In this document: piece after piece, positions 1 to 64,000 of the stretch | How positions within the stretch are numbered: position 1 is the stretch's first letter | How the letters are laid out: each line of letters opens with the position of its first letter | From: an uncultured Lentisphaeria bacterium | GTDB lineage: Bacteria; Fidelibacterota; UBA8477; JABMPR01 | DNA: 64,000 bases | Assembly: GCA_964508765.1 (NCBI GenBank) | Contig: CAZDVD010000005.1 | Coordinates: 32,357-96,356 of the forward strand | Direction of reading: 5' to 3' | Made by a program: the position numbers and the translations under genes | The notes under the pieces: generated by a model | What the model was told of the DNA's origin: nothing | Seen by the model: the letters and a program-made list of their open reading frames with translations, nothing else | Databases searched by the model: none

Positions 1-93
1 GAGGCCTTGCGTAAGCAGAACCAGGAGCATCCCATTGAAGTGGTTGGGAAAAAATTACGTGGAATGATGAGCTTTATTGGAAATAAGGGCTAA
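1..93 (+). CDS. ilvC: ketol-acid reductoisomerase, C-terminal fragment (runs off window)
   Basis: Frame 1 reads [30 protein letters not shown], the typical IlvC C-terminus ([14 protein letters not shown]); lies directly before leuB. Confidence 0.9.
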
Positions 94-100
94 TAAATCA

Positions 101-1183
101 ATGCAATCCTATAAAATTACTATTCTCCCTGGAGATGGTATCGGTCCTGAGGTGATGGAAGCTGCCTTAAAGGTTCTTGATGCTGTGGGAGAAATGGAAT
201 CTGTCAAATTCGAATATGATTATGCCCAGGTCGGTGGTTGTGCCATTGACGAGACGGGGAAACCCCTCTCAAAGGAAACCCTGGATATGTGCCAGCAATC
301 GGATGCTGTTCTCCTTGGCGCCGTTGGCGGTCCTAAATGGGAATCCTTACCTCAAGACCAAAAACCGGAGCAAGCCCTTCTGCAACTCCGGGGCGGCCTG
401 GGATTATATTCAAATCTACGACCGGCAATGGTCTTTCCTGCCCTGGCTGATGCATCTTCTCTCCGTGAGGAAGTGGTTGCAGGCGTGGATGTCATGGTGG
501 TCAGAGAGTTAACCGGAGGCATCTATTTTGGAACTCCCAAAGGTGCCGATGCAAACAAGGGGTGGAACACCATGGTCTACGAACGACATGAGGTGGAACG
601 TATTGCCCGAGTCGCATTCGATCTCGCCCGGAAACGTAGTAGTCGTGTGACCTCAGTAGATAAGGCAAATGTGCTGGATGTTTCCCAGTTCTGGCGTGAT
701 ATCGTTATTGAAGTTCATCAGGATTATCCAGATGTAGAATTGGATCATATGTACGTTGACAATGCAGCGATGCAACTGGTGCGCACACCCAAACAGTTTG
801 ATGTTATCGTGACTGGAAACATGTTTGGCGATATTCTCAGCGATATTGCTTCCATGGTGACTGGTAGTCTAGGTATGTTGCCCTCTGCCAGCCTCGGTGA
901 AAAATATGCCCTCTATGAACCAGTACATGGGTCTGCTCCAGATATCGCAGGACAAAACAAAGCCAATCCCTTGGCCATGATTATGTCAGTCGCAATGATG
1001 TTGAGTTATACCCTGGATATGGGCAAAGCAGGAGCAGCCTTGCAGACCGCAGTTTCTGAAGTGCTGGAGGCTGGATACCGCACTGGTGAGATTTACCAGG
1101 ATGGTGACAAGCTGGTGACGACCACAGAAATGAGCGATCTGGTGATTAAGCAGTTGACTCAAATCAATGAGAGGGTTGCATGA
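101..1183 (+). CDS. leuB: 3-isopropylmalate dehydrogenase
   Basis: [39 protein letters not shown] motifs; ATG at 101 preferred over 77, which overlaps ilvC. Confidence 0.97.
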
Positions 1184-1219
1184 TCGAGTCAGAAACACAT
1201 TGCTGCAAGGGAATCATCC

Positions 1220-2797
1220 ATGAGTGAAAAAGTAATCATATTTGACACCACCCTGAGAGATGGTGAACAATCGCCAGGTGCTTCCCTGACACTCCTTGAA
1301 AAAGTGGAAATTGCACGTCAATTAGATAAACTGGGAGTGGATGTCATTGAAGCTGGGTTCCCCATTTCATCACCGACACAATTTGATGCTGTTCAGCGTA
1401 TTGGGGGAGAAGTCTCAGCAGTCGTTGCCGGATTAGCCAGAGCACTCGAACCAGATATTGATGCTGTCAGGCGTGCCCTCGAGCAAACTGAGAAATATCG
1501 CATACATACCTTTATGGGTACTTCAGATATTCATATCACTCAAAAGTTCGGTAGTGACCGCTATGGTAAAAATCTGACTGACAAACGTCAGAAGGTCATT
1601 CAAATGGCCTGTGATGCAGTTGCCTATGCCAAGACCTTTTCACCAGATGTGGAATTCTCACCTGAAGATGCCGGACGAACCGATATCGAATATCTCGTTG
1701 AAATTGTTGAAGCCGTCATCGCTGCAGGTGCTACCACGGTAAATATTCCTGATACGACAGGCTATACCTTTCCAGTAGAATTCGGTGAGAAGATTGCCGC
1801 TTTGAAAGAGAGAGTATCCAATATTGATCAAGCTGTTATCAGTGTGCATTGTCACAATGATCTTGGGCTGGCAGTAGCCAATTCATTGACTGCCATATCA
1901 CAAGGCGCTCGACAGGTTGAATGTACCATCAATGGAATTGGTGAACGTGCTGGAAATGCCTCTCTGGAAGAGATTGTCATGGCGCTGAAGATTCGTTCAG
2001 AACTATGGGATTGTCACACCGACATCCATACGGAAGAGATCATGAATACCTCTCGCATGGTGTCCAGGTACACTGGTATGCTGGTTCAACCCAATAAGGC
2101 TATCGTTGGTGAAAATGCCTTTGCCCACGAGTCTGGTATTCATCAGGATGGCATGCTAAAGAATCGCAATACCTATGAGATCATGAATCCTGATGCCATC
2201 GGCATCGGTGAGAGCAAAATTGTGCTTGGCCGACATTCTGGACGAGCCGGTTTAAAATCTCGCCTGGAAGCCCTGGGATATCATCTGGATAAAGAACACC
2301 TCAAGGTCATTTACAAAGAATTCGTTGAATTGGCGGACAAAAAGAAGGAAGTCTTTGATGAAGATCTGCGCGCCATTATGGGTGAAGTTTTAGATCAGGA
2401 AGATACCTTCTACAAGCTGGATTATTTGCATGTAAATCTTGGAACGACCACTATTCCAGTAGCCATTGTACGCATTGAGACACCTGAAAAAGTCTATGAA
2501 GATTCAGCTACGGGTGATGGTCCTGTGGCAGCCTGTTTTAGAGCGATTGCAAGAGCCCTCGGTATCCGCCAGCAGTTCAATCTGGAATACTATCAGGTAC
2601 GTTCCATTACACGAGGGAAGAGTGCTTTGGGAGAAGTGACGCTGAGATTGCATCATGATGGTGACATCTACGCTGGCAGGGGCATCTCCACCGATACCAT
2701 AGAAGCCAGTGCCAAAGCCTACCTGGAAGCACTGAATCAGCACAAGCGGAAACAGGAATTAGATGAAACCACTGAAACTGTGAAAGAACATGTCTAA
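1220..2797 (+). CDS. leuA: 2-isopropylmalate synthase
   Basis: [43 protein letters not shown]; C-terminal regulatory domain. Confidence 0.97.
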
Positions 2798-4200
2798 TGG
2801 CAGCAAAAACATTATACGATAAGCTCTGGGAAAGCCATGAAGTTCGCAAGAATGACAACGGCACCAGTCTGCTATATATCGATCGTCAACTGATACATGA
2901 AGTGACCTCACCCCAGGCCTTTGAAGGTCTCAGGATGAATAAAAGAGCCCCCTGGCGCACCGATGCCAACGTGGCTGTTCCTGATCACAATATTCCCACC
3001 AAGGATCGTGATAAGGGTGTCGAAGATCCTATCTCAAAACTTCAAATAGATACCCTGGCCAGCAATACGTCTGAACTCGGTATTACCAATTTTGACATGT
3101 CTGATCCCCGTCAGGGCATTGTCCATGTCATTGGACCGGAGCAGGGAATTACTCTACCAGGAATGACCATTGTGTGTGGCGACTCCCATACCTCGACTCA
3201 TGGCGCTCTGGGTGCCCTGGCTTTTGGTATTGGCACTTCTGAGGTTGAGCATGTATTGGCTACCCAATGTCTGGTACAGGAGAAATCCAAAAACATGCTG
3301 ATTCGAGTAAACGGCAAACTCCAACCAGGGGTCACCGCCAAAGACTTGATTCTGACTATCATTGGCAGAATCGGAACCGCTGGTGGAACGGGATATGCTA
3401 TTGAGTTTGGTGGCGAAGCTATCCAGGATATGTCCATGGAAGGACGCATGACCGTGTGCAATATGACCATTGAGGCAGGCGCCAGAGCAGGTCTCATTGC
3501 TGTGGACGAAACCACGATTAATTATGTCAAGGGACGAAATTTTGCTCCAAAAGGAGTGGCTTGGGAAGAAGCCGAGGCCCATTGGAAAACCCTTCAATCA
3601 GATGCAGATGCTAGATATGATGAAACCATCGTATTCGATGCAGCTGATATCAAACCCATGGTCACCTGGGGAACCTCACCTGAGATGGTGGCTCCTGTAG
3701 ATGGTTTTGTACCAGATGCTTCAGATCCTGCCAAGGCTGAACAGACAAGTAATGCCCTGAAGTATATGGGACTTAAGGCTGGAATGCCCATTAAGGATAT
3801 CACCTTTGATAAGGTCTTTATCGGATCATGTACAAATTCACGTATTGAAGACCTCAGAGAAGCTGCCCGCGTCGTGAAGGGTCAGAAAGTGGCTTCCAGT
3901 ATCTCACTGGCCATGGTGGTCCCCGGATCTGGTCCAGTAAAAGCCCAGGCAGAAGCAGAGGGTTTGGATAAGATTTTTCTGGATGCCGGTTTTGAATGGC
4001 GTGAGCCAGGGTGTTCCATGTGTCTGGCTATGAATGCGGACCGACTTGAACCCGGTGAACGCTGTGCATCTACATCCAATAGAAATTTTGAAGGTCGCCA
4101 GGGACAGGGAGGTCGAACGCACCTCTTAAGTCCTGCCATGGCTGCCGCAGCGGCTGTTGCTGGCCATATCACCAACGTCACAAGATATTACGAGAATTAA
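2797..4200 (+). CDS. leuC: 3-isopropylmalate dehydratase large subunit
   Basis: [40 protein letters not shown] Fe-S cysteines. Confidence 0.98.
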
Positions 4201-4201
4201 G

Positions 4202-4849
4202 ATGCAGAAATTTACAGCACATCACGGTTTGGTCGCACCGCTGGATAGATCCAATGTGGATACCGATGCCATCATCCCCAAACAATTCCTCAAATCCATC
4301 CAAAGAACGGGATTTGGTCCCTATCTTTTTGACGAATGGCGCTATCTGGATCATGGCGAACCGGGACAGGATTGTACGAATCGACCCATCAATGAAGACT
4401 TTGTTCTAAACGACGATCGTTACCAAGGTGCAACCGTATTATTGACACGAGCAAATTTTGGCTGTGGGTCAAGTCGTGAGCATGCTCCCTGGGCACTCCT
4501 TGATTATGGTTTCCAAGTCATTCTGGCAGAAAGCTTTGCTGATATATTTTATTCTAACTGTTTTAAAAATGGCATGCTACCCATTGTTCTCTCTGCAGAG
4601 CAAATCGAGGAATTATTCAAAGCGACGCTGAATGAACCTGGCTTCAAACTCAGTGTAGATCTTGAGCTGCAGACTGTTTCATCCAGTAGCGGGAAAAGCT
4701 ATGCTTTTGATCTGGACAATTACCGGAAATACTGTCTCCTCAATGGTTTGGATGAAATTGGCCAGACCCTGTCCTATAAACAGGAAATAGCTGATTTTGA
4801 AAGCAAGCATCTCAAAAAACATAGCTGGTTAACCCAAGAGGTACGCTGA
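4202..4849 (+). CDS. leuD: 3-isopropylmalate dehydratase small subunit
   Basis: [28 protein letters not shown]; ATG at 4202 immediately after the leuC stop. Confidence 0.97.
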
Positions 4850-4850
4850 C

Positions 4851-6449
4851 GTGTCCGAACCAAGAACGATTGAACTATTTGACTCAACCCTACGGGATGG
4901 CACCCAGGGTGAAGGTGTCAATCTCTCCGTAGATGATAAACTACACATCGCCCAGCGTCTTGATGAATTTGGAATTGGTGTCCTGGAAGGTGGCTGGCCC
5001 GGATCCAACCCCCGTGATCAAGAATTTTTTGCCCGGGCCAAGAAGATGACCTGGCAGCAGGCTAAGATTTGCGCCTTTGGATCAACAGCCCGAACCATTG
5101 AAGGCGTCTCCTCAGATTCAAACCTGAACGCATTACTGCAAGCAGAAACGGAAGTGGTTTCCATCTTTGGTAAAACCTGGCGCCTCCACGCAGAAAAAGG
5201 GTTGGGATTCAATTCCAGCCAGAACTCAGAGTTGATTGAAAAGTCGGTAGCCTATTTGGTTCAAGAAGGTCGCCGGGTTGTTTTTGATGCCGAGCATTTC
5301 TTTGATGGCTATAAAGATTCGCCTGAATTCGCCATGAAAATGCTCAGGGCTGCTCAGGCTGGTGGTGCGGATACCCTGGTTTTGTGTGACACCAATGGTG
5401 GCACCTTGCCCCATGAAGTTGCCCAGGCAACTCAACATGTTTTGGATACATTTAATGTCCCAGTGGGAATTCATGCCCACAATGATGGCGGCATGGCTGC
5501 TGCCAATACGATCACAGCGGTACAGATGGGCGCCAATCATGTCCAGGGAACCATGAATGGAGTGGGAGAACGTTGTGGAAATGCCAACCTCAGCACAGTT
5601 ATTCCCAACCTGCTATTGAAGCTTGGTCTTGACCTGAAACATCCTGTCGATCTTACTCAATTGACCAAGATGGCTAATTACGTTTTTGAAATTATGAATC
5701 TCCATCCCGATGATCGAGCTCCATTTGTGGGAAAATCAGCCTTTGCCCATAAAGGCGGCATTCATGTCAGCGCGGTGATGAAAGACAGCCGCATGTATGA
5801 GCATATCATCCCAACAGATGTAGGAGCCAAACAGAGAGTGTTGGTTTCAGATCTTTCAGGCCAGAGCAATATCCGTTACAAGGCAAATGAATTGGATATC
5901 AATCTCCAGGATTCTAAGGGAGAACTTCCCAGGCAAATAGTCCAACATATCAAGGAATTGGAGCACGGGGGATATCAATATGAAACGGCTGAAGCTTCTT
6001 TTGAACTCATTATCAAAGAGCAAATGGGTAGCTTTTCACCCTTCTTTGAAGTGGAAGACTCCCGTGTGATTGTCAGTTATGAACGAGAAGGCCACAACCT
6101 GGCTGATGCTATGCTCAAAGTCCGGGTCAATGGAGAAGTTGAACACACTGCCGCTGATGGTGTAGGACCTGTAAATGCGTTGAATAAAGCACTCCAGAAG
6201 GCTCTGACACGTTTTTACCCGCAATTGTCAGTTGTTCACTTGAAAGACTACAAGGTACGTGTCCTGGATGGAACCAATGGAACCAAAGCTGTTGTACGGG
6301 TACTCATCGAGAGTACCGATGGTGAAAACAGTTGGTCTACTGTTGGGGTGTCTGAAAATATTATTGAAGCGAGTTGGCAGGCTCTGGTTGACAGTCTGAA
6401 CTACAAGTTGATGAAATCAAATATTAGCAATAAGAATATGAAGGAATAG
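4851..6449 (+). CDS. cimA: citramalate synthase
   Basis: DSTLRDGTQGEG, FDAEHFFDG, AFAHKGGIHVSAV, WSTVGVSENIIEASWQAL of the bacterial CimA subfamily; GTG start. Confidence 0.9.
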   Translation: MSEPRTIELFDSTLRDGTQGEGVNLSVDDKLHIAQRLDEFGIGVLEGGWPGSNPRDQEFFARAKKMTWQQAKICAFGSTARTIEGVSSDSNLNALLQAETEVVSIFGKTWRLHAEKGLGFNSSQNSELIEKSVAYLVQEGRRVVFDAEHFFDGYKDSPEFAMKMLRAAQAGGADTLVLCDTNGGTLPHEVAQATQHVLDTFNVPVGIHAHNDGGMAAANTITAVQMGANHVQGTMNGVGERCGNANLSTVIPNLLLKLGLDLKHPVDLTQLTKMANYVFEIMNLHPDDRAPFVGKSAFAHKGGIHVSAVMKDSRMYEHIIPTDVGAKQRVLVSDLSGQSNIRYKANELDINLQDSKGELPRQIVQHIKELEHGGYQYETAEASFELIIKEQMGSFSPFFEVEDSRVIVSYEREGHNLADAMLKVRVNGEVEHTAADGVGPVNALNKALQKALTRFYPQLSVVHLKDYKVRVLDGTNGTKAVVRVLIESTDGENSWSTVGVSENIIEASWQALVDSLNYKLMKSNISNKNMKE

Positions 6450-6459
6450 AATCTGAATC

Positions 6460-7386
6460 ATGCCGAATCATTGTGAAAAAATATGGTTTAACGGGGAAAT
6501 TGTAAATTGGAATCAGGCCACCACGCATGTGATGTCCCACGGTTTGCACTATGGAAGTGGTATTTTTGAAGGGGTGAAATGCTATACCACTGAGGATGGT
6601 CCTGCCATCTTTAAGTTGGAGGATCATATAGATCGCTTCTTCACCTCAGCGAAAATATATCGTATTGATCTTCCCTTCAGTAAAACAGACTTGCTCAAAG
6701 GCTGTCTGGACATTATTAAAGAAAATGGGATTGAAAACGGATACATCAGACCCGTTGCTTACTATGGCTATGACTCGCTTGGCGTTCATCCAAAGGATTG
6801 TCCTGTGGAGGTATCGATTGGTGCTTTTGATTGGGGAGCCTATCTGGGTCAGGATGCTCTGGTAAAGGGGGTTCGGGTAACCGTATCACCGTGGCGAAAA
6901 TTTCACTCCAGTTCCTTTCCAACCAATGCTAAGGCCAATGGTCAATATTTGAATTCACTCCTGGCCGTTCAGGATGCGAAATCGAAAGGTTTTGATGAAG
7001 GACTTCTTCTCAATCAGGAGGGAACCATAGCCGAGGGAGCTGGCCAGAATATTTTTCTGATCAAAAACGGAAAACTCTATACCAATGCTGAGGACTCTTC
7101 GATTTTAATGGGTATCACCAGGGAAACACTGATTCAACTTGCGCGTGATCTAGGATTTCGAGTTAAAGTCGGACGTCTTTCTGTAGGACAATTGTTGTCT
7201 GCGGATGAGGCATTTTTTACAGGTACTGCCAGTGAGGTGACACCCATCCGAGAGTTGGATCACCGCGTGGTAGGTCCTGGTGGTAGAGGACCCATTACTG
7301 AGAAATTACAAGCTGCCTATATGGATGTGGTCCATGGTCGCAGCCCTCAATACAAGTCCTGGTTAACCTATGTCAATGAATCTTGA
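6460..7386 (+). CDS. ilvE: branched-chain amino acid aminotransferase
   Basis: LHYGSGIFEG, AKANGQYLNS (PLP lysine), ILMGITR, ADEAFFTGTASEVTPI. Confidence 0.95.
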   Translation: MPNHCEKIWFNGEIVNWNQATTHVMSHGLHYGSGIFEGVKCYTTEDGPAIFKLEDHIDRFFTSAKIYRIDLPFSKTDLLKGCLDIIKENGIENGYIRPVAYYGYDSLGVHPKDCPVEVSIGAFDWGAYLGQDALVKGVRVTVSPWRKFHSSSFPTNAKANGQYLNSLLAVQDAKSKGFDEGLLLNQEGTIAEGAGQNIFLIKNGKLYTNAEDSSILMGITRETLIQLARDLGFRVKVGRLSVGQLLSADEAFFTGTASEVTPIRELDHRVVGPGGRGPITEKLQAAYMDVVHGRSPQYKSWLTYVNES

Positions 7387-7413
7387 TAGTATGTTTGAGA
7401 TTGATGTGGCACG

Positions 7414-7428
7414 CCGGGCTTGACCCGG
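7414..7428. repeat. short REP-like hairpin CCGGG-CTTGA-CCCGG
   Basis: Perfect 5-bp stem in the ilvE-aspartokinase gap. Confidence 0.4.
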
Positions 7429-7471
7429 GTAGATTTGGTATTGAAACACAAGGGGAAATGAAAATCCAGTT

Positions 7472-8860
7472 ATGAAAGTATTGAAATTTGGTGGCTCATC
7501 CATTGCCACACCAGAACGCCTCACTGCAGTCCTTGAGCTGATTCGTCAAGCTGAAAAAGAAAACCAAATTGCAGTCGTCGTTTCTGCCTTTGGTGGTGTC
7601 ACAGACCAACTTATTAAGATGATAGAACTTGCCGGTAAGGGTAAGGACGCTTACTCCACAGAATATAAAGCCTTCGTTGATAAACATGAGGGTATGATCG
7701 TCGCCATGACAACTGGCCGCCGTCAGGAAATATTGCGCCAAAGTATCAATAAGTATACCTCCAGATTAAGTGAAATCTTGAGAGGTGTTTATTTGGTCAG
7801 GCATGTAGCGCCAAAAACCTACAATCAAATATTGAGCTATGGTGAGCGTCTTTCAGCCCGGATCATCACTGCAAGTCTTTCAGAAATGGGCGGTGAAACT
7901 GAATTTATTGATACGCGGGACTATGTCAGAACGGATGATAATTATAGTGCTGGTGTTGTAGACTTTGATACGACGAATCAAAATATCACGGCGTATTTTG
8001 ACCTACATAAGTGCACACAGATTGTGACCGGGTTTATTGCTTCAAATAGCCAGGGAGAAACCACAACTCTGGGCCGGAGTGGGTCAGACTATACTGCTGC
8101 AATATTTGGAGCAGCTCTGGGTGCCAGTGAGATAGAAATTTGGACAGATGTGGATGGTATTCTGACAGCGAATCCAAAAGAGGTACCCTCGGCCTATCCT
8201 ATTCCAGTCATGACCTATGAAGATGCCATGGAAATGTCCCATTTTGGAGCCAAAGTTATCTTTCCACCAACCATTCAACCTGCCATGAGGGCAGGTATAC
8301 CACTCCGTATCAAGAACACCTTCAATCCTGACTTCCCTGGCACCTTGATCGACAAAGAAGGCCAGGATAAGGACTATCGCATTACTGGGATCTCAAGTAT
8401 GGATTCCATTTCGCTCATCCGTATTCAAGGCAGCGGGATGATTGGTAAAACAGGATTAACTGGTCGAATATTTATGGCCATGGCCAATGCAGATGTAGGT
8501 GTCATGTTGATCTCTCTGGCATCCAGTGAACACTCCATTTGTTTTGCTGTAGACCCAGACAGCGCAGAGAAAGCTAAGGCAGCCCTGGAAAAGGAATTCC
8601 TGCTTGAAATGCAAGTCCATGGGATTGCTAAAATTCTCATCGAGGACAATCTCTGTATTGTTGCTGTGGTGGGTGAAAATATGCGTCACACACCTGGTAT
8701 CTCAGGAAAAGTATTCGGTGCCCTGGGAGAGTTGGGTGTTAATGTGGTTGCTATTGCTCAGGGGTCATCTGAGCGAAATATTTCCATCGTCATTTCAAGA
8801 GATGATGAGGTCAGAGTCAAACGTGAATTACATGATAAATTCTTTAATGATATTCAATAG
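7472..8860 (+). CDS. aspartate kinase (ThrA-like kinase plus ACT domains, no homoserine dehydrogenase domain)
   Basis: MKVLKFGGSS, TTTLGRSGSDYTAA, EIWTDVDG, AIAQGSSERNIS; ends at 462 aa. Confidence 0.92.
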   Translation: MKVLKFGGSSIATPERLTAVLELIRQAEKENQIAVVVSAFGGVTDQLIKMIELAGKGKDAYSTEYKAFVDKHEGMIVAMTTGRRQEILRQSINKYTSRLSEILRGVYLVRHVAPKTYNQILSYGERLSARIITASLSEMGGETEFIDTRDYVRTDDNYSAGVVDFDTTNQNITAYFDLHKCTQIVTGFIASNSQGETTTLGRSGSDYTAAIFGAALGASEIEIWTDVDGILTANPKEVPSAYPIPVMTYEDAMEMSHFGAKVIFPPTIQPAMRAGIPLRIKNTFNPDFPGTLIDKEGQDKDYRITGISSMDSISLIRIQGSGMIGKTGLTGRIFMAMANADVGVMLISLASSEHSICFAVDPDSAEKAKAALEKEFLLEMQVHGIAKILIEDNLCIVAVVGENMRHTPGISGKVFGALGELGVNVVAIAQGSSERNISIVISRDDEVRVKRELHDKFFNDIQ

Positions 8861-8893
8861 AATTGCAGGTAGTAATGAAAACGGTGTTTTATG

Positions 8894-9035
8894 CTTCGAC
8901 GAGCTCAGCATGACACCCCGAGATACGTCTCCCTGCTTGCCGGGTCGGAGCTGAAAAGCGTAGACTGGAGCTCGTGTCATCCCGAGCGGCTTGCAGGGGC
9001 GTAGCTCCACTGGAGCGAAGACCTGAGTCGAGGGA
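8894..9035. repeat. composite REP/BIME-like element, copy 1
   Basis: CTTCGACGAGCTCAGCATGACA (8894-8915) plus a 61-bp unit (8975-9035) identical to 11389-11449. Confidence 0.85.
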
Positions 9036-9130
9036 CGAAGGGTAAAGGAAATGATGCGAAGTGTAAATAGTAGTTTTAAAATATTCAACACGAGTCCATG
9101 TGTATTGGACAAAGCGCACGAGGAAATGAA

Positions 9131-10063
9131 GTGAAAAAGTCAGCACGAGCATATGCCCCAGCAACTGTTGCCAATGCAGTAAGCGGTTTTGATGTACTTG
9201 GCTTTGCCTTACAGGAACCAGGGGATATCGTTATTTGTAAGCGTTCTGATGTTCCAGGAATCCGCATTGCACCTCTCACAGGGGCTTTTAGCGCCTTACC
9301 TAATGACCCCAAGCTCAATACTGCAGGTGTGGCCGTTCAAGCGCTTATGGATGCAAAAAACCTTGCCTTGGGTATGGAGTTGGAAATTCACAAGGGTGTC
9401 CCCATTGTGGGTGGCATGGGCTCCAGCGCATCAAGTGCTGTGGCAGCTGTGGTTGTCGTGAATGAGTTATTTGATTTACAGCTCACGCCACAAGAACTCT
9501 TGCCCTTTGTTCTGGAAAGCGAACGAGCAGCAACTGGTGTTCCCCATGCCGACAATGCTGCCCCTTCCCTTCTTGGGGGGTTCACCCTGATACATAGCCT
9601 GGACCCCCTGGATATTATCTCTCTGGCAACACCTGCAGCCTTCTCTTGCGCTTTGGTTCATCCTCACATGCATATCAAAACCAGGGATGCCCGTGAGATT
9701 TTGCCAAAATCAGTTCCTATGGAAATAGCGACAAAACAGATGGGACATATCGCCAGTTTTGTTGCGGGTCTCTTTCAAGAGGATCTTGAATTGATCAAGC
9801 GCTCCTTTGTTGATGAGCTGGCCGAACCTTATCGGGGACAATTAATACCTGGATATGAGCGCGTAAAATCAGCCGCCCTGGAGCAGGGTGCCCTGGGGTG
9901 TGGAATTTCAGGTTCAGGACCTTCCATGTTTGCCTTATGCCCCAGTCCAGATATTGCACAACAGGCAGCTTGGGCCATGGAACAAGTATTCCTCGCAGAA
10001 AATCTGGAAAGCGATCTCTATATCTCTGTTATCAGTCAGCAGGGCGCCAGAATTCTGGAATAA
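9131..10063 (+). CDS. thrB: homoserine kinase
   Basis: APATVANAVSGFDVLG, GHMP motif KGVPIVGGMGSSASS, HADNAAP, ISGSGPS; GTG at 9131 with GAGGA RBS. Confidence 0.95.
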   Translation: MKKSARAYAPATVANAVSGFDVLGFALQEPGDIVICKRSDVPGIRIAPLTGAFSALPNDPKLNTAGVAVQALMDAKNLALGMELEIHKGVPIVGGMGSSASSAVAAVVVVNELFDLQLTPQELLPFVLESERAATGVPHADNAAPSLLGGFTLIHSLDPLDIISLATPAAFSCALVHPHMHIKTRDAREILPKSVPMEIATKQMGHIASFVAGLFQEDLELIKRSFVDELAEPYRGQLIPGYERVKSAALEQGALGCGISGSGPSMFALCPSPDIAQQAAWAMEQVFLAENLESDLYISVISQQGARILE

Positions 10064-10066
10064 ATT

Positions 10067-11374
10067 TTGAAATATATCAGTACAAAAAACATCAGCACTC
10101 CTGCTTCTCTCAAGGAGGCGATTCTCTCGGGCATGCCTGGAGATGGCGGCCTCTTTCTCCCTGCAAGCATTCCAACGCTAAACACAAAACAGATTGAAGC
10201 CCTGGGAAGTATGTCCTTTCAGGAAATCGCTCAGATAATGGCCACGGCATTTTTATCTGAGGATATACCAGCCAGGGACATCCAGAACATGGTAGCAAAC
10301 TCCATGGATCTGGATGTAAAATTGACTCGGCTCAGCGAACAAATGTCCATTCTGGAAACCTTTCACGGTCCCACCATGGCTTTCAAGGACTTTGGTGCCC
10401 GCTTTATGGCGCGCTTAATGTCCTATCTCATCAAGGGGGACCCGCGTGAATTGACGATTCTCGTAGCCACCTCTGGTGACACAGGAAGTGCCGTGGCCAG
10501 TGGTTTTCTAGGTATTCCAGGCATCCGAGTCGTTATTCTTTATCCCAGTGGCAAGGTGAGTCCTTCCCAGGAAAAGCAACTGACGACCCAGGGTGAAAAT
10601 ATTCAAGCTCTGGAAGTATCTGGTAATTTCGATGATTGTCAGCGATTGGTAAAAGCTGCTTTTGCTGATAAAAAATTACGCCAGGAACACTTACTTTCTT
10701 CAGCCAATTCCATCAATATTGCACGGCTTATTCCTCAGTCTTTCTATTATGCCTATACAGCAGGACAATTGAATCAAGAACCAGGTGGCTTTGTCATCTC
10801 GGTACCTTCTGGAAATTTCGGGAATCTCACCGCAGGCCTTATAGCTAAGCGCATGGGTGTTCCGATCAAGCATTTCATTGCATCAACCAATAGCAATGAT
10901 GTGTTTCCGGAATATCTTCAATCCGGCGACTTTAAACCTCGCCCCTCTAACCAAACTATCTCAAATGCCATGGATGTCGGTGATCCCAGCAACCTCTCCA
11001 GAATTCGATATCTATTTGGGGATGATGTTGCCCAAATTCGATCTGAGATCAGTAGTTGGAGTTTTGATGATGATCAGACGAGGGAGAAGATTAGAGAGAT
11101 ATTTAAACGCTACCACTACACCATCGATCCCCATACCGCAGTGGGTATTCTAGGTCTAGACAAATACTTCGAATCAACTCAATCAAAAAGTCATGGAGTG
11201 GTCATATCTACTGCCCACCCTGCAAAATTTCCTGAAAGTGTTGAGCCAATCATTGGGGAAAAAATCCCTGTTCCGCCGCAACTTGCCCAATATCTGGAAC
11301 GGGAGAAACAGGCGACACAGATGTCAACCGATTATGAGCAATTTAGACAGTATTTGATGGATACTTTGGGATAA
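10067..11374 (+). CDS. thrC: threonine synthase
   Basis: FHGPTMAFKDFG, ATSGDTGSA, SANSINIARL, VPSGNFGNL, TAHPAKF. Confidence 0.96.
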   Translation: MKYISTKNISTPASLKEAILSGMPGDGGLFLPASIPTLNTKQIEALGSMSFQEIAQIMATAFLSEDIPARDIQNMVANSMDLDVKLTRLSEQMSILETFHGPTMAFKDFGARFMARLMSYLIKGDPRELTILVATSGDTGSAVASGFLGIPGIRVVILYPSGKVSPSQEKQLTTQGENIQALEVSGNFDDCQRLVKAAFADKKLRQEHLLSSANSINIARLIPQSFYYAYTAGQLNQEPGGFVISVPSGNFGNLTAGLIAKRMGVPIKHFIASTNSNDVFPEYLQSGDFKPRPSNQTISNAMDVGDPSNLSRIRYLFGDDVAQIRSEISSWSFDDDQTREKIREIFKRYHYTIDPHTAVGILGLDKYFESTQSKSHGVVISTAHPAKFPESVEPIIGEKIPVPPQLAQYLEREKQATQMSTDYEQFRQYLMDTLG

Positions 11375-11388
11375 TAGAATCTAATGCT

Positions 11389-11503
11389 TGTCATCCCGAG
11401 CGGCTTGCAGGGGCGTAGCTCCACTGGAGCGAAGACCTGAGTCGAGGGATATGGAAAATCGAATTTGATCAAAGTGTCGCACTTCGACGAGCTCAGTGTG
11501 ACA
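11389..11503. repeat. composite REP/BIME-like element, copy 2
   Basis: 61-bp unit 11389-11449 identical to 8975-9035, then CTTCGACGAGCTCAGTGTGACA (11482-11503). Confidence 0.85.
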
Positions 11504-11510
11504 CAGATGA

Positions 11511-11546
11511 TTTACCAGGCGGGGATTTGAATCCCCGCCTGGTAAA
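11511..11546. terminator. perfect 17-bp inverted repeat between convergent thrC and proC (bidirectional terminator or REP)
   Basis: TTTACCAGGCGGGGATT-TG-AATCCCCGCCTGGTAAA. Confidence 0.65.
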
Positions 11547-11559
11547 CCCCGCGGTAACA

Positions 11560-12372
11560 TTAGTCCTTCTTATAAACCCCACTGGCCTTATTGGCTGAAG
11601 TAACAATCCCCTTGATCATGGCTGAGCTGAACCCTTCATGCTCCATCTGATTGAGGCCGGCAATGGTCACACCCCGGGGTGTGGTTACCTTATCGATTTC
11701 TGACTCAGGATGTTGGTGCTTTTTCAGAATAAGTTCTGCGGCGCCTTTGGCAACTTGTGCTGCAATAAGCAGGGCTTGATTGGAATGAAAACCTATTTCG
11801 ATGCCCCCCTGTGAGGCCGCACGGATGGCCCTGAGGAAAAATGCAATTCCGCAAGCCCCCAGCGCTGTGGCAGCACCCATTAGTTCTTCATCAATAACGA
11901 CAGTTTCGCCAACCGTATTGAAAATAGATTTGCCCAACTCCAGGGCTTCACCCTTATCCGTTGATGCCAGGCATGTGATAGACTCTTTGAGAGAGATAGC
12001 CGTATTGGGCATGGCTCTAACTATGGGTATATCCTCTTGCACACGGTTCTGAATCTGCTGGATGGAAACACCTGTTACCACAGAAACAATAGTATGTCTA
12101 TCAGACTTAAGTGCAGGAGCAATTTCTGTCAAAAGTTCATCAATCTGTTGTGGCTCCACAGCAATAATGAGAATGTTTGCAAGATCAACAGCTTTCAGAT
12201 TATCCGAGCTGGTCATAACCCCAAGTTGTTCAAATTTTTCCAATCTGTGGAGTTTACGACGAGTAAGAATGAGTTGCTCTGGCAAAAAAGCCTGAGAGTC
12301 CAGCAAGCCATCTGCAATAGAGCTTCCAATATTTCCTGTACCTAAAATTGCTAGTCGGTTCTTTTTTTTCAT
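11560..12372 (-). CDS. proC: pyrroline-5-carboxylate reductase
   Basis: ILGTGNIG Rossmann motif, IVRAMPNT, IDKVTTPRGVTIAGL. Confidence 0.95.
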   Translation of the reverse strand: MKKKNRLAILGTGNIGSSIADGLLDSQAFLPEQLILTRRKLHRLEKFEQLGVMTSSDNLKAVDLANILIIAVEPQQIDELLTEIAPALKSDRHTIVSVVTGVSIQQIQNRVQEDIPIVRAMPNTAISLKESITCLASTDKGEALELGKSIFNTVGETVVIDEELMGAATALGACGIAFFLRAIRAASQGGIEIGFHSNQALLIAAQVAKGAAELILKKHQHPESEIDKVTTPRGVTIAGLNQMEHEGFSSAMIKGIVTSANKASGVYKKD

Positions 12373-12502
12373 ATGAGCATTTCCCGTATGGTGATTGTCA
12401 ATTACTATAACTCGATCGCTGGCATTTCATTGATTCAAGAATCTTTCCAGGCATATCGGGAGCTAATATGGTGAATAAAATCATCGCATGAAAGTTTTTA
12501 GC

Positions 12503-13414
12503 TCAATAAAGATCTTCCACAGATAAATATCGTTCTCCCGTATCATAATTAAAGGTGAGAATAGTGCTGCCCGCTGGGACATCATCAAGGATTTGGGCCA
12601 CAGCGGCCAGGCTTGCCCCTGTGGAGATACCAACGAAAAGTCCCTCTTCCCGTCCAGCTCGCTGAGCATAGTCAAAAGCCTCCGAACCCGTCACAGAGAT
12701 ATTCCCATCCAGGAGATTGGTATCCAGGTTTTCAGGAATGAAACCAGCACCAATACCCTGAAGCGAGTGGGGGCCCGGCTGCCCCCCAGATATCACAGGT
12801 GACAGAGCTGGTTCAACAGCCAGAACTTTTAGATTTGGCCAGGCTTCCTTAAGTGCTCGAGCAACACCTGATATGTGACCTCCTGTACCCACTCCAGTGA
12901 TGAAGTAATCCAGACCTTCAGGGAAATCAGCCAGTATTTCTTGTGCAGTATTCCGATAGTGGACATCCGGGTTAGCAGGGTTCTGAAATTGTGAAGGAAT
13001 CCAGGCATTAGAGATACTTTCTTTCAATTTCTCTGCTTTTGCAATGGCACCCTTCATACCCTTTTCCTTTGGACTTAGCTCAAATTCAGCACCATAGGCA
13101 GACATGAGTTTTCTTCTTTCCACTGACATGGATTCAGGCATCACTAAAATAACCCGGTAGCCTTTAACGGCTCCCACCATGGCCAACCCGATCCCAGTAT
13201 TGCCGCTGGTCGGTTCTATGATCACTGAGCCAGGTTTTAGCTGTCCCTGGGCTTCAGCAACTTCAATCATATTCAAGGCTATTCTGTCCTTTATACTCCC
13301 CCCGGGATTGAATTTTTCCAGCTTTATCCAGATATCATGGGTGTCGGGGTAAAGACGATTCAGGTGCAGATGGGGGGTGTTACCAATACTTTCCAATATA
13401 TTATTGAGTCTCAT
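12503..13414 (-). CDS. cysK: cysteine synthase A
   Basis: [45 protein letters not shown]. Confidence 0.96.
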
Positions 13415-13425
13415 GTTTAAACTTC

Positions 13426-14268
13426 CTATATGACATAGTTAATGGGGTTTGGATCAAGACGATTATCTCTAACCACCGATTCCTGATGACGGAAAACAAC
13501 AGAGTGGGGGTCTACACTTTCAGTAAGCCAGACATTTCCGCCGATGATGGTATGGTGGCCAATGACAGTATTCTTACCCAGGATGGTACTGCCGGCATAA
13601 AGAATGACCTGATCTTCGATGGTAGGGTGTCGCTTCGTGTGTTTTAAGCGCTTCTCAACGAATCTGGCACCTAGTGTTACCCCCTGATAGATCTTCACAT
13701 CATTACCAACAATGGCTGTTTCCCCAATGACGATTCCCGTTCCATGATCAATAAAACAACGCCGACCAATAGTGGCTCCAGGGTGGATGTCGATACCTGT
13801 TTTTCCATGGGCATATTCACTCATGACTCTGGGGAGTAAAGGGACTTCCAATTCATATAACAAATGAGCGAGCCGATGGATGGTGAGGGCATAGAATCCT
13901 GGGTAACACATGACAACTTCCTCAAGACAGTGAGCTGCAGGATCAGAATCTAAAAATGTATGAGCATCTTCAACAAGCAGTTTATAGACATCTGGTATGG
14001 CTTGAAATACTCGCTCAGCAACCTGCTCAGGGCTGAGTTGTATTTTTTCTGTTAAAGGCTCAACCAGCGAACTCAGACGCTTTTGCATGGTTTCAAAGGC
14101 TGTTTGAATTTCGCTGACGCTCATCTCTTGATTTTCCATGATGGGAAACATCAAGTGAACCAGATCATCGATATAGGTGTGAGAATCGCGGATGGTGGGA
14201 ACATCCGAGCAGTAGCTGGTATCGATTTTTTGTAGCATTTCCACAAATGAAATATTCATTGTATTCAC
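13426..14268 (-). CDS. cysE: serine O-acetyltransferase
   Basis: DPAA...[36 protein letters not shown]. Confidence 0.94.
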
Positions 14269-14316
14269 TTTATTTATTGGTTTTGAATTAATTATATATA
14301 AAAGAAAAAATGGCTG

Positions 14317-14379
14317 TCAGACCATACAAAAAGCACAGAGGGTTGCTTGAAGGCCAATATGTGACAGTAAATGTATCAT
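14317..14379 (-). promoter_or_regulatory. putative cys leader peptide MIHLLSHIGLQATLCAFCMV* whose stop overlaps a weak terminator
   Basis: 20-codon ORF with two late Cys codons; stop lies within ATGGT-CTGACA-GCCAT followed by TTTTTCTTTT, about 50 nt before cysE. Confidence 0.5.
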
Positions 14380-14383
14380 ATTG

Positions 14384-14413
14384 ATTATATAGTGAATGAA
14401 ATGAAATGTTCAA
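14384..14413 (-). promoter_or_regulatory. sigma70-type promoter for the cys operon
   Basis: TTGAAC-18 nt-TATAAT on the minus strand. Confidence 0.5.
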
Positions 14414-14597
14414 ACATAATTCAATAAAAAAGGCAGCTCTTCTGGATGTTGAAAGTGGAGTGTGTTGAATTTCGGGAAAAAATCGTTGAATTGAAATGTC
14501 ATTGTAATTAATGGCACCATAAGTATTAGGTGATCACCTATTTCAACAATTGTTTTAACAGGGAAACAATTGTCAGCTATAAAAAAGATGTTAATGC

Positions 14598-14626
14598 TTG
14601 CATCGCATCCACTTTAATCCTACAAT
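14598..14626 (+). promoter_or_regulatory. sigma70-type promoter for the his operon
   Basis: TTGCAT-17 nt-TACAAT just upstream of the His leader. Confidence 0.65.
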
Positions 14627-14656
14627 TACTCCGCAATGAAAATGTTGAAAGTAAAT

Positions 14657-14713
14657 ATGAACCCGAACACCATGATGAATCATCGCCATATTAATAATCA
14701 TCATATGATGTAG
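14657..14713 (+). CDS. hisL: his operon leader peptide [18 protein letters not shown] (alternative in-frame start at 14636)
   Basis: Four His codons in 8 positions, located between the promoter and the attenuator terminator before hisG. Confidence 0.8.
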
Positions 14714-14776
14714 CTGTTCGGAACACATATCTCGGATGGCTAGCGCAAAGTTGGCCACCTCGGGACTAAATTTTTT

Positions 14777-14813
14777 AAAACCCCTGGAGTCAACTCCGGG
14801 GGTTTTTGTTTTT
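14777..14813 (+). terminator. his attenuator intrinsic terminator
   Basis: AAAACCCCTGGAG-TCAA-CTCCGGGGGTTTT followed by TGTTTTT, about 30 nt before hisG. Confidence 0.85.
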
Positions 14814-14843
14814 ATGAACAATTTGAAAGGTGAAAAAGGAAAA

Positions 14844-15740
14844 ATGAGTAACAAACGATTAAAAATTGCAGTACAAAAATCAGGGCGCCTCAGCGATGCA
14901 ACCCTGGATATCCTGAAGCGATGCGGTTTACGCATCAACCAGTCCAAAAACAAATTGATTACCCATGTCAAAAACATGCCCATCGATATTCTTTTTGTGA
15001 GAGATGATGATATCCCGGGACTGGTCATGGAAGGTGTGGTTGATCTTGGATTTGTCGGAGACAACATCATGCAGGAAGTCAGTCTGCAGAGAGCCAAGTT
15101 TGGAGAGCAGGCCGACTTCATTAGGCTCATCTCTCTGGACTATGGAAACTGTCGTCTCTCAATCGCCACGACAGAAGAGCAAAAATATTCCAGCATTAAA
15201 GACCTGTCAGGCTGCCGGATAGCCACAAGTTATCCCTATTCCTTAGGTCGATATCTTGAGGAACAGGGGGTTACCGCCAAGATCGTCCACCTCACCGGTT
15301 CCGTAGAAGTTGCCCCCCGTGCTGGTCTGGCCGATGCCATTTGCGATCTGGTTTCAACGGGTGTGACCCTGGAAGCCAATGGTCTTCGAGAAGATGAAGT
15401 TATTCTCAGGTCTTCAGCTACCCTGGTACAAAAGCCCGTCATAGAAAACGAAGAACTGCAAAAACTGGTTGACCGTCTCATTGTCAGAGTCAATGGGGTC
15501 ATGCTGGCCAAAGAGAGCAAGTATATCATGCTCCACGCTCCCCTGAAGCAGATTGATGCCATCATAGATCTTTTGCCAGGTGCTGAGAAGCCAACGGTCC
15601 TGCCTCTGGCTGGTTCAGATGATCAGGTCGCCATACATGCCGTGAGTACAGAGACCGTCTTCTGGGAGACCATGGAATCATTGAAACAACTGGGCGGAAG
15701 TTCAATTCTAGTGCTTCCCATCGAAAAAATGATGGAGTAG
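14844..15740 (+). CDS. hisG: ATP phosphoribosyltransferase (long form)
   Basis: [54 protein letters not shown]; start 14844 after AAAGGA. Confidence 0.97.
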
Positions 15741-15742
15741 AT

Positions 15743-17038
15743 ATGATCGATTGGCAAACACTTGATGCGTCTCAAAAAAAGAACCTTCTCGAGCGGCCTC
15801 TCATGGCAGATAATGATAAGCTTCAAGGCTCAGTAGAGAAAATCCTTAGAGTTGTCAAGGAGTCAGGAAATGATGCTTTACGCGTGTTGACTGCCCGTTT
15901 TGACGGAGTGGAATTAGATGATTTTAAAGTGTCTGAACAGGAAATCAAAGCAGCCATATCAAGTCTTGATTCTGTAGTGACAGGTGCCATTGATCAAGCC
16001 TATGAAATGATCAGGGCTTTTCACTCGGCTCAACTGCAAGATGATATTGAAGTGGAAACTGCACCTGGGGTGAGCTGTACGCTGAGAATTAGACCCCTGC
16101 AGTCTGTGGGATTGTATGTGCCCGGTGGGAGCACACCATTGATTTCAACGGCACTCATGTTGGGTGTCCCAGCCCAATTGGCAGATTGTCCTTCTGTTAC
16201 AATCGTTAGTCCTCCTGGACAAAATGGTCAGATCGCGCCGGAAATTATCTATGCCGCATCAAAGTGTGGTATAGACTCCCTCTACAAAGTGGGCGGCGCC
16301 CAGGCTATTGCAGCTCTTGCTTTTGGGACAGAAACCATCCCTTCTGTGGATAAAATCTTTGGTCCTGGGAATCGTTATGTCACAGAAGCCAAACGCCAAG
16401 TAAACCAGATGGAGAGCATCGTGGGAATTGATATGCCTGCCGGTCCTTCTGAGGTCTTGGTGATTGCAGACGATTCGGCTGATGCGCGTTTTGTCGCTGC
16501 AGATCTTCTCAGCCAGGCTGAACATGGACCCGATTCTCAAGTTATTCTGATTTCTGATGATGCCTCACTGATCCAAAATGTAGAAACTGTCCTCCAAGAG
16601 CAGTTGAAGGCATTGAGTCGATGGAGAATTGCCAGAGAATCTCTGACACACGCCAGATATATCCTGGCCAGAGATATAGATCAGGCGATAGAGATCAGCA
16701 ATCTTTACGCTCCGGAACACTTGATTATGAATGTCAGGGCTGCCGAGGACTATCTAGATCAAATCATCCATGCCGGATCAATATTCCTGGGTCCCTGGAC
16801 ACCGGAAAGTGCTGGAGACTATGCCTCTGGAACCAATCATGTCCTCCCAACATATGGCTACGCCAGATTCACTGATGCTCTGTCTCTGAAGGATTTTCAG
16901 AAACGAAGTACCATCCAGAAGCTCACTCGGGATGGTCTGGCTTCCTTGAGTGATACTATCACAACCCTTGCTCATAGTGAGGGTCTGGATGCTCATGCAA
17001 ATGCAGTTGCCATCCGACTGGGGGAGGAGGTTGTATGA
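15743..17038 (+). CDS. hisD: histidinol dehydrogenase
   Basis: VGLYVPGG, IDMPAGPSEVL, DLLSQAEHG, YAPEHL, GDYASGTNHVLPT. Confidence 0.97.
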   Translation: MIDWQTLDASQKKNLLERPLMADNDKLQGSVEKILRVVKESGNDALRVLTARFDGVELDDFKVSEQEIKAAISSLDSVVTGAIDQAYEMIRAFHSAQLQDDIEVETAPGVSCTLRIRPLQSVGLYVPGGSTPLISTALMLGVPAQLADCPSVTIVSPPGQNGQIAPEIIYAASKCGIDSLYKVGGAQAIAALAFGTETIPSVDKIFGPGNRYVTEAKRQVNQMESIVGIDMPAGPSEVLVIADDSADARFVAADLLSQAEHGPDSQVILISDDASLIQNVETVLQEQLKALSRWRIARESLTHARYILARDIDQAIEISNLYAPEHLIMNVRAAEDYLDQIIHAGSIFLGPWTPESAGDYASGTNHVLPTYGYARFTDALSLKDFQKRSTIQKLTRDGLASLSDTITTLAHSEGLDAHANAVAIRLGEEVV

Positions 17039-18105
17039 CTTTGCTGGAAACGATCACTCCAAAACATATTCAAAATCTGGTGCCTTATGCATCTGCCCGG
17101 CGTGAAGCCAGCTCTGGCGAGGTGTGGTTAAACGCCAATGAGAACCCCTATGAGTGCACTACTCCTGAAAGTTTGTCAGCCTTAAATCGATATCCAGACT
17201 TTCAACCTGAACAACTCGTAGAGGGATATGCAAGTTATGCCGGTGTGAAGAAGGAGCAGGTGCTTGTGACTCGTGGGATTGATGAAGGAATTGATCTATT
17301 GACACGTGCTTTTTGCAGGTCGGGGGCAGACAGTATTATTTACACTCCTCCAACCTATGGGATGTATAAAATCTCAGCAGAAAGCAATAACATTGGAGCG
17401 AAAGCAGTGCTACTGATGCCTGATTGGTCATTGGATGTCCAGGGTATTCTTGAGGCTGTTTCTGAAAGTAAGCTGATCTATTTTTGTTCTCCGAATAATC
17501 CCACGGGGAGCCTCCTTGATCCATCAGACATTCGCAGCATTCTCGATGCGACTCGTAACAATGCACTTGTTGTTGTTGATGAAGCGTATATTGAGTTTAA
17601 GCCTGAATCAAGTATGGTATCTCTCCTATTAGAATATCCAAATCTGGTGATCATGCGTACCCTGTCTAAAGCTTTTGGATTGGCCGGTCTCCGATGTGGA
17701 TTCCTCCTGGCTTCTCCAGAGATCATTGCAGTGCTGCAAAAAGTCTCTGCGCCCTATCCCATTTCCATCCCTGTTGTTGACATTGCCAGCACAGCACTCG
17801 GGGAGCAGGGTATTGTTTGCATGATGCGCGATGTGGAAACCATTCAGAAAGACCGTGATAAACTCATGGATATGCTCCAGGAATTTTCATCTGTAACAAC
17901 GGTCTACCCCAGCTCAACAAATTTTGTGCTGTTTCAAGTTGAAGATGCAGCAGACGTAATGTCCTTTCTCCTGCAGAGGGGGATTGTCATTCGAAATCAA
18001 TCGAGCCAGCCTGGGCTGGACAGCACTTTGCGAATCACAATAGGAACAGAATCAGAACTCCAGAAATTTTATCAATGCATGAAAGCGTATGAGGCCAGCC
18101 TATGA
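17035..18105 (+). CDS. hisC: histidinol-phosphate aminotransferase
   Basis: [39 protein letters not shown]. Confidence 0.96.
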
Positions 18106-19172
18106 GTGCCAGACCAACCCTGTTCATCGATAGAGATGGAACCTTGATTAAAGAACCACCTATAGATTTTCAAGTTGATTCACTTGAGAAACTAGCCCTT
18201 GAGGCATATGTCATTCCAGCTTTGTTGAAATTGCAGCAAGCTGGGTATACCCTCATCATGATATCCAATCAGGATGGTCGCGGGACTGAGTCCTTTCCCG
18301 AGGAAGATTTCATGGTGCCTCAAGACAAGCTCATGGATATTTTTGCCTCACAGGGAATTGAGTTTGAAGAAACCCTGTTTTGCCCTCACTTCGAGGAAGA
18401 TGGCTGCTCATGCCGGAAGCCAAAACTGGGCCTGGTGCAACCACTGTTGAAGGCTGGCAAGATCGATTTCCAGGACTCCTGGGTTATCGGAGATCGTCAG
18501 AGTGATGTTCAGTTGGCGTCTAATATGGGTATCGAAGCGATACTGTATGAGCCAGAGAAAATGGGCTGGAATTCCATCGTTGAATTACTCACACAATCTC
18601 ATCGGGTAGCCAACATTGCCAGATCCACATCAGAAACGCAGATCAACATTGAAGTGGATCTTGATAGTGAAAAAAAATCAGAAATATCGACTGGGATTGG
18701 CTTTTTTGATCACATGTTAGATCAGATTACTGTCCATGCCGGATTCTATCTGAAATGCGATGTGAAGGGTGATTTGGGAATAGACGATCATCACAGTATT
18801 GAAGATACTGCTTTGGCCCTGGGTGAAGCGCTCTCAAAAGCACTGGGTCGCAAGCAGGGGATTGGTCGCTTTGGCTTTGCCCTTCCCATGGATGAGTGTC
18901 GTGCAGAATGTCTCCTGGATATATCCGGGCGTCCTCACCTTGAGTTTCAGGCAATCTTTACCACAGAACGCGTGGGTGAAATGAACACACAAATGGTCCA
19001 GCACTTTTTTAGGTCTCTGGCAATGAGTATGGGTGTAACCCTACATTTATCAACTACCGAAGGCAATAGTCATCATCAGGTTGAATCCCTATTTAAGGTG
19101 TTTGGTAGAGCCCTGGGGCAGGCCATCAAAAAAACGGGAGATAAAATTCCCAGTTCAAAGGGGGTTTTGTGA
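18102..19172 (+). CDS. hisB: bifunctional histidinol-phosphatase / imidazoleglycerol-phosphate dehydratase (HisNB)
   Basis: N-terminal [11 protein letters not shown] and CSCRKP; C-terminal [26 protein letters not shown]. Confidence 0.96.
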
Positions 19173-19759
19173 GTGTCATCATAGATACGGGTTGCGCCAA
19201 TCTCACCTCTTTGAAATTTGCGGTGGAACGTTTGACTCAAAATGTCCTCATTAGCGATGATCCCCAGGTCATTAGTTCTGCTGAACGCGTCTTCCTGCCC
19301 GGAGTGGGAAGTGCCCAGTATGCCATGGGTGTTTTGGAGGAGAAGGGACTCGTCACTGTCATCCAAAAATTGACTCAACCCGTTCTGGGAATCTGTCTGG
19401 GGATGCAGATGCTCACATCAAGCTCCGCAGAGGGTGATATAGCCTGTTTGGGACTCATCCCGGGTGAGGTTGAGGGGTTGCAGTCCCAGGACCTACGATT
19501 GCCCCATATGGGCTGGAATACGCTTACAGCGTGTAGCGACCATCCCCTTCTGCACGGGCTAAGCTCTGATATGTATTTCTATTTTGTTCACAGTTATGGA
19601 GCGAACCTATCCGACGCCACCATTGCTCAATGTGAATATGGCAGTCCATTTTCTGCAGCCATTGCCTCAAATAATTTTATGGGTGTTCAATTTCATCCAG
19701 AGCGATCCAGCCAGGCTGGTTCTCAATTGTTAAAAAACTTTCTGGAGATACAGATATGA
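19169..19759 (+). CDS. hisH: imidazole glycerol phosphate synthase, glutaminase subunit
   Basis: [26 protein letters not shown]. Confidence 0.96.
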
Positions 19760-20493
19760 TCATTCCAGCCATTGATCTCATTGATGGTCAAACCGTTCGC
19801 TTGTTTAAAGGGGACTATGGCCAGGTTACTTACTATGATCAGAACCCTGCAGAGTTGGTGGCTCTCTATTCACAAAATGGGGCAGAACTCATCCATATTG
19901 TAGATCTCCAGGGAGCTAAGGATATTTCCAGGAGACAACTCTCATTGATTGGAAAATTGAGCTCCTCCACAGAAGTTCTCATTCAGACTGGAGGAGGAGT
20001 CCGGTCTGAAAAGGATATCGCTGAATTGCTTGATGCCGGAGCTGATCGAGTCGTTATTGGAAGTCTTGCCATTAAAAAACCTGAACTCGTATCAGGTTGG
20101 ATTCAAAACTTTGGTCCAGAACGAATTGTCCTGGCGCTGGATGTAGCCCTTGGTAATGGAGGCGAAAAATGGCTCCCCACTCAGGCCTGGCAAGAGGGAG
20201 GACAGGTACTCCTTGAGGATGTCCTTGATCAATTTCTTGCAGTAAATGTGCAACATATCCTCTGTACGGATATTAGTCGAGATGGAACCCTACAGGGCTC
20301 AAATCATCAACTCTATAGAGAGCTCCAGGAAAAATATCCGCAATTAACGTGGCAGGCATCGGGGGGAATTGGAAGTCTACAGGATATCTCCATGGTTGCT
20401 CAAACAGGTGTCTCGGGAATTATTGTGGGCAAGGCACTCCTAGATGGAAAATTCACCCTTAAGGAGGCTCAGGCATGCTGGCTCGCCGAATAA
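19756..20493 (+). CDS. hisA: ProFAR isomerase
   Basis: [38 protein letters not shown]. Confidence 0.96.
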
Positions 20494-21248
20494 TACCCTG
20501 TTTGGATGTCCGTGATGGGAAGGTGGTTAAGGGAATCAGATTCCGAGACCATGAAATTGTGGGAGATATCGTCCCTCTTGCGGAGTTCTACTCGCAAATG
20601 GGTGCAGATGAACTGGTGTTCTATGATATCACAGCCAGCAGTGATGGTCGTAGTGTCGATCGCAGCTGGATTGAACGCGTTGCCAGGGTCATTGACATTC
20701 CATTTTGTGTGGCTGGAGGAATCTCAACCTTGGATCTGGCTGCAGAAGTCCTGGAAATGGGCGCTGACAAAATCAGTATTAATTCTCCTGCCCTGAATGA
20801 CCCCAGTCTCATCTGTGACCTGAATGAACGTTTTGGTCAACAGTGTGTGGTGGTAGGGATTGACAGTTTTCAGGATGAAACCAGTGGAGAATATCAGGTC
20901 TATCAATACACGGGTGATGTGGATCGTACACAACTGACTCCCTGGAAGACCTTTGATTGGATACATGAGGTTCAACAGTTGGGTGCGGGTGAAATTGTGC
21001 TGAATTGTATGAACCAGGATGGGGTGCGACAGGGCTATGATACGATCCAATTGACTCAAGCACGCTTGAGTTGTGATATCCCGCTCATTGCATCCGGTGG
21101 GGCCGGCACCCGAGAACATTTTAAGGACGTGTTTAAAAAAAGTGATGTGGACGGGGCCTTGGCTGCCAGTGTCTTTCACAAGCGTGTACTGGATATTCAG
21201 GAATTAAAAAAATATTTATCAGAATCAGGTGTGGAGGTAAGACGATGA
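20475..21248 (+). CDS. hisF: imidazole glycerol phosphate synthase, cyclase subunit
   Basis: [35 protein letters not shown]. Confidence 0.97.
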
Positions 21249-21862
21249 AGGTTACTCGAGAGAATCTCGATCAGTTAGCATGGGAAAAACAGAAGGGTCT
21301 TATTCCAGCCATCGTACAGGATGCCATTTCAGGCGTGCTGTTGATGCAGGCCTATATGAATCAGGAAGCGCTGTCTCAGACACTCAAGACCGGTCGTGTC
21401 ACGTTTTTCAGCAGAAGCCGTCAGAGTCTCTGGGAAAAAGGAGAGACCTCTGGGAACACCCTGAATTGCAAGGAAATAGAAGCTGATTGTGATGGTGACA
21501 GTTTGATGATTCTGGCATCTCCTACAGGTCCTGTATGCCATACAGGTGCCGCCACTTGCTGGGGAGAGGGTCCCCAACCGGGGCTATCATTTCTATCAGA
21601 GCTGGAAGGGGTGATTGCTTACCGTCAAACTGCTTCATCCGAAACCTCATATACGGCCAAGCTTCTTAAACGAGGTCCAAAGTATATTGCCCAAAAAGTA
21701 GGTGAGGAAGCAGTCGAAACCGCACTGGCAGCTGTGGCTGGCGATGATGAGGAATTTCTGAACGAAAGTGCAGATTTGATCTATCACCTACTTGTGCTCA
21801 TCAATTCGAAGGGATTGATCCTGAATGATGTTGTCAGTGTGTTGAAGGCAAGACATGACTAA
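21245..21862 (+). CDS. hisI: bifunctional phosphoribosyl-AMP cyclohydrolase / phosphoribosyl-ATP pyrophosphatase (HisIE)
   Basis: [35 protein letters not shown]. Confidence 0.96.
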
Positions 21863-21891
21863 GTGATTTTTTTCCTTCAACGGCACGGGTG

Positions 21892-22003
21892 TGTCTTGCT
21901 GAGCCTGTCGAAGTATGACACTCCCATGACATGGTATTGTGGATAACATGTCGTAGTGTCATCCTGCCTGGTAGGGCGAAGACTAGAAATCAACGAAGGA
22001 TGA
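21892..22003. repeat. degenerate REP-like units after the his operon
   Basis: TGTCTTGCTGAGCCTGTCGAAG resembles the reverse complement of the 8894 unit; TGTCATCCTG...GTAGGGCGAAGAC...CGAAGGA resembles the 61-bp unit. Confidence 0.55.
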
Positions 22004-22031
22004 GAACAGTAAAAAAGAAAGAATTTAGAAT

Positions 22032-23696
22032 ATGTGTGGAATTGTATGTGTCTTTGATCTGCAGGAGGACGCCAAAAAACTGCGCCCCAAAGTTTTGAAA
22101 ATGTCGAAAAAACTGCGACATCGTGGCCCGGACTGGTCTGGTATTTATTGCGGTGATCATGCTGTCATGAGCCATGAGCGGTTAGCCATTGTTGATCCGA
22201 TTTCAGGTGGACAACCCCTCTACAACGAAGAGAAAACAATGGTTCTGGCAGTGAATGGTGAAATATATAATCATGAGGATTTGAGAGAACAGTGTCAGGA
22301 TTATCAATTTCAAACCCATTCTGATTGTGAAGTCATATTAGCCCTTTACGAGAAAAAGGGTGCTGATTTTTTGGATGAGCTCAACGGCATCTTTGCCTTT
22401 GCCCTATATGACACGGTGAACAACACTTTTTTAGTTGCCCGCGACCATATGGGTATCATCCCCCTTTATATGGGCTGGGATGAATCAGGTCGTTTTTATG
22501 TCGCTTCTGAACTGAAATCTCTGGAAGGGGTTTGTAACAAAATCGAAGTATTTCCTCCTGGGCATTATTTCTCAAGTGAAGATGGCGAATTGAAGAAATG
22601 GTATCAGCGGGATTGGTCAGACTACAAGACCGTTCAGGAAGCAAAAAGTAGTATTACAAAGATCAGAGATGCTTTGGAGGCCGCTGTTCATAGACAGCTC
22701 ATGTCTGATGTGCCCTATGGCGTGCTGCTCTCAGGGGGTCTTGATTCGTCCATCATATCTGCCGTAGCCAAAAAATATGCTGCTTTTAGAGTTGAAGAAC
22801 ATGACAAAGAAAAAGCCTGGTGGCCCCGATTACACTCCTTTGCAGTAGGCCTGGAAGGGTCTCCTGATCTGGCTGCAGCCCGCAAAGTCGCTGAGCATAT
22901 TAATACAGTTCACCACGAGATATTTTTCACCATACAGGAAGGCCTGGATGCCCTCCATGATGTTATCTATCATCTGGAAACCTATGATGTCACCACGGTG
23001 CGAGCCTCAACTCCCATGTATCTATTGGCCCGGGCTATCAAGGCCATGGGTATCAAGATGGTACTTTCTGGAGAAGGAGCTGATGAAATATTTGGGGGTT
23101 ATCTCTATTTTCATAAAGCTCCTACAGCAGAAGCCTTCCACGAGGAAACCGTTCGCAAGCTAAACAAGTTGCATCTCTACGACTGTCTCAGGGCAAATAA
23201 ATCCTTGGCCGCCTGGGGGATTGAAGGTCGGGTTCCATTCCTGGATAAGGAGTTCATGGATGTTGCCATGCGTTTAAACCCACAGGACAAAATGATCAAT
23301 GGGGAGCGTATGGAGAAATGGATATTGAGGAAGGCTTTTGAAGACTATTTGCCTGAAAGCGTAGCTTGGAGACAAAAAGAGCAATTCTCAGACGGTGTTG
23401 GATATAGCTGGATTGACAGCTTGAAGGAGTTGGTTGATCAGGAAGTAAGTGATCAGCAAATGGTCAAAGCCAAATTCAAATTTCCCATCAATACACCCCA
23501 GAGCAAGGAAGAGTATTACTACCGCAGCATTTTTGCTGAACATTTTCCATCTGATTCGGCTGCGAAGTGTGTACCATCAGTTCCTTCAGTGGCCTGTAGT
23601 ACACCAGAAGCCCTGGCCTGGGATGCCTCATTTCAGAACCTGAATGATCCTTCTGGTAGGGCGGTTAAGACGGTTCACGAAGAGGCTTACGAATAG
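22032..23696 (+). CDS. asnB: asparagine synthetase B (glutamine-hydrolysing)
   Basis: MCGI Ntn start, RHRGPDWSG, VNGEIYNH, LLSGGLDSS, WRQKEQFSDGVG. Confidence 0.98.
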   Translation: MCGIVCVFDLQEDAKKLRPKVLKMSKKLRHRGPDWSGIYCGDHAVMSHERLAIVDPISGGQPLYNEEKTMVLAVNGEIYNHEDLREQCQDYQFQTHSDCEVILALYEKKGADFLDELNGIFAFALYDTVNNTFLVARDHMGIIPLYMGWDESGRFYVASELKSLEGVCNKIEVFPPGHYFSSEDGELKKWYQRDWSDYKTVQEAKSSITKIRDALEAAVHRQLMSDVPYGVLLSGGLDSSIISAVAKKYAAFRVEEHDKEKAWWPRLHSFAVGLEGSPDLAAARKVAEHINTVHHEIFFTIQEGLDALHDVIYHLETYDVTTVRASTPMYLLARAIKAMGIKMVLSGEGADEIFGGYLYFHKAPTAEAFHEETVRKLNKLHLYDCLRANKSLAAWGIEGRVPFLDKEFMDVAMRLNPQDKMINGERMEKWILRKAFEDYLPESVAWRQKEQFSDGVGYSWIDSLKELVDQEVSDQQMVKAKFKFPINTPQSKEEYYYRSIFAEHFPSDSAAKCVPSVPSVACSTPEALAWDASFQNLNDPSGRAVKTVHEEAYE

Positions 23697-23870
23697 AGTT
23701 AAATGAGTTAATGAGTTAATGTGATTCTCGTATCTAGCCGAGAGTCGTCCGCGTTATCCTGAGCGGAGTCGAAGGATATATATTTAGAGTTATTTAGGTG
23801 TGAGTTTATCGAGCTTAATAGGTTCGAGGTGAGGTGTCACCATAAGGGTGAATGAAGTGAGTGCCTCGAA
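23696..23870. repeat. intergenic repeat patch: GAGTTAA(A)T x3, REP-like GTTATCCTGAGCGGAGTCGAAGGA, and TTCGAGG...CCTCGAA inverted pair
   Basis: Tandem at 23696-23720; uninterrupted form of the thr-locus REP at about 23753-23776; inverted arms at 23823-23870. Confidence 0.55.
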
Positions 23871-23995
23871 TTGTGATTTGGGCTGATCGGGTTCGTAGGT
23901 TGTCTGGATACTTCATCTTGAGCAGCGTCGCAGGAGTGGTCAAAATCAATCAATTTTAGATTTTCAAATATACTTGTTCTGGCTTACCTAGCAGG

Positions 23996-25786
23996 ATGTG
24001 GTGGGATGAAGACTTTAGCCTGGATGATGATAATGCCAAAACCTACTCCTTCAGGGAGATGGTCAGGGGTGTTTATCCGTTTCTAAAACCCTATAACCGG
24101 ACCTTTGTTTTTGCGCTGATCTGGGCTTTTGTTGGTGTTATCCTGGTCCTGTTTCAACCGATTATCCTCAAACATATCATTGATTCGGATATCCCAAGTA
24201 AGAATTTTACTGCACTCGCCTGGTCAGCAGGATTGTATTTCCTCACCATGATCTTTTCAGCCATTGTTGGATTCTATAGTAACTGGATGGCACAAAAGGC
24301 TGGTATCTTTGCAGTAAATGATCTCAAGGTTTCCCTTTTCTCCCACGCCCTGAAACTGGGTTTGCCCTTCGCAGAATCCACTTCCACAGGACAATTGGTC
24401 AGCCGAATCGAATCGGATCCACAGCGCATTATTGCAGTGACCTCAACCATGGCACAGCGTTTACTCATGTCCTTTGGAATGATCATTGGTGCCTTTGTGA
24501 TTCTTGCTTCAGTTGATATGCGTTTCATGCTTATCACGGGTGCAATTTTCCCTCTGGTAATTTTTATCGCGTGGTTTTCATTTCGATATTTCAGACCCTT
24601 CTTTCGTAAGGATCGGGCAAATTTCTCCAAAATGTTGGGCATCCTCAGCGAGTTTGTCAGATCTGCGAGTATCCTGCAGGTATTTGATAGAACAGATTGG
24701 GCAATCGGCCGAGTCCGTAAATCTACCGAAGACTTCAATCGATTTAGCATTAAGATGAATTTTATCAATTATGGTATTTTCCAGGGGCTTGGGTTCATGG
24801 AAGTGGGTGCCACTGTGATTGTGCTTATGCTAGGCGTCAAGTGGGTGAATGACGGTAGCCTGACTATCGGTGCTCTCGTTCTGTTTGCCCAATACATTGC
24901 CCAGATTTACTGGCCCATTTTTATGTTCACGGAGCAAATATCTCAGCTCCAATCAGCAGGTGGGGCCGCAGATCGCATATTTTCCACCCTGGAAGACAAA
25001 CCATATATCGAGACTCAACCTGATCCTGTTGAATTGCCTCGGTATGTTAGGAGTATTCGTTTTGAGAATGTCAGTTTCGGCTACTCCGATGATGACATGA
25101 TCATCAAGAGTATGAGCTTTGAAATAATGGGTGGTGACCAGGTCGCCTTTGTTGGGCCAACTGGTGGTGGGAAATCCACGATCATCAATTTGATCTGCCG
25201 CTTCAGGGATCCTCAATCAGGCCGCATTATGCTCAATGGGATTGATATTCGTGAATTCGATGTGGCAGCTTATCGTCGCCGATTTGGTCTGGTACTCCAG
25301 GACCTTTTCCTTTTTCCTGCCCCCATTGAAGAAAATTTAAGAGCTTTTCGCGAAGAAGTTTCCCAGGCTGATCTCGAGGAAGCTGCAAATCTCACGGATA
25401 TTCATGCCAGTATTCTCTCCCGATCTGATGGCTACCAAACCGTCCTTAAAGAAAGTGGCGAGGGATTCTCCTACGGACAAAGACAGCTGATTGCCTTTGC
25501 TCGAGCCCTGGCTGTCAAGCCTCAGGTGCTGGTGCTGGATGAGGCAACATCCTCTGTTGATCCAGGGACAGAGCTGCGCATTCAAGCCACCATGAAAAAA
25601 CTCACCGAAGGTCGAACCTCTTGTATTGTAGCACATCGGCTGAGTACAATTCGCAGAGCTACGTCAATCATTTTTGTAAGAGATGGAGAGATTGTTGAGT
25701 CTGGGAATCATGATGAATTGATGTTATTGCGGGGCGCATATTTCGACCTGTTATCTCATGTGGACCCTGAGAAGGAAATGCTATAA
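23996..25786 (+). CDS. ABC exporter subunit (TMD+NBD)
   Basis: Six-TM region, Walker A GPTGGGKS, non-canonical signature FSYGQ, Walker B VLDE, AHRLST. Confidence 0.93.
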   Translation: MWWDEDFSLDDDNAKTYSFREMVRGVYPFLKPYNRTFVFALIWAFVGVILVLFQPIILKHIIDSDIPSKNFTALAWSAGLYFLTMIFSAIVGFYSNWMAQKAGIFAVNDLKVSLFSHALKLGLPFAESTSTGQLVSRIESDPQRIIAVTSTMAQRLLMSFGMIIGAFVILASVDMRFMLITGAIFPLVIFIAWFSFRYFRPFFRKDRANFSKMLGILSEFVRSASILQVFDRTDWAIGRVRKSTEDFNRFSIKMNFINYGIFQGLGFMEVGATVIVLMLGVKWVNDGSLTIGALVLFAQYIAQIYWPIFMFTEQISQLQSAGGAADRIFSTLEDKPYIETQPDPVELPRYVRSIRFENVSFGYSDDDMIIKSMSFEIMGGDQVAFVGPTGGGKSTIINLICRFRDPQSGRIMLNGIDIREFDVAAYRRRFGLVLQDLFLFPAPIEENLRAFREEVSQADLEEAANLTDIHASILSRSDGYQTVLKESGEGFSYGQRQLIAFARALAVKPQVLVLDEATSSVDPGTELRIQATMKKLTEGRTSCIVAHRLSTIRRATSIIFVRDGEIVESGNHDELMLLRGAYFDLLSHVDPEKEML

Positions 25787-27501
25787 TGGCTCTCCTTGGT
25801 GCCACAAAACACGTCCTGGGGTGGTTCGCCCCCTATTGGAGGCAACGCTGGAAGGGTATTGGTTGGGTCATGCTCATTACCGTGGTGAGTATTGCTCTTA
25901 GTACCACTTATCCCATTATATTCAAATATGTCATCGACTCTTTATCAGCAGGAAGAGAGACAACAGATGTGCAGTTCTATGTCTGGATCATCTTGTTGGT
26001 AGGACTTGCGCGCACTATTACACGCTGGATTTTACCTTCCTCCCGCTACATCATGAATTTGCTCCTCGGTTTGGATATCAAGCTCTTCCATTTCGAAAAT
26101 CTGCTACGGAAAGATCCGGCATTTTTCAATAACTTTCGATCAGGGGACCTTATCACCCGTTTCTCTGATGATATTGATGGGGATGTAAAATTAGCCTGGT
26201 TTGGTAACTCCGGCATCATGCGACCCATTGAAGCTGGTTTTACCCTCTTGTTTTCCATTGGGGTCATGATGACCCTCCATTGGAAATTAACGCTTCTGGC
26301 TGTCTCACCATTGCCCCTGATTGTCTGGGCCATGAGCAAGACAGAACATTCTCAGCACAAAGCTTACAAGCGACGCCAGGAAACCATCTCTCAGACCAAC
26401 AACATTTTGGAGAGTGCCTTTTCAGGCATAAGGATTGTGATTGGCTTTGTTATGGAGCAGGCTCAGGAAAACCTTTTCAAAAAGAATATGGAAGAACGCA
26501 AGGATGCTGAAGAGCGCGTTGTTTATATCCGCTCCTTCCTGGAAAGCCTTGGAAGTGTCATTAATCAGGTTGGCCTGGTGGTCATTCTCTTCCTTGGCGG
26601 CTACTATGTCATTCACAGTGAAATCAGCCTGGGCGATTTTTATGCATTCATAGCCTATATGACAGGTATCACTGAACCCATTTGGACCATATCCTGGTTT
26701 TTTGTTTCTCTAAAAATGGCTGAATCTTCCGTAGATCGTTTGGAAGAGATTGAAAAATTTGAGAACAAACCTCGACATGACACGGTGGTGGAACCGCCGA
26801 TCCAGATTCTGGATGTGAGGAATTTACATTATCGGTTCCCCGGGGAGACCGAAGACGTTATCAAGTCACTTAATTTTCAGGCCAGACCAGGTGAAAAGAT
26901 CGGTATTGTGGGTGAGGTGGGTTCAGGTAAAACTGTTTTGCTAAAATTGATCTCAGGTTGGTTTGTCCCCCACAGTGGATCTGTGGCATTGAATGATACT
27001 TGTCTCAGCGAGCTTAGTGATGCTTCCAGGGCTCAGAGTATTGGTTATGTGCCCCAGGATATTGAATTGTTCAGTGGCACCGTGACCGACAATATCAGTA
27101 TGGGGCGGGAGGCTATCAAAAGTATTGAATCCATCACTAAAACCGCAGTCATTGGTCATGAATTGGATATGGATAAGATGTTAGAGCAAGGTGGCATAGG
27201 ACTCAGTGGGGGACAGCGAGCACGAGTCGCTCTGGCACGGGCATTCTATGGGAACACGCCCATTTACATTTTTGATGATGTGACTTCAGCTCTGGATCTT
27301 CATACAGAGAAAGTTTTGTGGCGGAACATCAACGCCAGTTATTCGGAAGCACTTTTTCTGGTAGCCACACATCGTGAAGCAACGGCTGCTGAAATGGATC
27401 GAGTCATCTGGATTAAAAATGGTCAGATTCATTATGAGGGTCAGCACTCAGATTTGTTAAGACTTCATCCCGAGTACCGTTCCCTGTTTGCCCATGATTA
27501 G
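25786..27501 (+). CDS. ABC exporter partner subunit (TMD+NBD, degenerate Walker B)
   Basis: GEVGSGKT, LSGGQ, IFDD (Asp for the catalytic Glu); translationally coupled to the previous gene. Confidence 0.92.
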   Translation: MALLGATKHVLGWFAPYWRQRWKGIGWVMLITVVSIALSTTYPIIFKYVIDSLSAGRETTDVQFYVWIILLVGLARTITRWILPSSRYIMNLLLGLDIKLFHFENLLRKDPAFFNNFRSGDLITRFSDDIDGDVKLAWFGNSGIMRPIEAGFTLLFSIGVMMTLHWKLTLLAVSPLPLIVWAMSKTEHSQHKAYKRRQETISQTNNILESAFSGIRIVIGFVMEQAQENLFKKNMEERKDAEERVVYIRSFLESLGSVINQVGLVVILFLGGYYVIHSEISLGDFYAFIAYMTGITEPIWTISWFFVSLKMAESSVDRLEEIEKFENKPRHDTVVEPPIQILDVRNLHYRFPGETEDVIKSLNFQARPGEKIGIVGEVGSGKTVLLKLISGWFVPHSGSVALNDTCLSELSDASRAQSIGYVPQDIELFSGTVTDNISMGREAIKSIESITKTAVIGHELDMDKMLEQGGIGLSGGQRARVALARAFYGNTPIYIFDDVTSALDLHTEKVLWRNINASYSEALFLVATHREATAAEMDRVIWIKNGQIHYEGQHSDLLRLHPEYRSLFAHD

Positions 27502-27523
27502 GAATATCCCTGATAGATATTAC

Positions 27524-27561
27524 CCGTCTTCGTCCTGACTGAAGTCTGGACTACGCCGCGG
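27524..27561 (-). repeat. GTAG-type REP-like hairpin
   Basis: Minus strand GCGTAG-TCCAGACT-TC-AGTCAGGA-CGAAGAC shares the GCGTAG...CGAAGAC frame with the insert in the 61-bp repeat. Confidence 0.5.
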
Positions 27562-27578
27562 TTCACCTTACGGTGAAT

Positions 27579-27610
27579 AAAAAAAGCCACCCCTATTGAC
27601 GGATGTGGCC
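27579..27610 (-). terminator. intrinsic terminator of glutamine synthetase
   Basis: Minus strand GGCCACATCC-loop-GGGGTGGC-TTTTTTT. Confidence 0.7.
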
Positions 27611-27639
27611 TTGTAAATCCTAATGAAGAGGAGAAGTCT

Positions 27640-28650
27640 TTAGGAACAGACCGTCTCCAGCAAAATGGCACAAACTTCATATGGATCCATATTGGCTGAA
27701 GGACGACGATCCTCCAGATAACCCTTGCCCTCTTTTACGGTTTGAAGAGGAATACGAACGGAAGCACCACGATCACTCACACCATAACGGAATTCATGAA
27801 TGGAACAGGTCTCATGGAGACCTGTGAGTCGTTCTTCATTGTGAGCACCATAAACAGCAATATGCTCTTCATGTTTCTCAGAAAGTTTTTTACAGGCTGT
27901 TTCAACCACATCATAACCACCCGTTTCACGCATGGTTTTGGTGCTAAAGTTGGTGTGAGCTCCGGCGCCGTTCCAGTCACCCTTAACCGGTTTTGGATGA
28001 ATACTGGCATTGACACCATATTCTTCAGCGATACGGTAGAGTAACCAACGAGCCATCCAGAGATGATCGCTGCTCTCCAGTGGACCCAGTGGTCCAATTT
28101 GAAACTCCCACTGACCCGGCATGACTTCAGCATTGACACCCGAAATACCAAGACCAGCGCGGAGACAGGCTTCCAGGTGGTCTTCCACGATATCGCGACC
28201 AAAAACTTCATCTGCACCGACGCCACAATAAAAGGGTCCTTGTGGGGCTGGGTAACCGCCATCAGGCCAGCCCAGAGGGGCGCGACCCTGAAAAAATGTG
28301 TACTCCTGTTCGATTCCAAACCAGGATTCTTCAGCTTCGAATTTCTTGGCAACCTCAACAAGATGATCCCTTTTGTTGGATTCGTGAGACTTGCCATCTG
28401 GATAACAAACGGCATTCATTACCAGAATATTGTCTCCACCCCGAATAGGGTCTGAATAAAAAGATACGGGATGCAAAGAACGATCACTATCGTGTCCCAC
28501 TGCCTGCATGGTACTGGAACCATCAAAGCCCCATTCGGGTATTTGATCCAGCGAGGATATGGGTCCATCAATAATTTTTGTTTTAGAACGCAGTTTGGAT
28601 GTGGGGGTGTGCCCATCAATCCAGATATATTCAGCTTTAATCTTTGCCAT
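27640..28650 (-). CDS. glnII: glutamine synthetase, type II (GlnII / eukaryote-like)
   Basis: 336 aa; AEYIWIDG, LRSKT, WFGIEQEY, PQGPFYCGVG, NAEVMPGQWEFQIGP, GDWNGAGAHTNFST, LTGLHET, YLEDRRPSANMDPY. Confidence 0.95.
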   Translation of the reverse strand: MAKIKAEYIWIDGHTPTSKLRSKTKIIDGPISSLDQIPEWGFDGSSTMQAVGHDSDRSLHPVSFYSDPIRGGDNILVMNAVCYPDGKSHESNKRDHLVEVAKKFEAEESWFGIEQEYTFFQGRAPLGWPDGGYPAPQGPFYCGVGADEVFGRDIVEDHLEACLRAGLGISGVNAEVMPGQWEFQIGPLGPLESSDHLWMARWLLYRIAEEYGVNASIHPKPVKGDWNGAGAHTNFSTKTMRETGGYDVVETACKKLSEKHEEHIAVYGAHNEERLTGLHETCSIHEFRYGVSDRGASVRIPLQTVKEGKGYLEDRRPSANMDPYEVCAILLETVCS

Positions 28651-28813
28651 TGATAAGACTCCTCAAACGCAGGGTTATATTTTTGTGCACTTAATTATCA
28701 TGACATACAATTAACAAGCATCACACATAGATGTCAATAAATAATTAAGTATATTTTGATATTTATTTAAAATATAAAGAAATCAAGCTGAAATAGTCTG
28801 AATAGTTAAGGTG

Positions 28814-29287
28814 CTATTTGTCCTCAGGTATCAATGCCTGCAGATCGATTGCAGTACTCTCTTTGTAAGTTGATAAGACCAGATTGGATTGGGTTCGCTT
28901 GACGCCAGGCCAATTTTGAACCTCATAAAGGAGATCCTCAAGGGCTTGAGAGTTGCGGGTTCTGACTTTCAGGATATGTGAGCCCGCGCCAATAATGGAG
29001 TGGCATTCTAAAATAGATTTTGATGTGGTGGCCTTCTCAATAAACTTGTCATAGTGGTCGGAGTGTTCACTGACAATAAAGACGAATGCAGTAAGATCCA
29101 GACCTGCTTTTTTGTGGTCAAGAACCGTGGAATAGCCTTTAATGTGCCCCTTCTCAGTGAGCTTTTTCATTCGCTCGCCAATGGCTGGGATGGAGAGCTG
29201 CACAACCTTGGCAATTTCACTGGCTGTGGCGCGTCCGTTTTCTTGAAGTAATTCCAATATCTGGATATCGCGATCGTCTATCATCAT
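28814..29287 (-). CDS. Lrp/AsnC family transcriptional regulator
   Basis: IDDRDIQILELLQENGR HTH, ERMKKL...GHIKGY, ECH..G RAM domain. Confidence 0.93.
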   Translation of the reverse strand: MMIDDRDIQILELLQENGRATASEIAKVVQLSIPAIGERMKKLTEKGHIKGYSTVLDHKKAGLDLTAFVFIVSEHSDHYDKFIEKATTSKSILECHSIIGAGSHILKVRTRNSQALEDLLYEVQNWPGVKRTQSNLVLSTYKESTAIDLQALIPEDK

Positions 29288-29682
29288 ATTCTCCTGAAAT
29301 ATTTTAAGTACGGGGCAATATATCCTAAGAATTTATCGGAATAAGGGAATAAAAGTAACAAACAGCTAAAAATTTCAGCAATTTGGAGACAATACGAGGC
29401 GTGTCCAATAATTTCATGCAGGATATTGCTTATCCTGCTTTGTCTCATCATCTTGGTGCTGAACATCTCCTAGTTCACTGCCTAGAAAATTCGCATAGTT
29501 ATTATTGAGCCAAATACACTAGCACTCAGGAGTTAAGATTATCCGCAGGGTCATGCTTTATCGCTAAGACACCTGCAGAAGTGTCATTGATATGACATTA
29601 GGTTTTCAGCCTCATTCTAAATTACTTCAACAAAAATAAGGGGGTCGGCCTGGATCGACCATATCACTGAATTGGAGATTGT

Positions 29683-30528
29683 ATGAATAATAAAAAAAGT
29701 GCAAGGCGATTGATCATTGTCTTGGTCTTAAGCATAAACCTTTTTGCCTCATTGGCGCTAGGGCAGTATACCGTTGGTCAGACCATTAGTCAGTCTACCA
29801 GGGACAAGGTTGTGAGTTTCTGTGCCAATGATAATGGGAGTAGCAGCCTGGGAAATTTATTGGTACCGGAGCAAGGTGAGGCGACCCGTGTTGTTTGGCT
29901 CAATTTTTTCGAATCGTGGTGAGGCAGCTGCCGTGCGGAGGTTCCGCACCTGGAAAATTTTCACCAGGCAAGAGCCGATGAAGGTCTTTTGATTGTAGCT
30001 CTGGGTAATGATTTTAACTCGCTGAACTGTCAGGCCTGGGCAAACCTGGGTGCTACTTACCCGATTGCTGATGATCGTGGTTCGGGTATCTGGAGTGATT
30101 TTGGCACTGGTGCTATTCCCCGGAACACCATTATTGATACAGATGGCGTGGTCCGATATAATTCCATTGGATATAATGAATCTGCAATCACAGCGGTCCT
30201 AGACGAATTGTTATCCGTTTCTGGAACAGTAGGAGAGGTAGAAACGCCAGAAAGCCACGACCTGATTTTAGTCTTCCCCAATCCATTTAATGGGGAAACA
30301 CAGATTCACTTCGATCTGCCTGATGAGGGATATGTGGCGCTATCGATCTTTGATGGAAAGGGTCGGATCGTGAGACAGTTACTGACTACAGACCTGCCTG
30401 CAGGTTCACATCAGGTCGTCTGGAATACCAGAGATGATGCCGGTGCAGAGCTGCCCAGTGGAGTATATATTGCATCTTTGACCCATGGCACCAGGCAGGA
30501 TTCGAGGAAAGTTCTTCTTCTGAAATAG
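29683..30528 (+). CDS. secreted TlpA/redoxin-family selenoprotein (UGA at 29920-29922 read as Sec) with C-terminal FlgD-Ig/T9SS-like sorting domain, 281 aa
   Basis: The two track ORFs are in one frame: VWLNFFESW-UGA-GSCRAEVPHLE matches the TlpA WCxxC motif; signal peptide; FPNPFN...SGVY...RKVLLLK tail. Confidence 0.85.
29933..29949 (+). promoter_or_regulatory. putative bacterial SECIS element
   Basis: Perfect 7-bp stem GTGCGGA/TCCGCAC with GGT loop, starting 10 nt after the UGA. Confidence 0.75.
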
Positions 30529-30560
30529 GTGTTAGCTATAATCCATTTTATTGTAAAATG

Positions 30561-30595
30561 AAAAGGAGCCCCTGATTTTTAGGGGCTCCTTTTTT
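30561..30595. terminator. bidirectional intrinsic terminator
   Basis: AAAAGGAGCCCCT-GATTTTT-AGGGGCTCCTTTTTT between convergent genes. Confidence 0.9.
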
Positions 30596-30617
30596 GAGAT
30601 AGGTGTACACAACGAGA

Positions 30618-31427
30618 TTATTTTATAGCAAACGGCTCGAGGTTTTCGCTTTCGATATCTCTAAAATACCTATAAGTCCCATGCTTTAATTCGTAGGTTG
30701 CATCCTCATCACATACCACCATGGATTTTGGATGCAACTGTAAGGCAGAGGAGGTCCACATATGATTGACACCCTCTTCAATCATTTTGTAAAGCGCTCT
30801 GGATTTTGAGTGTCCGTTAACGAGGAGAACCACTTCTTTAGAATCTGTTACCGTTCCCACACCCACTGTTAGGGCAAGCTTTGGAACAGACTCAATGTCA
30901 TTCCCAAAAAAACGGGAGTTGGCAATGCGGGTATCATAGGTAAGTGTCTTGACGCGGGTTCGGGAGTGCAGAGAAGAACCGGGTTCATTGAAGGCGATGT
31001 GTCCATCTGGTCCGATACCACCTAGAAAAAGACGTATTCCACCCACTGCTTTAATCTTGGCTTCGAAGGCATTACATTCAGCTACCAGGTCCTTGGCGTT
31101 TCCGTCCAGGATATTGATGTTCTCCTCAGGAATGCCAATATGGTTAAAGAGATTCTGGCGCATGAATGAATGGTAACTTTCGGGGTGTCCCTCGCGAATA
31201 TTCACATATTCATCCATGTTAAAGGTGATGACATTTTCAAAGGACACGTGTCCCTCATTAACCAGCCCGACAATTTCTTTGTAGGTACCGACAGGAGAGG
31301 AGCCAGTTGGGAGTCCCAACACATATGGTTTATCTTTGGTGGGAGCAAAATCGTTAATGCTTTTAGCAATATAATGGGCTGTCCATTTACTCAGTCTATC
31401 GTAATCAGTTTGAATAATCAGTCTCAT
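30618..31427 (-). CDS. nagB: glucosamine-6-phosphate deaminase
   Basis: [43 protein letters not shown]. Confidence 0.97.
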
Positions 31428-31440
31428 TCTTTTCTCCAGT

Positions 31441-33414
31441 TTATAATTTGTTTAAGATGCTGAGCGTGTGGTCATAATTACTCTCGAGCTGCACTCTCAT
31501 TTCATCTAGTTGTTTCTTAAATGAATTGGATTCAAAATTTCCGCGAACGGCATCGAAGTCGGCATCACCATCACCATCAATCCCAAAACCAGTTCTCACA
31601 TTGCCCTCGAACTCCTTGGAGGCATCCATTTCTACCATGTTGAGTAACTTGGTGGAAGAGACCTTCCATTTTTCCAGGACCGTTTTGAGATTTTCAGAAG
31701 TGAGGGTTTCAAATCCATAGACCCGTGGAATAGTCTGTATCACCCAGGACCATTCATCCAGAGCATAACTTCCGTGAATCTTTTGAAGTTCATCCTGAAG
31801 GGCTTTGATGTCGGCGACTTTGCCAGATTTAATATTATCCACCAAGGTGTTGAGACGGGGTTGTGCACACAATAATCCGGAAACATCAATCCAGTTACTT
31901 CCTCCACGCTCAGCACCTACTCCTGGGGCCGTTAATGCCGGTAAGTCCTTTACCGGATCCGTTGCGAGTTTGGCGACCAGGGCATCACCCAAATATTTTT
32001 CAAGGGCCATACGGTAGTAGCGACTACAGGTTTTCAGGAGCAGACGTTTGATGAGAATTCCCTGATGACTCACATATTCCTGACCCTTTTCAGCTCCGGC
32101 ATAAAGATCCAGCAGGATGGACTGGCCCTTGATCATCTTTTGACCAGTATATGGTGATAGAACCTCAAAATTGAGTTGATCCAGCTTGTCGGCATTTTTG
32201 CGTCCATCACGGGTTGGCCATTTTAAGCCATCGCGCATGGTCCCAACGGTAAAAAAGTTCATACCTGGTACCAGGGTGGATTGACCCCTATCTTCATTTA
32301 CATAAGAGAATGGAAAATCAGAGCTGTCAAAATTGGCGTAATGTTTTCCCATGATGGCTGAGAAGGCACCTACTCTGGAGGGCCAGAGGAGATAGGAGGA
32401 TGAACCCGTCTTGCTACCACGTTCCAGGATGCCCTGATGTAATGGCCCCAGTTTATACATGTGGTTGGACTGGTTGGTACCGCTACCCGCATTAAAAAAG
32501 GAGAACATGCCAGCAATCATGAGTGTGGAACGATGGTGAGTTACTGTATAGGGACCACCAAAAATGGAGCAGACCTCACTATGAAATCCTTCAGAATTGC
32601 AAAACATAACGGAATTTTCAGCCGAGAATTGCTTGCCGATTTTGGTGGCTTCACCAATCAATGTTGAGGCAAGTAATGCTCCATCTGATACATAGGCACC
32701 CTTTTGAATGATGAAGTCTTTGGCAATGACATCATCACCAACAAAGGTAGGGGCATCAAGCGATGAGGCGATGGTTCCCTCCTTCAGGTTTTGAATACCT
32801 CTGAGAACAGCACCTTTACCAATATTCACATTTACGATATTTTGACAGTGAAATAATTTGGCGCCTTCACCAATGATGGCACGATCAGAACGGACGCTTT
32901 CCGCATAGTTATCAGCGATTTGATCCAGTGCTTTAATCAAGGCAGTATCATGACGATACATAGTGGATAGATAGGCAGTCTGAGCACTGGTCATAGCTGT
33001 GATCTTCAGTTCACGACCACCACCCTCGTTGAGGACTTCAATGGCATGGCCATTCCCAAAACTGGTTTCTCCCTGACAGACAATTGAGCCGACATTTTCC
33101 ATCAGCACGTTGTCTTCAATAATCAAATTGGAGAGCCAGCCATTGATGTTTGAGATATGGCAATTGTTCCCGATGAGGACATTGTGGAGATTGGCGTCAA
33201 ATATTCCGGCGTAGCGTCGAATACCATCCATGGGTACAAATTCACCGTCAAGGTTTCCAATACGCACCTCACCTCGGAAAATGGTTCCAGCAATACGTGT
33301 GGGGTCAAATCCTTTGGTCACTTTCACCTTGGCCCAGCTTCTTGACCAACAGCCATTCCCTTTCAGGATTTTGATGGCTTCTGGAGTTAAGGCTAAATAT
33401 TTTTCCATACTCAT
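31441..33414 (-). CDS. DUF4954 family protein (left-handed beta-helix-like)
   Basis: [40 protein letters not shown] motifs recalled from Bacteroidota DUF4954; hexapeptide-like repeats. Confidence 0.8.
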
Positions 33415-33424
33415 AAATGCTTTC

Positions 33425-34192
33425 CTATTTAGTGATCACAACTTTTAGTTCATATTTATCACCGCGGTAAATACCCTCAAGATATTCAACAGGCTTATTG
33501 GTCATGGAGAAGGTCGTTCCATGGAGTGTCAAAACAGGACTTCCCTTGGGAATCTCCAGTAAATCAGCACTCTCCTGGTCTGCCAGTCCAGGTTGAATCA
33601 CGTGATCTGCCCGGGAAAGTCTGATGTGCAGTTCTTTTTCGATATAATTATAGATAGAGGTGTCATCAGCCATGCGTGGTTCCATGAGACCTTGACCTGT
33701 TGCCAGGGGCAGATAGGAGGTCTCGATAGCAAAGGGGGTCTCTTCAACATAACGCACCCTGCGAATTCGCACGAGAGCATCACCGGGTTCTTTTTCCAGG
33801 CCAGAGTAAGCCATCCCAAAAGAATCAAAGGCTTCAATCATCTGAATGTCCAGAACCCTTGAGTGGTTGCGATACCCCAACTTGGCCATCTCTGAGGAAA
33901 AGCCCTCCAATTTGAGCAACATCTGAGTATGGGAGGCAGAATTAACAAAAGTCCCCTCACCCCGCCGGATGATAATGAGACCTTCGCGCATGAGTTCCTG
34001 GCTGGCCTGGCGCACTGTCATTCGACTAATATTATATTCAGTAGAAAGCTCATTCTCACTGGGAATTTGATCGCCGGGTTTGAGTTTACCACTATTGATC
34101 AGCTCTTTTAAGATATCCCTGACCTGGATATAAAGAGGAATATAGCTGCTCTTATCAATGTGCGTATCCCGGAGGAGTTGTTCAGGATTCAA
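33425..34192 (-). CDS. GntR family regulator, HutC/NagR type (HTH + UTRA)
   Basis: PLYIQV, PSENEL, ISRMTVRQA, GEGTFV; C-terminal YRGDKY. Confidence 0.93.
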   Translation of the reverse strand: MNPEQLLRDTHIDKSSYIPLYIQVRDILKELINSGKLKPGDQIPSENELSTEYNISRMTVRQASQELMREGLIIIRRGEGTFVNSASHTQMLLKLEGFSSEMAKLGYRNHSRVLDIQMIEAFDSFGMAYSGLEKEPGDALVRIRRVRYVEETPFAIETSYLPLATGQGLMEPRMADDTSIYNYIEKELHIRLSRADHVIQPGLADQESADLLEIPKGSPVLTLHGTTFSMTNKPVEYLEGIYRGDKYELKVVITK

Positions 34193-34198
34193 AACAGG

Positions 34199-34438
34199 CT
34201 ATCCTTCTGCGATCACCTTGTCAATGAAGCCGACAGCGTCACCCACCGTTTTTACACCAAGGGCAGCATCTTCATCCATTTCGATATCAAATTCTTCTTC
34301 AAAAGCAGCCACGAGTTCGATGGACTGCATAGAATCAGCTCCGAGATCCTCTACAAAGCGGGAAGATTCCTGAACACGTGAGGCATCAACTTTAAGAAGC
34401 TCAGCTGCTACATTTTTTATTCGGTCTATCGTTGACAT
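34199..34438 (-). CDS. acyl carrier protein
   Basis: Acidic 79 aa; FVEDLGADS phosphopantetheine site, ELVAAFEEEFDIE, TVGDAV. Confidence 0.92.
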   Translation of the reverse strand: MSTIDRIKNVAAELLKVDASRVQESSRFVEDLGADSMQSIELVAAFEEEFDIEMDEDAALGVKTVGDAVGFIDKVIAEG

Positions 34439-34462
34439 ATCATTTCTCCTTGTTTAGGTGTA

Positions 34463-35656
34463 TCAATTTTTAGTCAATTTGAAGGTGTCGCGAGCAATAG
34501 CGAGTTCTTCATTTGTGGGAATGATCAAAACTTTAATTCTTGATGTTGTCCCCTGAATTTCACCAGGAACACCAACGTGAACTTCGTTTCTTTTTTCATC
34601 TACGAGGATTCCCAATTGATCCATTTCGGATAATATCCGATGACGCATGGCGGCTCCATTTTCACCAATTCCACCGGTGAAAACGATGGCATCCACACGG
34701 TTTAGAACCGCCATGTATGCACCGATATATTTTTTGATTCTGTAGGCGAAAATATCCAGGGCAAGTTCTGCGCGATCATCACCCCCATCTGCTTTTATCT
34801 CAAGATCGCGGACATCATTTGAACTGCCTGACACACCCAAGAGACCAGATTGCTTATTGAGTAGTGTATCCAGACTATCGGTGTCGTATCCTTTACGATT
34901 GAGGTAGAAAAGAATACCCGGGTCAATATCCCCACTCCGGGTGCCCATGACCAGACCCTCCAGGGGGGTTAAACCCATACTGGTATCCACAGAATGACCA
35001 TCTCGAATGGCTGCCACTGAGGATCCATTGCCTAGATGGCACGTGATCAAGTTGACGGAATATTTATGCATTCCCATCATATGAGCGGCTTGTCTGGCCA
35101 CAAACTGGTGAGACATCCCATGAAAACCATAACGCCTGATGTGTAGCTCCGTATAGAGTTTTTCAGGCAGGGCATAGCGGTAGGCTACTTCTGGAATGGA
35201 ATGATGAAAAGCTGTGTCAAAACAGGCGACCTGGGGAATGTCTCCAAAAATGAGTCGAGCTTGTTGTATGCCTGTCAGATTGGGTGGATTGTGGAGGGGA
35301 GCCAATTCAAAAAAGGCTTCGATACCTGCTTCCAGTTCATCATCTATTGGCATCGATCCGCCAAAACTTTCGCCACCATGGACCACACGGTGACCACAGG
35401 CATTGACTTCAGACAGTGACTTAATAGCACCACTTTCTGGATTGAGTAACATTTTCTTGATCACAGCAAATCCAGTAGGATAGTCTGCAATAGATTGGTT
35501 GATTTCGATCTTGCCGTGAGGTGTTTTCAAGGAAGCAAAAGCATCTTCAGAACCCACACGTTCGATCAAACCTTCAGCCAGCACCTTTTCTTCAGGCATA
35601 TGAAAAAGTTTAAACTTTATCGAGGAGCTACCACAATTAAAAACCAGGATTTTCAT
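34463..35656 (-). CDS. ackA: acetate kinase
   Basis: NCGSSSIKF, GHRVVHGG, LAPLHNP, RRYGFHG, DTSMGLTPLEGL, IPTNEELAIA. Confidence 0.97.
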   Translation of the reverse strand: MKILVFNCGSSSIKFKLFHMPEEKVLAEGLIERVGSEDAFASLKTPHGKIEINQSIADYPTGFAVIKKMLLNPESGAIKSLSEVNACGHRVVHGGESFGGSMPIDDELEAGIEAFFELAPLHNPPNLTGIQQARLIFGDIPQVACFDTAFHHSIPEVAYRYALPEKLYTELHIRRYGFHGMSHQFVARQAAHMMGMHKYSVNLITCHLGNGSSVAAIRDGHSVDTSMGLTPLEGLVMGTRSGDIDPGILFYLNRKGYDTDSLDTLLNKQSGLLGVSGSSNDVRDLEIKADGGDDRAELALDIFAYRIKKYIGAYMAVLNRVDAIVFTGGIGENGAAMRHRILSEMDQLGILVDEKRNEVHVGVPGEIQGTTSRIKVLIIPTNEELAIARDTFKLTKN

Positions 35657-35698
35657 TGTTTAACTTTCATTTTTTGTAGAATGAATAGGATTTAATCC

Positions 35699-35768
35699 TC
35701 TCGCAAAGCGCGCAGAGCCGCAGTGTATTTTGGGGCTTTCATTCAGCGTCTTGGCGTACTCTGCGAGA
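35699..35768. repeat. periodic imperfect inverted repeat pair (CGCA(A/G)AG units), no enclosed gene
   Basis: Arms 35699-35723 and 35744-35768 match at 18/25 positions as reverse complements. Confidence 0.65.
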
Positions 35769-35781
35769 AACAATAAGTGCA

Positions 35782-36768
35782 TTATCCCCTGGCCTGGACT
35801 GAAGTGATGGCAGAGACTGCGATGAGGTCGTCTACACTGGCGCCGCGACTCATGTCATTGACTGGTTTGGCAAAGCCTTGAAGAATGGGGCCGATGGCTT
35901 TGGCGTTTGCCATATATTGCACCAGCTTATAACCAATATTCCCAGCATCAAGATCGGGAAATACTAACACATTGGCCTGGCCTGCCACGGTACTTTCTTT
36001 GACCTTTTTAGCAGCTACACTCTGGACGATGGCCGCATCAAGCTGAAGCTCGCCATCCATATCATATTCAGGATTGATCTTTCGGGCAATTGATAAGGCC
36101 TCAATCACCTTATCTGCATCCTCATGTCCTGCAGATCCTTTCGTGGAAAAGGACAGGAAGGCAATTTTGGGATCAATACCAAGTAGAGCCTTAGCATTGG
36201 TTCCAGAAGCAATGGCGATCTCGGCCAATTGTTGAGCCGTGGGCTGGATGTTTACTGCTGAATCTGCAAAGAGGAAAATTTTGTCCTGTTCGCCCTGAAA
36301 CTCAGGAATAATCATAATAAAGAAACTACTTGGTGTGGAGAGACCCTCTTGAAATCCTACGGTAAGTGTGGCGGTCTGGATCACAATGCTGGTGGCGGTG
36401 GCTACACCAGCTACCATACCGTCGGCTTCGCCCTGACTCACCATCATGCCGCCAAAGGAGAGGGGTTTGCGAACCAGCTTTTTAGCGATGGCTTCCCGAA
36501 GTTCCCGCTTGTCTGCATACGCTTGAGAATAGATATCAAGACGTGAATCTGTTTTGCTATCAATGATTTCGATTTCGTTTAAAGCCAGATCGAGTTTCGT
36601 AGCCAGGGCGTGAATTTCATCCGGATTGCCAATCAGAATTGGTTGGGCAATACCCAGACTATGGACTTTCGCAGCAGCTTCAAGTATCCGGGGATCCGTT
36701 GCCTCGGGGTATACAATTCGAGCAGGATTATCCTGTGCTTTTGCGATGAAGCTATCAACAACATTCAT
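35782..36768 (-). CDS. pta: phosphate acetyltransferase (short form)
   Basis: IVYPEATDPRIL, FLSFSTKGS, DGELQLDAA, FPDLDAGNIGYK, GPILQG, NDMSRG. Confidence 0.96.
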   Translation of the reverse strand: MNVVDSFIAKAQDNPARIVYPEATDPRILEAAAKVHSLGIAQPILIGNPDEIHALATKLDLALNEIEIIDSKTDSRLDIYSQAYADKRELREAIAKKLVRKPLSFGGMMVSQGEADGMVAGVATATSIVIQTATLTVGFQEGLSTPSSFFIMIIPEFQGEQDKIFLFADSAVNIQPTAQQLAEIAIASGTNAKALLGIDPKIAFLSFSTKGSAGHEDADKVIEALSIARKINPEYDMDGELQLDAAIVQSVAAKKVKESTVAGQANVLVFPDLDAGNIGYKLVQYMANAKAIGPILQGFAKPVNDMSRGASVDDLIAVSAITSVQARG

Positions 36769-36798
36769 AGTTCAACCTCAATTTTCAATTATGGAAAC

Positions 36799-36827
36799 AG
36801 GATAACATGTCTAGACAGGTAGATCAA
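36799..36827 (-). promoter_or_regulatory. pta-nagB operon promoter with a GntR(HutC)-type operator in the spacer
   Basis: Minus strand TTGATC-17 nt-(TGT)TATCCT; the spacer holds the near-perfect palindrome ACATGTCTAGACAGGT (36805-36820). Confidence 0.75.
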
Positions 36828-36971
36828 GCCTTAGTTAATAAACATTACAAACTAATTAAGGCTATTCTGGTTTACTAAAATCCTTGTTTATGCAGGAATA
36901 ATCTGTTAAAAGTGTTCTGAACCAAAGTGACTAATTAATGTCAAAATGAGTTTCCTGTTGAAACCAGAAAG

Positions 36972-37658
36972 ATGCTAGCCTGTAACGTTGTCATGAAGCA
37001 TAATCAGCCCTCACCCATTGCCGCCTTTTTTGATTTTGATGAAACCCTGTTAGCTATCGACAGTTCAGGGATTGGATTCAAGCTTTTAAAAGAGCAGGGC
37101 TATCTCACAAGAACGTTCATGCTGAAAATGCTCGTCATCGTCCTGCTAAAAAAGGCAGGGCTGATTGATGAGCGCATCATGGCTAAAACATTTCTAAGCT
37201 TCTATAAGGGGCGCGATCTCCAGCTCTTTGTAGACTCGGCCCAAGGCTTCTATGATGAGTATCTCAAACCCAATTTATCACCAGAAGTGACTCAAAAATT
37301 ACGCTGGCACCAAGACCAGGGGCATCAGACGGTTCTGGTAACAGGATCCATTGACTATTATCTCAATCCAGTCATCGATGATCTTGGTATTGATCATTTA
37401 CTGTGTACTCATCTTGAAGTGGGTGATGATGGTTTGCTTACAGGAAGATCCAAAGGTCCTGTCTGTGTTGGTGAAGCCAAAGTTACCCTTTTAAAGACTC
37501 TGACCGGAGCCCGCGGAATTGATCTTACTCAATCCTATGCTTACGGTAATTCAGAGCTGGATATTCCCATGATGAAACAGGTTTTCCACCCTGTTGTTGT
37601 CAATCCTACCCTCAAACTTGCCAGACATGCTCAGCAGCATAACTGGCCAGGCTTATAG
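36972..37658 (+). CDS. HAD-IB family hydrolase
   Basis: AAFFDFDETL motif I, LVTGS, K, YAYGNSELD; start may be 36993. Confidence 0.88.
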   Translation: MLACNVVMKHNQPSPIAAFFDFDETLLAIDSSGIGFKLLKEQGYLTRTFMLKMLVIVLLKKAGLIDERIMAKTFLSFYKGRDLQLFVDSAQGFYDEYLKPNLSPEVTQKLRWHQDQGHQTVLVTGSIDYYLNPVIDDLGIDHLLCTHLEVGDDGLLTGRSKGPVCVGEAKVTLLKTLTGARGIDLTQSYAYGNSELDIPMMKQVFHPVVVNPTLKLARHAQQHNWPGL

Positions 37659-37690
37659 GGCGCTGTAAACATGATTGACACCAATTAGAG

Positions 37691-38407
37691 ATGACCATGT
37701 CCCGGCTTGCTGATCAGCTTCTGAATGACTTGATTGAACTGAGTGATCCTGAACGCGCTCAGCATTCCCAGCGCTTTTTTAAAACAGGGAAGGGTGAGTA
37801 TGGTGAAGGGGATATCTTTCTAGGTATCAGGGTACCCAAGCTACGGGCACTGGTGAAAAAGTATAGGTCGGCAACACGACAGGATGCCTTAGATTTACTT
37901 ATTTTCCGACAACATGAAGCCAGACTCACTGCTCTTTTTTTACTCGTGGACATATACAATCACGCAGATGGCTCAGAAAAGAAGCTGATTTATCAGGACT
38001 ACCTGAAAAATATTCGATACATCAACAATTGGGACCTGGTAGATAGTTCTGCTTTTCAAATTGTGGGATACTACCTCTTCGATAAGGATCGTTCACATCT
38101 AGAAGTATTAGCAAAATCTGAATATATTTGGGAACGCAGAGTTGCTATCATAGCAACCTACTATTTCATTCGCCAATATGAGTTCCAGGATACCCTCACT
38201 CTTGCAGAAATTTTGCTCCATGATAAAGAGGATCTGATCCACAAAGCAGTGGGATGGATGCTGAGGGAGGTGGGGAACAAGAGTCGTCCCACCGAAGAAG
38301 AATTTCTAGTTAAACATTATCATTCTATGCCACGGACCATGCTGAGATATGCAATTGAGAAATTTCCAGAGGACCGACGGCAGGCCTATTTAAAAGGGGA
38401 TATTTAG
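37691..38407 (+). CDS. AlkD-family DNA alkylation repair protein
   Basis: FFKTGKGEYGEGDIFLG, INNWDLVD, WERR, DLIHKAVGWMLRE, PRTMLRYAIE. Confidence 0.92.
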   Translation: MTMSRLADQLLNDLIELSDPERAQHSQRFFKTGKGEYGEGDIFLGIRVPKLRALVKKYRSATRQDALDLLIFRQHEARLTALFLLVDIYNHADGSEKKLIYQDYLKNIRYINNWDLVDSSAFQIVGYYLFDKDRSHLEVLAKSEYIWERRVAIIATYYFIRQYEFQDTLTLAEILLHDKEDLIHKAVGWMLREVGNKSRPTEEEFLVKHYHSMPRTMLRYAIEKFPEDRRQAYLKGDI

Positions 38408-38409
38408 AC

Positions 38410-38861
38410 GTGAATCAGAAATGGAATCGACAACTATTATTTTTGCTGGGCATTCTCATCTCCATAGAGGATATGCATTTATTGATGAGGAAAAGCCCTG
38501 TGGCCATGCTCACGCCGATCGATTTTTACGGGATATGCAGCCAACCCTTGAACAGCAGAAAATTGATATTCGCTATTATTGATTGAATTTTGATATGGAT
38601 ATTCCCACCACATCCATGGACAATTCATTTGTAGTGAAGTTTGTTGTCATTGATACCAACCTCGAAACCATTGAACTGGACTACTCAACCTATAATGGGG
38701 GCATTGGTGACATTACGGTGAATACCGTCATTCTAGACGGTGATACCGTTACGCATTCAAATGACATGCTGTCAATCCCGCTTCAGGAAACCCCTGCCTT
38801 AAATGAACTGAGGACACTGGAAATTTCTCAATTGCAAAATATTATTTCAAAGGATGCTTGA
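38410..38861 (+). pseudogene. remnant of a secreted M1-family aminopeptidase N-terminus
   Basis: Signal peptide (GTG 38410), frameshift near 38467, in-frame TGA at 38580 in KIDIRYY*LNFDMD, then M1-like TIELD...ITVNTV...THSNDMLSIPL; truncated. Confidence 0.6.
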
Positions 38862-38918
38862 ATAGGCCGAAAAACCAGCCTGGTCTTATATCTGTATTGT
38901 TAAGCGATTAGTACTGCT

Positions 38919-41018
38919 CTAATGAGCGTTACACAGGTGATCGACCTTGGCTTGCTCGCCAAAAATAAGCAGTTGGTCTGAAGAGTGGAGTTTCTCATTC
39001 ACATCCGGAATTATATCCCGCTCTTTGTTTCCCTCACTTCGCCGGATCAGTAGAATGTCGACCCCATAGGATTGACGAACATTCAGTGAACGTAGTGACT
39101 GATTTACAAACGCTGAGGGAGCATCGATCCGCGCGATATGGAAGCCTGGCAAGACTTCGGATTTTTCATGGTATTGTTTCTGAATAAATTTCATGGAATG
39201 AGCGACTGCTTTCGCAGATTCTGCGTGAATCAGGAGTTCCTGGTACTGGTGGACAATGGCTGTTCGCTCTACTTCACCAAGCAGTTGCATATCTTCATTA
39301 ACAACAGGTAATGCCTCCAGATCCATTTCAATCATCTTACGGAGTACTTCATGTATAGGGGTATGATCTGAAATCGTCTCAAAACGACTATTCATCACAT
39401 CACTAACCGTGGAGTTTTCAGGAATCTCTTCATGGTGATTAAGAAATCGACGCATAGCGGAATGGGTAATTACTCCACACAGATAATTGTTCTTATCCTT
39501 GACATAAAAATTAGAGGCAGAGCTGGTTGAGATTTTTTTCAGAAGCTCCTGAAGCGTCATGGATTCTGGTAACGTGTCAATGATCTGTTTTTTTAAAGAT
39601 TGCACACTAATCTTATCCAGCACGTTGATATCTTTGCCACCAAAAATATCTATACCACGTCGGATAAGTTTCAAAGTATAGATATTGGAACCCTTTTTTA
39701 GGAGTCGTGATGAGATGACCATGGCTATGATACTGGTGATCATGAGTGGTAATACGACTGAATATTCTGTGGTCATTTCAAAAATGATCAGAACGGCAGT
39801 GACAGGAGCGTGAGTGGTGGCGGCAACCATGGACGCCATGCCTACCAAGGCATAGGCACCACTGTCTGCCGTAATCTCTGGGAATAAAGCATGAATGATG
39901 ATTCCAAAACCACCACCCAACATGGACCCAATAAACAATGAGGGAGCAAAAACACCTCCTGAAGCACCGAAACCCATGGAGAGACTGGTAGCAAATATTT
40001 TTGCTAGTACCAGGCCTGATATAAGTAAAAGGGGATACTGACCCCTCAAAGCCAAATCCATACTCTCGTACCCGACCCCTAAAACTTGAGGCAAAAATAT
40101 CGCAACGACTCCAAGAAGGGCACCACCCAATAATCCCTTGAGTGGTATGGGTATCTTCCAAGCGTCAAAGATGTCTTCAGTCTTATAAAGTGAACGGACA
40201 AAAAGCCATCCCACAACACCCGCGGCTATTCCAAGAATAATGTAAAATAAAATTTCTATGGGTGAATGCAGGGTGTAGGTCGGAGGAACAAAGGCGGGGA
40301 AATTGCCAAACATAGCCCGACTGATTACAGTTCCAAAAACAGAGGCAATAATGATGGGACCAATAGCTGCGGCGCTAAAATCCCCCAGAATAATTTCAGA
40401 GGCAAAAATAGCCCCGGCGATGGGAGCGTTGAAGGTGGCGGCTATTCCAGCTGCTGCTCCACATCCAATGAATGTTTTCATTCGTCGCACAGAAACCTGA
40501 AAAAGTTGTCCTATGGTTGAGCCAAATGCCGAACCGATCTGGACAATGGGACCTTCTCGCCCAACTGAAGCGCCCGTGGCAATGGACATAGCCGATGCCA
40601 ATGCTTTGATCACCACCACCCGCATACGGATAAAACCGTTCTGAGTGGCTACAGCATTCATGACCTCAGGCACTCCATGCCCTTTGGCTTCAGGGGCAAA
40701 CTTTTGAACAGCCCAGGCTACGGTAGCCCCACCCAGTGCCGGAATACCGATTTTAAGGTATATTGGGGCGGCAGTCACGACATCAACCAGGCTACCACTT
40801 CCCCATAAACTATGACGAAAAAGACCAATCAGAGTACGAAACCCTCCGGCGATCACACCGGCAAAGACACCGATGAGCATAGCCATTATTATGACAAAAA
40901 GCTGATCAAAAGACTTGATCTTAAACAGGACGTTCTGCAGCCACACATATCTAGCGCGACGATTGCTGAGTCGTTTGCGTAATTTTTTGATCCGTTTTTT
41001 ATCAGGAGAGATCTTCAT
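38919..41018 (-). CDS. ClC chloride channel/antiporter with CBS pair and TrkA-C domain
   Basis: GHGVPEV, GREGP, FNAPIAG, SGGVFAP; C-terminal CBS and RCK_C-like regions. Confidence 0.93.
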   Translation of the reverse strand: MKISPDKKRIKKLRKRLSNRRARYVWLQNVLFKIKSFDQLFVIIMAMLIGVFAGVIAGGFRTLIGLFRHSLWGSGSLVDVVTAAPIYLKIGIPALGGATVAWAVQKFAPEAKGHGVPEVMNAVATQNGFIRMRVVVIKALASAMSIATGASVGREGPIVQIGSAFGSTIGQLFQVSVRRMKTFIGCGAAAGIAATFNAPIAGAIFASEIILGDFSAAAIGPIIIASVFGTVISRAMFGNFPAFVPPTYTLHSPIEILFYIILGIAAGVVGWLFVRSLYKTEDIFDAWKIPIPLKGLLGGALLGVVAIFLPQVLGVGYESMDLALRGQYPLLLISGLVLAKIFATSLSMGFGASGGVFAPSLFIGSMLGGGFGIIIHALFPEITADSGAYALVGMASMVAATTHAPVTAVLIIFEMTTEYSVVLPLMITSIIAMVISSRLLKKGSNIYTLKLIRRGIDIFGGKDINVLDKISVQSLKKQIIDTLPESMTLQELLKKISTSSASNFYVKDKNNYLCGVITHSAMRRFLNHHEEIPENSTVSDVMNSRFETISDHTPIHEVLRKMIEMDLEALPVVNEDMQLLGEVERTAIVHQYQELLIHAESAKAVAHSMKFIQKQYHEKSEVLPGFHIARIDAPSAFVNQSLRSLNVRQSYGVDILLIRRSEGNKERDIIPDVNEKLHSSDQLLIFGEQAKVDHLCNAH

Positions 41019-41212
41019 GAGGCCGTAGTTTTCCTTTCTGAAAACTCAACTATTTTGAGCAACGTTAATTAAACCAGGAGTTTGCTCGTTGCAAGGACGC
41101 TCTTTTAAAATCAGCAGATATGGTGAAAATAGGGCATGTTTTATGATCAGGATTCTACTTCAGGTCCACTATGACAGGGTTTATCTTTTGACATACTAGA
41201 AAAGAGGCAACG

Positions 41213-42508
41213 ATGAAGGCAATCCTTTCAGTTTTTTTCCTATTTGTTTTTTTTAGCGATATCACAGCTCAAGAAAGCGACACCCTACAAAACCAATCTA
41301 CTTACCGCCGAGCTTGGGATGCAGCTATTGAAAATGGCAAGATCACCCCGGAAGAGCGTGCTCTTCTGGATATCATGGTGGAATCTCTGCTCTTGTCTGC
41401 AGACAGCAGCAGTGTCTGGGAGCAGCGTTGGATGCCCAGATTTGATAAACCGCTGGATCAGTCAGGTCGCTGGCCACTGGTATTGCAGAACATTGCCATC
41501 GGTTCAGGTTTGTATGGTTGGGGTATACCGTATGTACTCCATGCGGAAAATGACCGCTGGTTTGTGGGTGGAGTGATGGTATCAGCCGGAGGAGCCTTTT
41601 ATCTCACATATAAATACACCAGGGATATGGAAATGACCCACGCCCGTACCCAGATGATGCGTTATGGCTCTTTGCTCGGTCTGCGTTATGGTGCAGGTTT
41701 AAATCAATTATTGGATCTGGATAGTGGAGATGGGGAGAAAACAGAGACACTCTGGGTGTGGATGCTCATGGCTTCTGTCCCAGCAGGGCATTACGGAGGA
41801 GAATATCTATTTGATAAATATGATCCCACCAATGGGCAGGCCTGGGCCTGGACCATGTGGACAGGTGTGACTGGTGTGACAGCCCGGTTGATTTATAACG
41901 TGATCAATGAAGCACCCGATAACACCTATGGTGTTGAATATGACAAATGGGAAAAAAATAGAACGGCTATAGAGCTGTTATCATATCCTCTGGGTGTTTA
42001 TTATGGGTATCGGCTGACCCATGAAAAGCAATATACCTTTGGGGATGCCCTCATGTTGATTCAGGGCTGGGGTTATGGATATTTTAACACCATGATGCTC
42101 CAATCCATTCTTTTTGATAGTGGAGACGATGATACTTTCTTAATGGTGGCAGGTCTGGGAGCTGCGGGAAGTGCCCTTGCATATGATCATTATATCCAGC
42201 ATGATGACTTCACCTTCGGTCAATCCACCCTCATGTTACTGGGTTCGGCTTCAGGGACATTTTTTGGTTTTGGAACAGCCATTTTGCTGGATGTGACAGA
42301 TAAGGAACCCATGTTGACCATGGCTCTGGCTGGCTATGGGGCGGGGACCTGGTTTACGAGGAAAATCCTGGATGTCAAAGCAGATGGTTCTCTGGCGCAG
42401 CATTCTTCAACGCAGATGTCTTTATCACCCACAATAATACCCAGTCTGGGTTCTGATGAGAAGGTCACTCTCATCCCAGGAATTGGATTGAACATCACTT
42501 TCAAATAG
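41213..42508 (+). CDS. hypothetical exported membrane protein, Gly/aromatic-rich helical repeats
   Basis: 431-aa ORF with RBS, signal peptide and repeated hydrophobic segments; no family recognised. Confidence 0.75.
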   Translation: MKAILSVFFLFVFFSDITAQESDTLQNQSTYRRAWDAAIENGKITPEERALLDIMVESLLLSADSSSVWEQRWMPRFDKPLDQSGRWPLVLQNIAIGSGLYGWGIPYVLHAENDRWFVGGVMVSAGGAFYLTYKYTRDMEMTHARTQMMRYGSLLGLRYGAGLNQLLDLDSGDGEKTETLWVWMLMASVPAGHYGGEYLFDKYDPTNGQAWAWTMWTGVTGVTARLIYNVINEAPDNTYGVEYDKWEKNRTAIELLSYPLGVYYGYRLTHEKQYTFGDALMLIQGWGYGYFNTMMLQSILFDSGDDDTFLMVAGLGAAGSALAYDHYIQHDDFTFGQSTLMLLGSASGTFFGFGTAILLDVTDKEPMLTMALAGYGAGTWFTRKILDVKADGSLAQHSSTQMSLSPTIIPSLGSDEKVTLIPGIGLNITFK

Positions 42509-42551
42509 AGATTCCCATATATAGACTAATAAGATCATCCTAAATTGAGGG

Positions 42552-43646
42552 ATGCTTAACCCCCAGCCCTATACCAATAAACCACGCGCCATCATTCATC
42601 TGGATCTTGATGCCTTCTTTTGTTCAGTGGAAGTTTTGAGGGACCCTTCTCTGGAGGGAAAGCCCGTGGTCGTTGGGGGTCGGAGTGAAAACAGAGGGGT
42701 TGTGGCTGCAGCATCATATCCCGCCAGGAAATATGGCATCCACTCCGCTATGCCCATGATTGAAGCCATTCGGAGATGCAAAGATCTGGTGGTGATCTCT
42801 TCCCAGCATGGATTGTATCGCATGTATTCAAAGGTAATCATGGGTATTTTGAGGGCCGCATCTCCCATTATCCAGCAGGTCAGTATAGATGAGGCCTACT
42901 TGGATCTTAGTGATGAAGTAAATCACTGGATCGAAGCCACGGACGTTGCCCGTAAGATTCAGTTGAGAATATCAAGAGATATTGGTTTATCAGCTTCAGT
43001 GGGTGTGGCAACCAATAAAATGATTGCAAAAATTGCCTCTGATTTTCAAAAGCCCAATGGACTCACGGTGGTTCCTCCTGGAATGGAAATCGACTTCCTG
43101 AATCCACTTCCCGTGAAAAAGATTCCCGGAATTGGCCCAAAAGCCAATGAGCGTCTCGCCAAATATGGGATCTACACAGTTGCTGATATGTCAGTCATCA
43201 AAGAGGATGTTCTGAAACAAAGATTCGGCAAGCTGGGCGAGGCTATGAGCAGGTGGTCCAGGGGAATTGACGATCGACCTGTACATGAGGATCATGAAAC
43301 CAAGTCTATCAGCACGGAAAGAACCTTTTCCAAGAATATTGAAGATCAGACCGAGCTATTGGAAATTGTAGAAAAATTGAGTTTCAAGGTAGGGGAGCAG
43401 CTCAAAAAGAAAAAATTTATGGCCGCAACCATTACCCTTAAACTTCGCTACGCTGATTTTACTACATATACTCGTCAGCACACCGTTCTTGAACCCCTAG
43501 ATGATGGTCTTGAAATTTTCAGAATTGCCAGAAAATTATTGGTCAAAAATTGGATGCCCGGTGAGCCCGTTCGGCTTCTGGGTGTGGGTGGTTCACACTT
43601 TAGCGAACCCCACGGACAAATGTCTCTATCATTTGATGAAATATAA
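42552..43646 (+). CDS. dinB: DNA polymerase IV
   Basis: IIHLDLDAFFCSVE, RGVVAAASY, SIDEAYLD, AKIASDFQKPNG, VRLLGV. Confidence 0.96.
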   Translation: MLNPQPYTNKPRAIIHLDLDAFFCSVEVLRDPSLEGKPVVVGGRSENRGVVAAASYPARKYGIHSAMPMIEAIRRCKDLVVISSQHGLYRMYSKVIMGILRAASPIIQQVSIDEAYLDLSDEVNHWIEATDVARKIQLRISRDIGLSASVGVATNKMIAKIASDFQKPNGLTVVPPGMEIDFLNPLPVKKIPGIGPKANERLAKYGIYTVADMSVIKEDVLKQRFGKLGEAMSRWSRGIDDRPVHEDHETKSISTERTFSKNIEDQTELLEIVEKLSFKVGEQLKKKKFMAATITLKLRYADFTTYTRQHTVLEPLDDGLEIFRIARKLLVKNWMPGEPVRLLGVGGSHFSEPHGQMSLSFDEI

Positions 43647-43729
43647 AACACTTACCTTTCACCCTTAAAAGAGTAATCCAAGAAAGTCACTCGTTGTTAA
43701 ATATCAACTAATGCTTTATTTTGGCTTCC

Positions 43730-43963
43730 ATGAATTCACGCGAAGCATTGAATCGGATATATACTTTTTATAGAGATGGATTTAGGCAAATGACGCTTGG
43801 TCGCAGCCTCTGGAAGATCATTATCGTTAAATTGGTGATTATCTTATTCATTCTAAAAATCTTTTTCTTCCCCAATTATTTAAAAAATAATTTTGATACT
43901 GATGCGGCACGATCGGATCATGTCATCAATGAATTAACCACGAGACAAGTCCATTCCCAATAA
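43730..43963 (+). CDS. DUF4492 family small membrane protein (cyd operon)
   Basis: FYRDGFRQMTLGRSLW...KL...LKIFFFP motif immediately upstream of cydA. Confidence 0.85.
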   Translation: MNSREALNRIYTFYRDGFRQMTLGRSLWKIIIVKLVIILFILKIFFFPNYLKNNFDTDAARSDHVINELTTRQVHSQ

Positions 43964-43979
43964 ATTGAAGCAGAGGTAA

Positions 43980-45518
43980 ATGATGGTTGAAACAATAGAT
44001 ATAGGTATGGTAAACTGGTCAAGAGCATTGTTCGCTTTGACTGCCATGTATCACTGGATCTTTGCACCCCTGACGTTGGGGCTTTCCTGGATCATCGCAT
44101 TTTATGAAACCATTTATTATCGGACAGGGGATGAATCCTGGAGAAAACTAACAAAATTCTGGATGAAACTTTTCGGAATAAATTTTGCCATCGGCGTTGC
44201 TACTGGAATTATCCTTGAATTTGAATTTGGTACGAATTGGTCAAATTATTCATGGATGGTGGGTGACATTTTTGGGGCTCCTCTGGCCATTGAAGGTATC
44301 GCAGCATTTTTCTTGGAGTCAACATTTTTTGCAGTCATGTTTTTTGGTTGGAATCGTGTTTCTAAAAGATTTCACCTTGTCTCTACCTATATGGTGGCTA
44401 TTGGTTCAAATCTTTCTGCTTTGTGGATTCTGGTAGCAAATGCCTGGATGCAATATCCTGTGGGGATGACCTTTAACCCTGATACAGCCAGATTTGAAAT
44501 GCAGGATATTATGGCTGTTATTTTTTCGCCAGTCGCCATTTCAAAGTTTACCCATACAACGAGTTCCAGTTTTCTGTTTGCCTCACTTTTTGTCGTGTCA
44601 GTATCCTCATGGTATTTGTTGAAACAGCGTCACCTTAAAATGGCAAAGCGTTCTATTCTCGTCGCCAGCGTATTTGGATTGGTCGCTTCGCTTTATGTCG
44701 TTTTTACTGGAGATGAAGCTGCTTTCCAGGATGCGAGGCACCAACCTATGAAACTGGCTGCATTTGAAGCTCATTATGTGGGGGACAGTCCTTCAGGTCT
44801 TATTGCCTTTGGTATTATGAATCCCAATAAGGAATTACGGGATGATCGAAATGCATTCTACCTGAAAGTAAAATTTCCTAGAATGCTTTCGCTTTTGGCC
44901 AAACGTACTTTTGATGGATATGTGCCTGGTTTGGAGGACCTGATTTATGGTAATCCCAACGAGGGGATCATGGGCGCGGTGCAAAAGATGAAGAGGGGCA
45001 AAATTGCTGTGGCCAGTTTGGCTGATTATAAGGCTGCAAAATTAAATGATGATATTTTGGCGTCTAAAAATGCACTTGAGACGTTTAGAGCTCATGAAGC
45101 CTATTTTGGATATGGCTTTTTTGAGCAACCAGAGCAGGCACTTCCCTCTGTTGGGATCATGTTCTACAGCTTTCATATTATGGCGGGGTTGGGTTTTTTA
45201 TTCATTTTAATATTTATTTTGTTCATTGTTTTCGGGTTCAAAGACAAACTATCACAGACGGGGTGGCTCCTCAAACTTGGGGTGCCCCTCTTCTTTCTGG
45301 GATTTATAGCCCAGGAGGCTGGGTGGCTGGTTGCAGAAGTTGGTAGACAACCCTGGGCTATCCAGAGCATGCTACCCGTTAGCATTGCTCGTACAAATCT
45401 GGACTCAGGAACAGTCGCAGCGACCTTTTTTATTTTCCTTGGCTTATTTACTATTTTACTCATTGCTGAGATAAAAATAATGCTCACACAAATACAGCAC
45501 GGACCCGAGGAGGTGTAA
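43980..45518 (+). CDS. cydA: cytochrome bd ubiquinol oxidase subunit I
   Basis: TAMYHWIF, FEFGTNW, FFLESTF, QPMKLAA, FHIMAGLG, AEVGRQPW. Confidence 0.97.
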   Translation: MMVETIDIGMVNWSRALFALTAMYHWIFAPLTLGLSWIIAFYETIYYRTGDESWRKLTKFWMKLFGINFAIGVATGIILEFEFGTNWSNYSWMVGDIFGAPLAIEGIAAFFLESTFFAVMFFGWNRVSKRFHLVSTYMVAIGSNLSALWILVANAWMQYPVGMTFNPDTARFEMQDIMAVIFSPVAISKFTHTTSSSFLFASLFVVSVSSWYLLKQRHLKMAKRSILVASVFGLVASLYVVFTGDEAAFQDARHQPMKLAAFEAHYVGDSPSGLIAFGIMNPNKELRDDRNAFYLKVKFPRMLSLLAKRTFDGYVPGLEDLIYGNPNEGIMGAVQKMKRGKIAVASLADYKAAKLNDDILASKNALETFRAHEAYFGYGFFEQPEQALPSVGIMFYSFHIMAGLGFLFILIFILFIVFGFKDKLSQTGWLLKLGVPLFFLGFIAQEAGWLVAEVGRQPWAIQSMLPVSIARTNLDSGTVAATFFIFLGLFTILLIAEIKIMLTQIQHGPEEV

Positions 45519-45519
45519 G

Positions 45520-46650
45520 ATGATCGGCAGTCTTGATTTATCGACATTACAGGCGATCTGGTGGTTACTGGTGTCTGTCATTGGAGCCCTCTTTTTGTTT
45601 CTCCAATTTGTTCAAGGAGGCCAAACGCTTCTGCTTGACGTGGCTAAAACAGAAGATGAGAAGACTTTGATTGTAAACTCACTAGGAGTTAAATGGGAAT
45701 TAACCTTTACCACGTTGGTGCTATTTGGCGGGGCCATATTTGCAGCATTTCCCAAATTATATGCCACCAGTTTTGGTGGGGCATATTGGGTATGGATTGC
45801 GATTCTCTTGACCTTTGTGATACAGGCAGTAAGCTATGAATATCGCAAAAAGCCCAATAACCTTTTGGGTCAAAAAGGATATGAGATATTTTTATTCATA
45901 AATGGCTCTGTGGGAGTGTTGCTAATAGGTGCTGCAGTGGGGACATTTTTTACCGGTGCAAATTTTGAATTAAATGAATACAATTTCGTCACTTGGACCC
46001 ATCCCCTGAGAGGTTTGGAAGCCGCTTTCAATTATTTCAATATTTCTCTGGGACTGTTTCTCGTATTTAATGCTCGTGTGTTGGGGTCTCTCTACCTTCT
46101 CAATAATATTGATTTTAATTCTGCTCCCGATCTTGAAAAGAGGCTCCGTCAATCAACAGGCATGAATTTTCTCATTGAATTTGTTTTCCTGCTTATTGTG
46201 CTGGTAAGTTTGATTTTTATGTCCGGATATGGGGTGACTGAGGACGGGGAGATAGAAATTGTCGCCTACAAATATGCCCGAAACCTCATCGCCAACCCCA
46301 TAAATATAATCTTGCTTTTAGGAGGTCTTGGGTTGGTGATATGGAGCGTATTTATCACCAGGTTTAGGTCAGCAAACCATGGCATATGGTTTGGTGGTCT
46401 GGGGACTATTCTAGTTGGTCTGACAGTATTCTTTTTAGTGGGATATAATAATTCGTGCATTTATCCAAGCCTCACCCATCCCCAGGCTAGTCTGACGATT
46501 TACAACGCTTCCTCTACTCACTATACCTTGACAGCGATGACATATGTGGCCATGATCATACCATTTGTTTTCGCATATATCGTGTATGTCTGGCGGGCGA
46601 TGGACTTCAAAAAATTATCTTTGGATGACCTCAAAGAAAAAGCTTACTAG
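45520..46650 (+). CDS. cydB: cytochrome bd ubiquinol oxidase subunit II
   Basis: KWELTFTTLVLFGGAIFAAFP, SLTIYNASS, multiple TM helices. Confidence 0.95.
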   Translation: MIGSLDLSTLQAIWWLLVSVIGALFLFLQFVQGGQTLLLDVAKTEDEKTLIVNSLGVKWELTFTTLVLFGGAIFAAFPKLYATSFGGAYWVWIAILLTFVIQAVSYEYRKKPNNLLGQKGYEIFLFINGSVGVLLIGAAVGTFFTGANFELNEYNFVTWTHPLRGLEAAFNYFNISLGLFLVFNARVLGSLYLLNNIDFNSAPDLEKRLRQSTGMNFLIEFVFLLIVLVSLIFMSGYGVTEDGEIEIVAYKYARNLIANPINIILLLGGLGLVIWSVFITRFRSANHGIWFGGLGTILVGLTVFFLVGYNNSCIYPSLTHPQASLTIYNASSTHYTLTAMTYVAMIIPFVFAYIVYVWRAMDFKKLSLDDLKEKAY

Positions 46651-46663
46651 GAAGGGGGTTTAA

Positions 46664-46756
46664 ATGAATTGGGTAATAATCATTCTCTGGGTTCTATTAC
46701 TTTTTTCTTCATATAAAATTGCAGTACAACTTCTGAAGAAAATGGATCTCTATTAG
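46664..46756 (+). CDS. 30-aa single-TM peptide, probable small subunit of cytochrome bd
   Basis: MNWVIIILWVLLLFSSYKIAVQLLKKMDLY* with GAAGGGGG RBS, 13 nt after the cydB stop. Confidence 0.7.
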   Translation: MNWVIIILWVLLLFSSYKIAVQLLKKMDLY

Positions 46757-46807
46757 ATCTTTCAATGAGAACAAAATCCAAGGTTCGATGAAACGTTTAA
46801 AGTAATA

Positions 46808-47383
46808 TTATGCTTGAACCTTATTGTATCGAAAACAATCTTTAATATGGTCATTCACCATACCCACCGCTTGCATGTGGGCGTAAACCACAGTTGTGCC
46901 CATAAACTTGAATCCGCGTGATTTCAGATCTTTGGCGATGGTATTGGATAGTTCCGTACTGGCAGGAATGTCGCCCATGACTTTGAAATGATTTGTCAGG
47001 GGTTTGCCCTCAGAGAATCCCCAAAAGTAATTACAGAAACTACCAAACTCGTGGATGACTTCCAGATAGCGTTGAGCATTGTTAATCGTTGCTCTGATCT
47101 TGAGCTGATTTCTGACGATCCCCTTATCCTGCAAGAGAGACTGCACTTTTGCCTCATCAAAGAGCGCCACTTTGCTAAAATCAAAATCGTCAAAAGCCTG
47201 ACGAAAATTATCGCGCTTATTGAGAATGATCTCCCAACTGAGACCAGCCTGGAAAGACTCTAGAACCAGAAACTCAAACATTTCCAGATCATCTCGAACA
47301 GGAACACCCCATTCTTCGTCATGATACTTCACATAAGTTGGCTTATTAAGAGGCACCCACTCACAACGGATTTTTTCAGTCAT
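46808..47383 (-). CDS. tag: DNA-3-methyladenine glycosylase I
   Basis: RCEW, YHDEEWG, LESFQAGLSW, IVRNQLKI, QAVGMVNDH. Confidence 0.96.
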   Translation of the reverse strand: MTEKIRCEWVPLNKPTYVKYHDEEWGVPVRDDLEMFEFLVLESFQAGLSWEIILNKRDNFRQAFDDFDFSKVALFDEAKVQSLLQDKGIVRNQLKIRATINNAQRYLEVIHEFGSFCNYFWGFSEGKPLTNHFKVMGDIPASTELSNTIAKDLKSRGFKFMGTTVVYAHMQAVGMVNDHIKDCFRYNKVQA

Positions 47384-47408
47384 AAGGGTCTGTTTCCGAT
47401 CTTTGAGG

Positions 47409-50273
47409 CTATTTTAGTAGAATAACTTTTTTCGTTTGTACAATATTGCCAGACTGAATCTGGATCAAATACAATCCCCCCGACAATCCATCCGCATGAA
47501 ATGGAATTTGCCATTGACCTGGTGCGTAGATCTGATTGCAAAGTTGAGAGACAAAGCGTCCCTGGATATCGAAGACATTCAATTCAATATGACCCTGCTC
47601 AGGCAATTCAAAACCAATCTGAGTCGTGCTATTGAATGGCGAGGGGAAAGGATCCAGTAGTCTCACTGATACTGGAAGATTCTGTGTTTCAGAACTCAAG
47701 AGCGTCGATAGATCAAAATAGGATAGGATTGACGTGGTCAATGCCAGTTGTTGATCTTCAATGAAAATGGTTTCAAAAGGAATCCCCAGGAGTACAACCT
47801 GACCTTCACTTGTCCCGTTACCAAAGACTCCAGTATAGGCGGTGGCAGCGATCATGTTGTTGGCATATCTTAAAACCGCTTGAGATCCCCCTGTGGCCTG
47901 GAAAGCGTCAGGATTGTTTTCTTCATATACCCCGTCATTGCCATCATCATATTGCAGAGTTACTCCTTCAAAGACCGACCCCGCCACACCATGAATGGTA
48001 TAGCTGTCAGAATCATCTGAACTATAGATCGCCTTGAGATAGTTATGGAGAAATGATTCATCTCTATCGGTCCCCTGTGATTCTAAGTCGTAAGCAATTT
48101 CTGAACCCGTGGCGAAAATTTTTCCACCCCCTACAAGATAAGCTTCAATGAGATCCTGCTCTTGATCTGAAAACGTTTCGTGGGTCACACTCTCGTCACC
48201 CAGTAGCCAGAATACTGCTGTGTAATCAGTCAGGTTAACGGAGCCCGACAGCACGGCATCATTGTCAGCTGTTTCATAGGAATAGTTGAAATGTCCCAGC
48301 GATTTGGCCATATCAAGTGCAAACTCGTGATAGGGAAAAGGGTAGCTCCCCGTGTTGCGATCAAAGCCATCAACAATGAGTAGACCTTCGGTTGATTCCT
48401 TTTTGGCATGGGCGTAAGCATCTGAGGGATAACTCTCGGTAGGAGGGTCATCATTGCTCACAGAGCGCAATTGCCAGGCCAGTGATAAATCACTTGATGG
48501 AAGCGCAATGGATGTTTGTTGAACAGGCAAAAGACCATTTTCCAGAGCTTCCCACGCTTCTGCCTGGAAAATATCTTTCTGATAAACCTGAACCCCTTGA
48601 ATTCCCGTAGTATCTGCTAGAACCCATGAGATTTGTGTGCTATCAGTGTCAATTACGCTGCTCATCACAGGTTGATCAATGGTGGCCGGCATCCCTTCCA
48701 TGTTAATGTAATAGCGTGGTTGGTAGGCAGCGAGTTGACTGATAGAATAGGATTGATAATGGGTAATCCAACCACCACCAGCTTCCACAGAGAGAATGGT
48801 CCCATTGGTGTTCCACAACACGGCGAGACGAACATGACCGACTTTATGAATAGCATCTCCAGGTCGCAGATCATACCAGGAATCCAGAGGTTGAGTGATG
48901 AGAGGTTGGGTGTTACTCATCATCCAGGTGGAATAATGTTGGGGCATATTCCAGCAGCGCGACACAAAACCGGAGCAGTCCACACCAACGGCATAAGAGC
49001 TGACCTCGGAAGTCTCTATATCTCCTGCATACTTACCATTGGCCAGGCCGGTTACATAACCATCAATTGTGGAGAACCCACCCCATTGGTAAGCCATGCG
49101 TTGATTTTGACCGATCTGTATCCAGGTAGGTGTTTGAATGGCATGTCCAGCAGGATCATCGATGACACCATCGGTAAGATTCTCGGAACCAGCCGTCCAA
49201 ATCAGAGCCACATATTCATCAGCGGTTATGAGAGACTCTTCACGACCCACTGGAGGGAAGTCCAGGCGATCAATTTCTATTGTGCCAGGTTCTTTTTCAT
49301 CAGCATCATTTCCCTGGAGACCTCGGTGATCTCCCCTAAATGGTCTGGGTTGAGTGTTTTGGAATTCTACAGGAAGTGAAAACCTTGTGAGGGAGGATTG
49401 ATCCAGACTGGAAAGATCCCACTTTAATAGATGTAATCCATCATCTCGTGTGAACATGCCAAAGAGAACCCCATCTTTATTTACCTGGAACTCTCGTGTG
49501 ACAGGAACATGTTGAGTTGCTGGAACATCCAGGATTGAAAGTGTTTTTCCCGTTCTGTCAAGTACGTGAACCTCTCGTCGAAGCTGTAAGGGATTCTGCT
49601 CCAGAATGGTTTCCAGCAGGAGGTAGTGATGACCATTGTCACTGGATCCCAGATACTGACCAGAGCCCCAGATACCCCTGGAGGGTTGGAATGATGATAA
49701 CTGGACATCGTTCAGATAGAAAGCCATCCCTGAACTGGATTGTCTCACAAGATGACCATATTCCCCTTGAAGATTGATTGATCCAATCTCAGTGTCTTGG
49801 CCTGATTGATGAGGAATCAAGGTCTCCGATAGACCGAGAGAGATGGCTAGCGTATTTTGGTTTGCCCTTAATAAATGACTGTTAGGTCGCATATTATTGG
49901 TATTTACCCAGACAATTGACTCATTCCCATCGATATATTCATATATTTGCCTGTTATCCATGATGTACTGAAGATCACCTGAAGGGGTTAGTTGAAAGTC
50001 CAGTGCCTGAACTTGGTCAGTTATATACTCAATATTGAGTACTTGCTCTGAATATTTGAGTATTTGCCCAGAGTATGAGGTAAGCAGGTAGGCATTTTTA
50101 CCAATTACCTGGAATGATTCCACACTTTCCCATCCAAAAGGTGTTTCTGTCAATTTGAGCTGCCTATTTCCATCACCCCAGGGAAGGAAAAGTATCTCAG
50201 CGGGGGAGTTAGCAGCGAGGAGTGTCTGAAAGAGTATCTGCAGGAGGAACGTGGTGGTGATGATTTTTTTCAT
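47409..50273 (-). CDS. large secreted protein with NlpC/P60-like domain and C-terminal T9SS-like sorting domain
   Basis: Signal peptide; YQWGG...GVDCSGFVSRCW...PGDAIHKVGHV; FPSPFNS...SGGLY...TKKVILLK. Confidence 0.75.
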   Translation of the reverse strand: MKKIITTTFLLQILFQTLLAANSPAEILFLPWGDGNRQLKLTETPFGWESVESFQVIGKNAYLLTSYSGQILKYSEQVLNIEYITDQVQALDFQLTPSGDLQYIMDNRQIYEYIDGNESIVWVNTNNMRPNSHLLRANQNTLAISLGLSETLIPHQSGQDTEIGSINLQGEYGHLVRQSSSGMAFYLNDVQLSSFQPSRGIWGSGQYLGSSDNGHHYLLLETILEQNPLQLRREVHVLDRTGKTLSILDVPATQHVPVTREFQVNKDGVLFGMFTRDDGLHLLKWDLSSLDQSSLTRFSLPVEFQNTQPRPFRGDHRGLQGNDADEKEPGTIEIDRLDFPPVGREESLITADEYVALIWTAGSENLTDGVIDDPAGHAIQTPTWIQIGQNQRMAYQWGGFSTIDGYVTGLANGKYAGDIETSEVSSYAVGVDCSGFVSRCWNMPQHYSTWMMSNTQPLITQPLDSWYDLRPGDAIHKVGHVRLAVLWNTNGTILSVEAGGGWITHYQSYSISQLAAYQPRYYINMEGMPATIDQPVMSSVIDTDSTQISWVLADTTGIQGVQVYQKDIFQAEAWEALENGLLPVQQTSIALPSSDLSLAWQLRSVSNDDPPTESYPSDAYAHAKKESTEGLLIVDGFDRNTGSYPFPYHEFALDMAKSLGHFNYSYETADNDAVLSGSVNLTDYTAVFWLLGDESVTHETFSDQEQDLIEAYLVGGGKIFATGSEIAYDLESQGTDRDESFLHNYLKAIYSSDDSDSYTIHGVAGSVFEGVTLQYDDGNDGVYEENNPDAFQATGGSQAVLRYANNMIAATAYTGVFGNGTSEGQVVLLGIPFETIFIEDQQLALTTSILSYFDLSTLLSSETQNLPVSVRLLDPFPSPFNSTTQIGFELPEQGHIELNVFDIQGRFVSQLCNQIYAPGQWQIPFHADGLSGGLYLIQIQSGNIVQTKKVILLK

Positions 50274-50285
50274 TCGTTTATTAGA

Positions 50286-52565
50286 TCAATTCAGATCCAT
50301 TTCTTCCAATATTTGCTGCGGTTTGACGGGCAGGTGCTTGATGCGAACGCCTACCGCATTATAGATAGCATTGGTTACAGCAGGTGCCGGAGCATTAATG
50401 GGAATCTCAGCCACGGCTTTGGCACCATATGGACCCGTAGGTTCGTGAGATTCTGCAAAACGAACAACCAGTTCAGGCATATCATTTGATGTGTAAATAT
50501 GATAGCTGTTAAAATCCAGATTCGTGAATCGACCCTTATCATCAAAAGGCATAAATTCTGAAAGCGCCATACCCAAAGCCTGAGGTATGGCACCCTCCAC
50601 TTGGCCTTCTGCCATTTTGGGATTGATGATCTGACCGATATCTGTCACAGACACAACCTTGATAACGCGTACTGTCCCTGTGAGTGTGTCCACTTCAACC
50701 TCTGCAAAGCTTGCATTAAAAGGTGGTGGTGAATCATAACTTAAATGAGAAGCGGACCCCATGATCTGGGTTTGTTCCTCGGTGTAAAATGATTTGATAC
50801 AGATATCTGAGAATGATATGGTTTGTCCGTCTGAGCCAACAACCTGGGTATCGATGATTTTTGCATCCTCAATTTGAAGCAGTTTCTTGCCCTGTTCCAG
50901 AATCATAGCTTTGCATGTTTCGGCGGCTTTCTTCACTGCAGTGCCTGAAATATAGGTAGTACTTGAGGCATAGGCTCCCGTGTCAAATGGGGTCATGTCT
51001 GTATCCGAGGAGTAAACGATGATTTTGTCCACAGAAACATTGAGAACTTCAGCTGCAATTTGAGCCAAGGCTGTATCAGATCCTGTCCCCAGATCAGTAG
51101 CACCGATCTGTAAATTAAAACTGGCGTCCTCATTCATTTTAATAAAAGCTGCGCCCATGTCGATACCAGGAATTCCAGAACCCTGTCCGGCAACTGCAAC
51201 CCCAATGCCTCTTCTGAAACGCCCGCTTTGTTCGGCCGATCTAAGTGCATCCCAATTGCTGAGTACCCGACCTTCATTCAGGCAGGCTGCAATCTCAATA
51301 CTATAAAGAACCATGGGGAAGCCTTCTCTACCTTCACCCAAAATCTTGGCTATGGGAACATCATCTCCGACTTTGAAAACATTCTTTAAGCGCAAATCGA
51401 CGGGATCAACACCCAATTCTACAGCCACTTCATCCATGAGACTTTCGAGAGGGAAAAAGGCTTGTGGTGCACCATAGCCACGGTAGGCTCCACCAATGGG
51501 TAAATTTGTATATACAGCATCTCCATTCGCTCGAATATTGGGTGCCTTATACATGCTTAAGGCCTTTTGGGAAGTAACTGACATGACCGTTAATGCGTGT
51601 GGTCCATAAGCACCACAGTCCTCAAGGATGTTGATATCGATGGCCGTGAGGAGATGATTTTCATCAAACCCAAGTCGAATTTTCAGTTGTTCCGGATGTC
51701 GTACACGAGCAGCATAAAGTTCCTCTTCCCGAGTGTATTCAATCCGCGCGGGTCGACCGGTTTTTAAAGTTACTGCGCCAACAATTTCTTCATTAAGAAT
51801 CTCTTGTTTACCACCAAACGCCCCTCCAACTCGAGGTTTGATTACACGGATACGACCGACAGGAATATCCAACACTTCTGCAACAATTCGACGGACATGA
51901 TGAGGTACTTGAGTCGAAGTCCTAATCACCAGACGATTATTATCATCCAGCCAGGTGAGAGAGATATGCGGTTCGATATGAGCCATTTGAACAAAGGGCG
52001 TGCTATAAGTCCCCTCAAAAGCGTGGGCAGAGTCTGCCAAAGCTGCCTCCACATCACCTATTTCCGCATCAAGATGGGCGGCAATGTTTTTTTCAACATC
52101 ATGGATTCCACTGGTGCCCTCAGCCGGATGTATGGCAAATCCTGCTGTCATGGATTGTTGAGCATCAAAAATACAGGGAAGTTCTTCATACTCTACATCA
52201 ATGAGATTAATTGCTTGCTCTGCAATTTCAAGGCTCTCAGCTGCTATAAAAGCTACCCGATCTCCAACAAAACGGACGGTTTGGTCCAGGATGCGCATAT
52301 CACGAGGTCCCGGTTCAGGATACCCTTGTCCCGCTGTGGTATAGTAATGTGGTTTGAAATCTTTATGCGTGAAAACCGAGACAACGCCCTCAAGCGCCTC
52401 TGCCTTCGATACATCGATACTGAGGATATTTGCATGAGCAATTGGGCTGTGTAGAATCTTGACATACAGGACATCTTTCAGCTTCATGTCATCGGTAAAA
52501 ACAGGTTTGCCCCTGACCAGAGCCTGGCCATCTACGCGTTGAGTGTCTTTTCCAATCACTTTCAT
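50286..52565 (-). CDS. xanthine dehydrogenase family molybdopterin-binding subunit (XdhD-like)
   Basis: STQVPH, VGGAFGGK, AYRGYGAPQ, DLGTGS, GQVEGA, GPYGAKAVAE. Confidence 0.93.
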   Translation of the reverse strand: MKVIGKDTQRVDGQALVRGKPVFTDDMKLKDVLYVKILHSPIAHANILSIDVSKAEALEGVVSVFTHKDFKPHYYTTAGQGYPEPGPRDMRILDQTVRFVGDRVAFIAAESLEIAEQAINLIDVEYEELPCIFDAQQSMTAGFAIHPAEGTSGIHDVEKNIAAHLDAEIGDVEAALADSAHAFEGTYSTPFVQMAHIEPHISLTWLDDNNRLVIRTSTQVPHHVRRIVAEVLDIPVGRIRVIKPRVGGAFGGKQEILNEEIVGAVTLKTGRPARIEYTREEELYAARVRHPEQLKIRLGFDENHLLTAIDINILEDCGAYGPHALTVMSVTSQKALSMYKAPNIRANGDAVYTNLPIGGAYRGYGAPQAFFPLESLMDEVAVELGVDPVDLRLKNVFKVGDDVPIAKILGEGREGFPMVLYSIEIAACLNEGRVLSNWDALRSAEQSGRFRRGIGVAVAGQGSGIPGIDMGAAFIKMNEDASFNLQIGATDLGTGSDTALAQIAAEVLNVSVDKIIVYSSDTDMTPFDTGAYASSTTYISGTAVKKAAETCKAMILEQGKKLLQIEDAKIIDTQVVGSDGQTISFSDICIKSFYTEEQTQIMGSASHLSYDSPPPFNASFAEVEVDTLTGTVRVIKVVSVTDIGQIINPKMAEGQVEGAIPQALGMALSEFMPFDDKGRFTNLDFNSYHIYTSNDMPELVVRFAESHEPTGPYGAKAVAEIPINAPAPAVTNAIYNAVGVRIKHLPVKPQQILEEMDLN

Positions 52566-53038
52566 GATTTACCTCCAGCGTTTCGGGAAGCTTTGAGGGT
52601 AGAGAGAGCAGCTTTTACTGGTTTTACATAGCCGGTACAACGGCAAAGGTTTCCATTTAAAGCGTCTCGAACCTGTGCCTCATCAATTTCGGCACCTTCC
52701 CTGTCCAAGGCTTCAAGAGATAGAATCATCCCAGGAGTACAGAAACCACACTGCGCTGCCCCCTCTTTTAAGAAGCTTTTCTGGAGGGGATGTAGCTTTT
52801 CATGAGTAGAAAAACTCTCAAGCGTCTCAATCTTTCGTCCACTTACTGTATGCATGAGGATCAGACAGGCGTTCATACTTTTGCTGTCCACGAGGACAGC
52901 ACAGGCACCACATTCGCCGTGGTCACAGCCATGTTTCACACTGTAAAGCTCCTCTCCACGCAAATATTCCATCAATGTGGTCCCAGGAGCATGGGTAGCC
53001 TCAACAAGATGACCATTTAATTCAAATTGGACTTTCAT
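52562..53038 (-). CDS. xanthine dehydrogenase family 2Fe-2S subunit
   Basis: GCDHGECGAC, QCGFCTPG, GNLCRCTGY; start 53038 by ATGA overlap. Confidence 0.93.
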   Translation of the reverse strand: MKVQFELNGHLVEATHAPGTTLMEYLRGEELYSVKHGCDHGECGACAVLVDSKSMNACLILMHTVSGRKIETLESFSTHEKLHPLQKSFLKEGAAQCGFCTPGMILSLEALDREGAEIDEAQVRDALNGNLCRCTGYVKPVKAALSTLKASRNAGGKS

Positions 53039-53769
53039 TTCACACCTGCCATTTCCTGTAAAAGAGTACAAGCCAGATGACGTTTATAGGCTGGAGTCCC
53101 GAGGTGATCATCGCTAAAACTAGATTCAACTTTATCCATAAATTTTCGGACTTTAGCTTCATCAGGTTCTGGCTTGGTTTCAAAGAATAGGATTCGTGAA
53201 CTCTTACCGCCAACACATACAGAAATGGTATCCTTCATTTCATTGATCCCAACGAGAACGTAGGCTGGTGCTGAATCAAGCAGAGCAACCCGCTCCAGTT
53301 TTACCGCATGCCTGGGGATGATGATTTTGATAATGATTCCTTCACCATTCCAGTCAGACAACTCAATGGGGTTTTTAGAATCGCTTAGGAGTAATTTCGT
53401 TCTTGAAGTGAATAAGAAAATCAGGAGATCAGAATCAGTCCTGGATCTGGCCATTTCTCCACCAATGGTGCGTTGGTTGCGGATATTCTTGGAGGGACAA
53501 GAGGCCTGAATGGCGCTGGTGAGACGTTCATCATTGAAATGAATCATCTCCTGCAAGGTGCAGCCTGCATCAATGTGGATGTCTTCACCATGGGTCTCGA
53601 TCTTATCATTTATAAGATGATTAATATCAAGAAGGGTGCTGATATCATTATCCTTTTGAGCGACCAGATAACTTCCCCCAGCAAAAAGTACAGAGCCTTT
53701 TTCCTTGAGCAGCAAGGATGCTTCACTCAGGGTGTCAGGTTTGATAATTTGTTCAATTGAAGACCACAT
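53035..53769 (-). CDS. molybdenum hydroxylase FAD-binding subunit (YgfM-like)
   Basis: FAGGSYL, IRNQRTIGG, DDHLGTPAYKR. Confidence 0.8.
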   Translation of the reverse strand: MWSSIEQIIKPDTLSEASLLLKEKGSVLFAGGSYLVAQKDNDISTLLDINHLINDKIETHGEDIHIDAGCTLQEMIHFNDERLTSAIQASCPSKNIRNQRTIGGEMARSRTDSDLLIFLFTSRTKLLLSDSKNPIELSDWNGEGIIIKIIIPRHAVKLERVALLDSAPAYVLVGINEMKDTISVCVGGKSSRILFFETKPEPDEAKVRKFMDKVESSFSDDHLGTPAYKRHLACTLLQEMAGVK

Positions 53770-53781
53770 AATTTGACCTAT

Positions 53782-55182
53782 TTATTTATTGATTGATTGA
53801 AAATTTAGTTTGGTGCGTTGCTCAGCTCTTTCAAGCATTTTTGCAGCAAGCCTGTTGTGTTCTGCTATGAGCATAGATTCATCTATTTCTGAATTGCCCT
53901 GCTCCAGAACCACCTTACCCTGAACGATCAGGTAGTCTACAGGTTGATGTCGTGTCGTAAAGATAAGTGCTGCGACTGGATCTGATAGACTTCCTGCCTG
54001 GGCTGGGGCATTCATGTTGAATATAGCCAGATCAGCCTGTTTCCCCACACTGAGTTGTCCAATATCATCACGACCCAGGGCCGCGGCTCCTCCACGGGTA
54101 GCCATTCGCAAAACATCTCTGGCGGTAAGCCAATAATCTTGTTCCCTTAATCGGGAGATAAGCATAGCATTGCGCATCTCCAGGAGCATATCCCCTGAAT
54201 CATTTGAGGCACTGCCATCAACTCCCAGGCTCACATTAACGTTTGCATCAAGGAGTTCTCGAATTCGGGCAATTCCTGATCCCAACCGCATATTCGATGA
54301 CGGACAATGAGATATGCCAACTTGATTTTCACCCATTAACCTGATTTCGGCGTCGTTCACATGTATGGAATGAGCATACCAGGAATTTGGAGTGAGCCAA
54401 TTCAACTCCTGCATGAGGCCAACGGGACGAAAGCCAAAGCTCTCCAGGCAGAAGGCTTCCTCATCCAGTGTTTCAGCGAGGTGAGTATGGATTTGGAGAC
54501 CATTTGCTATGGCATATTCTGCGGTTTGCTTCATCAGCTCTGGCGTTACGGAGAAGGGCGAGCAGGGAGCAAGAGAAATACGGATCATGGATCCATGGGA
54601 TTCGTCATGATATTTTGCCAGCAGACGCTCCGTGTCTTTTTGAATGACGTCTTCGGTCTGGACCACATCATCAGGAGGTAGGCCACCTTTTGATTTGCCC
54701 AGCGACATGGAACCCCGTGTGGGCTGGAATCGAACGCCCAGAGCTTTGGCAGCCTCGATTTCTGTGTCGATCAATTCGGGACTGGCCTTGGATGGGAAGA
54801 GATATAGGTGATCAGTACTGGTAGTCACACCGCTCTTCATCAATTCCAGGAGACCCGTTTGGGTGCTCACGGCAACGGCCTCAGTGGTGAGCTCTCGCCA
54901 GACTTCATAGTGATTGGTCAGCCAGGAGAAAAGCGGTTGATCCTGCATGAGAGGGATATTGCGAGTCAGGGTTTGATATAGGTGATGGTGGGTGTTGATG
55001 AATCCAGGAGTGATGACCATATTCGTGGCATCAATTGTCCGGTCAGCTTGAATATCCAGTGATTCGGGACCAATAGATTTAATGACACCATTTTCTATGA
55101 AGATATGACCACCGGAAAATTCATCACCAGCATCATTCATTGTGGCAACCCGGAGGGGGTTTTTGATTAGGAGTGTTGACAT
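53782..55182 (-). CDS. 8-oxoguanine deaminase-like amidohydrolase
   Basis: PGFINTHHHLYQTLTR, APCSPFSVT, HTHLAETLDE, HCPSSNMRLGSG, LGVDGSASND. Confidence 0.88.
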   Translation of the reverse strand: MSTLLIKNPLRVATMNDAGDEFSGGHIFIENGVIKSIGPESLDIQADRTIDATNMVITPGFINTHHHLYQTLTRNIPLMQDQPLFSWLTNHYEVWRELTTEAVAVSTQTGLLELMKSGVTTSTDHLYLFPSKASPELIDTEIEAAKALGVRFQPTRGSMSLGKSKGGLPPDDVVQTEDVIQKDTERLLAKYHDESHGSMIRISLAPCSPFSVTPELMKQTAEYAIANGLQIHTHLAETLDEEAFCLESFGFRPVGLMQELNWLTPNSWYAHSIHVNDAEIRLMGENQVGISHCPSSNMRLGSGIARIRELLDANVNVSLGVDGSASNDSGDMLLEMRNAMLISRLREQDYWLTARDVLRMATRGGAAALGRDDIGQLSVGKQADLAIFNMNAPAQAGSLSDPVAALIFTTRHQPVDYLIVQGKVVLEQGNSEIDESMLIAEHNRLAAKMLERAEQRTKLNFQSINK

Positions 55183-55188
55183 GAATTA

Positions 55189-58100
55189 TTATCGCTTTTC
55201 CAAAATTGGGTTCGTACTCAAGTTTTCGTACAATACAATCATCGTGAGAGCATCGTTCGTGTTGATACTATCTTCAGACTCCAGATTTGCTGATATTATT
55301 CTTTTTGTCTCCCCGTTGAAAAGAATCTGTCCTTCAATCGATTCAAATAGATAATCATTTGCTTGGACACTCAACTTGCGATGAATCTTCTCATCCTTAT
55401 ATCGTATACCTTCGTTATCTATGATATAGCCAAAGCTGGAATCATTGTAACTCTGCTCAGAGAGGTGTAGCCTGGGTTTATCCTTGTAAGGGTCCCCAGC
55501 AGTGGGGCAGAAGGTGGTACAGTTTCCGCATTCGTTACAGAAGTCCCCAATGTTGAGCACCTGAGGTTCCTGCTTGATGTCCAATCGGCCTGTCACCTTT
55601 AATTCTGGTTTACCATTGACCATTTTCACATCATGAATATCGTAGGACACTGGTTTTACTATGTAAGTCAGATTAGCCAGATTGGGGCAAACCCCCACAC
55701 AGACGCTGCAGTAATCATCACAGAGTAAACATCTTGAGGCTTCTGCAATGGCTTCTTCGTGGGTAAGCGTTCGATGGGCTTCAGGAAACTCCTGTGAAGC
55801 ATCCGGCACAGCCAGGGGAGGATTGATGCCATACTCTCGCAGGGCTGCTTTTTTCTTTAAATCATCAATAGAAATGAGACGAGGGCTGTTTTCTGGTGGA
55901 GTAATCAAACTCGGGATACGCTTGAGAATATGTTTGGCTGCCTTCTGTCCATCTCTAATGGCATTTATGACGCTGGAGGCTCCCCGCACGGCATCGCCGC
56001 CAGCATAAACATGAGGAATAGTTGTTGTACAGGTCTCATAATCCACCTGTAGATCATCCTGGTCAACAAAATCAACACTGATGGTCTGTCCAATGGCTGG
56101 AATCACGGTATCCACGGTGAAATCGAGATACTCACCATTAAGTGGTACTGGTCGGCGGCGACCGCTGGCATCTGGCTCACCCAATTCCATTTTCTGACAA
56201 TGAATCTGTTTTACTTGACCATTTCCCATAAATTTTAATGGAGTTACCAGTTCGTGGAAGGTGATGCCCTCAGCCAGCGCAGCTTCGATTTCATCAATAT
56301 CTGCTGGCATCTCGGACGTGGTCCGCCGATAAATAACGTTTACCTTTGCTAACTCACCTGCCAATCGAAGTGCCGTGCGGGCCGCATCCATGGCCGTGTT
56401 ACCACCCCCGATGATAGCAATGTTCTGACCCAGGTTGGGACGCGCTCCCATTCTGACATCTGCGAGAAATTCTAGCGGATTTAGAATACCAGAGAGCGTT
56501 TCACCTGCGACCCCAAGCAGCAATGCCCTTTGAGCTCCGACACCGATGAAGATATCATCATTTGATTCTTGGATTTGTTTATAGAGTTCGGGACCTACAG
56601 GGCTATCAAAAAGAAATTTGACTCCGAGATTTTTCAACACATCGATATCAAAATTGATGGTTTCGTCACTTAATCTGAATTCAGGAATGGCTCCTGAGAC
56701 CATGCCTCCCACAAAAGATTTACTCTCATACACCTCAACTTTGACACCTTGTCGCGCCAGGAAATAAGCGCAGGAGAGTCCTGCAGGACCGGCACCAATT
56801 ACTGCCACTCTGTGCTTAATGTTCTCAATATCAGACGCTTTGATTTTGGCGATCTCCTGCTCAGTTACAAAGCGTTTGATTTCACGAATCAAGAGGGGTG
56901 AATCATAATTATTTCGAGTGCATTTTAGTTGACATAAATGATCACAGACATTACCGGTCACTCCAGGGAGGGGATTGGTATCCTGAATGGCTTCAAAAGC
57001 CTTATCAAAATTACCCTGAGAAGTGTGGTAGAGATATTCAGGGATGTTTTGATCTGCAGCACAGGCATCCACACAAGGAGCTGATATGCAATCGAAAGCT
57101 CCAAGACTTCGCTTGGTTTTAATGGAATCAAAATGGTGGCTATGCTTGTGATAGTGAGGATTATGAATGACTTGCTGAGCATAATTCTGCAGCGTGTCTA
57201 AACCAGCCTGGTCGATATCCTGAGCATCATGCTTCCCCAGAATGAACTGATTCAGACTCTTGGATTCAGTCTCATCCATAGCTTGTTTTAAATTGTCCAG
57301 GTATTGGCCCAATCGCGTATAACCACCAGGTTTCAACACATCAGTACAGGTGGTTACAGGACGGAGATTACATCTCAGAATATCAGCCACATTGAAAGCA
57401 TCTGCCCCTGCAGAAAAGGAAATATCTAGCTTTCTATTAAAGTCCTTTTGCAGCTTGGCAGCCAGATTGATGCTAATAGGGTGGAGAGCCCGGCCACTGA
57501 GATACATCATGGTTTCATTCTCAGGAAAAACGGATCGGTGGTTTTGCACTTCCAGCGTGTTGGTCAACTTTAGACCAAAATCAACACCCACTTCATCCGC
57601 ATGAGCTTGTAGGTTGTTAATGAGGTTCAGAGCATCTGGATACTTTAAATCGTGGTCAAAGGCCTCATCAGGAACAATAGATGCTTCATAGCCCAGATCT
57701 TGATTTAGGATTTGCCGAAGTTGTTCAGGACCCAACAGGGTAGGGTTCAATTTAACAGCTGTATGATATTTTCGTTCTTTGATGAGGTAAGTCGCGATTC
57801 GCTCGATCTCATCTGGGGGACATCCATGCATGGTGGATAGGGTGATATTGTTTGTCATTCGTGCGGGAATGTCCAAATTTTTTATGTTGGGATAAATAGA
57901 CTCAATCAGATTCAATTTTTCATTAAGCAAACCCTGGCTGTTTTCCATGCCGTCCATGAAATGCTGGACATTGGGCTTCATGATACCTTCAAGATCATAG
58001 CCCACACTCATATTGAAAATCACACCTGCGCCCTGATCTGAATTCCATCCGAGATGGTCTTTCAAAACATGAATAGCTATCCAGGCATTGAGATATTCAT

Positions 58101-58461
58101 CCAGGGATTGCTTCAGCTTGAGCTCCTGAGACCATTCACAGTTATAACCTTCATCCTGCATATCAATACAGGGTTTGCTGACCTCAAGTTCATCCAGAGT
58201 TTGAACCGTCTTGAGTTCCATGTAGCGGGCACCACACAACCAGGCAGCAATGATGTTCTGGGAAAGTTGAGTGTGTGGACCAGCAGCTACACCAATGGGT
58301 GTTTCCAGCAATTGGTCATAACGCTGCATGCGAAAGGGATCAGAAATATCAGGCGTGAAGAATAAATCCTTATGTATCCCAAAGAGCTGATCGCTTTTGA
58401 GTTCGGTCAACATCCACTGGATTAGATGCTGAATGGAAACAGGATAGAATCGGTCATTCAT
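55189..58461 (-). CDS. ygfK: YgfK-like Fe-S flavoprotein oxidoreductase
   Basis: PIGVAAGPHTQLSQNI, DEGYNCEWSQEL, FGLKLTNT, GAGPAGL, GGGNTAMD, CNECGNCTTFCP. Confidence 0.9.
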   Translation of the reverse strand: MNDRFYPVSIQHLIQWMLTELKSDQLFGIHKDLFFTPDISDPFRMQRYDQLLETPIGVAAGPHTQLSQNIIAAWLCGARYMELKTVQTLDELEVSKPCIDMQDEGYNCEWSQELKLKQSLDEYLNAWIAIHVLKDHLGWNSDQGAGVIFNMSVGYDLEGIMKPNVQHFMDGMENSQGLLNEKLNLIESIYPNIKNLDIPARMTNNITLSTMHGCPPDEIERIATYLIKERKYHTAVKLNPTLLGPEQLRQILNQDLGYEASIVPDEAFDHDLKYPDALNLINNLQAHADEVGVDFGLKLTNTLEVQNHRSVFPENETMMYLSGRALHPISINLAAKLQKDFNRKLDISFSAGADAFNVADILRCNLRPVTTCTDVLKPGGYTRLGQYLDNLKQAMDETESKSLNQFILGKHDAQDIDQAGLDTLQNYAQQVIHNPHYHKHSHHFDSIKTKRSLGAFDCISAPCVDACAADQNIPEYLYHTSQGNFDKAFEAIQDTNPLPGVTGNVCDHLCQLKCTRNNYDSPLLIREIKRFVTEQEIAKIKASDIENIKHRVAVIGAGPAGLSCAYFLARQGVKVEVYESKSFVGGMVSGAIPEFRLSDETINFDIDVLKNLGVKFLFDSPVGPELYKQIQESNDDIFIGVGAQRALLLGVAGETLSGILNPLEFLADVRMGARPNLGQNIAIIGGGNTAMDAARTALRLAGELAKVNVIYRRTTSEMPADIDEIEAALAEGITFHELVTPLKFMGNGQVKQIHCQKMELGEPDASGRRRPVPLNGEYLDFTVDTVIPAIGQTISVDFVDQDDLQVDYETCTTTIPHVYAGGDAVRGASSVINAIRDGQKAAKHILKRIPSLITPPENSPRLISIDDLKKKAALREYGINPPLAVPDASQEFPEAHRTLTHEEAIAEASRCLLCDDYCSVCVGVCPNLANLTYIVKPVSYDIHDVKMVNGKPELKVTGRLDIKQEPQVLNIGDFCNECGNCTTFCPTAGDPYKDKPRLHLSEQSYNDSSFGYIIDNEGIRYKDEKIHRKLSVQANDYLFESIEGQILFNGETKRIISANLESEDSINTNDALTMIVLYENLSTNPILEKR

Positions 58462-58469
58462 GCGAAAAG

Positions 58470-59021
58470 TTAATCCTGATAACCATGATTGTGTTTATCA
58501 GAAGCCCACATCAGCAGGTTTTGATCAATATAGTTTCGAACATTATCCAATTCTTTCTCGGTTCGAATAATTCGATCATGAAATCTGGATTGCCAGATAG
58601 AGACACCAGGTGTTTGGCGAAGGATGTTTATGCTTTTAGTTGTAGCGGATTTATATGCTCCCACAATAGTAGATATCGAGCCCGGGATCGGTTTGCCAAA
58701 TTTTTGTTTGGATTGTTTTGGAGCGGCGGGGCGCGCCCCGCCGGTACCAGGAGGAATAATTATTATTCCGTGCAAATGATTTGGCATCACGACAAACCGA
58801 TCAGAAACAATATTTTCCCTGATTTCAAAAGTTTTATGCCATTCAAATTCTGCGATTCTACCAAAATCGTTTAATTCCATAATACCTTTCCTGATGTCGC
58901 CAAACAGCAGATACCTCTTTGCGGTGCAAATGGTAACAAAATAAATACCCTCGCTTGAGTAATCCCAGCCCTCAAGACGTCTTGAGCCACGTATAAATCT
59001 GTCATAGTAAGAGGCATTCAT
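58470..59021 (-). mobile_element. REP-associated tyrosine transposase (RAYT / TnpA-REP, Y1 HUH family)
   Basis: YFVTICT, VVMPNHLHGII (HUH), WQSRFHDRIIR, YIDQN. Confidence 0.9.
58720..58747. repeat. REP palindrome inside the RAYT coding sequence
   Basis: Perfect 20-bp palindrome CGGCGGGGCGCGCCCCGCCG (58724-58743) flanked by GGAG/GTAC. Confidence 0.75.
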
Positions 59022-59839
59022 CTCATCAAAAATTCCATCACCAAATTCACAATAACCCGCTTTCGATAGACAGCAGTAGCTCTGATATCATCTATAGGTG
59101 AAATATCTGCCTCAATCAGCAAGGGCCAGTCTTCAGGCCGGCTGGTTTTATCCAGAATGGTACTGGTTAATTTATCAAGGGTGACAACGGTTGGAGCCAC
59201 CGCTCCACAGGCTATTCTCAGGTGTTGAAAATCCTCACCCCTCTTAGAATATACAAAAGCTAGATTTACTACAGATATAGCCATGGATTGACGTAAACCA
59301 ACTTTCTGAAATGTGGAATTGAAGTGTTGACGTTTCAAGGTAACGGAGACTAAAATCTCACTGGGCTGTAAAGCGGTCTTACCTGGTCCCAGGATGAAAT
59401 CTTGAATGGGAGTTTGTCGTTCACCATCAGGTCCGATCAATGTGAGTGTTGCTTCGAATGCGTAGAGTGCGGGTAACAGATCCCCTGCTGGAGAAGCATT
59501 GACGATGTTTCCTCCAATGGTTCCCCGATGACGAATTTGAGCTCCTGCGAAATCATGAGCTGCCATGTGCAAAGCAGTAAATTCAGACTGGATCAACTGA
59601 TTCTCCTGAATAACCTGAATGCTGGTTAGAGCGCCAATCTGTATTGAATCCTCTTTGATACTTATGTGGTACAGATCAGACAGCTTTTTGAGATCGATGA
59701 GATGATCTGGCATCGGTTTTCCGCGTTCGTAACGAGGCATCAAATCCGTTCCACCTGCCAGCAGGGTTGCGGTCTGATCTGAAAGGCTCGAACTCAGTTC
59801 AATAAATTCTCGGATGGATGTGGGTTGATAAAATTGCAT
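59018..59839 (-). CDS. xanthine dehydrogenase family FAD-binding subunit
   Basis: LLAGGTDL, QIRHRGTIGGNIVNASPAGD, GAVAPT, SPIDDIRATAVYR. Confidence 0.93.
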   Translation of the reverse strand: MQFYQPTSIREFIELSSSLSDQTATLLAGGTDLMPRYERGKPMPDHLIDLKKLSDLYHISIKEDSIQIGALTSIQVIQENQLIQSEFTALHMAAHDFAGAQIRHRGTIGGNIVNASPAGDLLPALYAFEATLTLIGPDGERQTPIQDFILGPGKTALQPSEILVSVTLKRQHFNSTFQKVGLRQSMAISVVNLAFVYSKRGEDFQHLRIACGAVAPTVVTLDKLTSTILDKTSRPEDWPLLIEADISPIDDIRATAVYRKRVIVNLVMEFLMR

Positions 59840-59841
59840 AA

Positions 59842-60258
59842 TTAATTTGCCGCTGAATCACGCGGTTCTACACGGATCCTTTTTCTAGAATTTTCAAAAA
59901 CAAACCGCTTAAAGCTTGGCTTCTGACCAAAATTTATCAACAAACCAACCTCAATATCCGTTGCCTTTAAATAGTTCAGTAGTTGAGCTTCATGCACCGG
60001 GCTGAGTGTTTTAACGGCTTTAAGTTCTAGAATTACTTTGTTGTTTATTACCAAATCAGCTCGAAACAAACCAAGGCTTTGTCCGCGAAAGAAGACGGGT
60101 ATCTCCTTCTGGCATTCAACCATCAAACCAAAATCTTTCAGGACGATTGCCAAGGCTGACTCATAGACTGATTCTAAAAATCCAGAGCCCAACTCATTGT
60201 AAACCTCATAAAAGGCTTTGATTATTTTTTCAGTTATTTCGCTATGCTTTAATTTCAT
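59842..60258 (-). CDS. GxxExxY protein (PD-(D/E)xK nuclease-like)
   Basis: LGSGFLESVYE, FRADL, ILELKAV, HEAQLLNYLKAT, GLLINFG. Confidence 0.93.
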   Translation of the reverse strand: MKLKHSEITEKIIKAFYEVYNELGSGFLESVYESALAIVLKDFGLMVECQKEIPVFFRGQSLGLFRADLVINNKVILELKAVKTLSPVHEAQLLNYLKATDIEVGLLINFGQKPSFKRFVFENSRKRIRVEPRDSAAN

Positions 60259-60289
60259 TTATCCGTGCTCATCAGCGTTTATCGGCGGC
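59849..60289. mobile_element. putative GxxExxY cassette bounded by 29-bp phased inverted repeats
   Basis: Arms 59849-59877 and 60261-60289, 20/29 identity as reverse complements, three ATCnGYG-like units at 10-bp period. Confidence 0.6.
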
Positions 60290-60757
60290 CCCCTCTATCG
60301 CATCCACAATTTTGTGATAGCCAGTACAGCGACAGATGTTCCCAGACAACTCGTATTTGATTTCATCCCGTGTGGGATGAGGGTTGCGCTCCAACAGTTT
60401 TTCCCCGGTGAGAACCATGCCTGGAATGCAATAACCACACTGGACAGCATGGTGGTCTTCGAAAGATTTTTGCATAGCAGTGAGTTCCTGGGTATCAGCC
60501 AGACCCTCAATAGTAATGACATAGCCACCATGAGTTTCCACAGCCAAAATGAGACATGAATTCACAGTCTGCCCATTTAGAATGACCGTGCAGGCTCCAC
60601 ATTCGCCTTCACCGCAGACCTCTTTAGTACCGGTGAGTCTCAGGTCATCTCTTAAGAAATCCAGAAGTCTTAAGTGAGTAGGAACTTCTCGCTGAATCAG
60701 TTCACCATTAATGGTGACTTCGAGTTTGAAAGTATGGGGTTTGTGATGATGTAACAT
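60272..60757 (-). CDS. xanthine dehydrogenase family 2Fe-2S subunit
   Basis: TGTKEVCGEGECGAC, QCGYCIPG, GNICRCTGY. Confidence 0.93.
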   Translation of the reverse strand: MLHHHKPHTFKLEVTINGELIQREVPTHLRLLDFLRDDLRLTGTKEVCGEGECGACTVILNGQTVNSCLILAVETHGGYVITIEGLADTQELTAMQKSFEDHHAVQCGYCIPGMVLTGEKLLERNPHPTRDEIKYELSGNICRCTGYHKIVDAIEGAADKR

Positions 60758-60759
60758 GT

Positions 60760-62001
60760 TTAATCCCGGGAATTATCCAGATAGGTTTCCATATCCGCTA
60801 GCGTTGCGTTAACTGCTTCCACAGGCCTGAGAAGTTTCTGAGCATTTTCTGTATCTTTGAGTCCAGATCCTGTGATGAGCACAACGATGTGATCACTGCC
60901 TTTAAATAGTCCTGAATCGGATGCTTGCAAGAAACCGGCATAGGCTGCCGCTGCAGCAGGTTCGGCAAAAATTCCAGTTGTTTCAGAGAGGTGCTTTTGA
61001 GCTTTCAGAATATTGGCATCACTTACTTTGAAACCCCTGCCACCGCTTTCAATAATGGCTCGCCTGGCCTTGCCGCCATCGCGGGGTTGGTCCACACTGA
61101 TACTGTCGGCAATGGTATTCGCTTTTACCGCCTGGATCTTCCCTTCATGTGAAAGACTGTCAACGATGGCTGCTGAACCCTGGGCTTGAACCCCATGTAT
61201 GGCAGGCATAAAATCAATCCATTTGAGCGAGAGTAGATCGAAGAAGCCTTTATATACACCTGAGATGATGCAGCCATCACCCACGGGAACGAATATATGA
61301 TCCGGAACTTTCCAGTTGTTTTCCTCAGCTATTTCCAGGGCAACGGTCTTCTTCCCCTCAGCCAGAATGGGGTTTATGCCAGTATTGCGGCAATAACTCT
61401 GATGCTTTTGGGCCCACTCAAAAGCCAGATCAAAGGCGGTATCGTAATTGGCATTCACTGGAACCAGTTGAGCACCATGCTGGAGGATTTGAGTCAGTTT
61501 TGCCGGAGGGGCCGTGGCCGGGGCAAGGATGATGCTCTTTATCCCATGATAAGCAGAAAGGGCTGCCAGAGAAGAGCCTGCATTCCCAGTAGAAGCAGCA
61601 ATAATCGTATCTTGACCTTGCTCTACAGCATGTTGTATTGCCAGCTCACTGGCTCTATCCTTTAATGACCCTGAAGGGTTGCGAGTGTCATCTTTGATTT
61701 GAAAACGGGTGAGCCCATGCTCGCTTGCGATTCTGGGAAACTCCACCATTGGAGTTCCACCGACTCGCAAAGATTTGTTTTCAGGAGCTGCCTTCACCGG
61801 GAGAATGGGAAGGTAACGCCACATGGAAGCATCATGGTCCTTATTCAAAGATAAGGGTCCACAGGTAGCAGCTATTTTGTTGTAGTCATATACAAAATCA
61901 AGATTCTGGCCGCATTTTGGACAGGTATATGAGAACGGATCAGCTGGTACCATCCACTTGCACTGGAAACATTGTAAACCAAGAATCGCTTCAGAAATCA
62001 A
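60760..62001 (-). CDS. threonine synthase-like PLP enzyme with N-terminal Zn ribbon
   Basis: CFQC...CPKC, NPSGSLKDR, ASTGNAG, EGKKT, VPVGDG, ITGSGLKD. Confidence 0.85.
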   Translation of the reverse strand: MISEAILGLQCFQCKWMVPADPFSYTCPKCGQNLDFVYDYNKIAATCGPLSLNKDHDASMWRYLPILPVKAAPENKSLRVGGTPMVEFPRIASEHGLTRFQIKDDTRNPSGSLKDRASELAIQHAVEQGQDTIIAASTGNAGSSLAALSAYHGIKSIILAPATAPPAKLTQILQHGAQLVPVNANYDTAFDLAFEWAQKHQSYCRNTGINPILAEGKKTVALEIAEENNWKVPDHIFVPVGDGCIISGVYKGFFDLLSLKWIDFMPAIHGVQAQGSAAIVDSLSHEGKIQAVKANTIADSISVDQPRDGGKARRAIIESGGRGFKVSDANILKAQKHLSETTGIFAEPAAAAAYAGFLQASDSGLFKGSDHIVVLITGSGLKDTENAQKLLRPVEAVNATLADMETYLDNSRD

Positions 62002-62038
62002 AAGGTGCTCCTCAGATTGGTTAATGTAACCCTATCAA

Positions 62039-62159
62039 TTACCTCGGGCTTCAGCCTGGGGCTTAAGACATTAAGAAAAGCGGACTTTAGTCCTGACCTA
62101 GGGTTAAAACCCCTGTTTCCTAGAACAATGCTTTGCCCCCGCGCTAAAGCACAGGGTAA
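62039..62159. repeat. four-hairpin REP-like element of the GCT(T/A)(C/A)AGC class
   Basis: Outer arms TTACCTCGGGCTTCAGCCTGGGG / CCCCGCGCTAAAGCACAGGGTAA, inner GGACTTTAGTCC and GGGTTAAAACCC. Confidence 0.7.
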
Positions 62160-62184
62160 GTATTCACATATAAGTAAACAACGC

Positions 62185-63648
62185 TTAGACATACTTTTTT
62201 AACAAGCCCGTCTCAGCATTAAAAGCTTCAATTTTCTCATCCCACTCATCCGCCAGATGAAATTTGGATGTCCAGTAACTATCATCATACCATTGGGCGT
62301 CCAGCTCTTCGACGGTTTTACCCTGCTGTTCAACCCAGGTAAAATATTTCAGGTTGTGCATGCGTCTTTTGTCGCGATAATTGAGCTCAAGCACACCTTC
62401 ATCATTCAGTCCCAGCAAATAGCGCTCGAAATCCACATGAGCTCGAATCTCGCTATAACTACCAAGCTCCTGGTTCAGTTCTGTTAGTCGCGATTGATAC
62501 ATTTCCATTGAATCTGTTGCCACGGTGAAGACTACATCATGCTCATTGTATTCATAATATTTAGCCATTTTAATGGCACCGGCAATATTGGCAATACTCG
62601 AAATGCCAAAATATTCCATTTTCCCAATGAGCTCAGGATCAATACCCTGGGCTTTTAGCATGTTATGACCCACAGGTTCATTGAAAAGACGGATCAAGTT
62701 CATGGAGATGTTGTCATCAATACCAATAACCATATCCATGTTTTTCATATTATGAATCCAGGGGACATGTTTATCGCCAATACCCTCAATACGATGAGCT
62801 CCATATCCATTCTGGAGGAGGGTCGGTACCTGTAGTGCTTCACCAGCGGCTACGCACAATTGAGGATATTTTTTCCGAAGATAATCAGCTGATCCCAGGG
62901 TTCCAGCTGATCCTTGAGTAAGGAATAAACCACTAAATCTATGTTGCTCTTCAGTGATCTGTTTAAAAACTTTTTCCATAGCGCTTCCCGTGACTGCATA
63001 GTGCCACAGGGCATTACCAATTTCATCGAACTGATTCAAGGTAACAATCTCATCACCGCGTTCGGCTTCAAGTTCTCTTACCTTATCATAAATTTCTTTG
63101 ACGTTGGCCTCTCCACCCTCAGTGCGGATGATTTCAGCACCAACTTTTTCCAACCAGTCATAGCGTTCCTGCGACATTTCTTCTGGAAGTACTGCAATGG
63201 ATGGACAGCCCAGCAGATAGCCATCGTAAGCACCACCCCGGCAATAATTACCTGTGGAGGGCCAGAGGGCCTTTTGACGGGTTGGATCAAATTGTCCTGA
63301 GATTAATTTCTCAACGAGGGGACCAAAGGTAGCACCAACTTTATGGGCACCTGTGGGGAAGAATTTACCGATAAGCACAATGATGCGAGCTTTGACCCCA
63401 GTTAGTTCTGGAGGTAGTTCGATATAATTGACATCACCAAAACCGCCGCCAGTATGAACGGGCTCGTTTTGCCAGGTTAATCGAAAAAGATTACGTGGAT
63501 TGAGATCCCATAACCCGATGGTGGAAAGTTCTCGCTTAATACCTTCCGGAATCAAATCAGGGTCAGCCATCTGTTTATATGTAGGTAAAATGATATCTTT
63601 TTCTTTGCAGCGTTGTATCGTGTTTTTAAGGATTTGCTCTGTATTCAT
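62185..63648 (-). CDS. fold-type II PLP-dependent enzyme (cysteine synthase / TrpB superfamily), function unknown
   Basis: FPTGAHKVGA (PLP Lys), WPSTGNYCRGG, GSAGTLG, HRIEGIGDKHVPW. Confidence 0.82.
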   Translation of the reverse strand: MNTEQILKNTIQRCKEKDIILPTYKQMADPDLIPEGIKRELSTIGLWDLNPRNLFRLTWQNEPVHTGGGFGDVNYIELPPELTGVKARIIVLIGKFFPTGAHKVGATFGPLVEKLISGQFDPTRQKALWPSTGNYCRGGAYDGYLLGCPSIAVLPEEMSQERYDWLEKVGAEIIRTEGGEANVKEIYDKVRELEAERGDEIVTLNQFDEIGNALWHYAVTGSAMEKVFKQITEEQHRFSGLFLTQGSAGTLGSADYLRKKYPQLCVAAGEALQVPTLLQNGYGAHRIEGIGDKHVPWIHNMKNMDMVIGIDDNISMNLIRLFNEPVGHNMLKAQGIDPELIGKMEYFGISSIANIAGAIKMAKYYEYNEHDVVFTVATDSMEMYQSRLTELNQELGSYSEIRAHVDFERYLLGLNDEGVLELNYRDKRRMHNLKYFTWVEQQGKTVEELDAQWYDDSYWTSKFHLADEWDEKIEAFNAETGLLKKYV

Positions 63649-63669
63649 TCTTTGTTTCCTTTGGTGTTT

Positions 63670-63775
63670 ACAACAAACTTGACGAAGTACACGAAATGCT
63701 AGCTTGAGTTTTATCGTACATCTTCAAAGATTCGTTCCATTCGTTCTCTTCGTTCTCTTCGTTTTCTTCGTTGTT
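63670..63775. repeat. 9-bp periodic inverted repeat array, no enclosed gene
   Basis: TTCGTTnnn x5 at 63731-63775 facing nnACGAA-like x3 at 63670-63695. Confidence 0.7.
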
Positions 63776-63789
63776 AAAAAAATAAATCA

Positions 63790-64000
63790 TCAATTGTTAA
63801 GTTTATCTAGTTCTGCCATGGGATCTTTCAAACCCGTCAAAAACATCATTGATGCGATGATAAAGGGTTTATAACTGGCTTCCATATAGGTGTCTCTTCT
63901 GTATTTATCAAAAACGGATGCGCTAACTTCCCCCTGCTTGCAGCTTACTCCGGTGATATCTGCAGGTAGACAATGCATATATAATGCCTTGCCATCTCTG
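63790..64000 (-). CDS. ygeW: YgeW-like knotted carbamoyltransferase, C-terminal fragment (runs off window)
   Basis: ALYMHCLPADITGVSCKQGEV...SYKPFIIASM. Confidence 0.85.
   Translation of the reverse strand, partial: RDGKALYMHCLPADITGVSCKQGEVSASVFDKYRRDTYMEASYKPFIIASMMFLTGLKDPMAELDKLNN

Follow-up and report, generated by a model that had tools for sequence, protein, structure and literature searches.

The locus analyzed here raises a simple question: do two adjacent open reading frames (ORFs) separated by TGA represent two genes, or are they one gene in which TGA encodes selenocysteine (Sec)? The locus lies in a 64,000-nucleotide stretch of DNA, referred to below as the window, from a Marinimicrobia bacterium (SAR406 / FCB group; Fidelibacterota). 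An earlier reading made without database searches (the sequence-only reading) had proposed a hidden, exported Sec thiol-disulfide oxidoreductase. Our analysis supports this proposal overall: its sequence statements were all borne out, and none of the three refuting conditions it named applied. We place a probability of about 0.88 on the reading that the locus is a true gene, decoded with Sec, whose product is an exported TlpA-like oxidoreductase bearing a type IX secretion system (T9SS)-type tail; for this protein we infer both a surface or extracellular site and the reaction.

One reading frame across a TGA codon

The two predicted ORFs form one TGA-broken frame, as the sequence-only reading had claimed. 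Checks of ORFs and translations showed that the forward strand from 29683 to 30528 is interrupted solely by TGA at 29920–29922, which closes the 5′ ORF (29683–29922) and beyond which the frame continues to a TAG at 30526–30528 (Table 1). The read-through peptide across the TGA is LNFFESW-U-GSCRAEVPHL. TGA otherwise serves as a stop codon, ending 10 of the 38 long frames in the window.

Table 1. Features of the predicted selenoprotein locus, with positions in the window.
Feature	Position	Strand	Basis
Shine-Dalgarno-like GGAG, 5 nt upstream of ATG	29674..29677	+	Read directly
Whole predicted selenoprotein gene: 281 codons plus TAG stop, single in-frame TGA	29683..30528	+	17 orthologs open on both sides of TGA
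Signal peptide (predicted), residues 1–27	29683..29763	+	Sequence inspection
Thioredoxin-fold domain (TlpA/ResA/Redoxin-like), residues 67–166	29881..30180	+	Pfam, PDB profile search, Foldseek
TGA, predicted selenocysteine codon U80, first position of U-G-S-C redox motif	29920..29922	+	Same column in 17/17 orthologs; contigs X2 and X4
Resolving Cys83, TGC	29929..29931	+	Invariant in alignment A1
Predicted SECIS hairpin, 7-bp stem, GGT loop, starting 10 nt after TGA	29933..29949	+	Fold, synonymous codons, covariation, absence in Cys forms
T9SS type A C-terminal sorting domain, β-sandwich, residues 197–281	30271..30525	+	TIGR04183, PF18962
Terminator-like hairpin (intrinsic type), followed by a T run, separating the selenoprotein gene from convergent nagB	30560..30600	+	Direct fold

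In a search that covered 41 genomes, full-length orthologs were found in 16 of 22 genomes of the same genus and in one of two genomes from other genera of the family; with this query, the gene was not found in 6 of the 22 same-genus genomes (63 to 95% complete). All 17 orthologs, which come from independent assemblies and share 42 to 81% identity, have TGA at the same alignment column, the U of [W/Y]-U-[G/S]-x-C. Coding conservation extends to either side of it, with C47, U80, C83, E86, C116, P146, and the tail motifs invariant in the alignment (A1). Contigs from two other samples (runs X2 and X4) likewise show TGA at this position, not TGC or TGT; the contigs of X2, X3, and X4 cover the region with gaps, such as 29906–29939 in X3.

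Homologs with either UGA or Cys at this column, for which the sequence-only reading had recommended a search, were found in the phylum. Of 42 thioredoxin-domain homologs from 32 loci, 35 have U and 7 have C at this position, a ratio that is biased because 20 of the 32 loci were picked for showing TGA. The seven Cys forms are more distant homologs of identical architecture (275 to 280 amino acids). All of the sequences compared are kin and not independent samples. A single state change suffices to explain the Sec/Cys tree, and because branch support was 79% and the tree is unrooted, we claim no direction for the change between Cys and Sec. Comparison with these relatives shows UGA-80, at the level of sequence, to be a conserved sense codon where TlpA/ResA-type thiol-disulfide oxidoreductases have the attacking cysteine.

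Gene callers had been expected to split such a gene, and they do. Every public database homolog found (28 of 28) is a fragment that begins after the TGA, and the only names given are "T9SS type A sorting domain-containing protein" or "hypothetical protein." In three of seven fragments inspected, the first residue corresponds to residue 85, 90, or 103 of the protein in the window; because these positions are inconsistent, they mark no conserved downstream start. Since all 28 homologs are cut at the Sec codon, the redox enzyme is invisible in metabolic reconstructions of this abundant marine phylum.

The surroundings of the gene were also compared. At nearly all of 18 loci, GGAG precedes the ATG located 79 codons before the Sec codon. 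The hairpin downstream of the gene, at 30560–30594, gave −25.7 kcal/mol by direct folding (z = −6.42; 0 of 200 shuffles equal), and a consensus terminator scan did not list it. GlnII and an AsnC regulator lie upstream in 16 of the 17 ortholog loci, and NagB lies downstream in 11 of 17, which is ordinary within-genus conservation and offers no functional clue. The gene neighborhood showed no link to cytochrome c maturation genes. The molybdenum hydroxylase cluster reported earlier for this window is present, at 50286–63648; the case for a selenoprotein does not depend on its proposed association with selenium.

Selenium machinery of the genome

The sequence-only reading had called for selA, selB, selC, and selD in the genome, and all are present. 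We detected a tRNA-Sec (69.3 bits; anticodon tca) and profile matches to selA (514 bits), selB (344 bits), and selD (364 bits), all four above curated cutoffs. The selD gene of this genome itself has an in-frame TGA.

A probable SECIS hairpin downstream of the TGA codon

Bacterial SECIS elements have a stem immediately 3′ of the UGA and a G early in the apical loop. The hairpin described in the sequence-only reading was recovered exactly: GTGCGGA (29933–29939) pairs with TCCGCAC (29943–29949) around a GGT loop (29940–29942; GGU in the RNA), with the hairpin starting 10 nt and the loop 17 nt past the A of the TGA. As a single-sequence fold the hairpin was unexceptional (z = −1.39 and −1.35; 20 and 19 of 200 shuffles at least as good). 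The comparative evidence, by contrast, is decisive. Synonymous codon usage across codons 84 to 89 was the most uniform in the gene (0.98 versus a mean of 0.62; rank 1 of 215 codon windows). Among 52 Sec sequences from across the phylum, 92.2% of helix cells were paired, compared with 75.4 ± 1.6% in shuffles, and 63 cells were compensatory, compared with 24.7 ± 4.3; in both cases, 0 of 500 shuffles reached as high. Controls in which the helix position was slid gave pairing of at most 53.5%. Sec forms had a mean of 6.2 in-register pairs (n = 53) versus 0 to 2 in Cys forms (n = 7). Conservation of the hairpin, on which the sequence-only reading depended, is thus seen together with covariation among Sec relatives and absence from Cys forms.

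Other comparisons bear on the same element. In the ortholog from another genus, the perfect 7-bp hairpin is a different one; its loop is GUC, and it is displaced by 4 nt. In the selD gene of this genome, a 7-bp stem with a GGA loop follows the UGA after 13 nt, the same format as in the gene described here. Covariation within the genus was nearly nil (one compensatory pair, reached by 81 of 500 shuffles), and there the test is uninformative because the hairpin is almost invariant. An Rfam search (E up to 10) over 29600–30600 returned no family at the hairpin and only subthreshold sRNA matches, on the terminator.

A strict pattern (TGA, 8 to 16 nt, a 7-bp stem, and a loop beginning with GG) occurred at 14 of the 151,447 TGA trinucleotides in the genome. 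Six of these matches lie in open frames, and three correspond to selD, the gene described here, and a Prx-like U-x-x-C gene. The matches at C25:20793, C31:4960, and C86:2492 were rejected as Sec genes; their translations are not protein-like, so we took them as chance. Most single-sequence folds also include a longer lower stem (UGGUGA/UCACCA), which we do not claim because L031 and L033 do not preserve it and because it overlaps the conserved W-U and H-Q codons.

A thioredoxin-fold domain with predicted Sec in the active site

The sequence-only reading had described a signal peptide, a thioredoxin fold, and a T9SS-like C-terminal domain, and all three held up in sequence, profile, and model comparisons, the signal peptide by inspection. 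Residues 67 to 166 matched Pfam Redoxin (PF08534; 57.1 bits versus a cutoff of 26.6; E = 2.4e-15), and Pfam AhpC-TSA matched as well (40.4 bits). A PDB profile search returned the ResA-like structure 4nmu (2.4e-14), with further matches to ResA, DipZ, and DsbE. When aligned with 4nmu, U80 and C83 of the W-U-G-S-C active site fall on two Cys, E86 on Glu, and P146 on Pro, and all four positions are invariant. Foldseek comparison of an AF2 model gave TM scores of 0.77 to 0.80 normalized to ResA/DsbE-like chains; the mean pLDDT of the model was 70.8, with poor values at the active site (residues 78 to 85).

Scores for ResA (NF002854; 55.2 versus 170 bits) and DsbE (TIGR00385; 43.9 versus 123.15 bits) were both far below the curated cutoffs, and judged by these profiles the protein is related to the ResA and DsbE/CcmG families but a member of neither. 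The curated thioredoxin-like selenoprotein model NF041054 (WAxxUGC_long) reached 22.8 bits against a cutoff of 300, and the 16 families listed at E ≤ 0.01 did not include NF045500 (GOS_C). Two features favor the reductase-type ResA/CcmG/TlpA branch: Glu86, which lies three residues past the resolving Cys as in ResA, and the cis-Pro-type P146. For disulfide-reductase chemistry itself, we consider the odds to be about even.

Predicted signal peptide, sorting domain, and probable export

On inspection, the N terminus has the classic n, h, and c regions, with a K/R-rich start, a hydrophobic core, and A-L-G followed by Q. The pattern A-x-G/A and then Q-Y is conserved in alignment A1, and the AF2 model has a low-confidence helix at residues 4 to 23. 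At the other end of the protein, both NCBIfam TIGR04183 (T9SS type A sorting domain; 32.5 bits versus a cutoff of 23) and PF18962 (29.6 bits versus a cutoff of 27) matched above their cutoffs, and Pfam FlgD_ig and Por_Secre_tail were placed at residues 197 to 277. The model contains six strands at residues 206 to 280. Alignment A1 shows no variation in three motifs of the tail: P-N-P-F-N, S-G-x-Y, and the terminal K-x-L-L-x-K.

The genome encodes PorU (693 bits; cutoff, 420) and SprA (730 bits; cutoff, 200), along with a PorV-like barrel (138 + 66 bits) that is under the cutoff of 250. In this genome, which is 92% complete, the GldM profile had no match, a control likewise matching nowhere, and GldK gave a weak partial match (69 versus 350 bits). 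Because PorV is subthreshold, GldM was not found, and GldK is weak and partial, the type IX machinery is only partly demonstrated. A search of its own genome with the protein gave 64 further matches, nearly all of them to the tail, which recurs in at least 60 other proteins. One T9SS tail with a TGA, on contig C48, was considered as a Sec candidate and rejected, as the TGA is its stop codon. Export across the outer membrane is probable, and we infer a surface or extracellular location for the protein.

Alternative explanations

Gene callers give two ORFs, and in principle UGA-80 could be a true stop, leaving two products or a pseudogene, or could be read by a non-Sec route as a near-cognate Trp or Cys. 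We consider this highly improbable. A stop inside the redox motif would split the thioredoxin fold, and the starts of the database fragments are too inconsistent for a conserved downstream start. Furthermore, TGA is kept in all 17 orthologs, the most divergent at 42% identity, both flanks are strongly conserved, the hairpin tracks TGA and not Cys, and the genome has the full Sec machinery. The locus is almost certainly a genuine selenoprotein gene.

Where the selenoprotein acts and what it does leave more room for doubt. It could be a periplasmic reductase fed by DsbD, like CcmG, ResA, and TlpA, with the β-sandwich acting as a binding or scaffold module and not as a functional secretion signal. 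The solved structures nearest to it belong to periplasmic or membrane-side reductases, the genome contains a DsbD-type membrane reductase (171.9 bits), GldM and GldK were not found with curated models, and DipZ joins a thioredoxin domain to a β-sandwich without secretion. Nevertheless, this explanation seems unlikely to us, given that the tail exceeds the curated T9SS type A cutoff and has the invariant motifs of the family, that the genome encodes PorU and SprA along with dozens of other proteins ending in the same tail, and that paralogs carry extracellular-type modules (FG-GAP propellers, TSP_3, and LVIVD). We give slightly less credence still to a Prx-like peroxidase, or another scavenger of peroxides or oxidants, in which Sec would be the peroxidatic residue and the protein would not be a protein-disulfide oxidoreductase. 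AhpC-TSA, which matches here, is the top thioredoxin-type family for most of the paralogs, peroxiredoxins appear further down the Foldseek list, and marine pfam08534 proteins with U-x-x-C are filed as "Prx-like 3" in the available part of one study (PMC2398784). The protein described here instead has its W-U-x-x-C register at the start of helix 1 and a Glu at +3, and its best sequence and structure matches are of the ResA/DsbE/TlpA type; the T-x-x-U/C register given for the Sec-containing Prx family in the accessible text of a review (PMC13188914) is not seen in it.

Proposed mechanism and implications

If the protein is an exported Sec oxidoreductase, SelB-GTP-Sec-tRNA(Sec) would bind the hairpin on the translating mRNA and selenocysteine would be inserted at UGA-80. 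The preprotein would then pass the inner membrane via the Sec translocon, and cleavage after A-L-G27 would expose Gln28. Following folding in the periplasm, the type A C-terminal domain would direct the protein to the T9SS, with SprA as translocon, a PorV-like protein as shuttle, and PorU as sortase; there it would cross the outer membrane, lose its tail, and be anchored at the surface or released. The U80 selenolate would attack a disulfide, or another oxidized sulfur or selenium center, in an extracytoplasmic substrate, and Cys83 would resolve the mixed selenenyl-sulfide. There is no obvious electron donor for a surface enzyme.

In Marinimicrobia (Fidelibacterota), the U-x-x-C thioredoxin module, with a coevolving SECIS of its own, is combined with a T9SS tail in at least four forms: alone (~280 amino acids), with TSP_3 repeats (~500 to 540 amino acids), with FG-GAP β-propellers (~790 amino acids), and behind LVIVD and DUF1573 modules (~630 amino acids). 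Cys and Sec paralogs often adjoin. As a tentative suggestion, which we hold with more doubt than belief, Marinimicrobia may possess an entire repertoire of selenium-based redox enzymes that the T9SS delivers to the cell surface or surrounding water.

The usual view of bacterial selenoproteins places them mainly in the cytoplasm or periplasm. Should these proteins prove to work beyond the outer membrane, they would be the first T9SS cargo shown among bacterial selenoproteins, and they would suggest extracellular selenol chemistry in low-oxygen seawater and salt lakes, directed at organic sulfur (particulate or dissolved), protein disulfides, or polysulfides. A family built for outer-membrane export also raises the questions of how a selenol enzyme stays reduced outside the cell and what its substrate is. 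In addition, the family provides a natural experiment for SECIS evolution, as the peptide Q/R-A-E-V/A-P is encoded with the hairpin in Sec forms and without it in Cys forms. The selenium demand of SAR406-type bacteria in oxygen-minimum zones may be greater than one would estimate from current selenoproteome counts.

Comparison with known systems

Our literature search found no paper on a selenoprotein as T9SS cargo or on a phylum-wide set of multidomain paralogs in Marinimicrobia. The kind of protein is already known, since UxxC TlpA/Redoxin-like selenoproteins are described from marine metagenomes in the portions of the literature available. According to these portions, the metagenomic proteins have in common with ours a TlpA/Redoxin-type thioredoxin fold, Sec at the position of the first C-x-x-C cysteine, a SECIS just downstream with a small loop that contains G, a marine origin, and many Cys homologs. 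The metagenomic families were defined mostly from short reads, and the comparison here is by description and not by example sequences. In the accessible text on these families, we found no mention of a T9SS tail, signal peptide, or secretion, and the part of the review that was available contains none of the terms "T9SS," "sorting," "secret," or "periplasm."

With the Cys enzymes ResA, CcmG (DsbE), and TlpA (PDB 4nmu, 1su9, 3gl3, and 2b1k), the protein shares its fold, active-site register, Glu three residues past the resolving Cys, cis-Pro-type loop, and N-terminal β-hairpin extension. It differs from them in having a predicted Sec and not Cys, a predicted cleavable signal peptide and not a membrane anchor, and an added T9SS tail. 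Like Bacteroidota T9SS type A cargo, it matches TIGR04183 and PF18962, has a predicted β-sandwich, and comes from a genome with PorU and SprA. Unlike that cargo, it has a host among the Marinimicrobia, for which we could demonstrate none of the motor and ring proteins (GldK/L/M/N).

Two further comparisons are with proteins that use Cys. Etrx1 of Streptococcus pneumoniae (PDB 4hqs), a lipid-anchored, surface-exposed lipoprotein of the thioredoxin family, is, according to the title of its PDB entry, a thioredoxin-fold protein displayed outside the cytoplasmic membrane. DipZ carries a membrane electron-transfer domain as a fusion partner. The C-terminal domains of DipZ from Mycobacterium tuberculosis (PDB 2hyx and 5cyy), in which a thioredoxin domain is followed by a β-sandwich, were the top Foldseek match to the protein described here.

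RESULTS

One reading frame interrupted by TGA

The sequence-only reading had proposed that two adjacent ORFs form one secreted selenoprotein gene, and its coordinates and sequence strings were all correct when re-read from the sequence. Past the TGA that ends the upstream ORF, the same frame runs on without another stop to a TAG. With TGA translated as selenocysteine (Sec, U), the product has 281 residues, including LNFFESW-U-GSCRAEVPHL. A GGAG lies 5 nt upstream of the ATG, and a strong terminator-like hairpin (z = -6.42) folds past the stop codon.

Features of the gene, its window, and its genome (window positions unless a contig of the gene's own genome, G000, is named)
Feature	Position	Strand	Remarks
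Selenoprotein gene	29683-30528	+	Stop TAG 30526-30528
Upstream ORF	29683-29922	+	79 codons; stop is TGA 29920-29922
Gln28	29764-29766	+	Just past predicted signal-peptide cut (A-x-G/A then Q)
Lower stem UGGUGA/UCACCA	29923-29975	+	Includes Sec codon; 3' side in F-H-Q codons
Hairpin GTGCGGA / GGT / TCCGCAC	29933-29949	+	Starts 10 nt past TGA
Amino-acid biosynthesis runs	77-21862	+	leuB, leuA, leuC, leuD, cimA, ilvE, aspartate kinase, thrB, thrC; then hisG, hisD, hisC, hisB, hisA, hisF, hisIE
Eukaryote-like GlnII glutamine synthetase	27640-28650	-	Past the his genes, with asnB and two ABC exporters
954-aa ORF	47409-50273	-	No Pfam match at 1e-8; T9SS-type tail like the selenoprotein's (C5:79768-80037)
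Molybdenum hydroxylase cluster	50286-63648	-	Xanthine-dehydrogenase type
selD (locus L015)	G000:C2:149717-150778	-	Itself a selenoprotein, A-A-G-U-A-G-K
Second split Trx-fold selenoprotein (locus L119)	G000:C8:1258-1917	-	220 aa; outside the window

We searched the read-through protein against 41 genomes, its own and those of 40 relatives. Full-length orthologues were found in 16 of 22 same-genus genomes and in one of two genomes from other genera of the family; the other six same-genus genomes (63 to 95% complete) gave matches to the tail only. Each of the 17 orthologues has a single TGA in an otherwise open frame. As to whether homologues would carry Cys or UGA at this column, a check that had been proposed beforehand, the TGA is identical in all 17 once extracted and translated, within the motif [W/Y]-U-[G/S]-x-C, and U or Cys occupies the column across the phylum. 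Protein identity in this alignment runs from 81% to 42%, both flanks of the Sec codon are strongly conserved, and the invariant positions include C47, S78, U80, C83, E86, C116, P146, and the tail motifs. The start ATG stands 79 codons 5' of U in 15 of 18 loci, with GGAG ahead of most.

A frame broken in this way could reflect a sequencing error or a private nonsense mutation. The sequence-only reading had held that TGC or TGT in reads would count against Sec. However, contigs from two further metagenome runs (X2, records 5 to 7; X4, record 12) keep positions 29920-29922 unchanged though they differ elsewhere, and both explanations are therefore excluded. TGA otherwise acts as a normal stop here: 10 of the 38 long frames of the window end with it, and under table 11 many window ORFs fit full-length family profiles.

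A conserved hairpin downstream of the Sec codon

Folded as a single sequence, the candidate Sec-insertion hairpin (SECIS) does not stand out (z = -1.39 and -1.35). Because the helix is nearly invariant among same-genus sequences, covariation there is weak: one compensatory pair (C-G to U-A, at locus L020), a level reached by 81 of 500 shuffles. The six hairpin codons R84-H89 nevertheless have the most uniform synonymous usage in the gene (0.98, where the gene averages 0.62; first among 215 six-codon windows, in 16 same-genus sequences). The invariance therefore carries information of its own.

In an in-register nucleotide alignment of 52 Sec-bearing relatives, which are kin, so that the figures overstate independence, the helix is 92.2% paired versus 75.4 ± 1.6% in column shuffles, compensatory cells number 63 versus 24.7 ± 4.3, and the covariation score is 0.443 versus 0.153, with none of 500 shuffles as high on any measure. 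Both sides change in four of the seven pairs, and sliding the partner by 1 to 3 columns reduces pairing to 53.5% or less. Stems vary around a common inner core (5' arms include GUGCGGA, GUGUGGA, AAUCGGA, AGGCGGA, GGGUGGA, and UCCGGA), and loops are GGU, GGC, GAU, or GUU. In the orthologue from another genus (L035) the hairpin is unrelated: a perfect 7-bp stem closes a GUC loop and lies 4 nt farther downstream. In-register pairs average 6.2 among Sec forms (n = 53) and number 0 to 2 in Cys forms (n = 7), though the encoded peptides are similar; here too the sequences are kin, and the figures overstate independence. The lower stem listed in the table appears in most single-sequence folds; two orthologues lack intact pairing, and the stem may follow from codon conservation.

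As a within-genome control, the selD stem, also of 7 bp, starts 13 nt past its UGA and closes a GGA loop. A strict pattern (TGA, 8 to 16 nt, 7-bp stem, GG-initial loop) matched 14 of the genome's 151,447 TGA trinucleotides. Six of these lie in open frames: selD, the gene under study, a 220-aa Prx-like U-x-x-C protein, and three that look like chance.

Selenium machinery and Sec/Cys relatives

The presence of selA, selB, selC, and selD had been named as a check, and all four were found: tRNA-Sec (69.3 bits, with gathering set at 47; ARAGORN reads its anticodon as tca), selA (514 bits), selB (344 bits), and selD (364 bits, with an in-frame TGA of its own). The L119 protein has an N-terminal signal-like segment, an AhpC/TSA match (90.8 bits), and an in-frame TGA in G-G-W-U-P-Y-C; its SECIS shares the format of the gene under study (UGA, 14 nt, 7-bp stem, GGC loop).

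The N-terminal 185 residues found matches in 136 of 401 phylum genomes (E ≤ 1e-12). By hand count among the first 100 matches listed, 75 had one TGA, 23 none, one a TAG, and one two TGAs. Of 42 thioredoxin (Trx)-domain ORFs at 32 loci, 35 had U and 7 had C at the residue-80 column, a biased ratio, as 12 loci were returned by search and 20 were picked for their single TGA. The Cys forms (275 to 280 aa) share the architecture of the Sec form: signal peptide, Trx fold, and tail of the type IX secretion system (T9SS). All representatives of the paralogue clades join a Trx(U) module to Por_Secre_tail; some also contain TSP_3 (495 to 539 aa), some contain FG-GAP beta-propellers (788 to 793 aa), and in some the module lies behind LVIVD and DUF1573 (629 aa). 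At loci L066-L071, L074, and L104, a larger T9SS-tailed paralogue with LVIVD and DUF1573 modules stands directly upstream of the Cys forms of the family and, at L104, of one Sec form. The Sec of this paralogue sits in G/A-W-U-P-V-C-A-P-E-F-S-D, and its hairpin is UCCGGA / GUU / UUCGGA. In a quick maximum-likelihood tree built from 59 Trx domains, three Sec clades separated and the Cys forms grouped together (79% support); because it is unrooted, we claim no direction of Sec/Cys change.

Fold, export, and neighborhood

Pfam matches were Redoxin (57.1 bits), AhpC-TSA, Thioredoxin_8, FlgD_ig, and Por_Secre_tail, and the NCBIfam T9SS type A sorting domain scored above threshold. A profile of the 17-orthologue alignment matched ResA-like 4nmu (2.4e-14), DipZ, DsbE/CcmG, and ResA among solved structures, placing U80 and C83 on the two active-site Cys, P146 on the conserved Pro, and E86 on the Glu three residues past the second Cys. 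An AF2 model from 17 sequences (mean pLDDT 70.8, dropping under 50 in residues 78-85 and 180-204) starts with a signal helix and a beta-hairpin in the N-terminal part; the Trx fold spans 70-177, and a linker leads from it to a beta-sandwich of six strands at 206-280. Foldseek ranked DipZ C-terminal domains first, then ResA/DsbE-like chains (TM 0.77-0.80, normalised to target). Profile, model, and structure matches thus place the protein in the Trx superfamily, on its TlpA/ResA/CcmG-like branch. Membership in ResA or DsbE proper was rejected, their NCBIfam similarity being weak and sub-threshold; in that search the protein also fell outside NF041054 and NF045500, two curated selenoprotein models.

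The N-terminus opens with basic residues, continues with a hydrophobic core, and ends in A-L-G with Q as the next residue. Gln28 after the predicted cut resembles the Bacteroidetes "Q-rule" (N-terminal pyroglutamate), a rule reported, in the part of the source consulted, not to hold for the whole FCB group (PMC5837995). Among the 17 orthologues in the alignment, at least 90% have Q at this position, as do the paralogues whose starts were inspected; in the other-genus orthologue it lies one residue off. The genome encodes PorU (693 bits; cut-off 420), SprA (730 bits summed; cut-off 200), a PorV-like barrel scoring under its cut-off, and a DsbD-type protein; a search for GldK gave a weak partial match, and one for GldM found none. 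A further 64 own-genome matches to the read-through protein were nearly all to its tail. Our best reading is an inferred export via a type IX-like route, with a surface location likewise inferred.

The gene stands alone, between a divergent AsnC-type regulator with GlnII upstream and convergent nagB with a DUF4954 gene downstream. GlnII and AsnC recur at 16, and NagB at 11, of the 17 loci with an orthologue; this neighborhood gives no functional clue. The selenoprotein evolves faster than the flanking genes, since its identity to relatives is 42 to 81% versus 79 to 96%. Elsewhere in the window, the molybdenum hydroxylase cluster contains a MoCoBD subunit (759 aa), two FAD_binding_5 proteins, an amidohydrolase, a 1090-aa Fer4_20 and Pyr_redox_2 protein, and two PALP enzymes.

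DISCUSSION

We consider it about 95% probable that the gene truly encodes a selenoprotein and has been mis-annotated, and its prediction as an exported TlpA-like oxidoreductase with a T9SS tail is well supported. That gene callers split such genes, as had been claimed, is borne out by public annotation: none of the 28 database homologues (E ≤ 0.001) spans more than 70% of the query. The 27 related beyond the tail are 154 to 197 aa long, and seven that were inspected begin at varied starts, all past the TGA, three of them at window residues 85, 90, and 103. They are named [quoted passage not shown] (one: FCB group bacterium) or "hypothetical protein".

In the portions of the literature consulted, we found no link between selenocysteine and type IX secretion. 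GOS sequence sets might hold fragments of the family. The consulted parts of two sources on Marinimicrobia/SAR406 (PMC8318568, PMC5029168) do not describe the protein, and those of a 2026 review (PMC13188914) contain zero occurrences of T9SS, sorting, secret, or periplasm. The same review lists U-x-x-C Trx-fold types. Such selenoproteins (TlpA, Redoxin, and Prx-like) are established predictions from Sargasso Sea and GOS data, as far as the consulted parts of the sources go (PMC1088965, PMC2398784, PMC13188914), and the protein therefore belongs to a kind that is already known.

Follow-up and report, generated by a model that had tools for sequence, protein, structure and literature searches.

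Six co-oriented genes occupy the minus strand between positions 30618 and 36768 of the window (the whole stretch of 64,000 nucleotides that was analysed); open reading frame positions and profile matches agree with the operon outlined in the preliminary description. In reading order, they encode a phosphate acetyltransferase (pta, 35782..36768, 328 aa; PF01515 363 bits, TIGR00651 337 bits with a cut-off of 311), an acetate kinase (ackA, 34463..35656, 397 aa; PF00871 474 bits, TIGR00016 482 bits, cut-off 293), a dedicated acyl carrier protein (ACP, 34199..34438, 79 aa; PP-binding 52.9 bits), a GntR/HutC-type regulator with UTRA effector domain (33425..34192, 255 aa; PF00392 78.6 bits, PF07702 110.7 bits), a protein composed of DUF4954 and DUF6819 (31441..33414, 657 aa; PF16314 588 bits, PF20683 124 bits) and a glucosamine-6-phosphate deaminase (nagB, 30618..31427, 269 aa; TIGR00502 396 bits, cut-off 237); Pta, AckA and NagB each exceed the curated equivalog or subfamily cut-offs. 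As had been described, the intergenic gaps are short (125 nt between pta and ackA, followed by 24, 6, 10 and 13 nt), and the annotated flanking genes include no fatty-acid, PKS or NRPS genes.

The pta-ackA spacer (35657..35781, minus strand) is not repeat-filled as originally stated: its 125 nt contain one imperfect inverted repeat (arms of 23 nt, 74% complementary) and an RNA fold of −31.6 kcal/mol (z = −2.9), a stability equalled by 0 of 200 shuffled sequences. Direct reading of the sequence revealed an intrinsic-terminator-like element 3' of nagB (30555..30592, minus strand), a GC-rich hairpin with a stem of 9 bp (GGAGCCCCT, a 7-nt loop, AGGGGCTCC) and a T-run (TTTTCATTTT). A consensus scan for promoters and terminators did not list this hairpin and gave no excess of either signal (11 promoter-like sites versus 12.2 in shuffles; 3 terminator-like sites versus 5.9). 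The regulator possesses the N-terminal GntR helix-turn-helix and C-terminal UTRA architecture of the GntR/HutC regulators and occupies this place in six of the 80 related loci (Marinimicrobia, Fibrobacterota); in Prolixibacteraceae and their close relatives, the cluster begins with NagC-like ROK regulators. Pta is the sole close copy of the genome (the next best, on C20, is 35% identical) and AckA the sole full-length copy; both are therefore regarded as housekeeping rather than dedicated genes. NagB likewise is the only canonical copy (one match), and the genome also encodes GH20 and GH18 enzymes.

The acyl carrier protein and its predicted contact with the DUF4954 protein

The operon ACP is a second, divergent ACP of the genome and distinct from the housekeeping AcpP, which is encoded in a fabD-fabG-acpP-fabF cluster on C24 and shares 45% identity with it. 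It still passes the generic TIGR00517 model (76 bits, cut-off 70); the module ACPs of other phyla are 47–89% identical to it and, following the attachment serine, have S-x-Q-S in place of the S-L-D-T of AcpP.

The DUF4954 family comprises more than 6000 homologues with 53–59% identity across phyla, and their alignment contains dozens of invariant polar residues, a pattern typical of enzymes. Signals of a beta-helix fold were weak (LbH_EIF2B at E 6e-4, below its cut-off; eIF2B-gamma and GlmU beta-helices at E 0.01–0.07), some homologues carry precomputed hexapeptide family assignments, and no NCBIfam model was matched, including that of NagA (TIGR00221). The structural search yielded beta-helix enzymes as best matches, none of them at E 0.001; the top ones were the LpxD-ACP complexes 4ihg and 4ihf (weak, E 0.04). 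The nearest feature-space clusters belong to the GlmU-like UDP-GlcNAc pyrophosphorylase family with a score of 0.86, which is below the 0.9 level and therefore a lead only. Left-handed beta-helix acyltransferases are trimers whose catalytic histidine sits where the subunits meet, and their donor is an acyl thioester. According to the AF2 model of DUF4954, short strands extend across residues 30–280; the most conserved core (residues 277–360), including the invariant histidines H278, H293, H294, H318, H326 and H358, was poorly modelled (pLDDT <50).

Structure prediction with the ACP, as advised in the preliminary description, supports a direct contact between the two proteins: the complex model docked the ACP on DUF4954 with a score of 0.69, compared with 0.01 for the best of three controls (58 of 80 solved complexes attain the docking mark, as do 2 of 110 mismatched pairs), and the runs agreed on at least 94% of contacts with a partner pLDDT of at least 87. 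In the model, ACP residues 37–48 and 55–61 face DUF4954 residues 371–385, 443–469 and 589–604, with ACP helix II positioned against the basic helix 456–466 (K456, R457, L459 and Y467 are invariant). The model thus supports docking of the ACP by the C-terminal helical domain of DUF4954; the score may partly reflect likeness to the solved LpxD-ACP complexes.

Conservation of the gene neighbourhood and distribution of NagA

Same-strand neighbours were counted at 80 DUF4954 loci, which represent no fewer than 12 phyla, and the survey corroborated strong conservation of the linkage. The commonest neighbour was nagB (55/80 loci; at a distance of not more than 300 nt in 54), 47 loci have a module-type ACP, 52 an enzyme of acetyl thioesters, and 45 both ACP and thioester enzyme. 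The latter enzyme was an ADP-forming acetyl-CoA synthetase (ACD) in 38 loci, Pta plus AckA in 10 and a LeuA-like condensing enzyme in 4. The pta-ackA linkage reappears in four phyla; in at least ten further phyla, an ACD or LeuA-like enzyme takes the place of Pta-AckA, in every case together with the ACP. Since one slot is filled by three unrelated enzyme types that all handle acetyl thioesters, the module appears tied to an acetyl thioester. It stands mostly alone among housekeeping genes, and no transporter, kinase or glycosidase was found to travel with it in the neighbourhoods examined. The module occurs also in gut and rumen bacteria.

The LeuA-like family consumes acetyl thioesters only. 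Its members adjoin a module ACP in 37 of 80 LeuA-like loci, 8 of which include DUF4954; among the 49 best-matching LeuA-like metagenome loci, 12 encode an ST0452-like beta-helix protein beside the ACP. In LeuA-like/ACP loci with a beta-helix enzyme, no other encoded protein is a candidate for supplying acetyl-ACP. Two genomes with a LeuA-like-ACP-nagB-DUF4954 arrangement were both devoid of a module-type ACD (best match 34–42% identity), and AckA was not found in one of them.

The proposed absence of nagA holds for the source assembly (92% complete; best TIGR00221 match 24 bits, cut-off 226) and for all 25 genomes of its family (0/25), in which DUF4954 and nagB are present in the same 22. The anticorrelation of DUF4954 and nagA expected from the preliminary description fails outside this family: NagA exceeds its cut-off in three of the five module-bearing genomes from other phyla, in 3 of 25 DUF4954-positive Marinisomatota, and in 9 of 11 DUF4954-positive Bacteroidota versus 16 of 110 without DUF4954. 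Furthermore, the source genome encodes a NagB-like/PIG-L-like protein of 786 aa that could serve as an ordinary deacetylase; Pfam assigned it to no family at E 1e-5.

It is improbable that the operon genes share no pathway, with housekeeping pta-ackA merely placed upstream, the 786-aa protein acting as deacetylase and DUF4954 serving next to NagB as a regulatory or structural protein. The status of pta and ackA as the only close copies would agree with such an arrangement, as would the structured spacer, which may split transcription units, and the NagB-like/PIG-L-like gene that 11 of 78 loci have inside or adjoining the cluster; it is opposed by the recurrent pta-ackA linkage, by the replacement of Pta-AckA in the further phyla and by the enzyme-like invariant residues of DUF4954.

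An acyltransferase function of DUF4954 with the ACP but on another substrate (GlcN-1-P, a UDP-sugar, another amine or hydroxyl) has a higher, still rather low, probability; that NagB would then be linked only by shared regulation or a precursor pool is judged just as hesitantly. The modelled ACP contact and the GlmU-like feature-space lead fit this possibility, and glucosamine-6-phosphate (GlcN-6-P) was assigned from the neighbouring genes alone: a same-strand nagB within 2.5 kb is missing from 25 of the 80 loci, and the surroundings of 11 contain no nagB and no thioester enzyme. A divergent DUF4954 subfamily of approximately 750 aa is present in 6 of 121 Bacteroidota, and Treponema pallidum is reported to retain a DUF4954 protein adjoining lgt (PMC6953169). 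Against another substrate stands the close linkage to nagB, which is encoded in 25 of 25 DUF4954-positive Marinisomatota and in 4 of 16 without DUF4954; GlmS, the alternative neighbour (directly upstream of DUF4954 in a cluster of five Bacteroidales loci), is also a GlcN-6-P enzyme.

Direction of the putative acetyl transfer

The best reading of gene context and sequence is that DUF4954 would move acetyl between ACP and GlcN-6-P, in either direction. The operon would then constitute an ACP-based acetyl shuttle for an amino-sugar phosphate: DUF4954, as a left-handed-beta-helix acyltransferase on whose C-terminal helical domain the dedicated holo-ACP docks, would pass the acetyl between the GlcN-6-P amino group and the thiol of the ACP; Pta and AckA (the ADP-forming synthetase in other phyla) would link acetyl-ACP to acetate and ATP, and NagB would link GlcN-6-P to fructose-6-P and ammonium. 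We infer not only substrate, acetyl transfer and direction but also the use of ACP instead of CoA by Pta or the synthetase.

For the source genome, which is marine and NagA-less, the catabolic direction is tentatively favoured over acetate-driven acetylation: GlcNAc-6-P and ACP would give GlcN-6-P and acetyl-ACP, the thioester of which would then yield ATP. In its specific form, which we consider possible but doubtful, DUF4954 would be a thiolytic GlcNAc-6-P deacetylase that hands the N-acetyl group over to the private ACP instead of releasing acetate. From there it would be recovered as ATP (via Pta-AckA or the ADP-forming synthetase) or supplied in activated form to a citrate/citramalate-synthase-like enzyme; by holding acetyl-ACP at a low level, the private carrier would pull the uphill amide-to-thioester transfer. 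Amide hydrolysis yields an estimated ~2–10 kJ/mol versus ~32 kJ/mol for a thioester, and the transfer with ATP recovery is only marginally feasible by estimate; in consequence of the small amide yield, ATP recovery would require acetate and ammonium at roughly ≤0.1 mM and, on the same estimates, would not work in gut or rumen. The HutC-type regulator of the operon and the NagC-like ROK regulators elsewhere count for this reading, as do the GH20 and GH18 enzymes beside a single nagB in the NagA-less genome and the LeuA-like loci with a beta-helix enzyme as sole candidate supplier of acetyl-ACP. Counting against it are the co-occurrence with NagA elsewhere, the lack of a co-travelling transporter, kinase or glycosidase, the GlmS neighbour and the sole pta-ackA copies, as well as the poor modelling of the conserved core, structural matches all weaker than E 0.001, and the usual thioester-to-amine direction of beta-helix acyltransferases. 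The replacement of NagA by DUF4954 suggested in the preliminary description therefore stands in part: linkage, separate ACP, missing nagA, modelled contact and the tie to an acetyl thioester agree with it, whereas the failed anticorrelation, the possible PIG-L-like deacetylase, the housekeeping pta-ackA and the marginal energetics do not.

The acetate activation for ACP-dependent acetylation that was originally offered as an alternative was rated about equally likely. It is conceivable, if somewhat doubtful, that AckA-Pta or the ADP-forming synthetase charges the ACP with acetate at the expense of ATP and that DUF4954 N-acetylates GlcN-6-P; with NagB aminating, which we hold to be similarly uncertain, GlcNAc-6-P would be formed from fructose-6-P, ammonium, acetate and ATP, and GlmS and acetyl-CoA would be bypassed. 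Each family would operate in its usual direction, the net reaction is downhill by estimate, and the GlmS gene of the Bacteroidales loci and the housekeeping surroundings without uptake or kinase genes are in line with synthesis. At two loci (ACD-ACP-LeuA-like and ackA-pta/ACP-LeuA-like), acetyl-ACP has no evident source other than the acetate enzymes, and GlmU lacks the acetyltransferase half in all Marinisomatota with a match (0/41 above the full-length cut-off; matches span the N-terminal half only, three genomes excepted). Against this direction, DUF4954 is accessory (25/41 Marinisomatota, 11/121 Bacteroidota), and relatives devoid of it share the shortened GlmU. Moreover, a private carrier would be pointless with acetyl-CoA available, GlmS is already present in the source genome (813 bits), a futile cycle would arise with NagA or PIG-L deacetylases co-occurring or even encoded in the same operon, the LeuA-like variants would be left with two consumers and zero encoded suppliers of acetyl-ACP, and NagB amination requires high ammonium, which is presumably unlikely for a marine member of Marinimicrobia. 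In favour of acetylation, a further study records for B. thetaiotaomicron that mucin represses BT_4127, a nagB and only a putative DUF4954 neighbour, but induces the catabolic isozymes (PMC13634575).

Significance and comparison with known systems

The shared operon of nagB, DUF4954, a private ACP and acetate enzymes in a NagA-less genome points to an undescribed handling of the GlcNAc acetyl group; a literature search found no published account of such a module. DUF4954, with thousands of members and no known function, belongs to a four-part module conserved in at least 12 phyla of glycan degraders. GlcNAc is among the most abundant sugars of sea and gut. Either direction, if true, would extend the textbook scheme of amino-sugar metabolism by one step: a catabolic one would be a carrier-protein route saving the acetyl group of GlcNAc (in its thiolytic form, the first case of an amino sugar deacetylated with conservation of energy), an anabolic one a route to GlcNAc-6-P independent of glutamine and acetyl-CoA. 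A distinct ACP subfamily would gain a role, and ADP-forming synthetases and Pta would act on a protein-bound thiol.

LpxD docks its ACP on a C-terminal helical domain, and the predicted ACP site of DUF4954 is also located on C-terminal helices; LpxD and LpxA have a beta-helix core, act on an amino sugar and take their acyl group from ACP, as is proposed for DUF4954. In contrast, the sequence and fold matches of DUF4954 to these enzymes are not significant, its 657 aa include the unique invariant core 277–360, and the module uses a private ACP instead of AcpP, with a presumed acetyl as acyl group and a direction that may be reversed. The GlmU acetyltransferase domain and archaeal ST0452 are beta-helix N-acetyltransferases of glucosamine phosphate, and an ST0452-like protein takes the place of DUF4954 beside the same ACP in the 12 LeuA-like loci mentioned above; the substrates of GlmU and the ST0452-type enzymes are acetyl-CoA and GlcN-1-P, and these proteins carry a fused nucleotidyltransferase, a domain missing from DUF4954, which is paired with ACP and NagB. 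The arginine deiminase pathway, in which an unfavourable C-N group transfer by ornithine carbamoyltransferase is pulled by the ATP-making carbamate kinase, is a conceptual parallel only: its proteins are unrelated, and carbamate breakdown provides a drive that acetate does not. With E. coli nagBACD, the module shares a canonical NagB, HutC- or NagC-type regulators and, as proposed, the overall route from GlcNAc-6-P to fructose-6-P; in contrast to the NagA-NagB route, the source genome is devoid of NagA, and the acetyl group would be retained as a thioester instead of being hydrolysed off.

Operon organization and its linkage across phyla

Six minus-strand open reading frames fill positions 30618-36768 of the window in the order pta (TIGR00651, 337 bits; cut-off 311), ackA (TIGR00016, 482 bits; cut-off 293), an acyl carrier protein (ACP) of 79 aa, a GntR/UTRA regulator, a DUF4954+DUF6819 protein of 657 aa and nagB (TIGR00502, 396 bits; cut-off 237), separated by gaps of 125, 24, 6, 10 and 13 nt; the six-gene operon of the preliminary description is confirmed. 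The pta-ackA gap had been regarded as repeat-filled; its 125-nt spacer (35657-35781) contains a single imperfect inverted repeat, not many, which forms a long hairpin with 23-nt arms (−31.6 kcal/mol, z −2.9; surpassing 200 of 200 shuffles) and is a possible site of processing or attenuation, which would set the housekeeping pta apart from the remaining genes. As the operon's pta and ackA are the only close copies in the genome, a dedicated second pta-ackA pair was rejected. A GC hairpin with T-run (30555-30592) was read directly from the sequence 3' of nagB; the consensus promoter/terminator scan gave no excess over shuffles and did not list it. Nitrogen-metabolism genes adjoin the operon at 22032-29287 (asparagine synthase, a glutamine-synthetase-like protein that is short at 336 aa, and an AsnC/Lrp regulator); an AsnC-type gene is also located 3' of nagB in the close relatives' loci L031 and L032.

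More than 6000 DUF4954 homologues were found at E ≤ 0.001, and those named Lentisphaerae, Spirochaetota, Verrucomicrobiota, Planctomycetota, Calditrichaeota and KSB1 share 53-59% identity with the window protein. Among 80 DUF4954 loci from species genomes, scored for same-strand neighbors, the proposed linkage was kept across at least 12 phyla: nagB was present in 55 loci (within 300 nt in 54), a module-type ACP in 47, and one or more acetyl-thioester enzymes in 52, i.e. an ADP-forming acetyl-CoA-synthetase-type enzyme (ACD) in 38, pta+ackA in 10 and a LeuA-like enzyme in four; ACP and acetyl-thioester enzyme occurred together in 45 (this set of DUF4954, private ACP, nagB and acetyl-thioester enzyme is termed the module). 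The usual gene order outside the window's phylum is ACP-ACD-nagB-DUF4954, the ACD having been identified in Mariniphaga, and the pta+ackA form is found in Marinimicrobia (Marinisomatota, the phylum of the window), KSB1, Fibrobacterota and Planctomycetota. In another three KSB1 loci nagB is convergent, and 11 of the 80 loci, several of them on short contigs, have neither nagB nor an acetyl-thioester enzyme nearby. The ACD in place of Pta-AckA is a non-orthologous substitution, both interconverting acetyl thioester with acetate and ATP.

Two DUF4954 paralogues surround pta-ackA in a Pirellulales metagenome-assembled genome (L097; DUF4954-pta-ackA-DUF4954-ACP-nagB). A divergent subfamily of approximately 741-764 aa, with only 187-213 bits, is present in six Bacteroidota genomes (G046, G051, G083, G087, G103, G107); the DUF4954 gene of Treponema pallidum (2175 bp, beside lgt; PMC6953169) may belong to it. 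In the main texts of the published literature searched, the module is undescribed and mentions of DUF4954 are incidental.

The private carrier and its predicted contact with DUF4954

The genome encodes two ACPs. The housekeeping AcpP lies in a fabD-fabG-acpP-fabF cluster on contig C24 and is 45% identical to the window ACP, which is thus a second, separate carrier and not the housekeeping one.

The AF2 model of the DUF4954 protein reached a pLDDT of 79.7 and a pTM of 0.84, and its most conserved stretch, residues 277-360, a pLDDT below 50. Fold searches of the PDB returned nothing at E 0.001, the best of these weak matches being LpxD-ACP complexes, GlmU, AntD and gamma-carbonic anhydrases; the profile search of PDB sequences gave only non-significant matches to the beta-helices of eIF2B-gamma and GlmU (E 0.01-0.07), and the GlmU-like clusters of the Atlas, at 0.86 under the 0.9 level, are leads only. 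With the conserved core poorly modeled and both PDB searches lacking a significant match, this structural route to the function was dropped.

Structure prediction with the ACP, as had been suggested, gave a docking score of 0.69 versus 0.01 for the best control, with at least 94% of contacts shared between runs and a partner pLDDT of at least 87. Of 80 solved complexes 58 attained this mark, of 110 mismatched pairs two; the model's confidence is not a measurement, and the solved LpxD-ACP complexes may contribute to it. Helix II of the ACP is predicted to contact DUF4954 residues 456-466, and across 55 DUF4954 sequences K456, R457, L459 and Y467 do not vary. The complex model thus supports ACP binding by DUF4954, and that the protein moves acetyl groups between ACP and GlcN-6-P appears reasonably probable.

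Relation to NagA, GlmU and amino-sugar metabolism

The absence of nagA noted in the preliminary description holds for the genome (92% complete), whose best TIGR00221 matches score 24 bits versus a cut-off of 226, and for all 25 genomes of the window's family. NagA occurs in four of the 41 Marinisomatota genomes searched, all four outside this family; DUF4954 is encoded in 25 of the 41, each of the 25 carriers also possessing nagB over cut-off, and nagB in four of the 16 without DUF4954, counts that derive from kin and not from independent genomes. Within the family, DUF4954 and nagB share one distribution, both being present in 22 of 25 genomes.

The predicted anticorrelation of DUF4954 and nagA did not extend beyond the family. 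NagA accompanies the module in three of five genomes of other phyla, and among 121 Bacteroidota, 11 of which carry DUF4954 (five canonical, six of the divergent form of about 750 aa), it is encoded in nine of the 11 carriers versus 16 of 110 non-carriers (with part of the first-look candidates scored). The association is thus positive, and a strict anticorrelation was rejected; DUF4954 tracks amino-sugar metabolism, not NagA loss.

Also at odds with a simple replacement of NagA is a NagB-like/PIG-L-like protein, which 11 of 78 loci encode within the cluster or next to it; in Prolixibacteraceae and their close relatives its gene comes first in the module. Its 786-aa homologue in the window's genome (43% identity; contig C23, 30665-33025, corresponding to L121:8666-11026) matched no Pfam family at E 1e-5; the surrounding teichoic-acid-like and LicD genes are uninformative on function.

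DUF4954 was also considered a candidate for the acetyltransferase activity that GlmU lacks in this phylum. Full-length GlmU is over cut-off in none of the 41 Marinisomatota genomes, with or without DUF4954; most matches span the N-terminal half only (model positions 2-245), and the genome's GlmU is a uridylyltransferase half of 252 aa (contig C29, 17899-18618; L118:1489-2247, minus strand). Since the truncation is independent of DUF4954, and only 11 of 121 Bacteroidota are carriers, this candidate was rejected. The presence of GlmS in the window's genome, the DUF4954-independent truncation of GlmU and the patchy distribution of DUF4954 in both the Marinisomatota and Bacteroidota surveys count against a housekeeping role. 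A candidate for the GlcN-1-P acetyltransferase of the phylum is encoded on contig C18, a nucleotidyltransferase of 325 aa that ends in a short beta-helix tail.

With a GH20 hexosaminidase and an enzyme of family GH18 in the genome, GlcNAc is a plausible substrate. The hexosaminidase is a 786-aa frame on contig C24 (region 15128-18071); a weak acetate-kinase-fold match about 1.4 kb away (32% identity over 162 aa) may be a sugar kinase.

Direction of the proposed acetyl transfer and the LeuA-like variants

The net reaction of the module would be GlcNAc-6-P + ADP + Pi ↔ fructose-6-P + ammonium + acetate + ATP. Amide hydrolysis yields approximately 2-10 kJ/mol, thioester and ATP hydrolysis approximately 31-35 kJ/mol each. 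On these values, the catabolic direction, from GlcNAc-6-P to acetyl-ACP, would be feasible with ATP gain only if acetate and ammonium do not exceed about 0.1 mM, and would be unfeasible in gut or rumen, where the module is also present; a LeuA-like sink makes deacetylation comfortably feasible. A private carrier is sensible only for deacetylation, because its acetylated fraction can stay far below that of CoA. The catabolic direction is a possible, still doubtful reading, which in this organism is favored by the lack of NagA in genome and family, the encoded GH20 and GH18 enzymes, the single nagB, the HutC-type regulator within the operon and an inferred marine habitat low in ammonium; the LeuA-like variants, which encode no other acetyl-ACP source, point the same way. 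Against these stand observations in favor of the synthetic direction, the acetate-driven acetylation of GlcN-6-P, which we consider only slightly less likely: synthesis is the usual direction for every family involved, GlmS lies upstream of DUF4954 in Bacteroidales, two loci (L146, L147) combine acetate enzymes with ACP and LeuA-like enzyme but lack DUF4954, and no transport or kinase genes travel with the module (the search upstream in other phyla for transporters, kinases and glycosidases met only unrelated genes). The expression result for Bacteroides thetaiotaomicron BT_4127 is without weight, since the locus tags do not tie BT_4127 to DUF4954 (PMC13634575). The earlier interpretation, in which DUF4954 replaces NagA, stands in part: linkage, separate ACP, missing nagA and modeled ACP contact speak for it, whereas nagA anticorrelation and a dedicated pta-ackA pair were not borne out.

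The LeuA-like enzyme beside the module ACP is HMGL-like, and among curated and solved proteins it comes closest to homocitrate, isopropylmalate and citramalate synthases. Of 80 metagenome loci centered on it, 37 have the module ACP next to it, 11 have nagB and eight DUF4954. Among the 49 of these loci that match best, 12 encode a protein of about 427 aa immediately 5' of the ACP, with a single solved relative, the beta-helix half of ST0452 (E 3e-13). The resulting set of ST0452-like beta-helix protein, module-type ACP and LeuA-like synthase falls within L124-L142, L146, L147 and L164; an unannotated protein of approximately 510-555 aa often follows. From the LeuA-like and DUF4954 loci therefore emerges a general pattern, in which a putative beta-helix transferase is combined with this ACP and one acetyl-thioester enzyme, often together with NagB.

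What the first reader, a model, noticed from the sequence alone, without database searches (positions are those of the whole stretch)
59842..60289. GxxExxY nuclease cassette bounded by helically phased inverted repeats: candidate new class of small mobile element
Seen: the gene sits between the normally adjacent 2Fe-2S and FAD subunit genes. The 29-bp arms ATCCGTGctcATCAGCGtttATCGGCGGC and (reverse complement) ATCCGTGtagAACCGCGtgaTTCAGCGGC are inverted and conserved mainly in three 7-mers one helical turn apart. One arm supplies the last codons and stop of the host 2Fe-2S gene (AADKR*); the other forms the nuclease's own C-terminus, so the operon stays intact. Established: GxxExxY proteins are PD-(D/E)xK-fold proteins of unknown role that are often multicopy. 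Inference: the arms are phased protein-binding ends of a nuclease-driven element with no classical transposase. Gene-less arm pairs at 35699 and 63670 would be non-autonomous relatives.
Basis: partly seen in the sequence, partly recalled or inferred. Interest (0 to 1): 0.75.

Follow-up and report, generated by a model that had tools for sequence, protein, structure and literature searches.

The report
Nuclease gene cassette with inverted arms
A 450-base block carrying a small nuclease gene between two mirror-image repeat arms has been slipped between two genes of one enzyme operon; the same gene-plus-arms unit occurs in many bacterial phyla and behaves like an undescribed kind of selfish DNA.

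Summary
A GxxExxY (PF13366) PD-(D/E)xK nuclease gene lies between the 2Fe-2S and FAD subunit genes. It is bracketed by 29-nt inverted arms (20 of 29 matched), each made of three heptamers 10 nt apart. The left arm supplies AADKR plus the stop of the 2Fe-2S gene.

All 6 GxxExxY genes of this genome have such arms, as do 66 of 77 testable loci from 15 phyla. Among 30 related loci the junction holds:
- 4 full cassettes
- 1 truncated gene
- 1 remnant
- 1 gene-less arm pair
- 1 lone arm
- 1 degenerate arm
- 2 unrelated inserts
- 19 clean empty sites

One lineage swapped its cassette. The breakpoints fall within about 10 nt of the arm's outer end and of the FAD start codon. Arm type follows the nuclease tree, not the host phylum. 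Arm arrays co-occur with the gene across 251 genomes.

It is therefore a selfish, insertable cassette that decays into hairpin repeats, much as REPINs relate to RAYTs. That the nuclease itself drives movement remains inferred. Four-helix-bundle (23S IVS-type) genes here have the same packaging, and a 10-nt period is not general (8-9 nt is commoner).

This scan has noted such cassettes before on other DNA. I found no published description.

The parts
60261..60289 (-). Upstream (left) arm in gene sense: GCCGCCGATAAACGCTGATGAGCACGGAT, three heptamers 10 nt apart. It encodes the last five codons (AADKR) and the TGA stop of the 2Fe-2S gene. The GxxExxY ATG follows 2 nt after its inner end.
   Evidence: The 2Fe-2S C-terminus reads AADKR*/AADDRG*/AADERG* only in alleles that carry the arm.
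59842..60258 (-). GxxExxY / PDDEXK_3 nuclease gene, 138 aa. G26, E29, Y32, D68 and K80 are invariant and E78 is kept in at least 90% of 81 aligned relatives.
   Evidence: Pfam and NCBIfam hits. Alignments A1 and A2. AF2 model with pLDDT 90.8. Best structural match Cas4 SSO0001, Z 10.2. dN/dS 0.07-0.12 among four orthologous copies.
59849..59877 (-). Downstream (right) arm, sense ATCCGTGTAGAACCGCGTGATTCAGCGGC. It lies inside the 3' end of the GxxExxY ORF and encodes IRVEPRDSAA.
   Evidence: The arm-encoded tail has low model confidence, pLDDT 56-64.
59840..59848 (-). Nine-nt linker (AAATTAATT in sense) between the right arm and the FAD ATG. It was exchanged together with the cassette.
   Evidence: The maximum-likelihood right breakpoint falls at alignment columns 1216-1222, and the FAD ATG is at column 1218.
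59926..60126 (.). A 201-nt in-frame segment of the nuclease gene. It is deleted in near-identical (about 97-98%) contigs of two other metagenome runs, at the 8-nt microhomology ACCAAAAT. The deletion removes residues about 45-111, including D68, E78 and K80.
   Evidence: Joint 59925>60127 in X3 and X4; intact in X1 and X6. The direct repeat D1 has a 201-nt spacing.
60272..60757 (-). Host 2Fe-2S subunit gene of a xanthine-dehydrogenase-type enzyme. Its native tail has been replaced or extended by the arm.
59018..59839 (-). Host FAD-binding subunit gene. It starts MQF in occupied alleles and MKF/MKY/MRY in most empty ones.
35699..35768 (.). Gene-less arm pair (hairpin) of the CGCAGAG unit type, with 24 nt between the arms.
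63682..63775 (.). Asymmetric gene-less pair of the ACGAAG type: two units face five TTCGTTCTC units of period 9.

Best explanation
This is one copy of a widespread family of roughly 450-bp selfish cassettes. Each has a promoterless GxxExxY PD-(D/E)xK nuclease gene, tightly bracketed by inverted arms built of about three tandem 8-10-nt units.

The cassette was inserted at the stop/start junction of two translationally coupled operon genes, in the operon's orientation. Its left arm supplies a new stop codon for the upstream gene, so the operon stays intact.

Shown here:
- Gene and arms travel together across phyla.
- The site is polymorphic among relatives (full, decayed, empty).
- The whole unit was replaced in one lineage, with breakpoints at its ends.
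- Internal deletions turn it into gene-less hairpin pairs of the kind scattered through the genome.
- The nuclease is kept under purifying selection for long periods of vertical descent.

Inferred:
- The nuclease recognises the repeated units of the arms (or the hairpin/cruciform that they can form) and cuts there.
- Host recombination or repair then copies or moves the unit, and acts in trans on gene-less pairs. This is the relation RAYT has to REPINs, but with a different enzyme fold.
- Movement is rare. Between events the element is a long-lived resident.
For: - Arms around the gene. All 6 own GxxExxY genes have inverted arms. So do 66 of 77 testable loci from 15 phyla, which score above the 95th percentile of a reversed-sequence control (median 19 against 8).
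- States at this junction. The 30 related loci comprise 4 full cassettes, 1 in-frame truncated gene, 1 C-terminal remnant with arms, 1 gene-less arm pair, 1 lone left arm, 1 degenerate arm, 2 other inserts and 19 clean empties.
- Carriers are not one clade. On the host-gene tree, monophyly of the 10 carriers is rejected (AU p 1.9e-70). For the 6 near carriers p is 0.036, but that group was named after the tree was seen.
- Cassette swap. Synonymous divergence (dS) between G014 and G015 is 0.30 in the cassette, against 1.41 and 1.01 in the flanking genes. G016 and G015 show the reverse: 1.14 against 0.35 and 0.53.
- Quartet sites. The cassette gives 29:1:3 for one topology; the flanks give 36:12:11 and 43:6:7 for another. 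Fisher p is 7e-25. ML breakpoints lie 3-9 columns inside the left arm's outer end and at the FAD ATG.
- Arm type follows the protein. It changes 17 times on the nuclease tree (200 shuffles: minimum 31). Host phylum changes 32 times (shuffles: minimum 31).
- Co-occurrence in 251 genomes of the phylum. There are 5106 arm arrays against 527 for the control pattern. Spearman correlation with gene count is 0.78. The gene is found in 1 of 45 genomes without arrays and in 68 of 69 genomes with more than 20.
- Decay in progress. There is a 201-nt microhomology deletion in near-identical strains, a 5'-deleted remnant at C18, and a TAA at codon 3 in one copy.
- Selection. dN/dS is 0.07-0.12; catalytic D and K are invariant and E78 is kept in at least 90% of 81 sequences.
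Against: - No cleavage, binding or transposition has been shown.
- No target-site duplication is visible. Occupied and empty alleles are too diverged (dS above 1) to define one.
- The element at this site is old and vertically inherited, so current activity is unproven.
- 15 of 92 genomes without a detected GxxExxY gene still have 6 or more arm arrays, for example G023 with 45 arrays at 93% completeness.
- Four-helix-bundle genes have the same packaging without a nuclease. The arms may therefore serve, or be moved by, something else.
- The control pattern also correlates with gene count (rho 0.50), and related genomes are not independent.
- The cassette swap could be ordinary homologous recombination using the conserved arms as patches of homology.
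Confidence: 0.55

Rival explanations
1. IVS-like RNA element. The arms matter mainly in the transcript. They pair into a long stem that RNase III cuts, which excises the cassette RNA from the operon mRNA, as happens for 23S rRNA intervening sequences. The nuclease is cargo, and spread occurs by ordinary recombination.
For: - The layout matches published IVSs: 428-444 nt, a 28-bp terminal stem, a small ORF, RNase III excision, and a sporadic distribution (PMC4990558, passages read).
- PF05635 (IVS-type four-helix-bundle) genes of this genome sit between similar arms outside rRNA.
- The arms pair in both the MFE and the centroid RNA fold.
- All six own cassettes are co-oriented with their neighbours.
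- Across phyla, the upstream neighbour is on the same strand in 53 of 64 loci.
Against: - Arm mismatches show no strand asymmetry: 55 are G.U-compatible on the sense strand and 51 on the antisense strand. A further 132 of 238 are transversions that break pairing.
- Here only 20 of 29 positions pair.
- The whole-cassette fold is no better than shuffles (z -1.42).
- RNA processing does not explain the genomic spread, the gene-less copies, or why arm type follows the nuclease tree.
- No RNA data were available.
Confidence: 0.2
2. The arms are REP-like repeats moved by a RAYT-type Y1 (HUH) transposase, such as the one 820 nt downstream (58470..59021). The GxxExxY gene is a passenger caught between two repeats.
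For: - A RAYT-like gene lies in the same operon: NF047646 59 bits (cut-off 80), PF01797 22 bits.
- RAYT-like hits occur in 138 of 251 genomes of the phylum.
- REP/RAYT systems show the same gene-between-inverted-repeats layout (abstracts of PMC3337134 and PMC3116915, as listed).
Against: - Of the 29 genomes with more than 50 arm arrays, 7 have no RAYT-like hit at E<=1e-8, while all 29 have GxxExxY (read from the tables).
- The local RAYT-like gene overlaps the FAD gene's stop by 4 nt and ends 8 nt before the next gene, so it has no such arms. At this site it occurs only here and in G003.
- Arm type tracks the GxxExxY tree.
- Each arm is a run of tandem units, not a palindrome in itself.
Confidence: 0.07
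3. Domesticated host gene. The nuclease now serves the cell (repair, defence or RNA/DNA housekeeping). The arms are its regulatory or insulating signals, and the patchy distribution reflects loss and ordinary gene flow rather than self-driven mobility.
For: - dN/dS of 0.07-0.12 equals that of the flanking enzyme gene over dS above 1.
- The gene stays at the same site in four species.
- RAYTs are argued to be domesticated in a similar way (abstract of PMC5581495, as listed).
Against: - No match to PADLOC or PHROGs models.
- Genomes carry 1-17 copies at unrelated sites.
- Copies decay repeatedly.
- Host phylum is nearly random on the protein tree.
- Insertions disrupt tight gene junctions.
Confidence: 0.15

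Closest known systems
REPIN / RAYT systems (REP doublets and REP-associated tyrosine transposases; PMC3116915, PMC3337134, PMC5581495; abstracts seen in the listing)
   Same: - A small gene is flanked by inverted copies of a short repeat.
- Many gene-less inverted doublets that can form hairpins are scattered between genes.
- Gene and repeat type go together.
- Vertical persistence is long, and the gene is under purifying selection.
   Different: - The enzyme is a PD-(D/E)xK nuclease, not a Y1 HUH transposase.
- Each arm is a run of about three tandem 8-10-nt units rather than a palindromic REP.
- The gene is multicopy: 6 here and 1-17 per genome in the phylum.
- Cassettes sit inside operons, co-oriented with their neighbours.
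23S rRNA intervening sequences carrying an S23p / four-helix-bundle ORF (PMC4990558, passages read)
   Same: - Size is about 430-450 nt, with terminal inverted repeats of about 28 nt that can form a stem and one small ORF inside.
- Distribution is sporadic and suggests horizontal transfer.
- How the DNA moves is unknown.
- PF05635 genes in this genome have the same arm packaging outside rRNA.
   Different: - This cassette lies in a protein-coding operon, not in 23S rRNA helices.
- The ORF is a nuclease, not S23p.
- RNase III processing has not been tested here.
- The arms pair imperfectly (20 of 29).
Free-standing homing endonuclease genes (such as those between conserved phage genes; recalled, no call)
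   Same: - A nuclease gene is wedged between two conserved, normally adjacent genes.
- Relatives show presence/absence polymorphism at one site.
- The unit has been replaced between lineages.
- Copies decay by deletion.
   Different: - Homing genes need no inverted arms and leave no dispersed gene-less copies.
- No co-conversion of flanks is seen beyond about 10 nt.
- The protein family is not a known homing family.
MITEs and insertion sequences with terminal inverted repeats
   Same: - Terminal inverted repeats.
- Autonomous and non-autonomous (internally deleted) forms.
- Insertion polymorphism.
   Different: - No DDE, serine or tyrosine transposase.
- No target-site duplication is visible.
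- The arms are internally periodic.

Membership tests
GxxExxY / PDDEXK_3 (PF13366, TIGR04256) | Profile score above the curated cut-off | tested here: met
   PF13366 147 bits against 22; TIGR04256 143.5 against 35.
GxxExxY / PDDEXK_3 (PF13366, TIGR04256) | GxxExxY motif and the D...ExK catalytic signature | tested here: met
   G26, E29, Y32, D68 and K80 are invariant and E78 is kept in at least 90% of 81 sequences.
GxxExxY / PDDEXK_3 (PF13366, TIGR04256) | PD-(D/E)xK (restriction-endonuclease-like) fold | tested here: met
   AF2 model with pLDDT 90.8 and an alpha-alpha-beta-beta-beta-alpha-beta-beta order. Matches: Cas4 SSO0001 Z 10.2, 3ijm Z 8.7, BpuSI nuclease domain Z 8.5, Hjc Z 7.3.
REPIN / RAYT system | Associated gene is a Y1 HUH (IS200-like) transposase | tested here: not met
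   The gene between the arms is a PD-(D/E)xK nuclease.
REPIN / RAYT system | Gene flanked by inverted copies of the genome's repeat, with gene-less inverted doublets elsewhere | tested here: met
   6 of 6 own genes are flanked by arms. Gene-less pairs lie at C4:102689, C8:93665, C57:9378, C2:64449 and at window 35699 and 63682.
REPIN / RAYT system | Each repeat is itself a short imperfect palindrome (REP) | tested here: not met
   The arms are tandem heptamer units with 1-3 nt spacers. Only the pair is inverted.
23S rRNA intervening sequence | Located in a 23S rRNA helix (9, 25 or 45) | tested here: not met
   It lies between two protein-coding genes. Rfam finds no rRNA or other family in the window.
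23S rRNA intervening sequence | Complementary termini able to form a stem around a small ORF | tested here: met
   The arms pair in the MFE and centroid folds.
23S rRNA intervening sequence | Excision from the transcript by RNase III | not testable with these tools
   No RNA run holds the sequence.
TIR transposon / MITE | Target-site duplication at the ends | tested here: inconclusive
   No duplication is seen when occupied and empty alleles are compared, but they are diverged (dS above 1).
Homing endonuclease gene | Occupied and empty alleles of one site among relatives | tested here: met
   Of 30 loci, 19 are clean empties and 9 carry a cassette or its remains.
Homing endonuclease gene | Nuclease cleaves the empty allele; flanks are co-converted | tested here: inconclusive
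   Cleavage is not testable. The exchanged tract ends within about 10 nt of the cassette ends, so no flank co-conversion is seen.

The most novel reading that the evidence does not exclude
GxxExxY cassettes are a new class of mobile DNA. A stand-alone PD-(D/E)xK nuclease of about 125 aa recognises arrays of 8-10-nt units, or the hairpin/cruciform that the two arms form. Cutting there triggers copying or replacement of the unit at operon junctions. The nuclease also mobilises the gene-less hairpin pairs in trans.

The four-helix-bundle cassettes and the classical 23S rRNA intervening sequences would be members of the same superfamily of arm-bounded mini-cassettes. That would finally give IVS mobility a mechanism.

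One hint at target choice: the empty site carries a unit-like word (GCCGGAGAT in G004, GCTGGAGAT in G007) just where the outermost unit of the left arm (GCCGCAGAT) lies in occupied alleles.
Probability: 0.3. Interest if true: 0.9.

Novelty: new variant of a known kind. Interest (0 to 1): 0.74.

Why it matters
Small repeats between bacterial genes are abundant, and most are unexplained. This work ties one large, cross-phylum class of them to a specific and equally unexplained multicopy gene family (PF13366, listed as function 'Unknown' in the 2012 superfamily survey).

This locus offers a natural series at one site: full cassette, truncated gene, arm pair, lone arm and empty junction. It also holds a cassette swap whose breakpoints define the unit.

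If the nuclease drives movement, this is a transposase-free route of DNA mobility. It would also point to a mechanism for 23S rRNA intervening sequences, whose spread has been an open question since the 1990s.

In practice, such cassettes split operons, alter the C-termini of host genes and break assemblies. Annotation pipelines should recognise them.

Tried and rejected
- The default repeat finder did not report the arms, because its seed extension stops at the first spacer.
- A two-unit regex was too loose: 422 hits, mostly noise.
- Rfam at gathering threshold found no family in the window.
- No PDB sequence relative was found (best E 0.34).
- There were no PADLOC or PHROGs matches.
- Homodimer prediction gave no verdict, so it counts neither way.
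- No RNA holder was listed for the region, so expression and RNA processing could not be examined.
- Laying contigs of four DNA runs showed no empty site in near-identical strains, only the 201-nt internal deletion.
- A search for a target-site duplication between occupied and empty alleles gave nothing clear.
- The G.U asymmetry test for an RNA stem found none.
- Chance was rejected as the source of the arms.
- I considered an integron-attC-like reading, because gene-less pairs enclose unrelated cores and 7 of 66 loci have the gene between two complete hairpins. I did not test for an integrase.
- Five literature searches found no description of the gene-plus-arms unit: GxxExxY; PF13366/PDDEXK_3/TIGR04256; REPIN/RAYT; IVS/four-helix bundle; PDDEXK + inverted repeat + mobile. 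Supplements were not read.

Full report
**What is at the site.** The genes read on the minus strand. A PLP enzyme gene is followed by the 2Fe-2S subunit (60272..60757). Next come a 138-aa ORF (59842..60258), the FAD subunit (59018..59839), a RAYT-like Y1 gene (58470..59021) and a large dihydropyrimidine-dehydrogenase-like oxidoreductase.

The 138-aa ORF is a clear GxxExxY / PDDEXK_3 protein. PF13366 scores 147 bits against a cut-off of 22, and TIGR04256 scores 143.5 against 35.

The left arm reads CGCCGAT-aaa-CGCTGAT-gag-CACGGAT. The right arm, as reverse complement, reads CGCTGAA-tca-CGCGGTT-cta-CACGGAT. Both are three heptamers with a 10-nt period.

The left arm encodes AADKR and the stop of the 2Fe-2S gene. 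The right arm lies within the last codons of the nuclease ORF, and the FAD ATG follows 2 nt after that ORF's stop. The default repeat tool missed the pair. An unbiased scan for the best reverse-complement partner within 2.5 kb returned exactly the other arm (21 of 35, z 4.8).

**The pattern in the same genome.** The assembly (3.13 Mb, 135 contigs) holds six PF13366 genes. All six are bracketed by inverted arms made of three C[AG]CNGA[TG]-like heptamers with 1-3 nt spacers. The arm sequences differ between copies. Examples are CACGGATTA-CACTGATTG-CACAGAA, CACAGAGAG-CACAGAGTA-CACAGAG and CGCGGAGAG-CGCAGAGA-CGCAGAG. Arm-to-arm matches are 20-26 of 32-35 (z 4.6-7.0).

A regex for three such units finds 41 arrays, against 3, 13 and 6 in three shuffles. 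The tool's own count is 40, against 1 for the reversed pattern. Ten of the 41 arrays flank the six genes.

The rest include convergent gene-less pairs 70-120 nt apart with unrelated cores. One pair has arms of two different unit types. There is also a 5'-deleted GxxExxY remnant that keeps its right arm (C18).

All six genes are co-oriented with both neighbours and fill the spacer between them. One copy has a TAA at codon 3.

**Empty sites and decay at this junction.** I used the FAD subunit as a probe in 60 relatives plus the own genome. It matched in 46 of 61 genomes, and 30 loci were examined. The order PLP enzyme, 2Fe-2S, FAD, oxidoreductase is conserved. The junction holds the following:

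| State | Genomes | n |
|---|---|---|
| Full cassette (435-nt gap) | own, G014, G016, G015 | 4 |
| In-frame internally deleted gene | G005 | 1 |
| C-terminal gene remnant with both arms | G001 | 1 |
| Gene-less arm pair, 27 nt between well-matched arms | G019 | 1 |
| Left arm only | G009 | 1 |
| Degenerate left-arm remnant | G006 | 1 |
| Lone CACAGAT-type arm plus about 200 nt of unrelated sequence | G002 | 1 |
| Unrelated 150-aa secreted-protein ORF, no arms | G018 | 1 |
| Clean empty site (genes overlap as ATGA/GTGA or lie 2-20 nt apart) | remaining loci | 19 |

The 27 nt between the arms of the G019 pair still hold the start codon region and the last codons of the gene.

The 2Fe-2S protein ends in AADKR, AADDRG or AADERG only where the arm is present. 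Clean empties end in variants of AG(D/E)xx. The arm therefore does supply the stop.

In the G001/G019 group the arm begins right after the last native sense codon and just before the FAD ATG. In the own group, five to six native codons are missing.

Near-identical (about 97-98%) contigs from two other metagenome runs carry a 201-nt in-frame deletion inside the gene. It lies at an 8-nt microhomology and removes the catalytic residues. Two other runs have the gene intact (the repeat is D1). Gene-less hairpin pairs thus arise from full cassettes by internal deletion, and this is seen in progress.

**Gain, loss and exchange.** A tree was built from the FAD and 2Fe-2S proteins (421 columns). In it, carriers fall in two separate groups with clean empties between and among them.

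Holding all ten carriers together is rejected (AU p 1.9e-70). Holding the six near carriers together gives p 0.036, which is weak because I named that group after seeing the tree. So there were either at least two insertions at this junction or several clean losses.

The four full copies are old. Their dS exceeds 1 and their dN/dS is 0.07-0.12, the same as the FAD gene.

Their history differs from that of the flanks:

| Pair | dS in cassette | dS in FAD / 2Fe-2S |
|---|---|---|
| G014 vs G015 | 0.30 | 1.41 / 1.01 |
| G016 vs G015 | 1.14 | 0.35 / 0.53 |

Quartet-informative sites tell the same story. The flanks give 36:12:11 and 43:6:7 for G016+G015. The cassette gives 29:1:3 for G014+G015 (Fisher p 7e-25).

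The maximum-likelihood breakpoints lie between alignment columns 771 and 777, where the left arm starts at column 768. On the other side they lie between columns 1216 and 1222, where the FAD ATG is at column 1218. The unit exchanged is therefore the cassette with its arms and the 9-nt linker, and nothing more.

**Beyond this genome.** Across 251 genomes of the phylum the three-unit pattern gives 5106 hits, against 527 for the reversed control. PF13366 is found in 159 of these genomes.

Array count and gene count correlate (Spearman 0.78; 0.50 for the control pattern). The gene is present in 1 of 45 genomes without arrays and in 68 of 69 genomes with more than 20.

Kinship and genome size inflate such figures. 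In addition, 15 of the 92 genomes without a detected gene still have 6 or more arrays.

RAYT-like genes are a poorer partner. Seven of the 29 genomes with more than 50 arrays have none, while all 29 have PF13366 (read from the tables).

A scan of species-representative genomes returned 80 loci from 15 phyla, including one archaeon. Of the 77 with enough flank, 66 have an inverted repeat across the gene that scores above the 95th percentile of a reversed control (median 19 against 8).

The arms are again tandem units (CGCAAAGG, CACAGAG, CGCAGATT, ACAGGAT, ACGAAT and others). Where periodicity is clear (28 of 66), the period is 8 nt (15), 9 nt (10) or 10 nt (3). A full helical turn is therefore the exception.

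In 7 of the 66 loci the gene lies between two complete hairpins rather than between two half-arms. The upstream arm starts a median of 7 nt after the upstream ORF's stop. The upstream neighbour is co-oriented in 53 of 64 loci and the downstream neighbour in 47 of 64.

On a FastTree of 81 nucleotide-translated proteins, arm type changes 17 times (200 shuffles: minimum 31, mean 35). Host phylum changes 32 times (shuffles: minimum 31, mean 37). Gene and arms move together and ignore host taxonomy. The arm classes were defined by me, and the loci are the 80 most similar to the query.

**The protein.** G26, E29, Y32, D68 and K80 are invariant in 81 sequences, and E78 is kept in at least 90%.

The AF2 model (pLDDT 90.8) is a minimal PD-(D/E)xK core. 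The arm-encoded C-terminal 17 residues have low confidence.

The best structural matches are Cas4 SSO0001 (Z 10.2), a restriction-endonuclease-like protein 3ijm (8.7), the BpuSI nuclease domain (8.5) and Hjc resolvases (about 7). The fold says nuclease but does not say which kind.

**DNA or RNA?** The cassette RNA can fold so that the arms pair, in both the MFE and the centroid structure, but the fold is no more stable than shuffles (z -1.42).

Across 66 loci there are 238 arm mismatches. Of these, 55 are G.U-compatible on the sense strand, 51 on the antisense strand, and 132 are transversions. There is thus no sign of selection for a sense-strand RNA stem. This leans towards recognition of DNA units, or of either DNA strand, but does not exclude RNA processing.

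The resemblance to 23S rRNA intervening sequences is nevertheless close. Published IVSs are 428-444 nt long, have a 28-bp terminal stem and a small ORF, and are excised by RNase III (PMC4990558, passages read).

This genome has five PF05635 (IVS-type four-helix-bundle) genes. Three or four of them are flanked by inverted arms of other tandem units. The packaging is therefore shared by two unrelated small gene families.

The mechanism is still inference, and I put it near even odds. The idea is that the nuclease acts on the arms and mobilises the gene-less pairs in trans, as RAYT is thought to do for REPINs. The main caveats are the four-helix-bundle cassettes, the genomes with arrays but no gene, and the age of this copy.

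Earlier notes of this scan report the same gene-plus-arms unit on other DNA: 553 notes in at least 472 genomes. In five searches of the held library I found no paper that describes it. The one survey that lists PF13366 gives its function as unknown, with multiple transfers.

The organism is called a marine Marinimicrobia genome in earlier notes. I did not check that.

Noticed in passing
window 58470-59021 (minus strand): A RAYT-like Y1 (HUH) gene is wedged between the FAD subunit gene (4-nt overlap) and the oxidoreductase gene (8-nt gap), leaving no room for flanking hairpins. At this junction the relatives hold instead a 95-aa membrane-protein gene (G016, G009, G015, G012, G011, G022), a REP-like palindrome GGTCGCATTGCAATGCGACC (G014, and a variant in G004), a RAYT-like gene (G003) or nothing (G005). 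This is a second hot junction in the same operon.
   Followed up: partly
G000 C30:27653-28039, C6:47083-47819, C2:60743-61051, C12:25323-25616: There are five four-helix-bundle genes (PF05635, the 23S rRNA IVS protein family). Three or four are bracketed by inverted arms of other tandem units: the GTAGGAAG type, ACGAATT with period 7, and (GGGTTTTT)x7 facing (GAACCCATT)x6. The packaging is the same as for GxxExxY but without a nuclease.
   Followed up: partly
G000 C30:17000-32607: One operon-like stretch (aconitase/isopropylmalate-type genes) holds three GxxExxY cassettes, one four-helix-bundle cassette, two gene-less arm pairs and a further arm at the contig end. The copy at 30342 has a TAA at codon 3.
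   Followed up: partly
G038:C54:12026-12881: A GxxExxY gene (12085-12435) is followed by about ten arm copies in tandem, about 44 nt apart, all in one orientation. This is a regularly spaced array rather than a single arm.
   Followed up: no
L018 (G018), between the 2Fe-2S and FAD genes: An unrelated ORF of about 150 aa with a signal-peptide-like start occupies the same junction, without arms.
   Followed up: no
G000 C16:36400-36460, C30:11520-11560, C8:35860-35900: The cores of some hairpin pairs contain words such as GTCACCCTGAGCGGAGTCGAAGGG and TTCGACAAGCTCAATGCAAC. I recall these as common interspersed repeats in several phyla (recalled, not tested).
   Followed up: no
G023, G133, G025, G031 and 11 more genomes of the phylum: These genomes have 6-45 arm arrays but no PF13366 hit at E<=1e-8. 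G023 is 93% complete and G133 is 95% complete. The arms either outlive the gene, or the gene is missed at contig ends.
   Followed up: no
L021/L023 compared with L011/L020 at the 2Fe-2S 3' end: The empty sites carry a unit-like word (GCTGGAGAT, GCCGGAGAT) where occupied alleles have the outermost arm unit GCCGCAGAT. The outer unit may be host-derived, or the target may mimic the arm.
   Followed up: no
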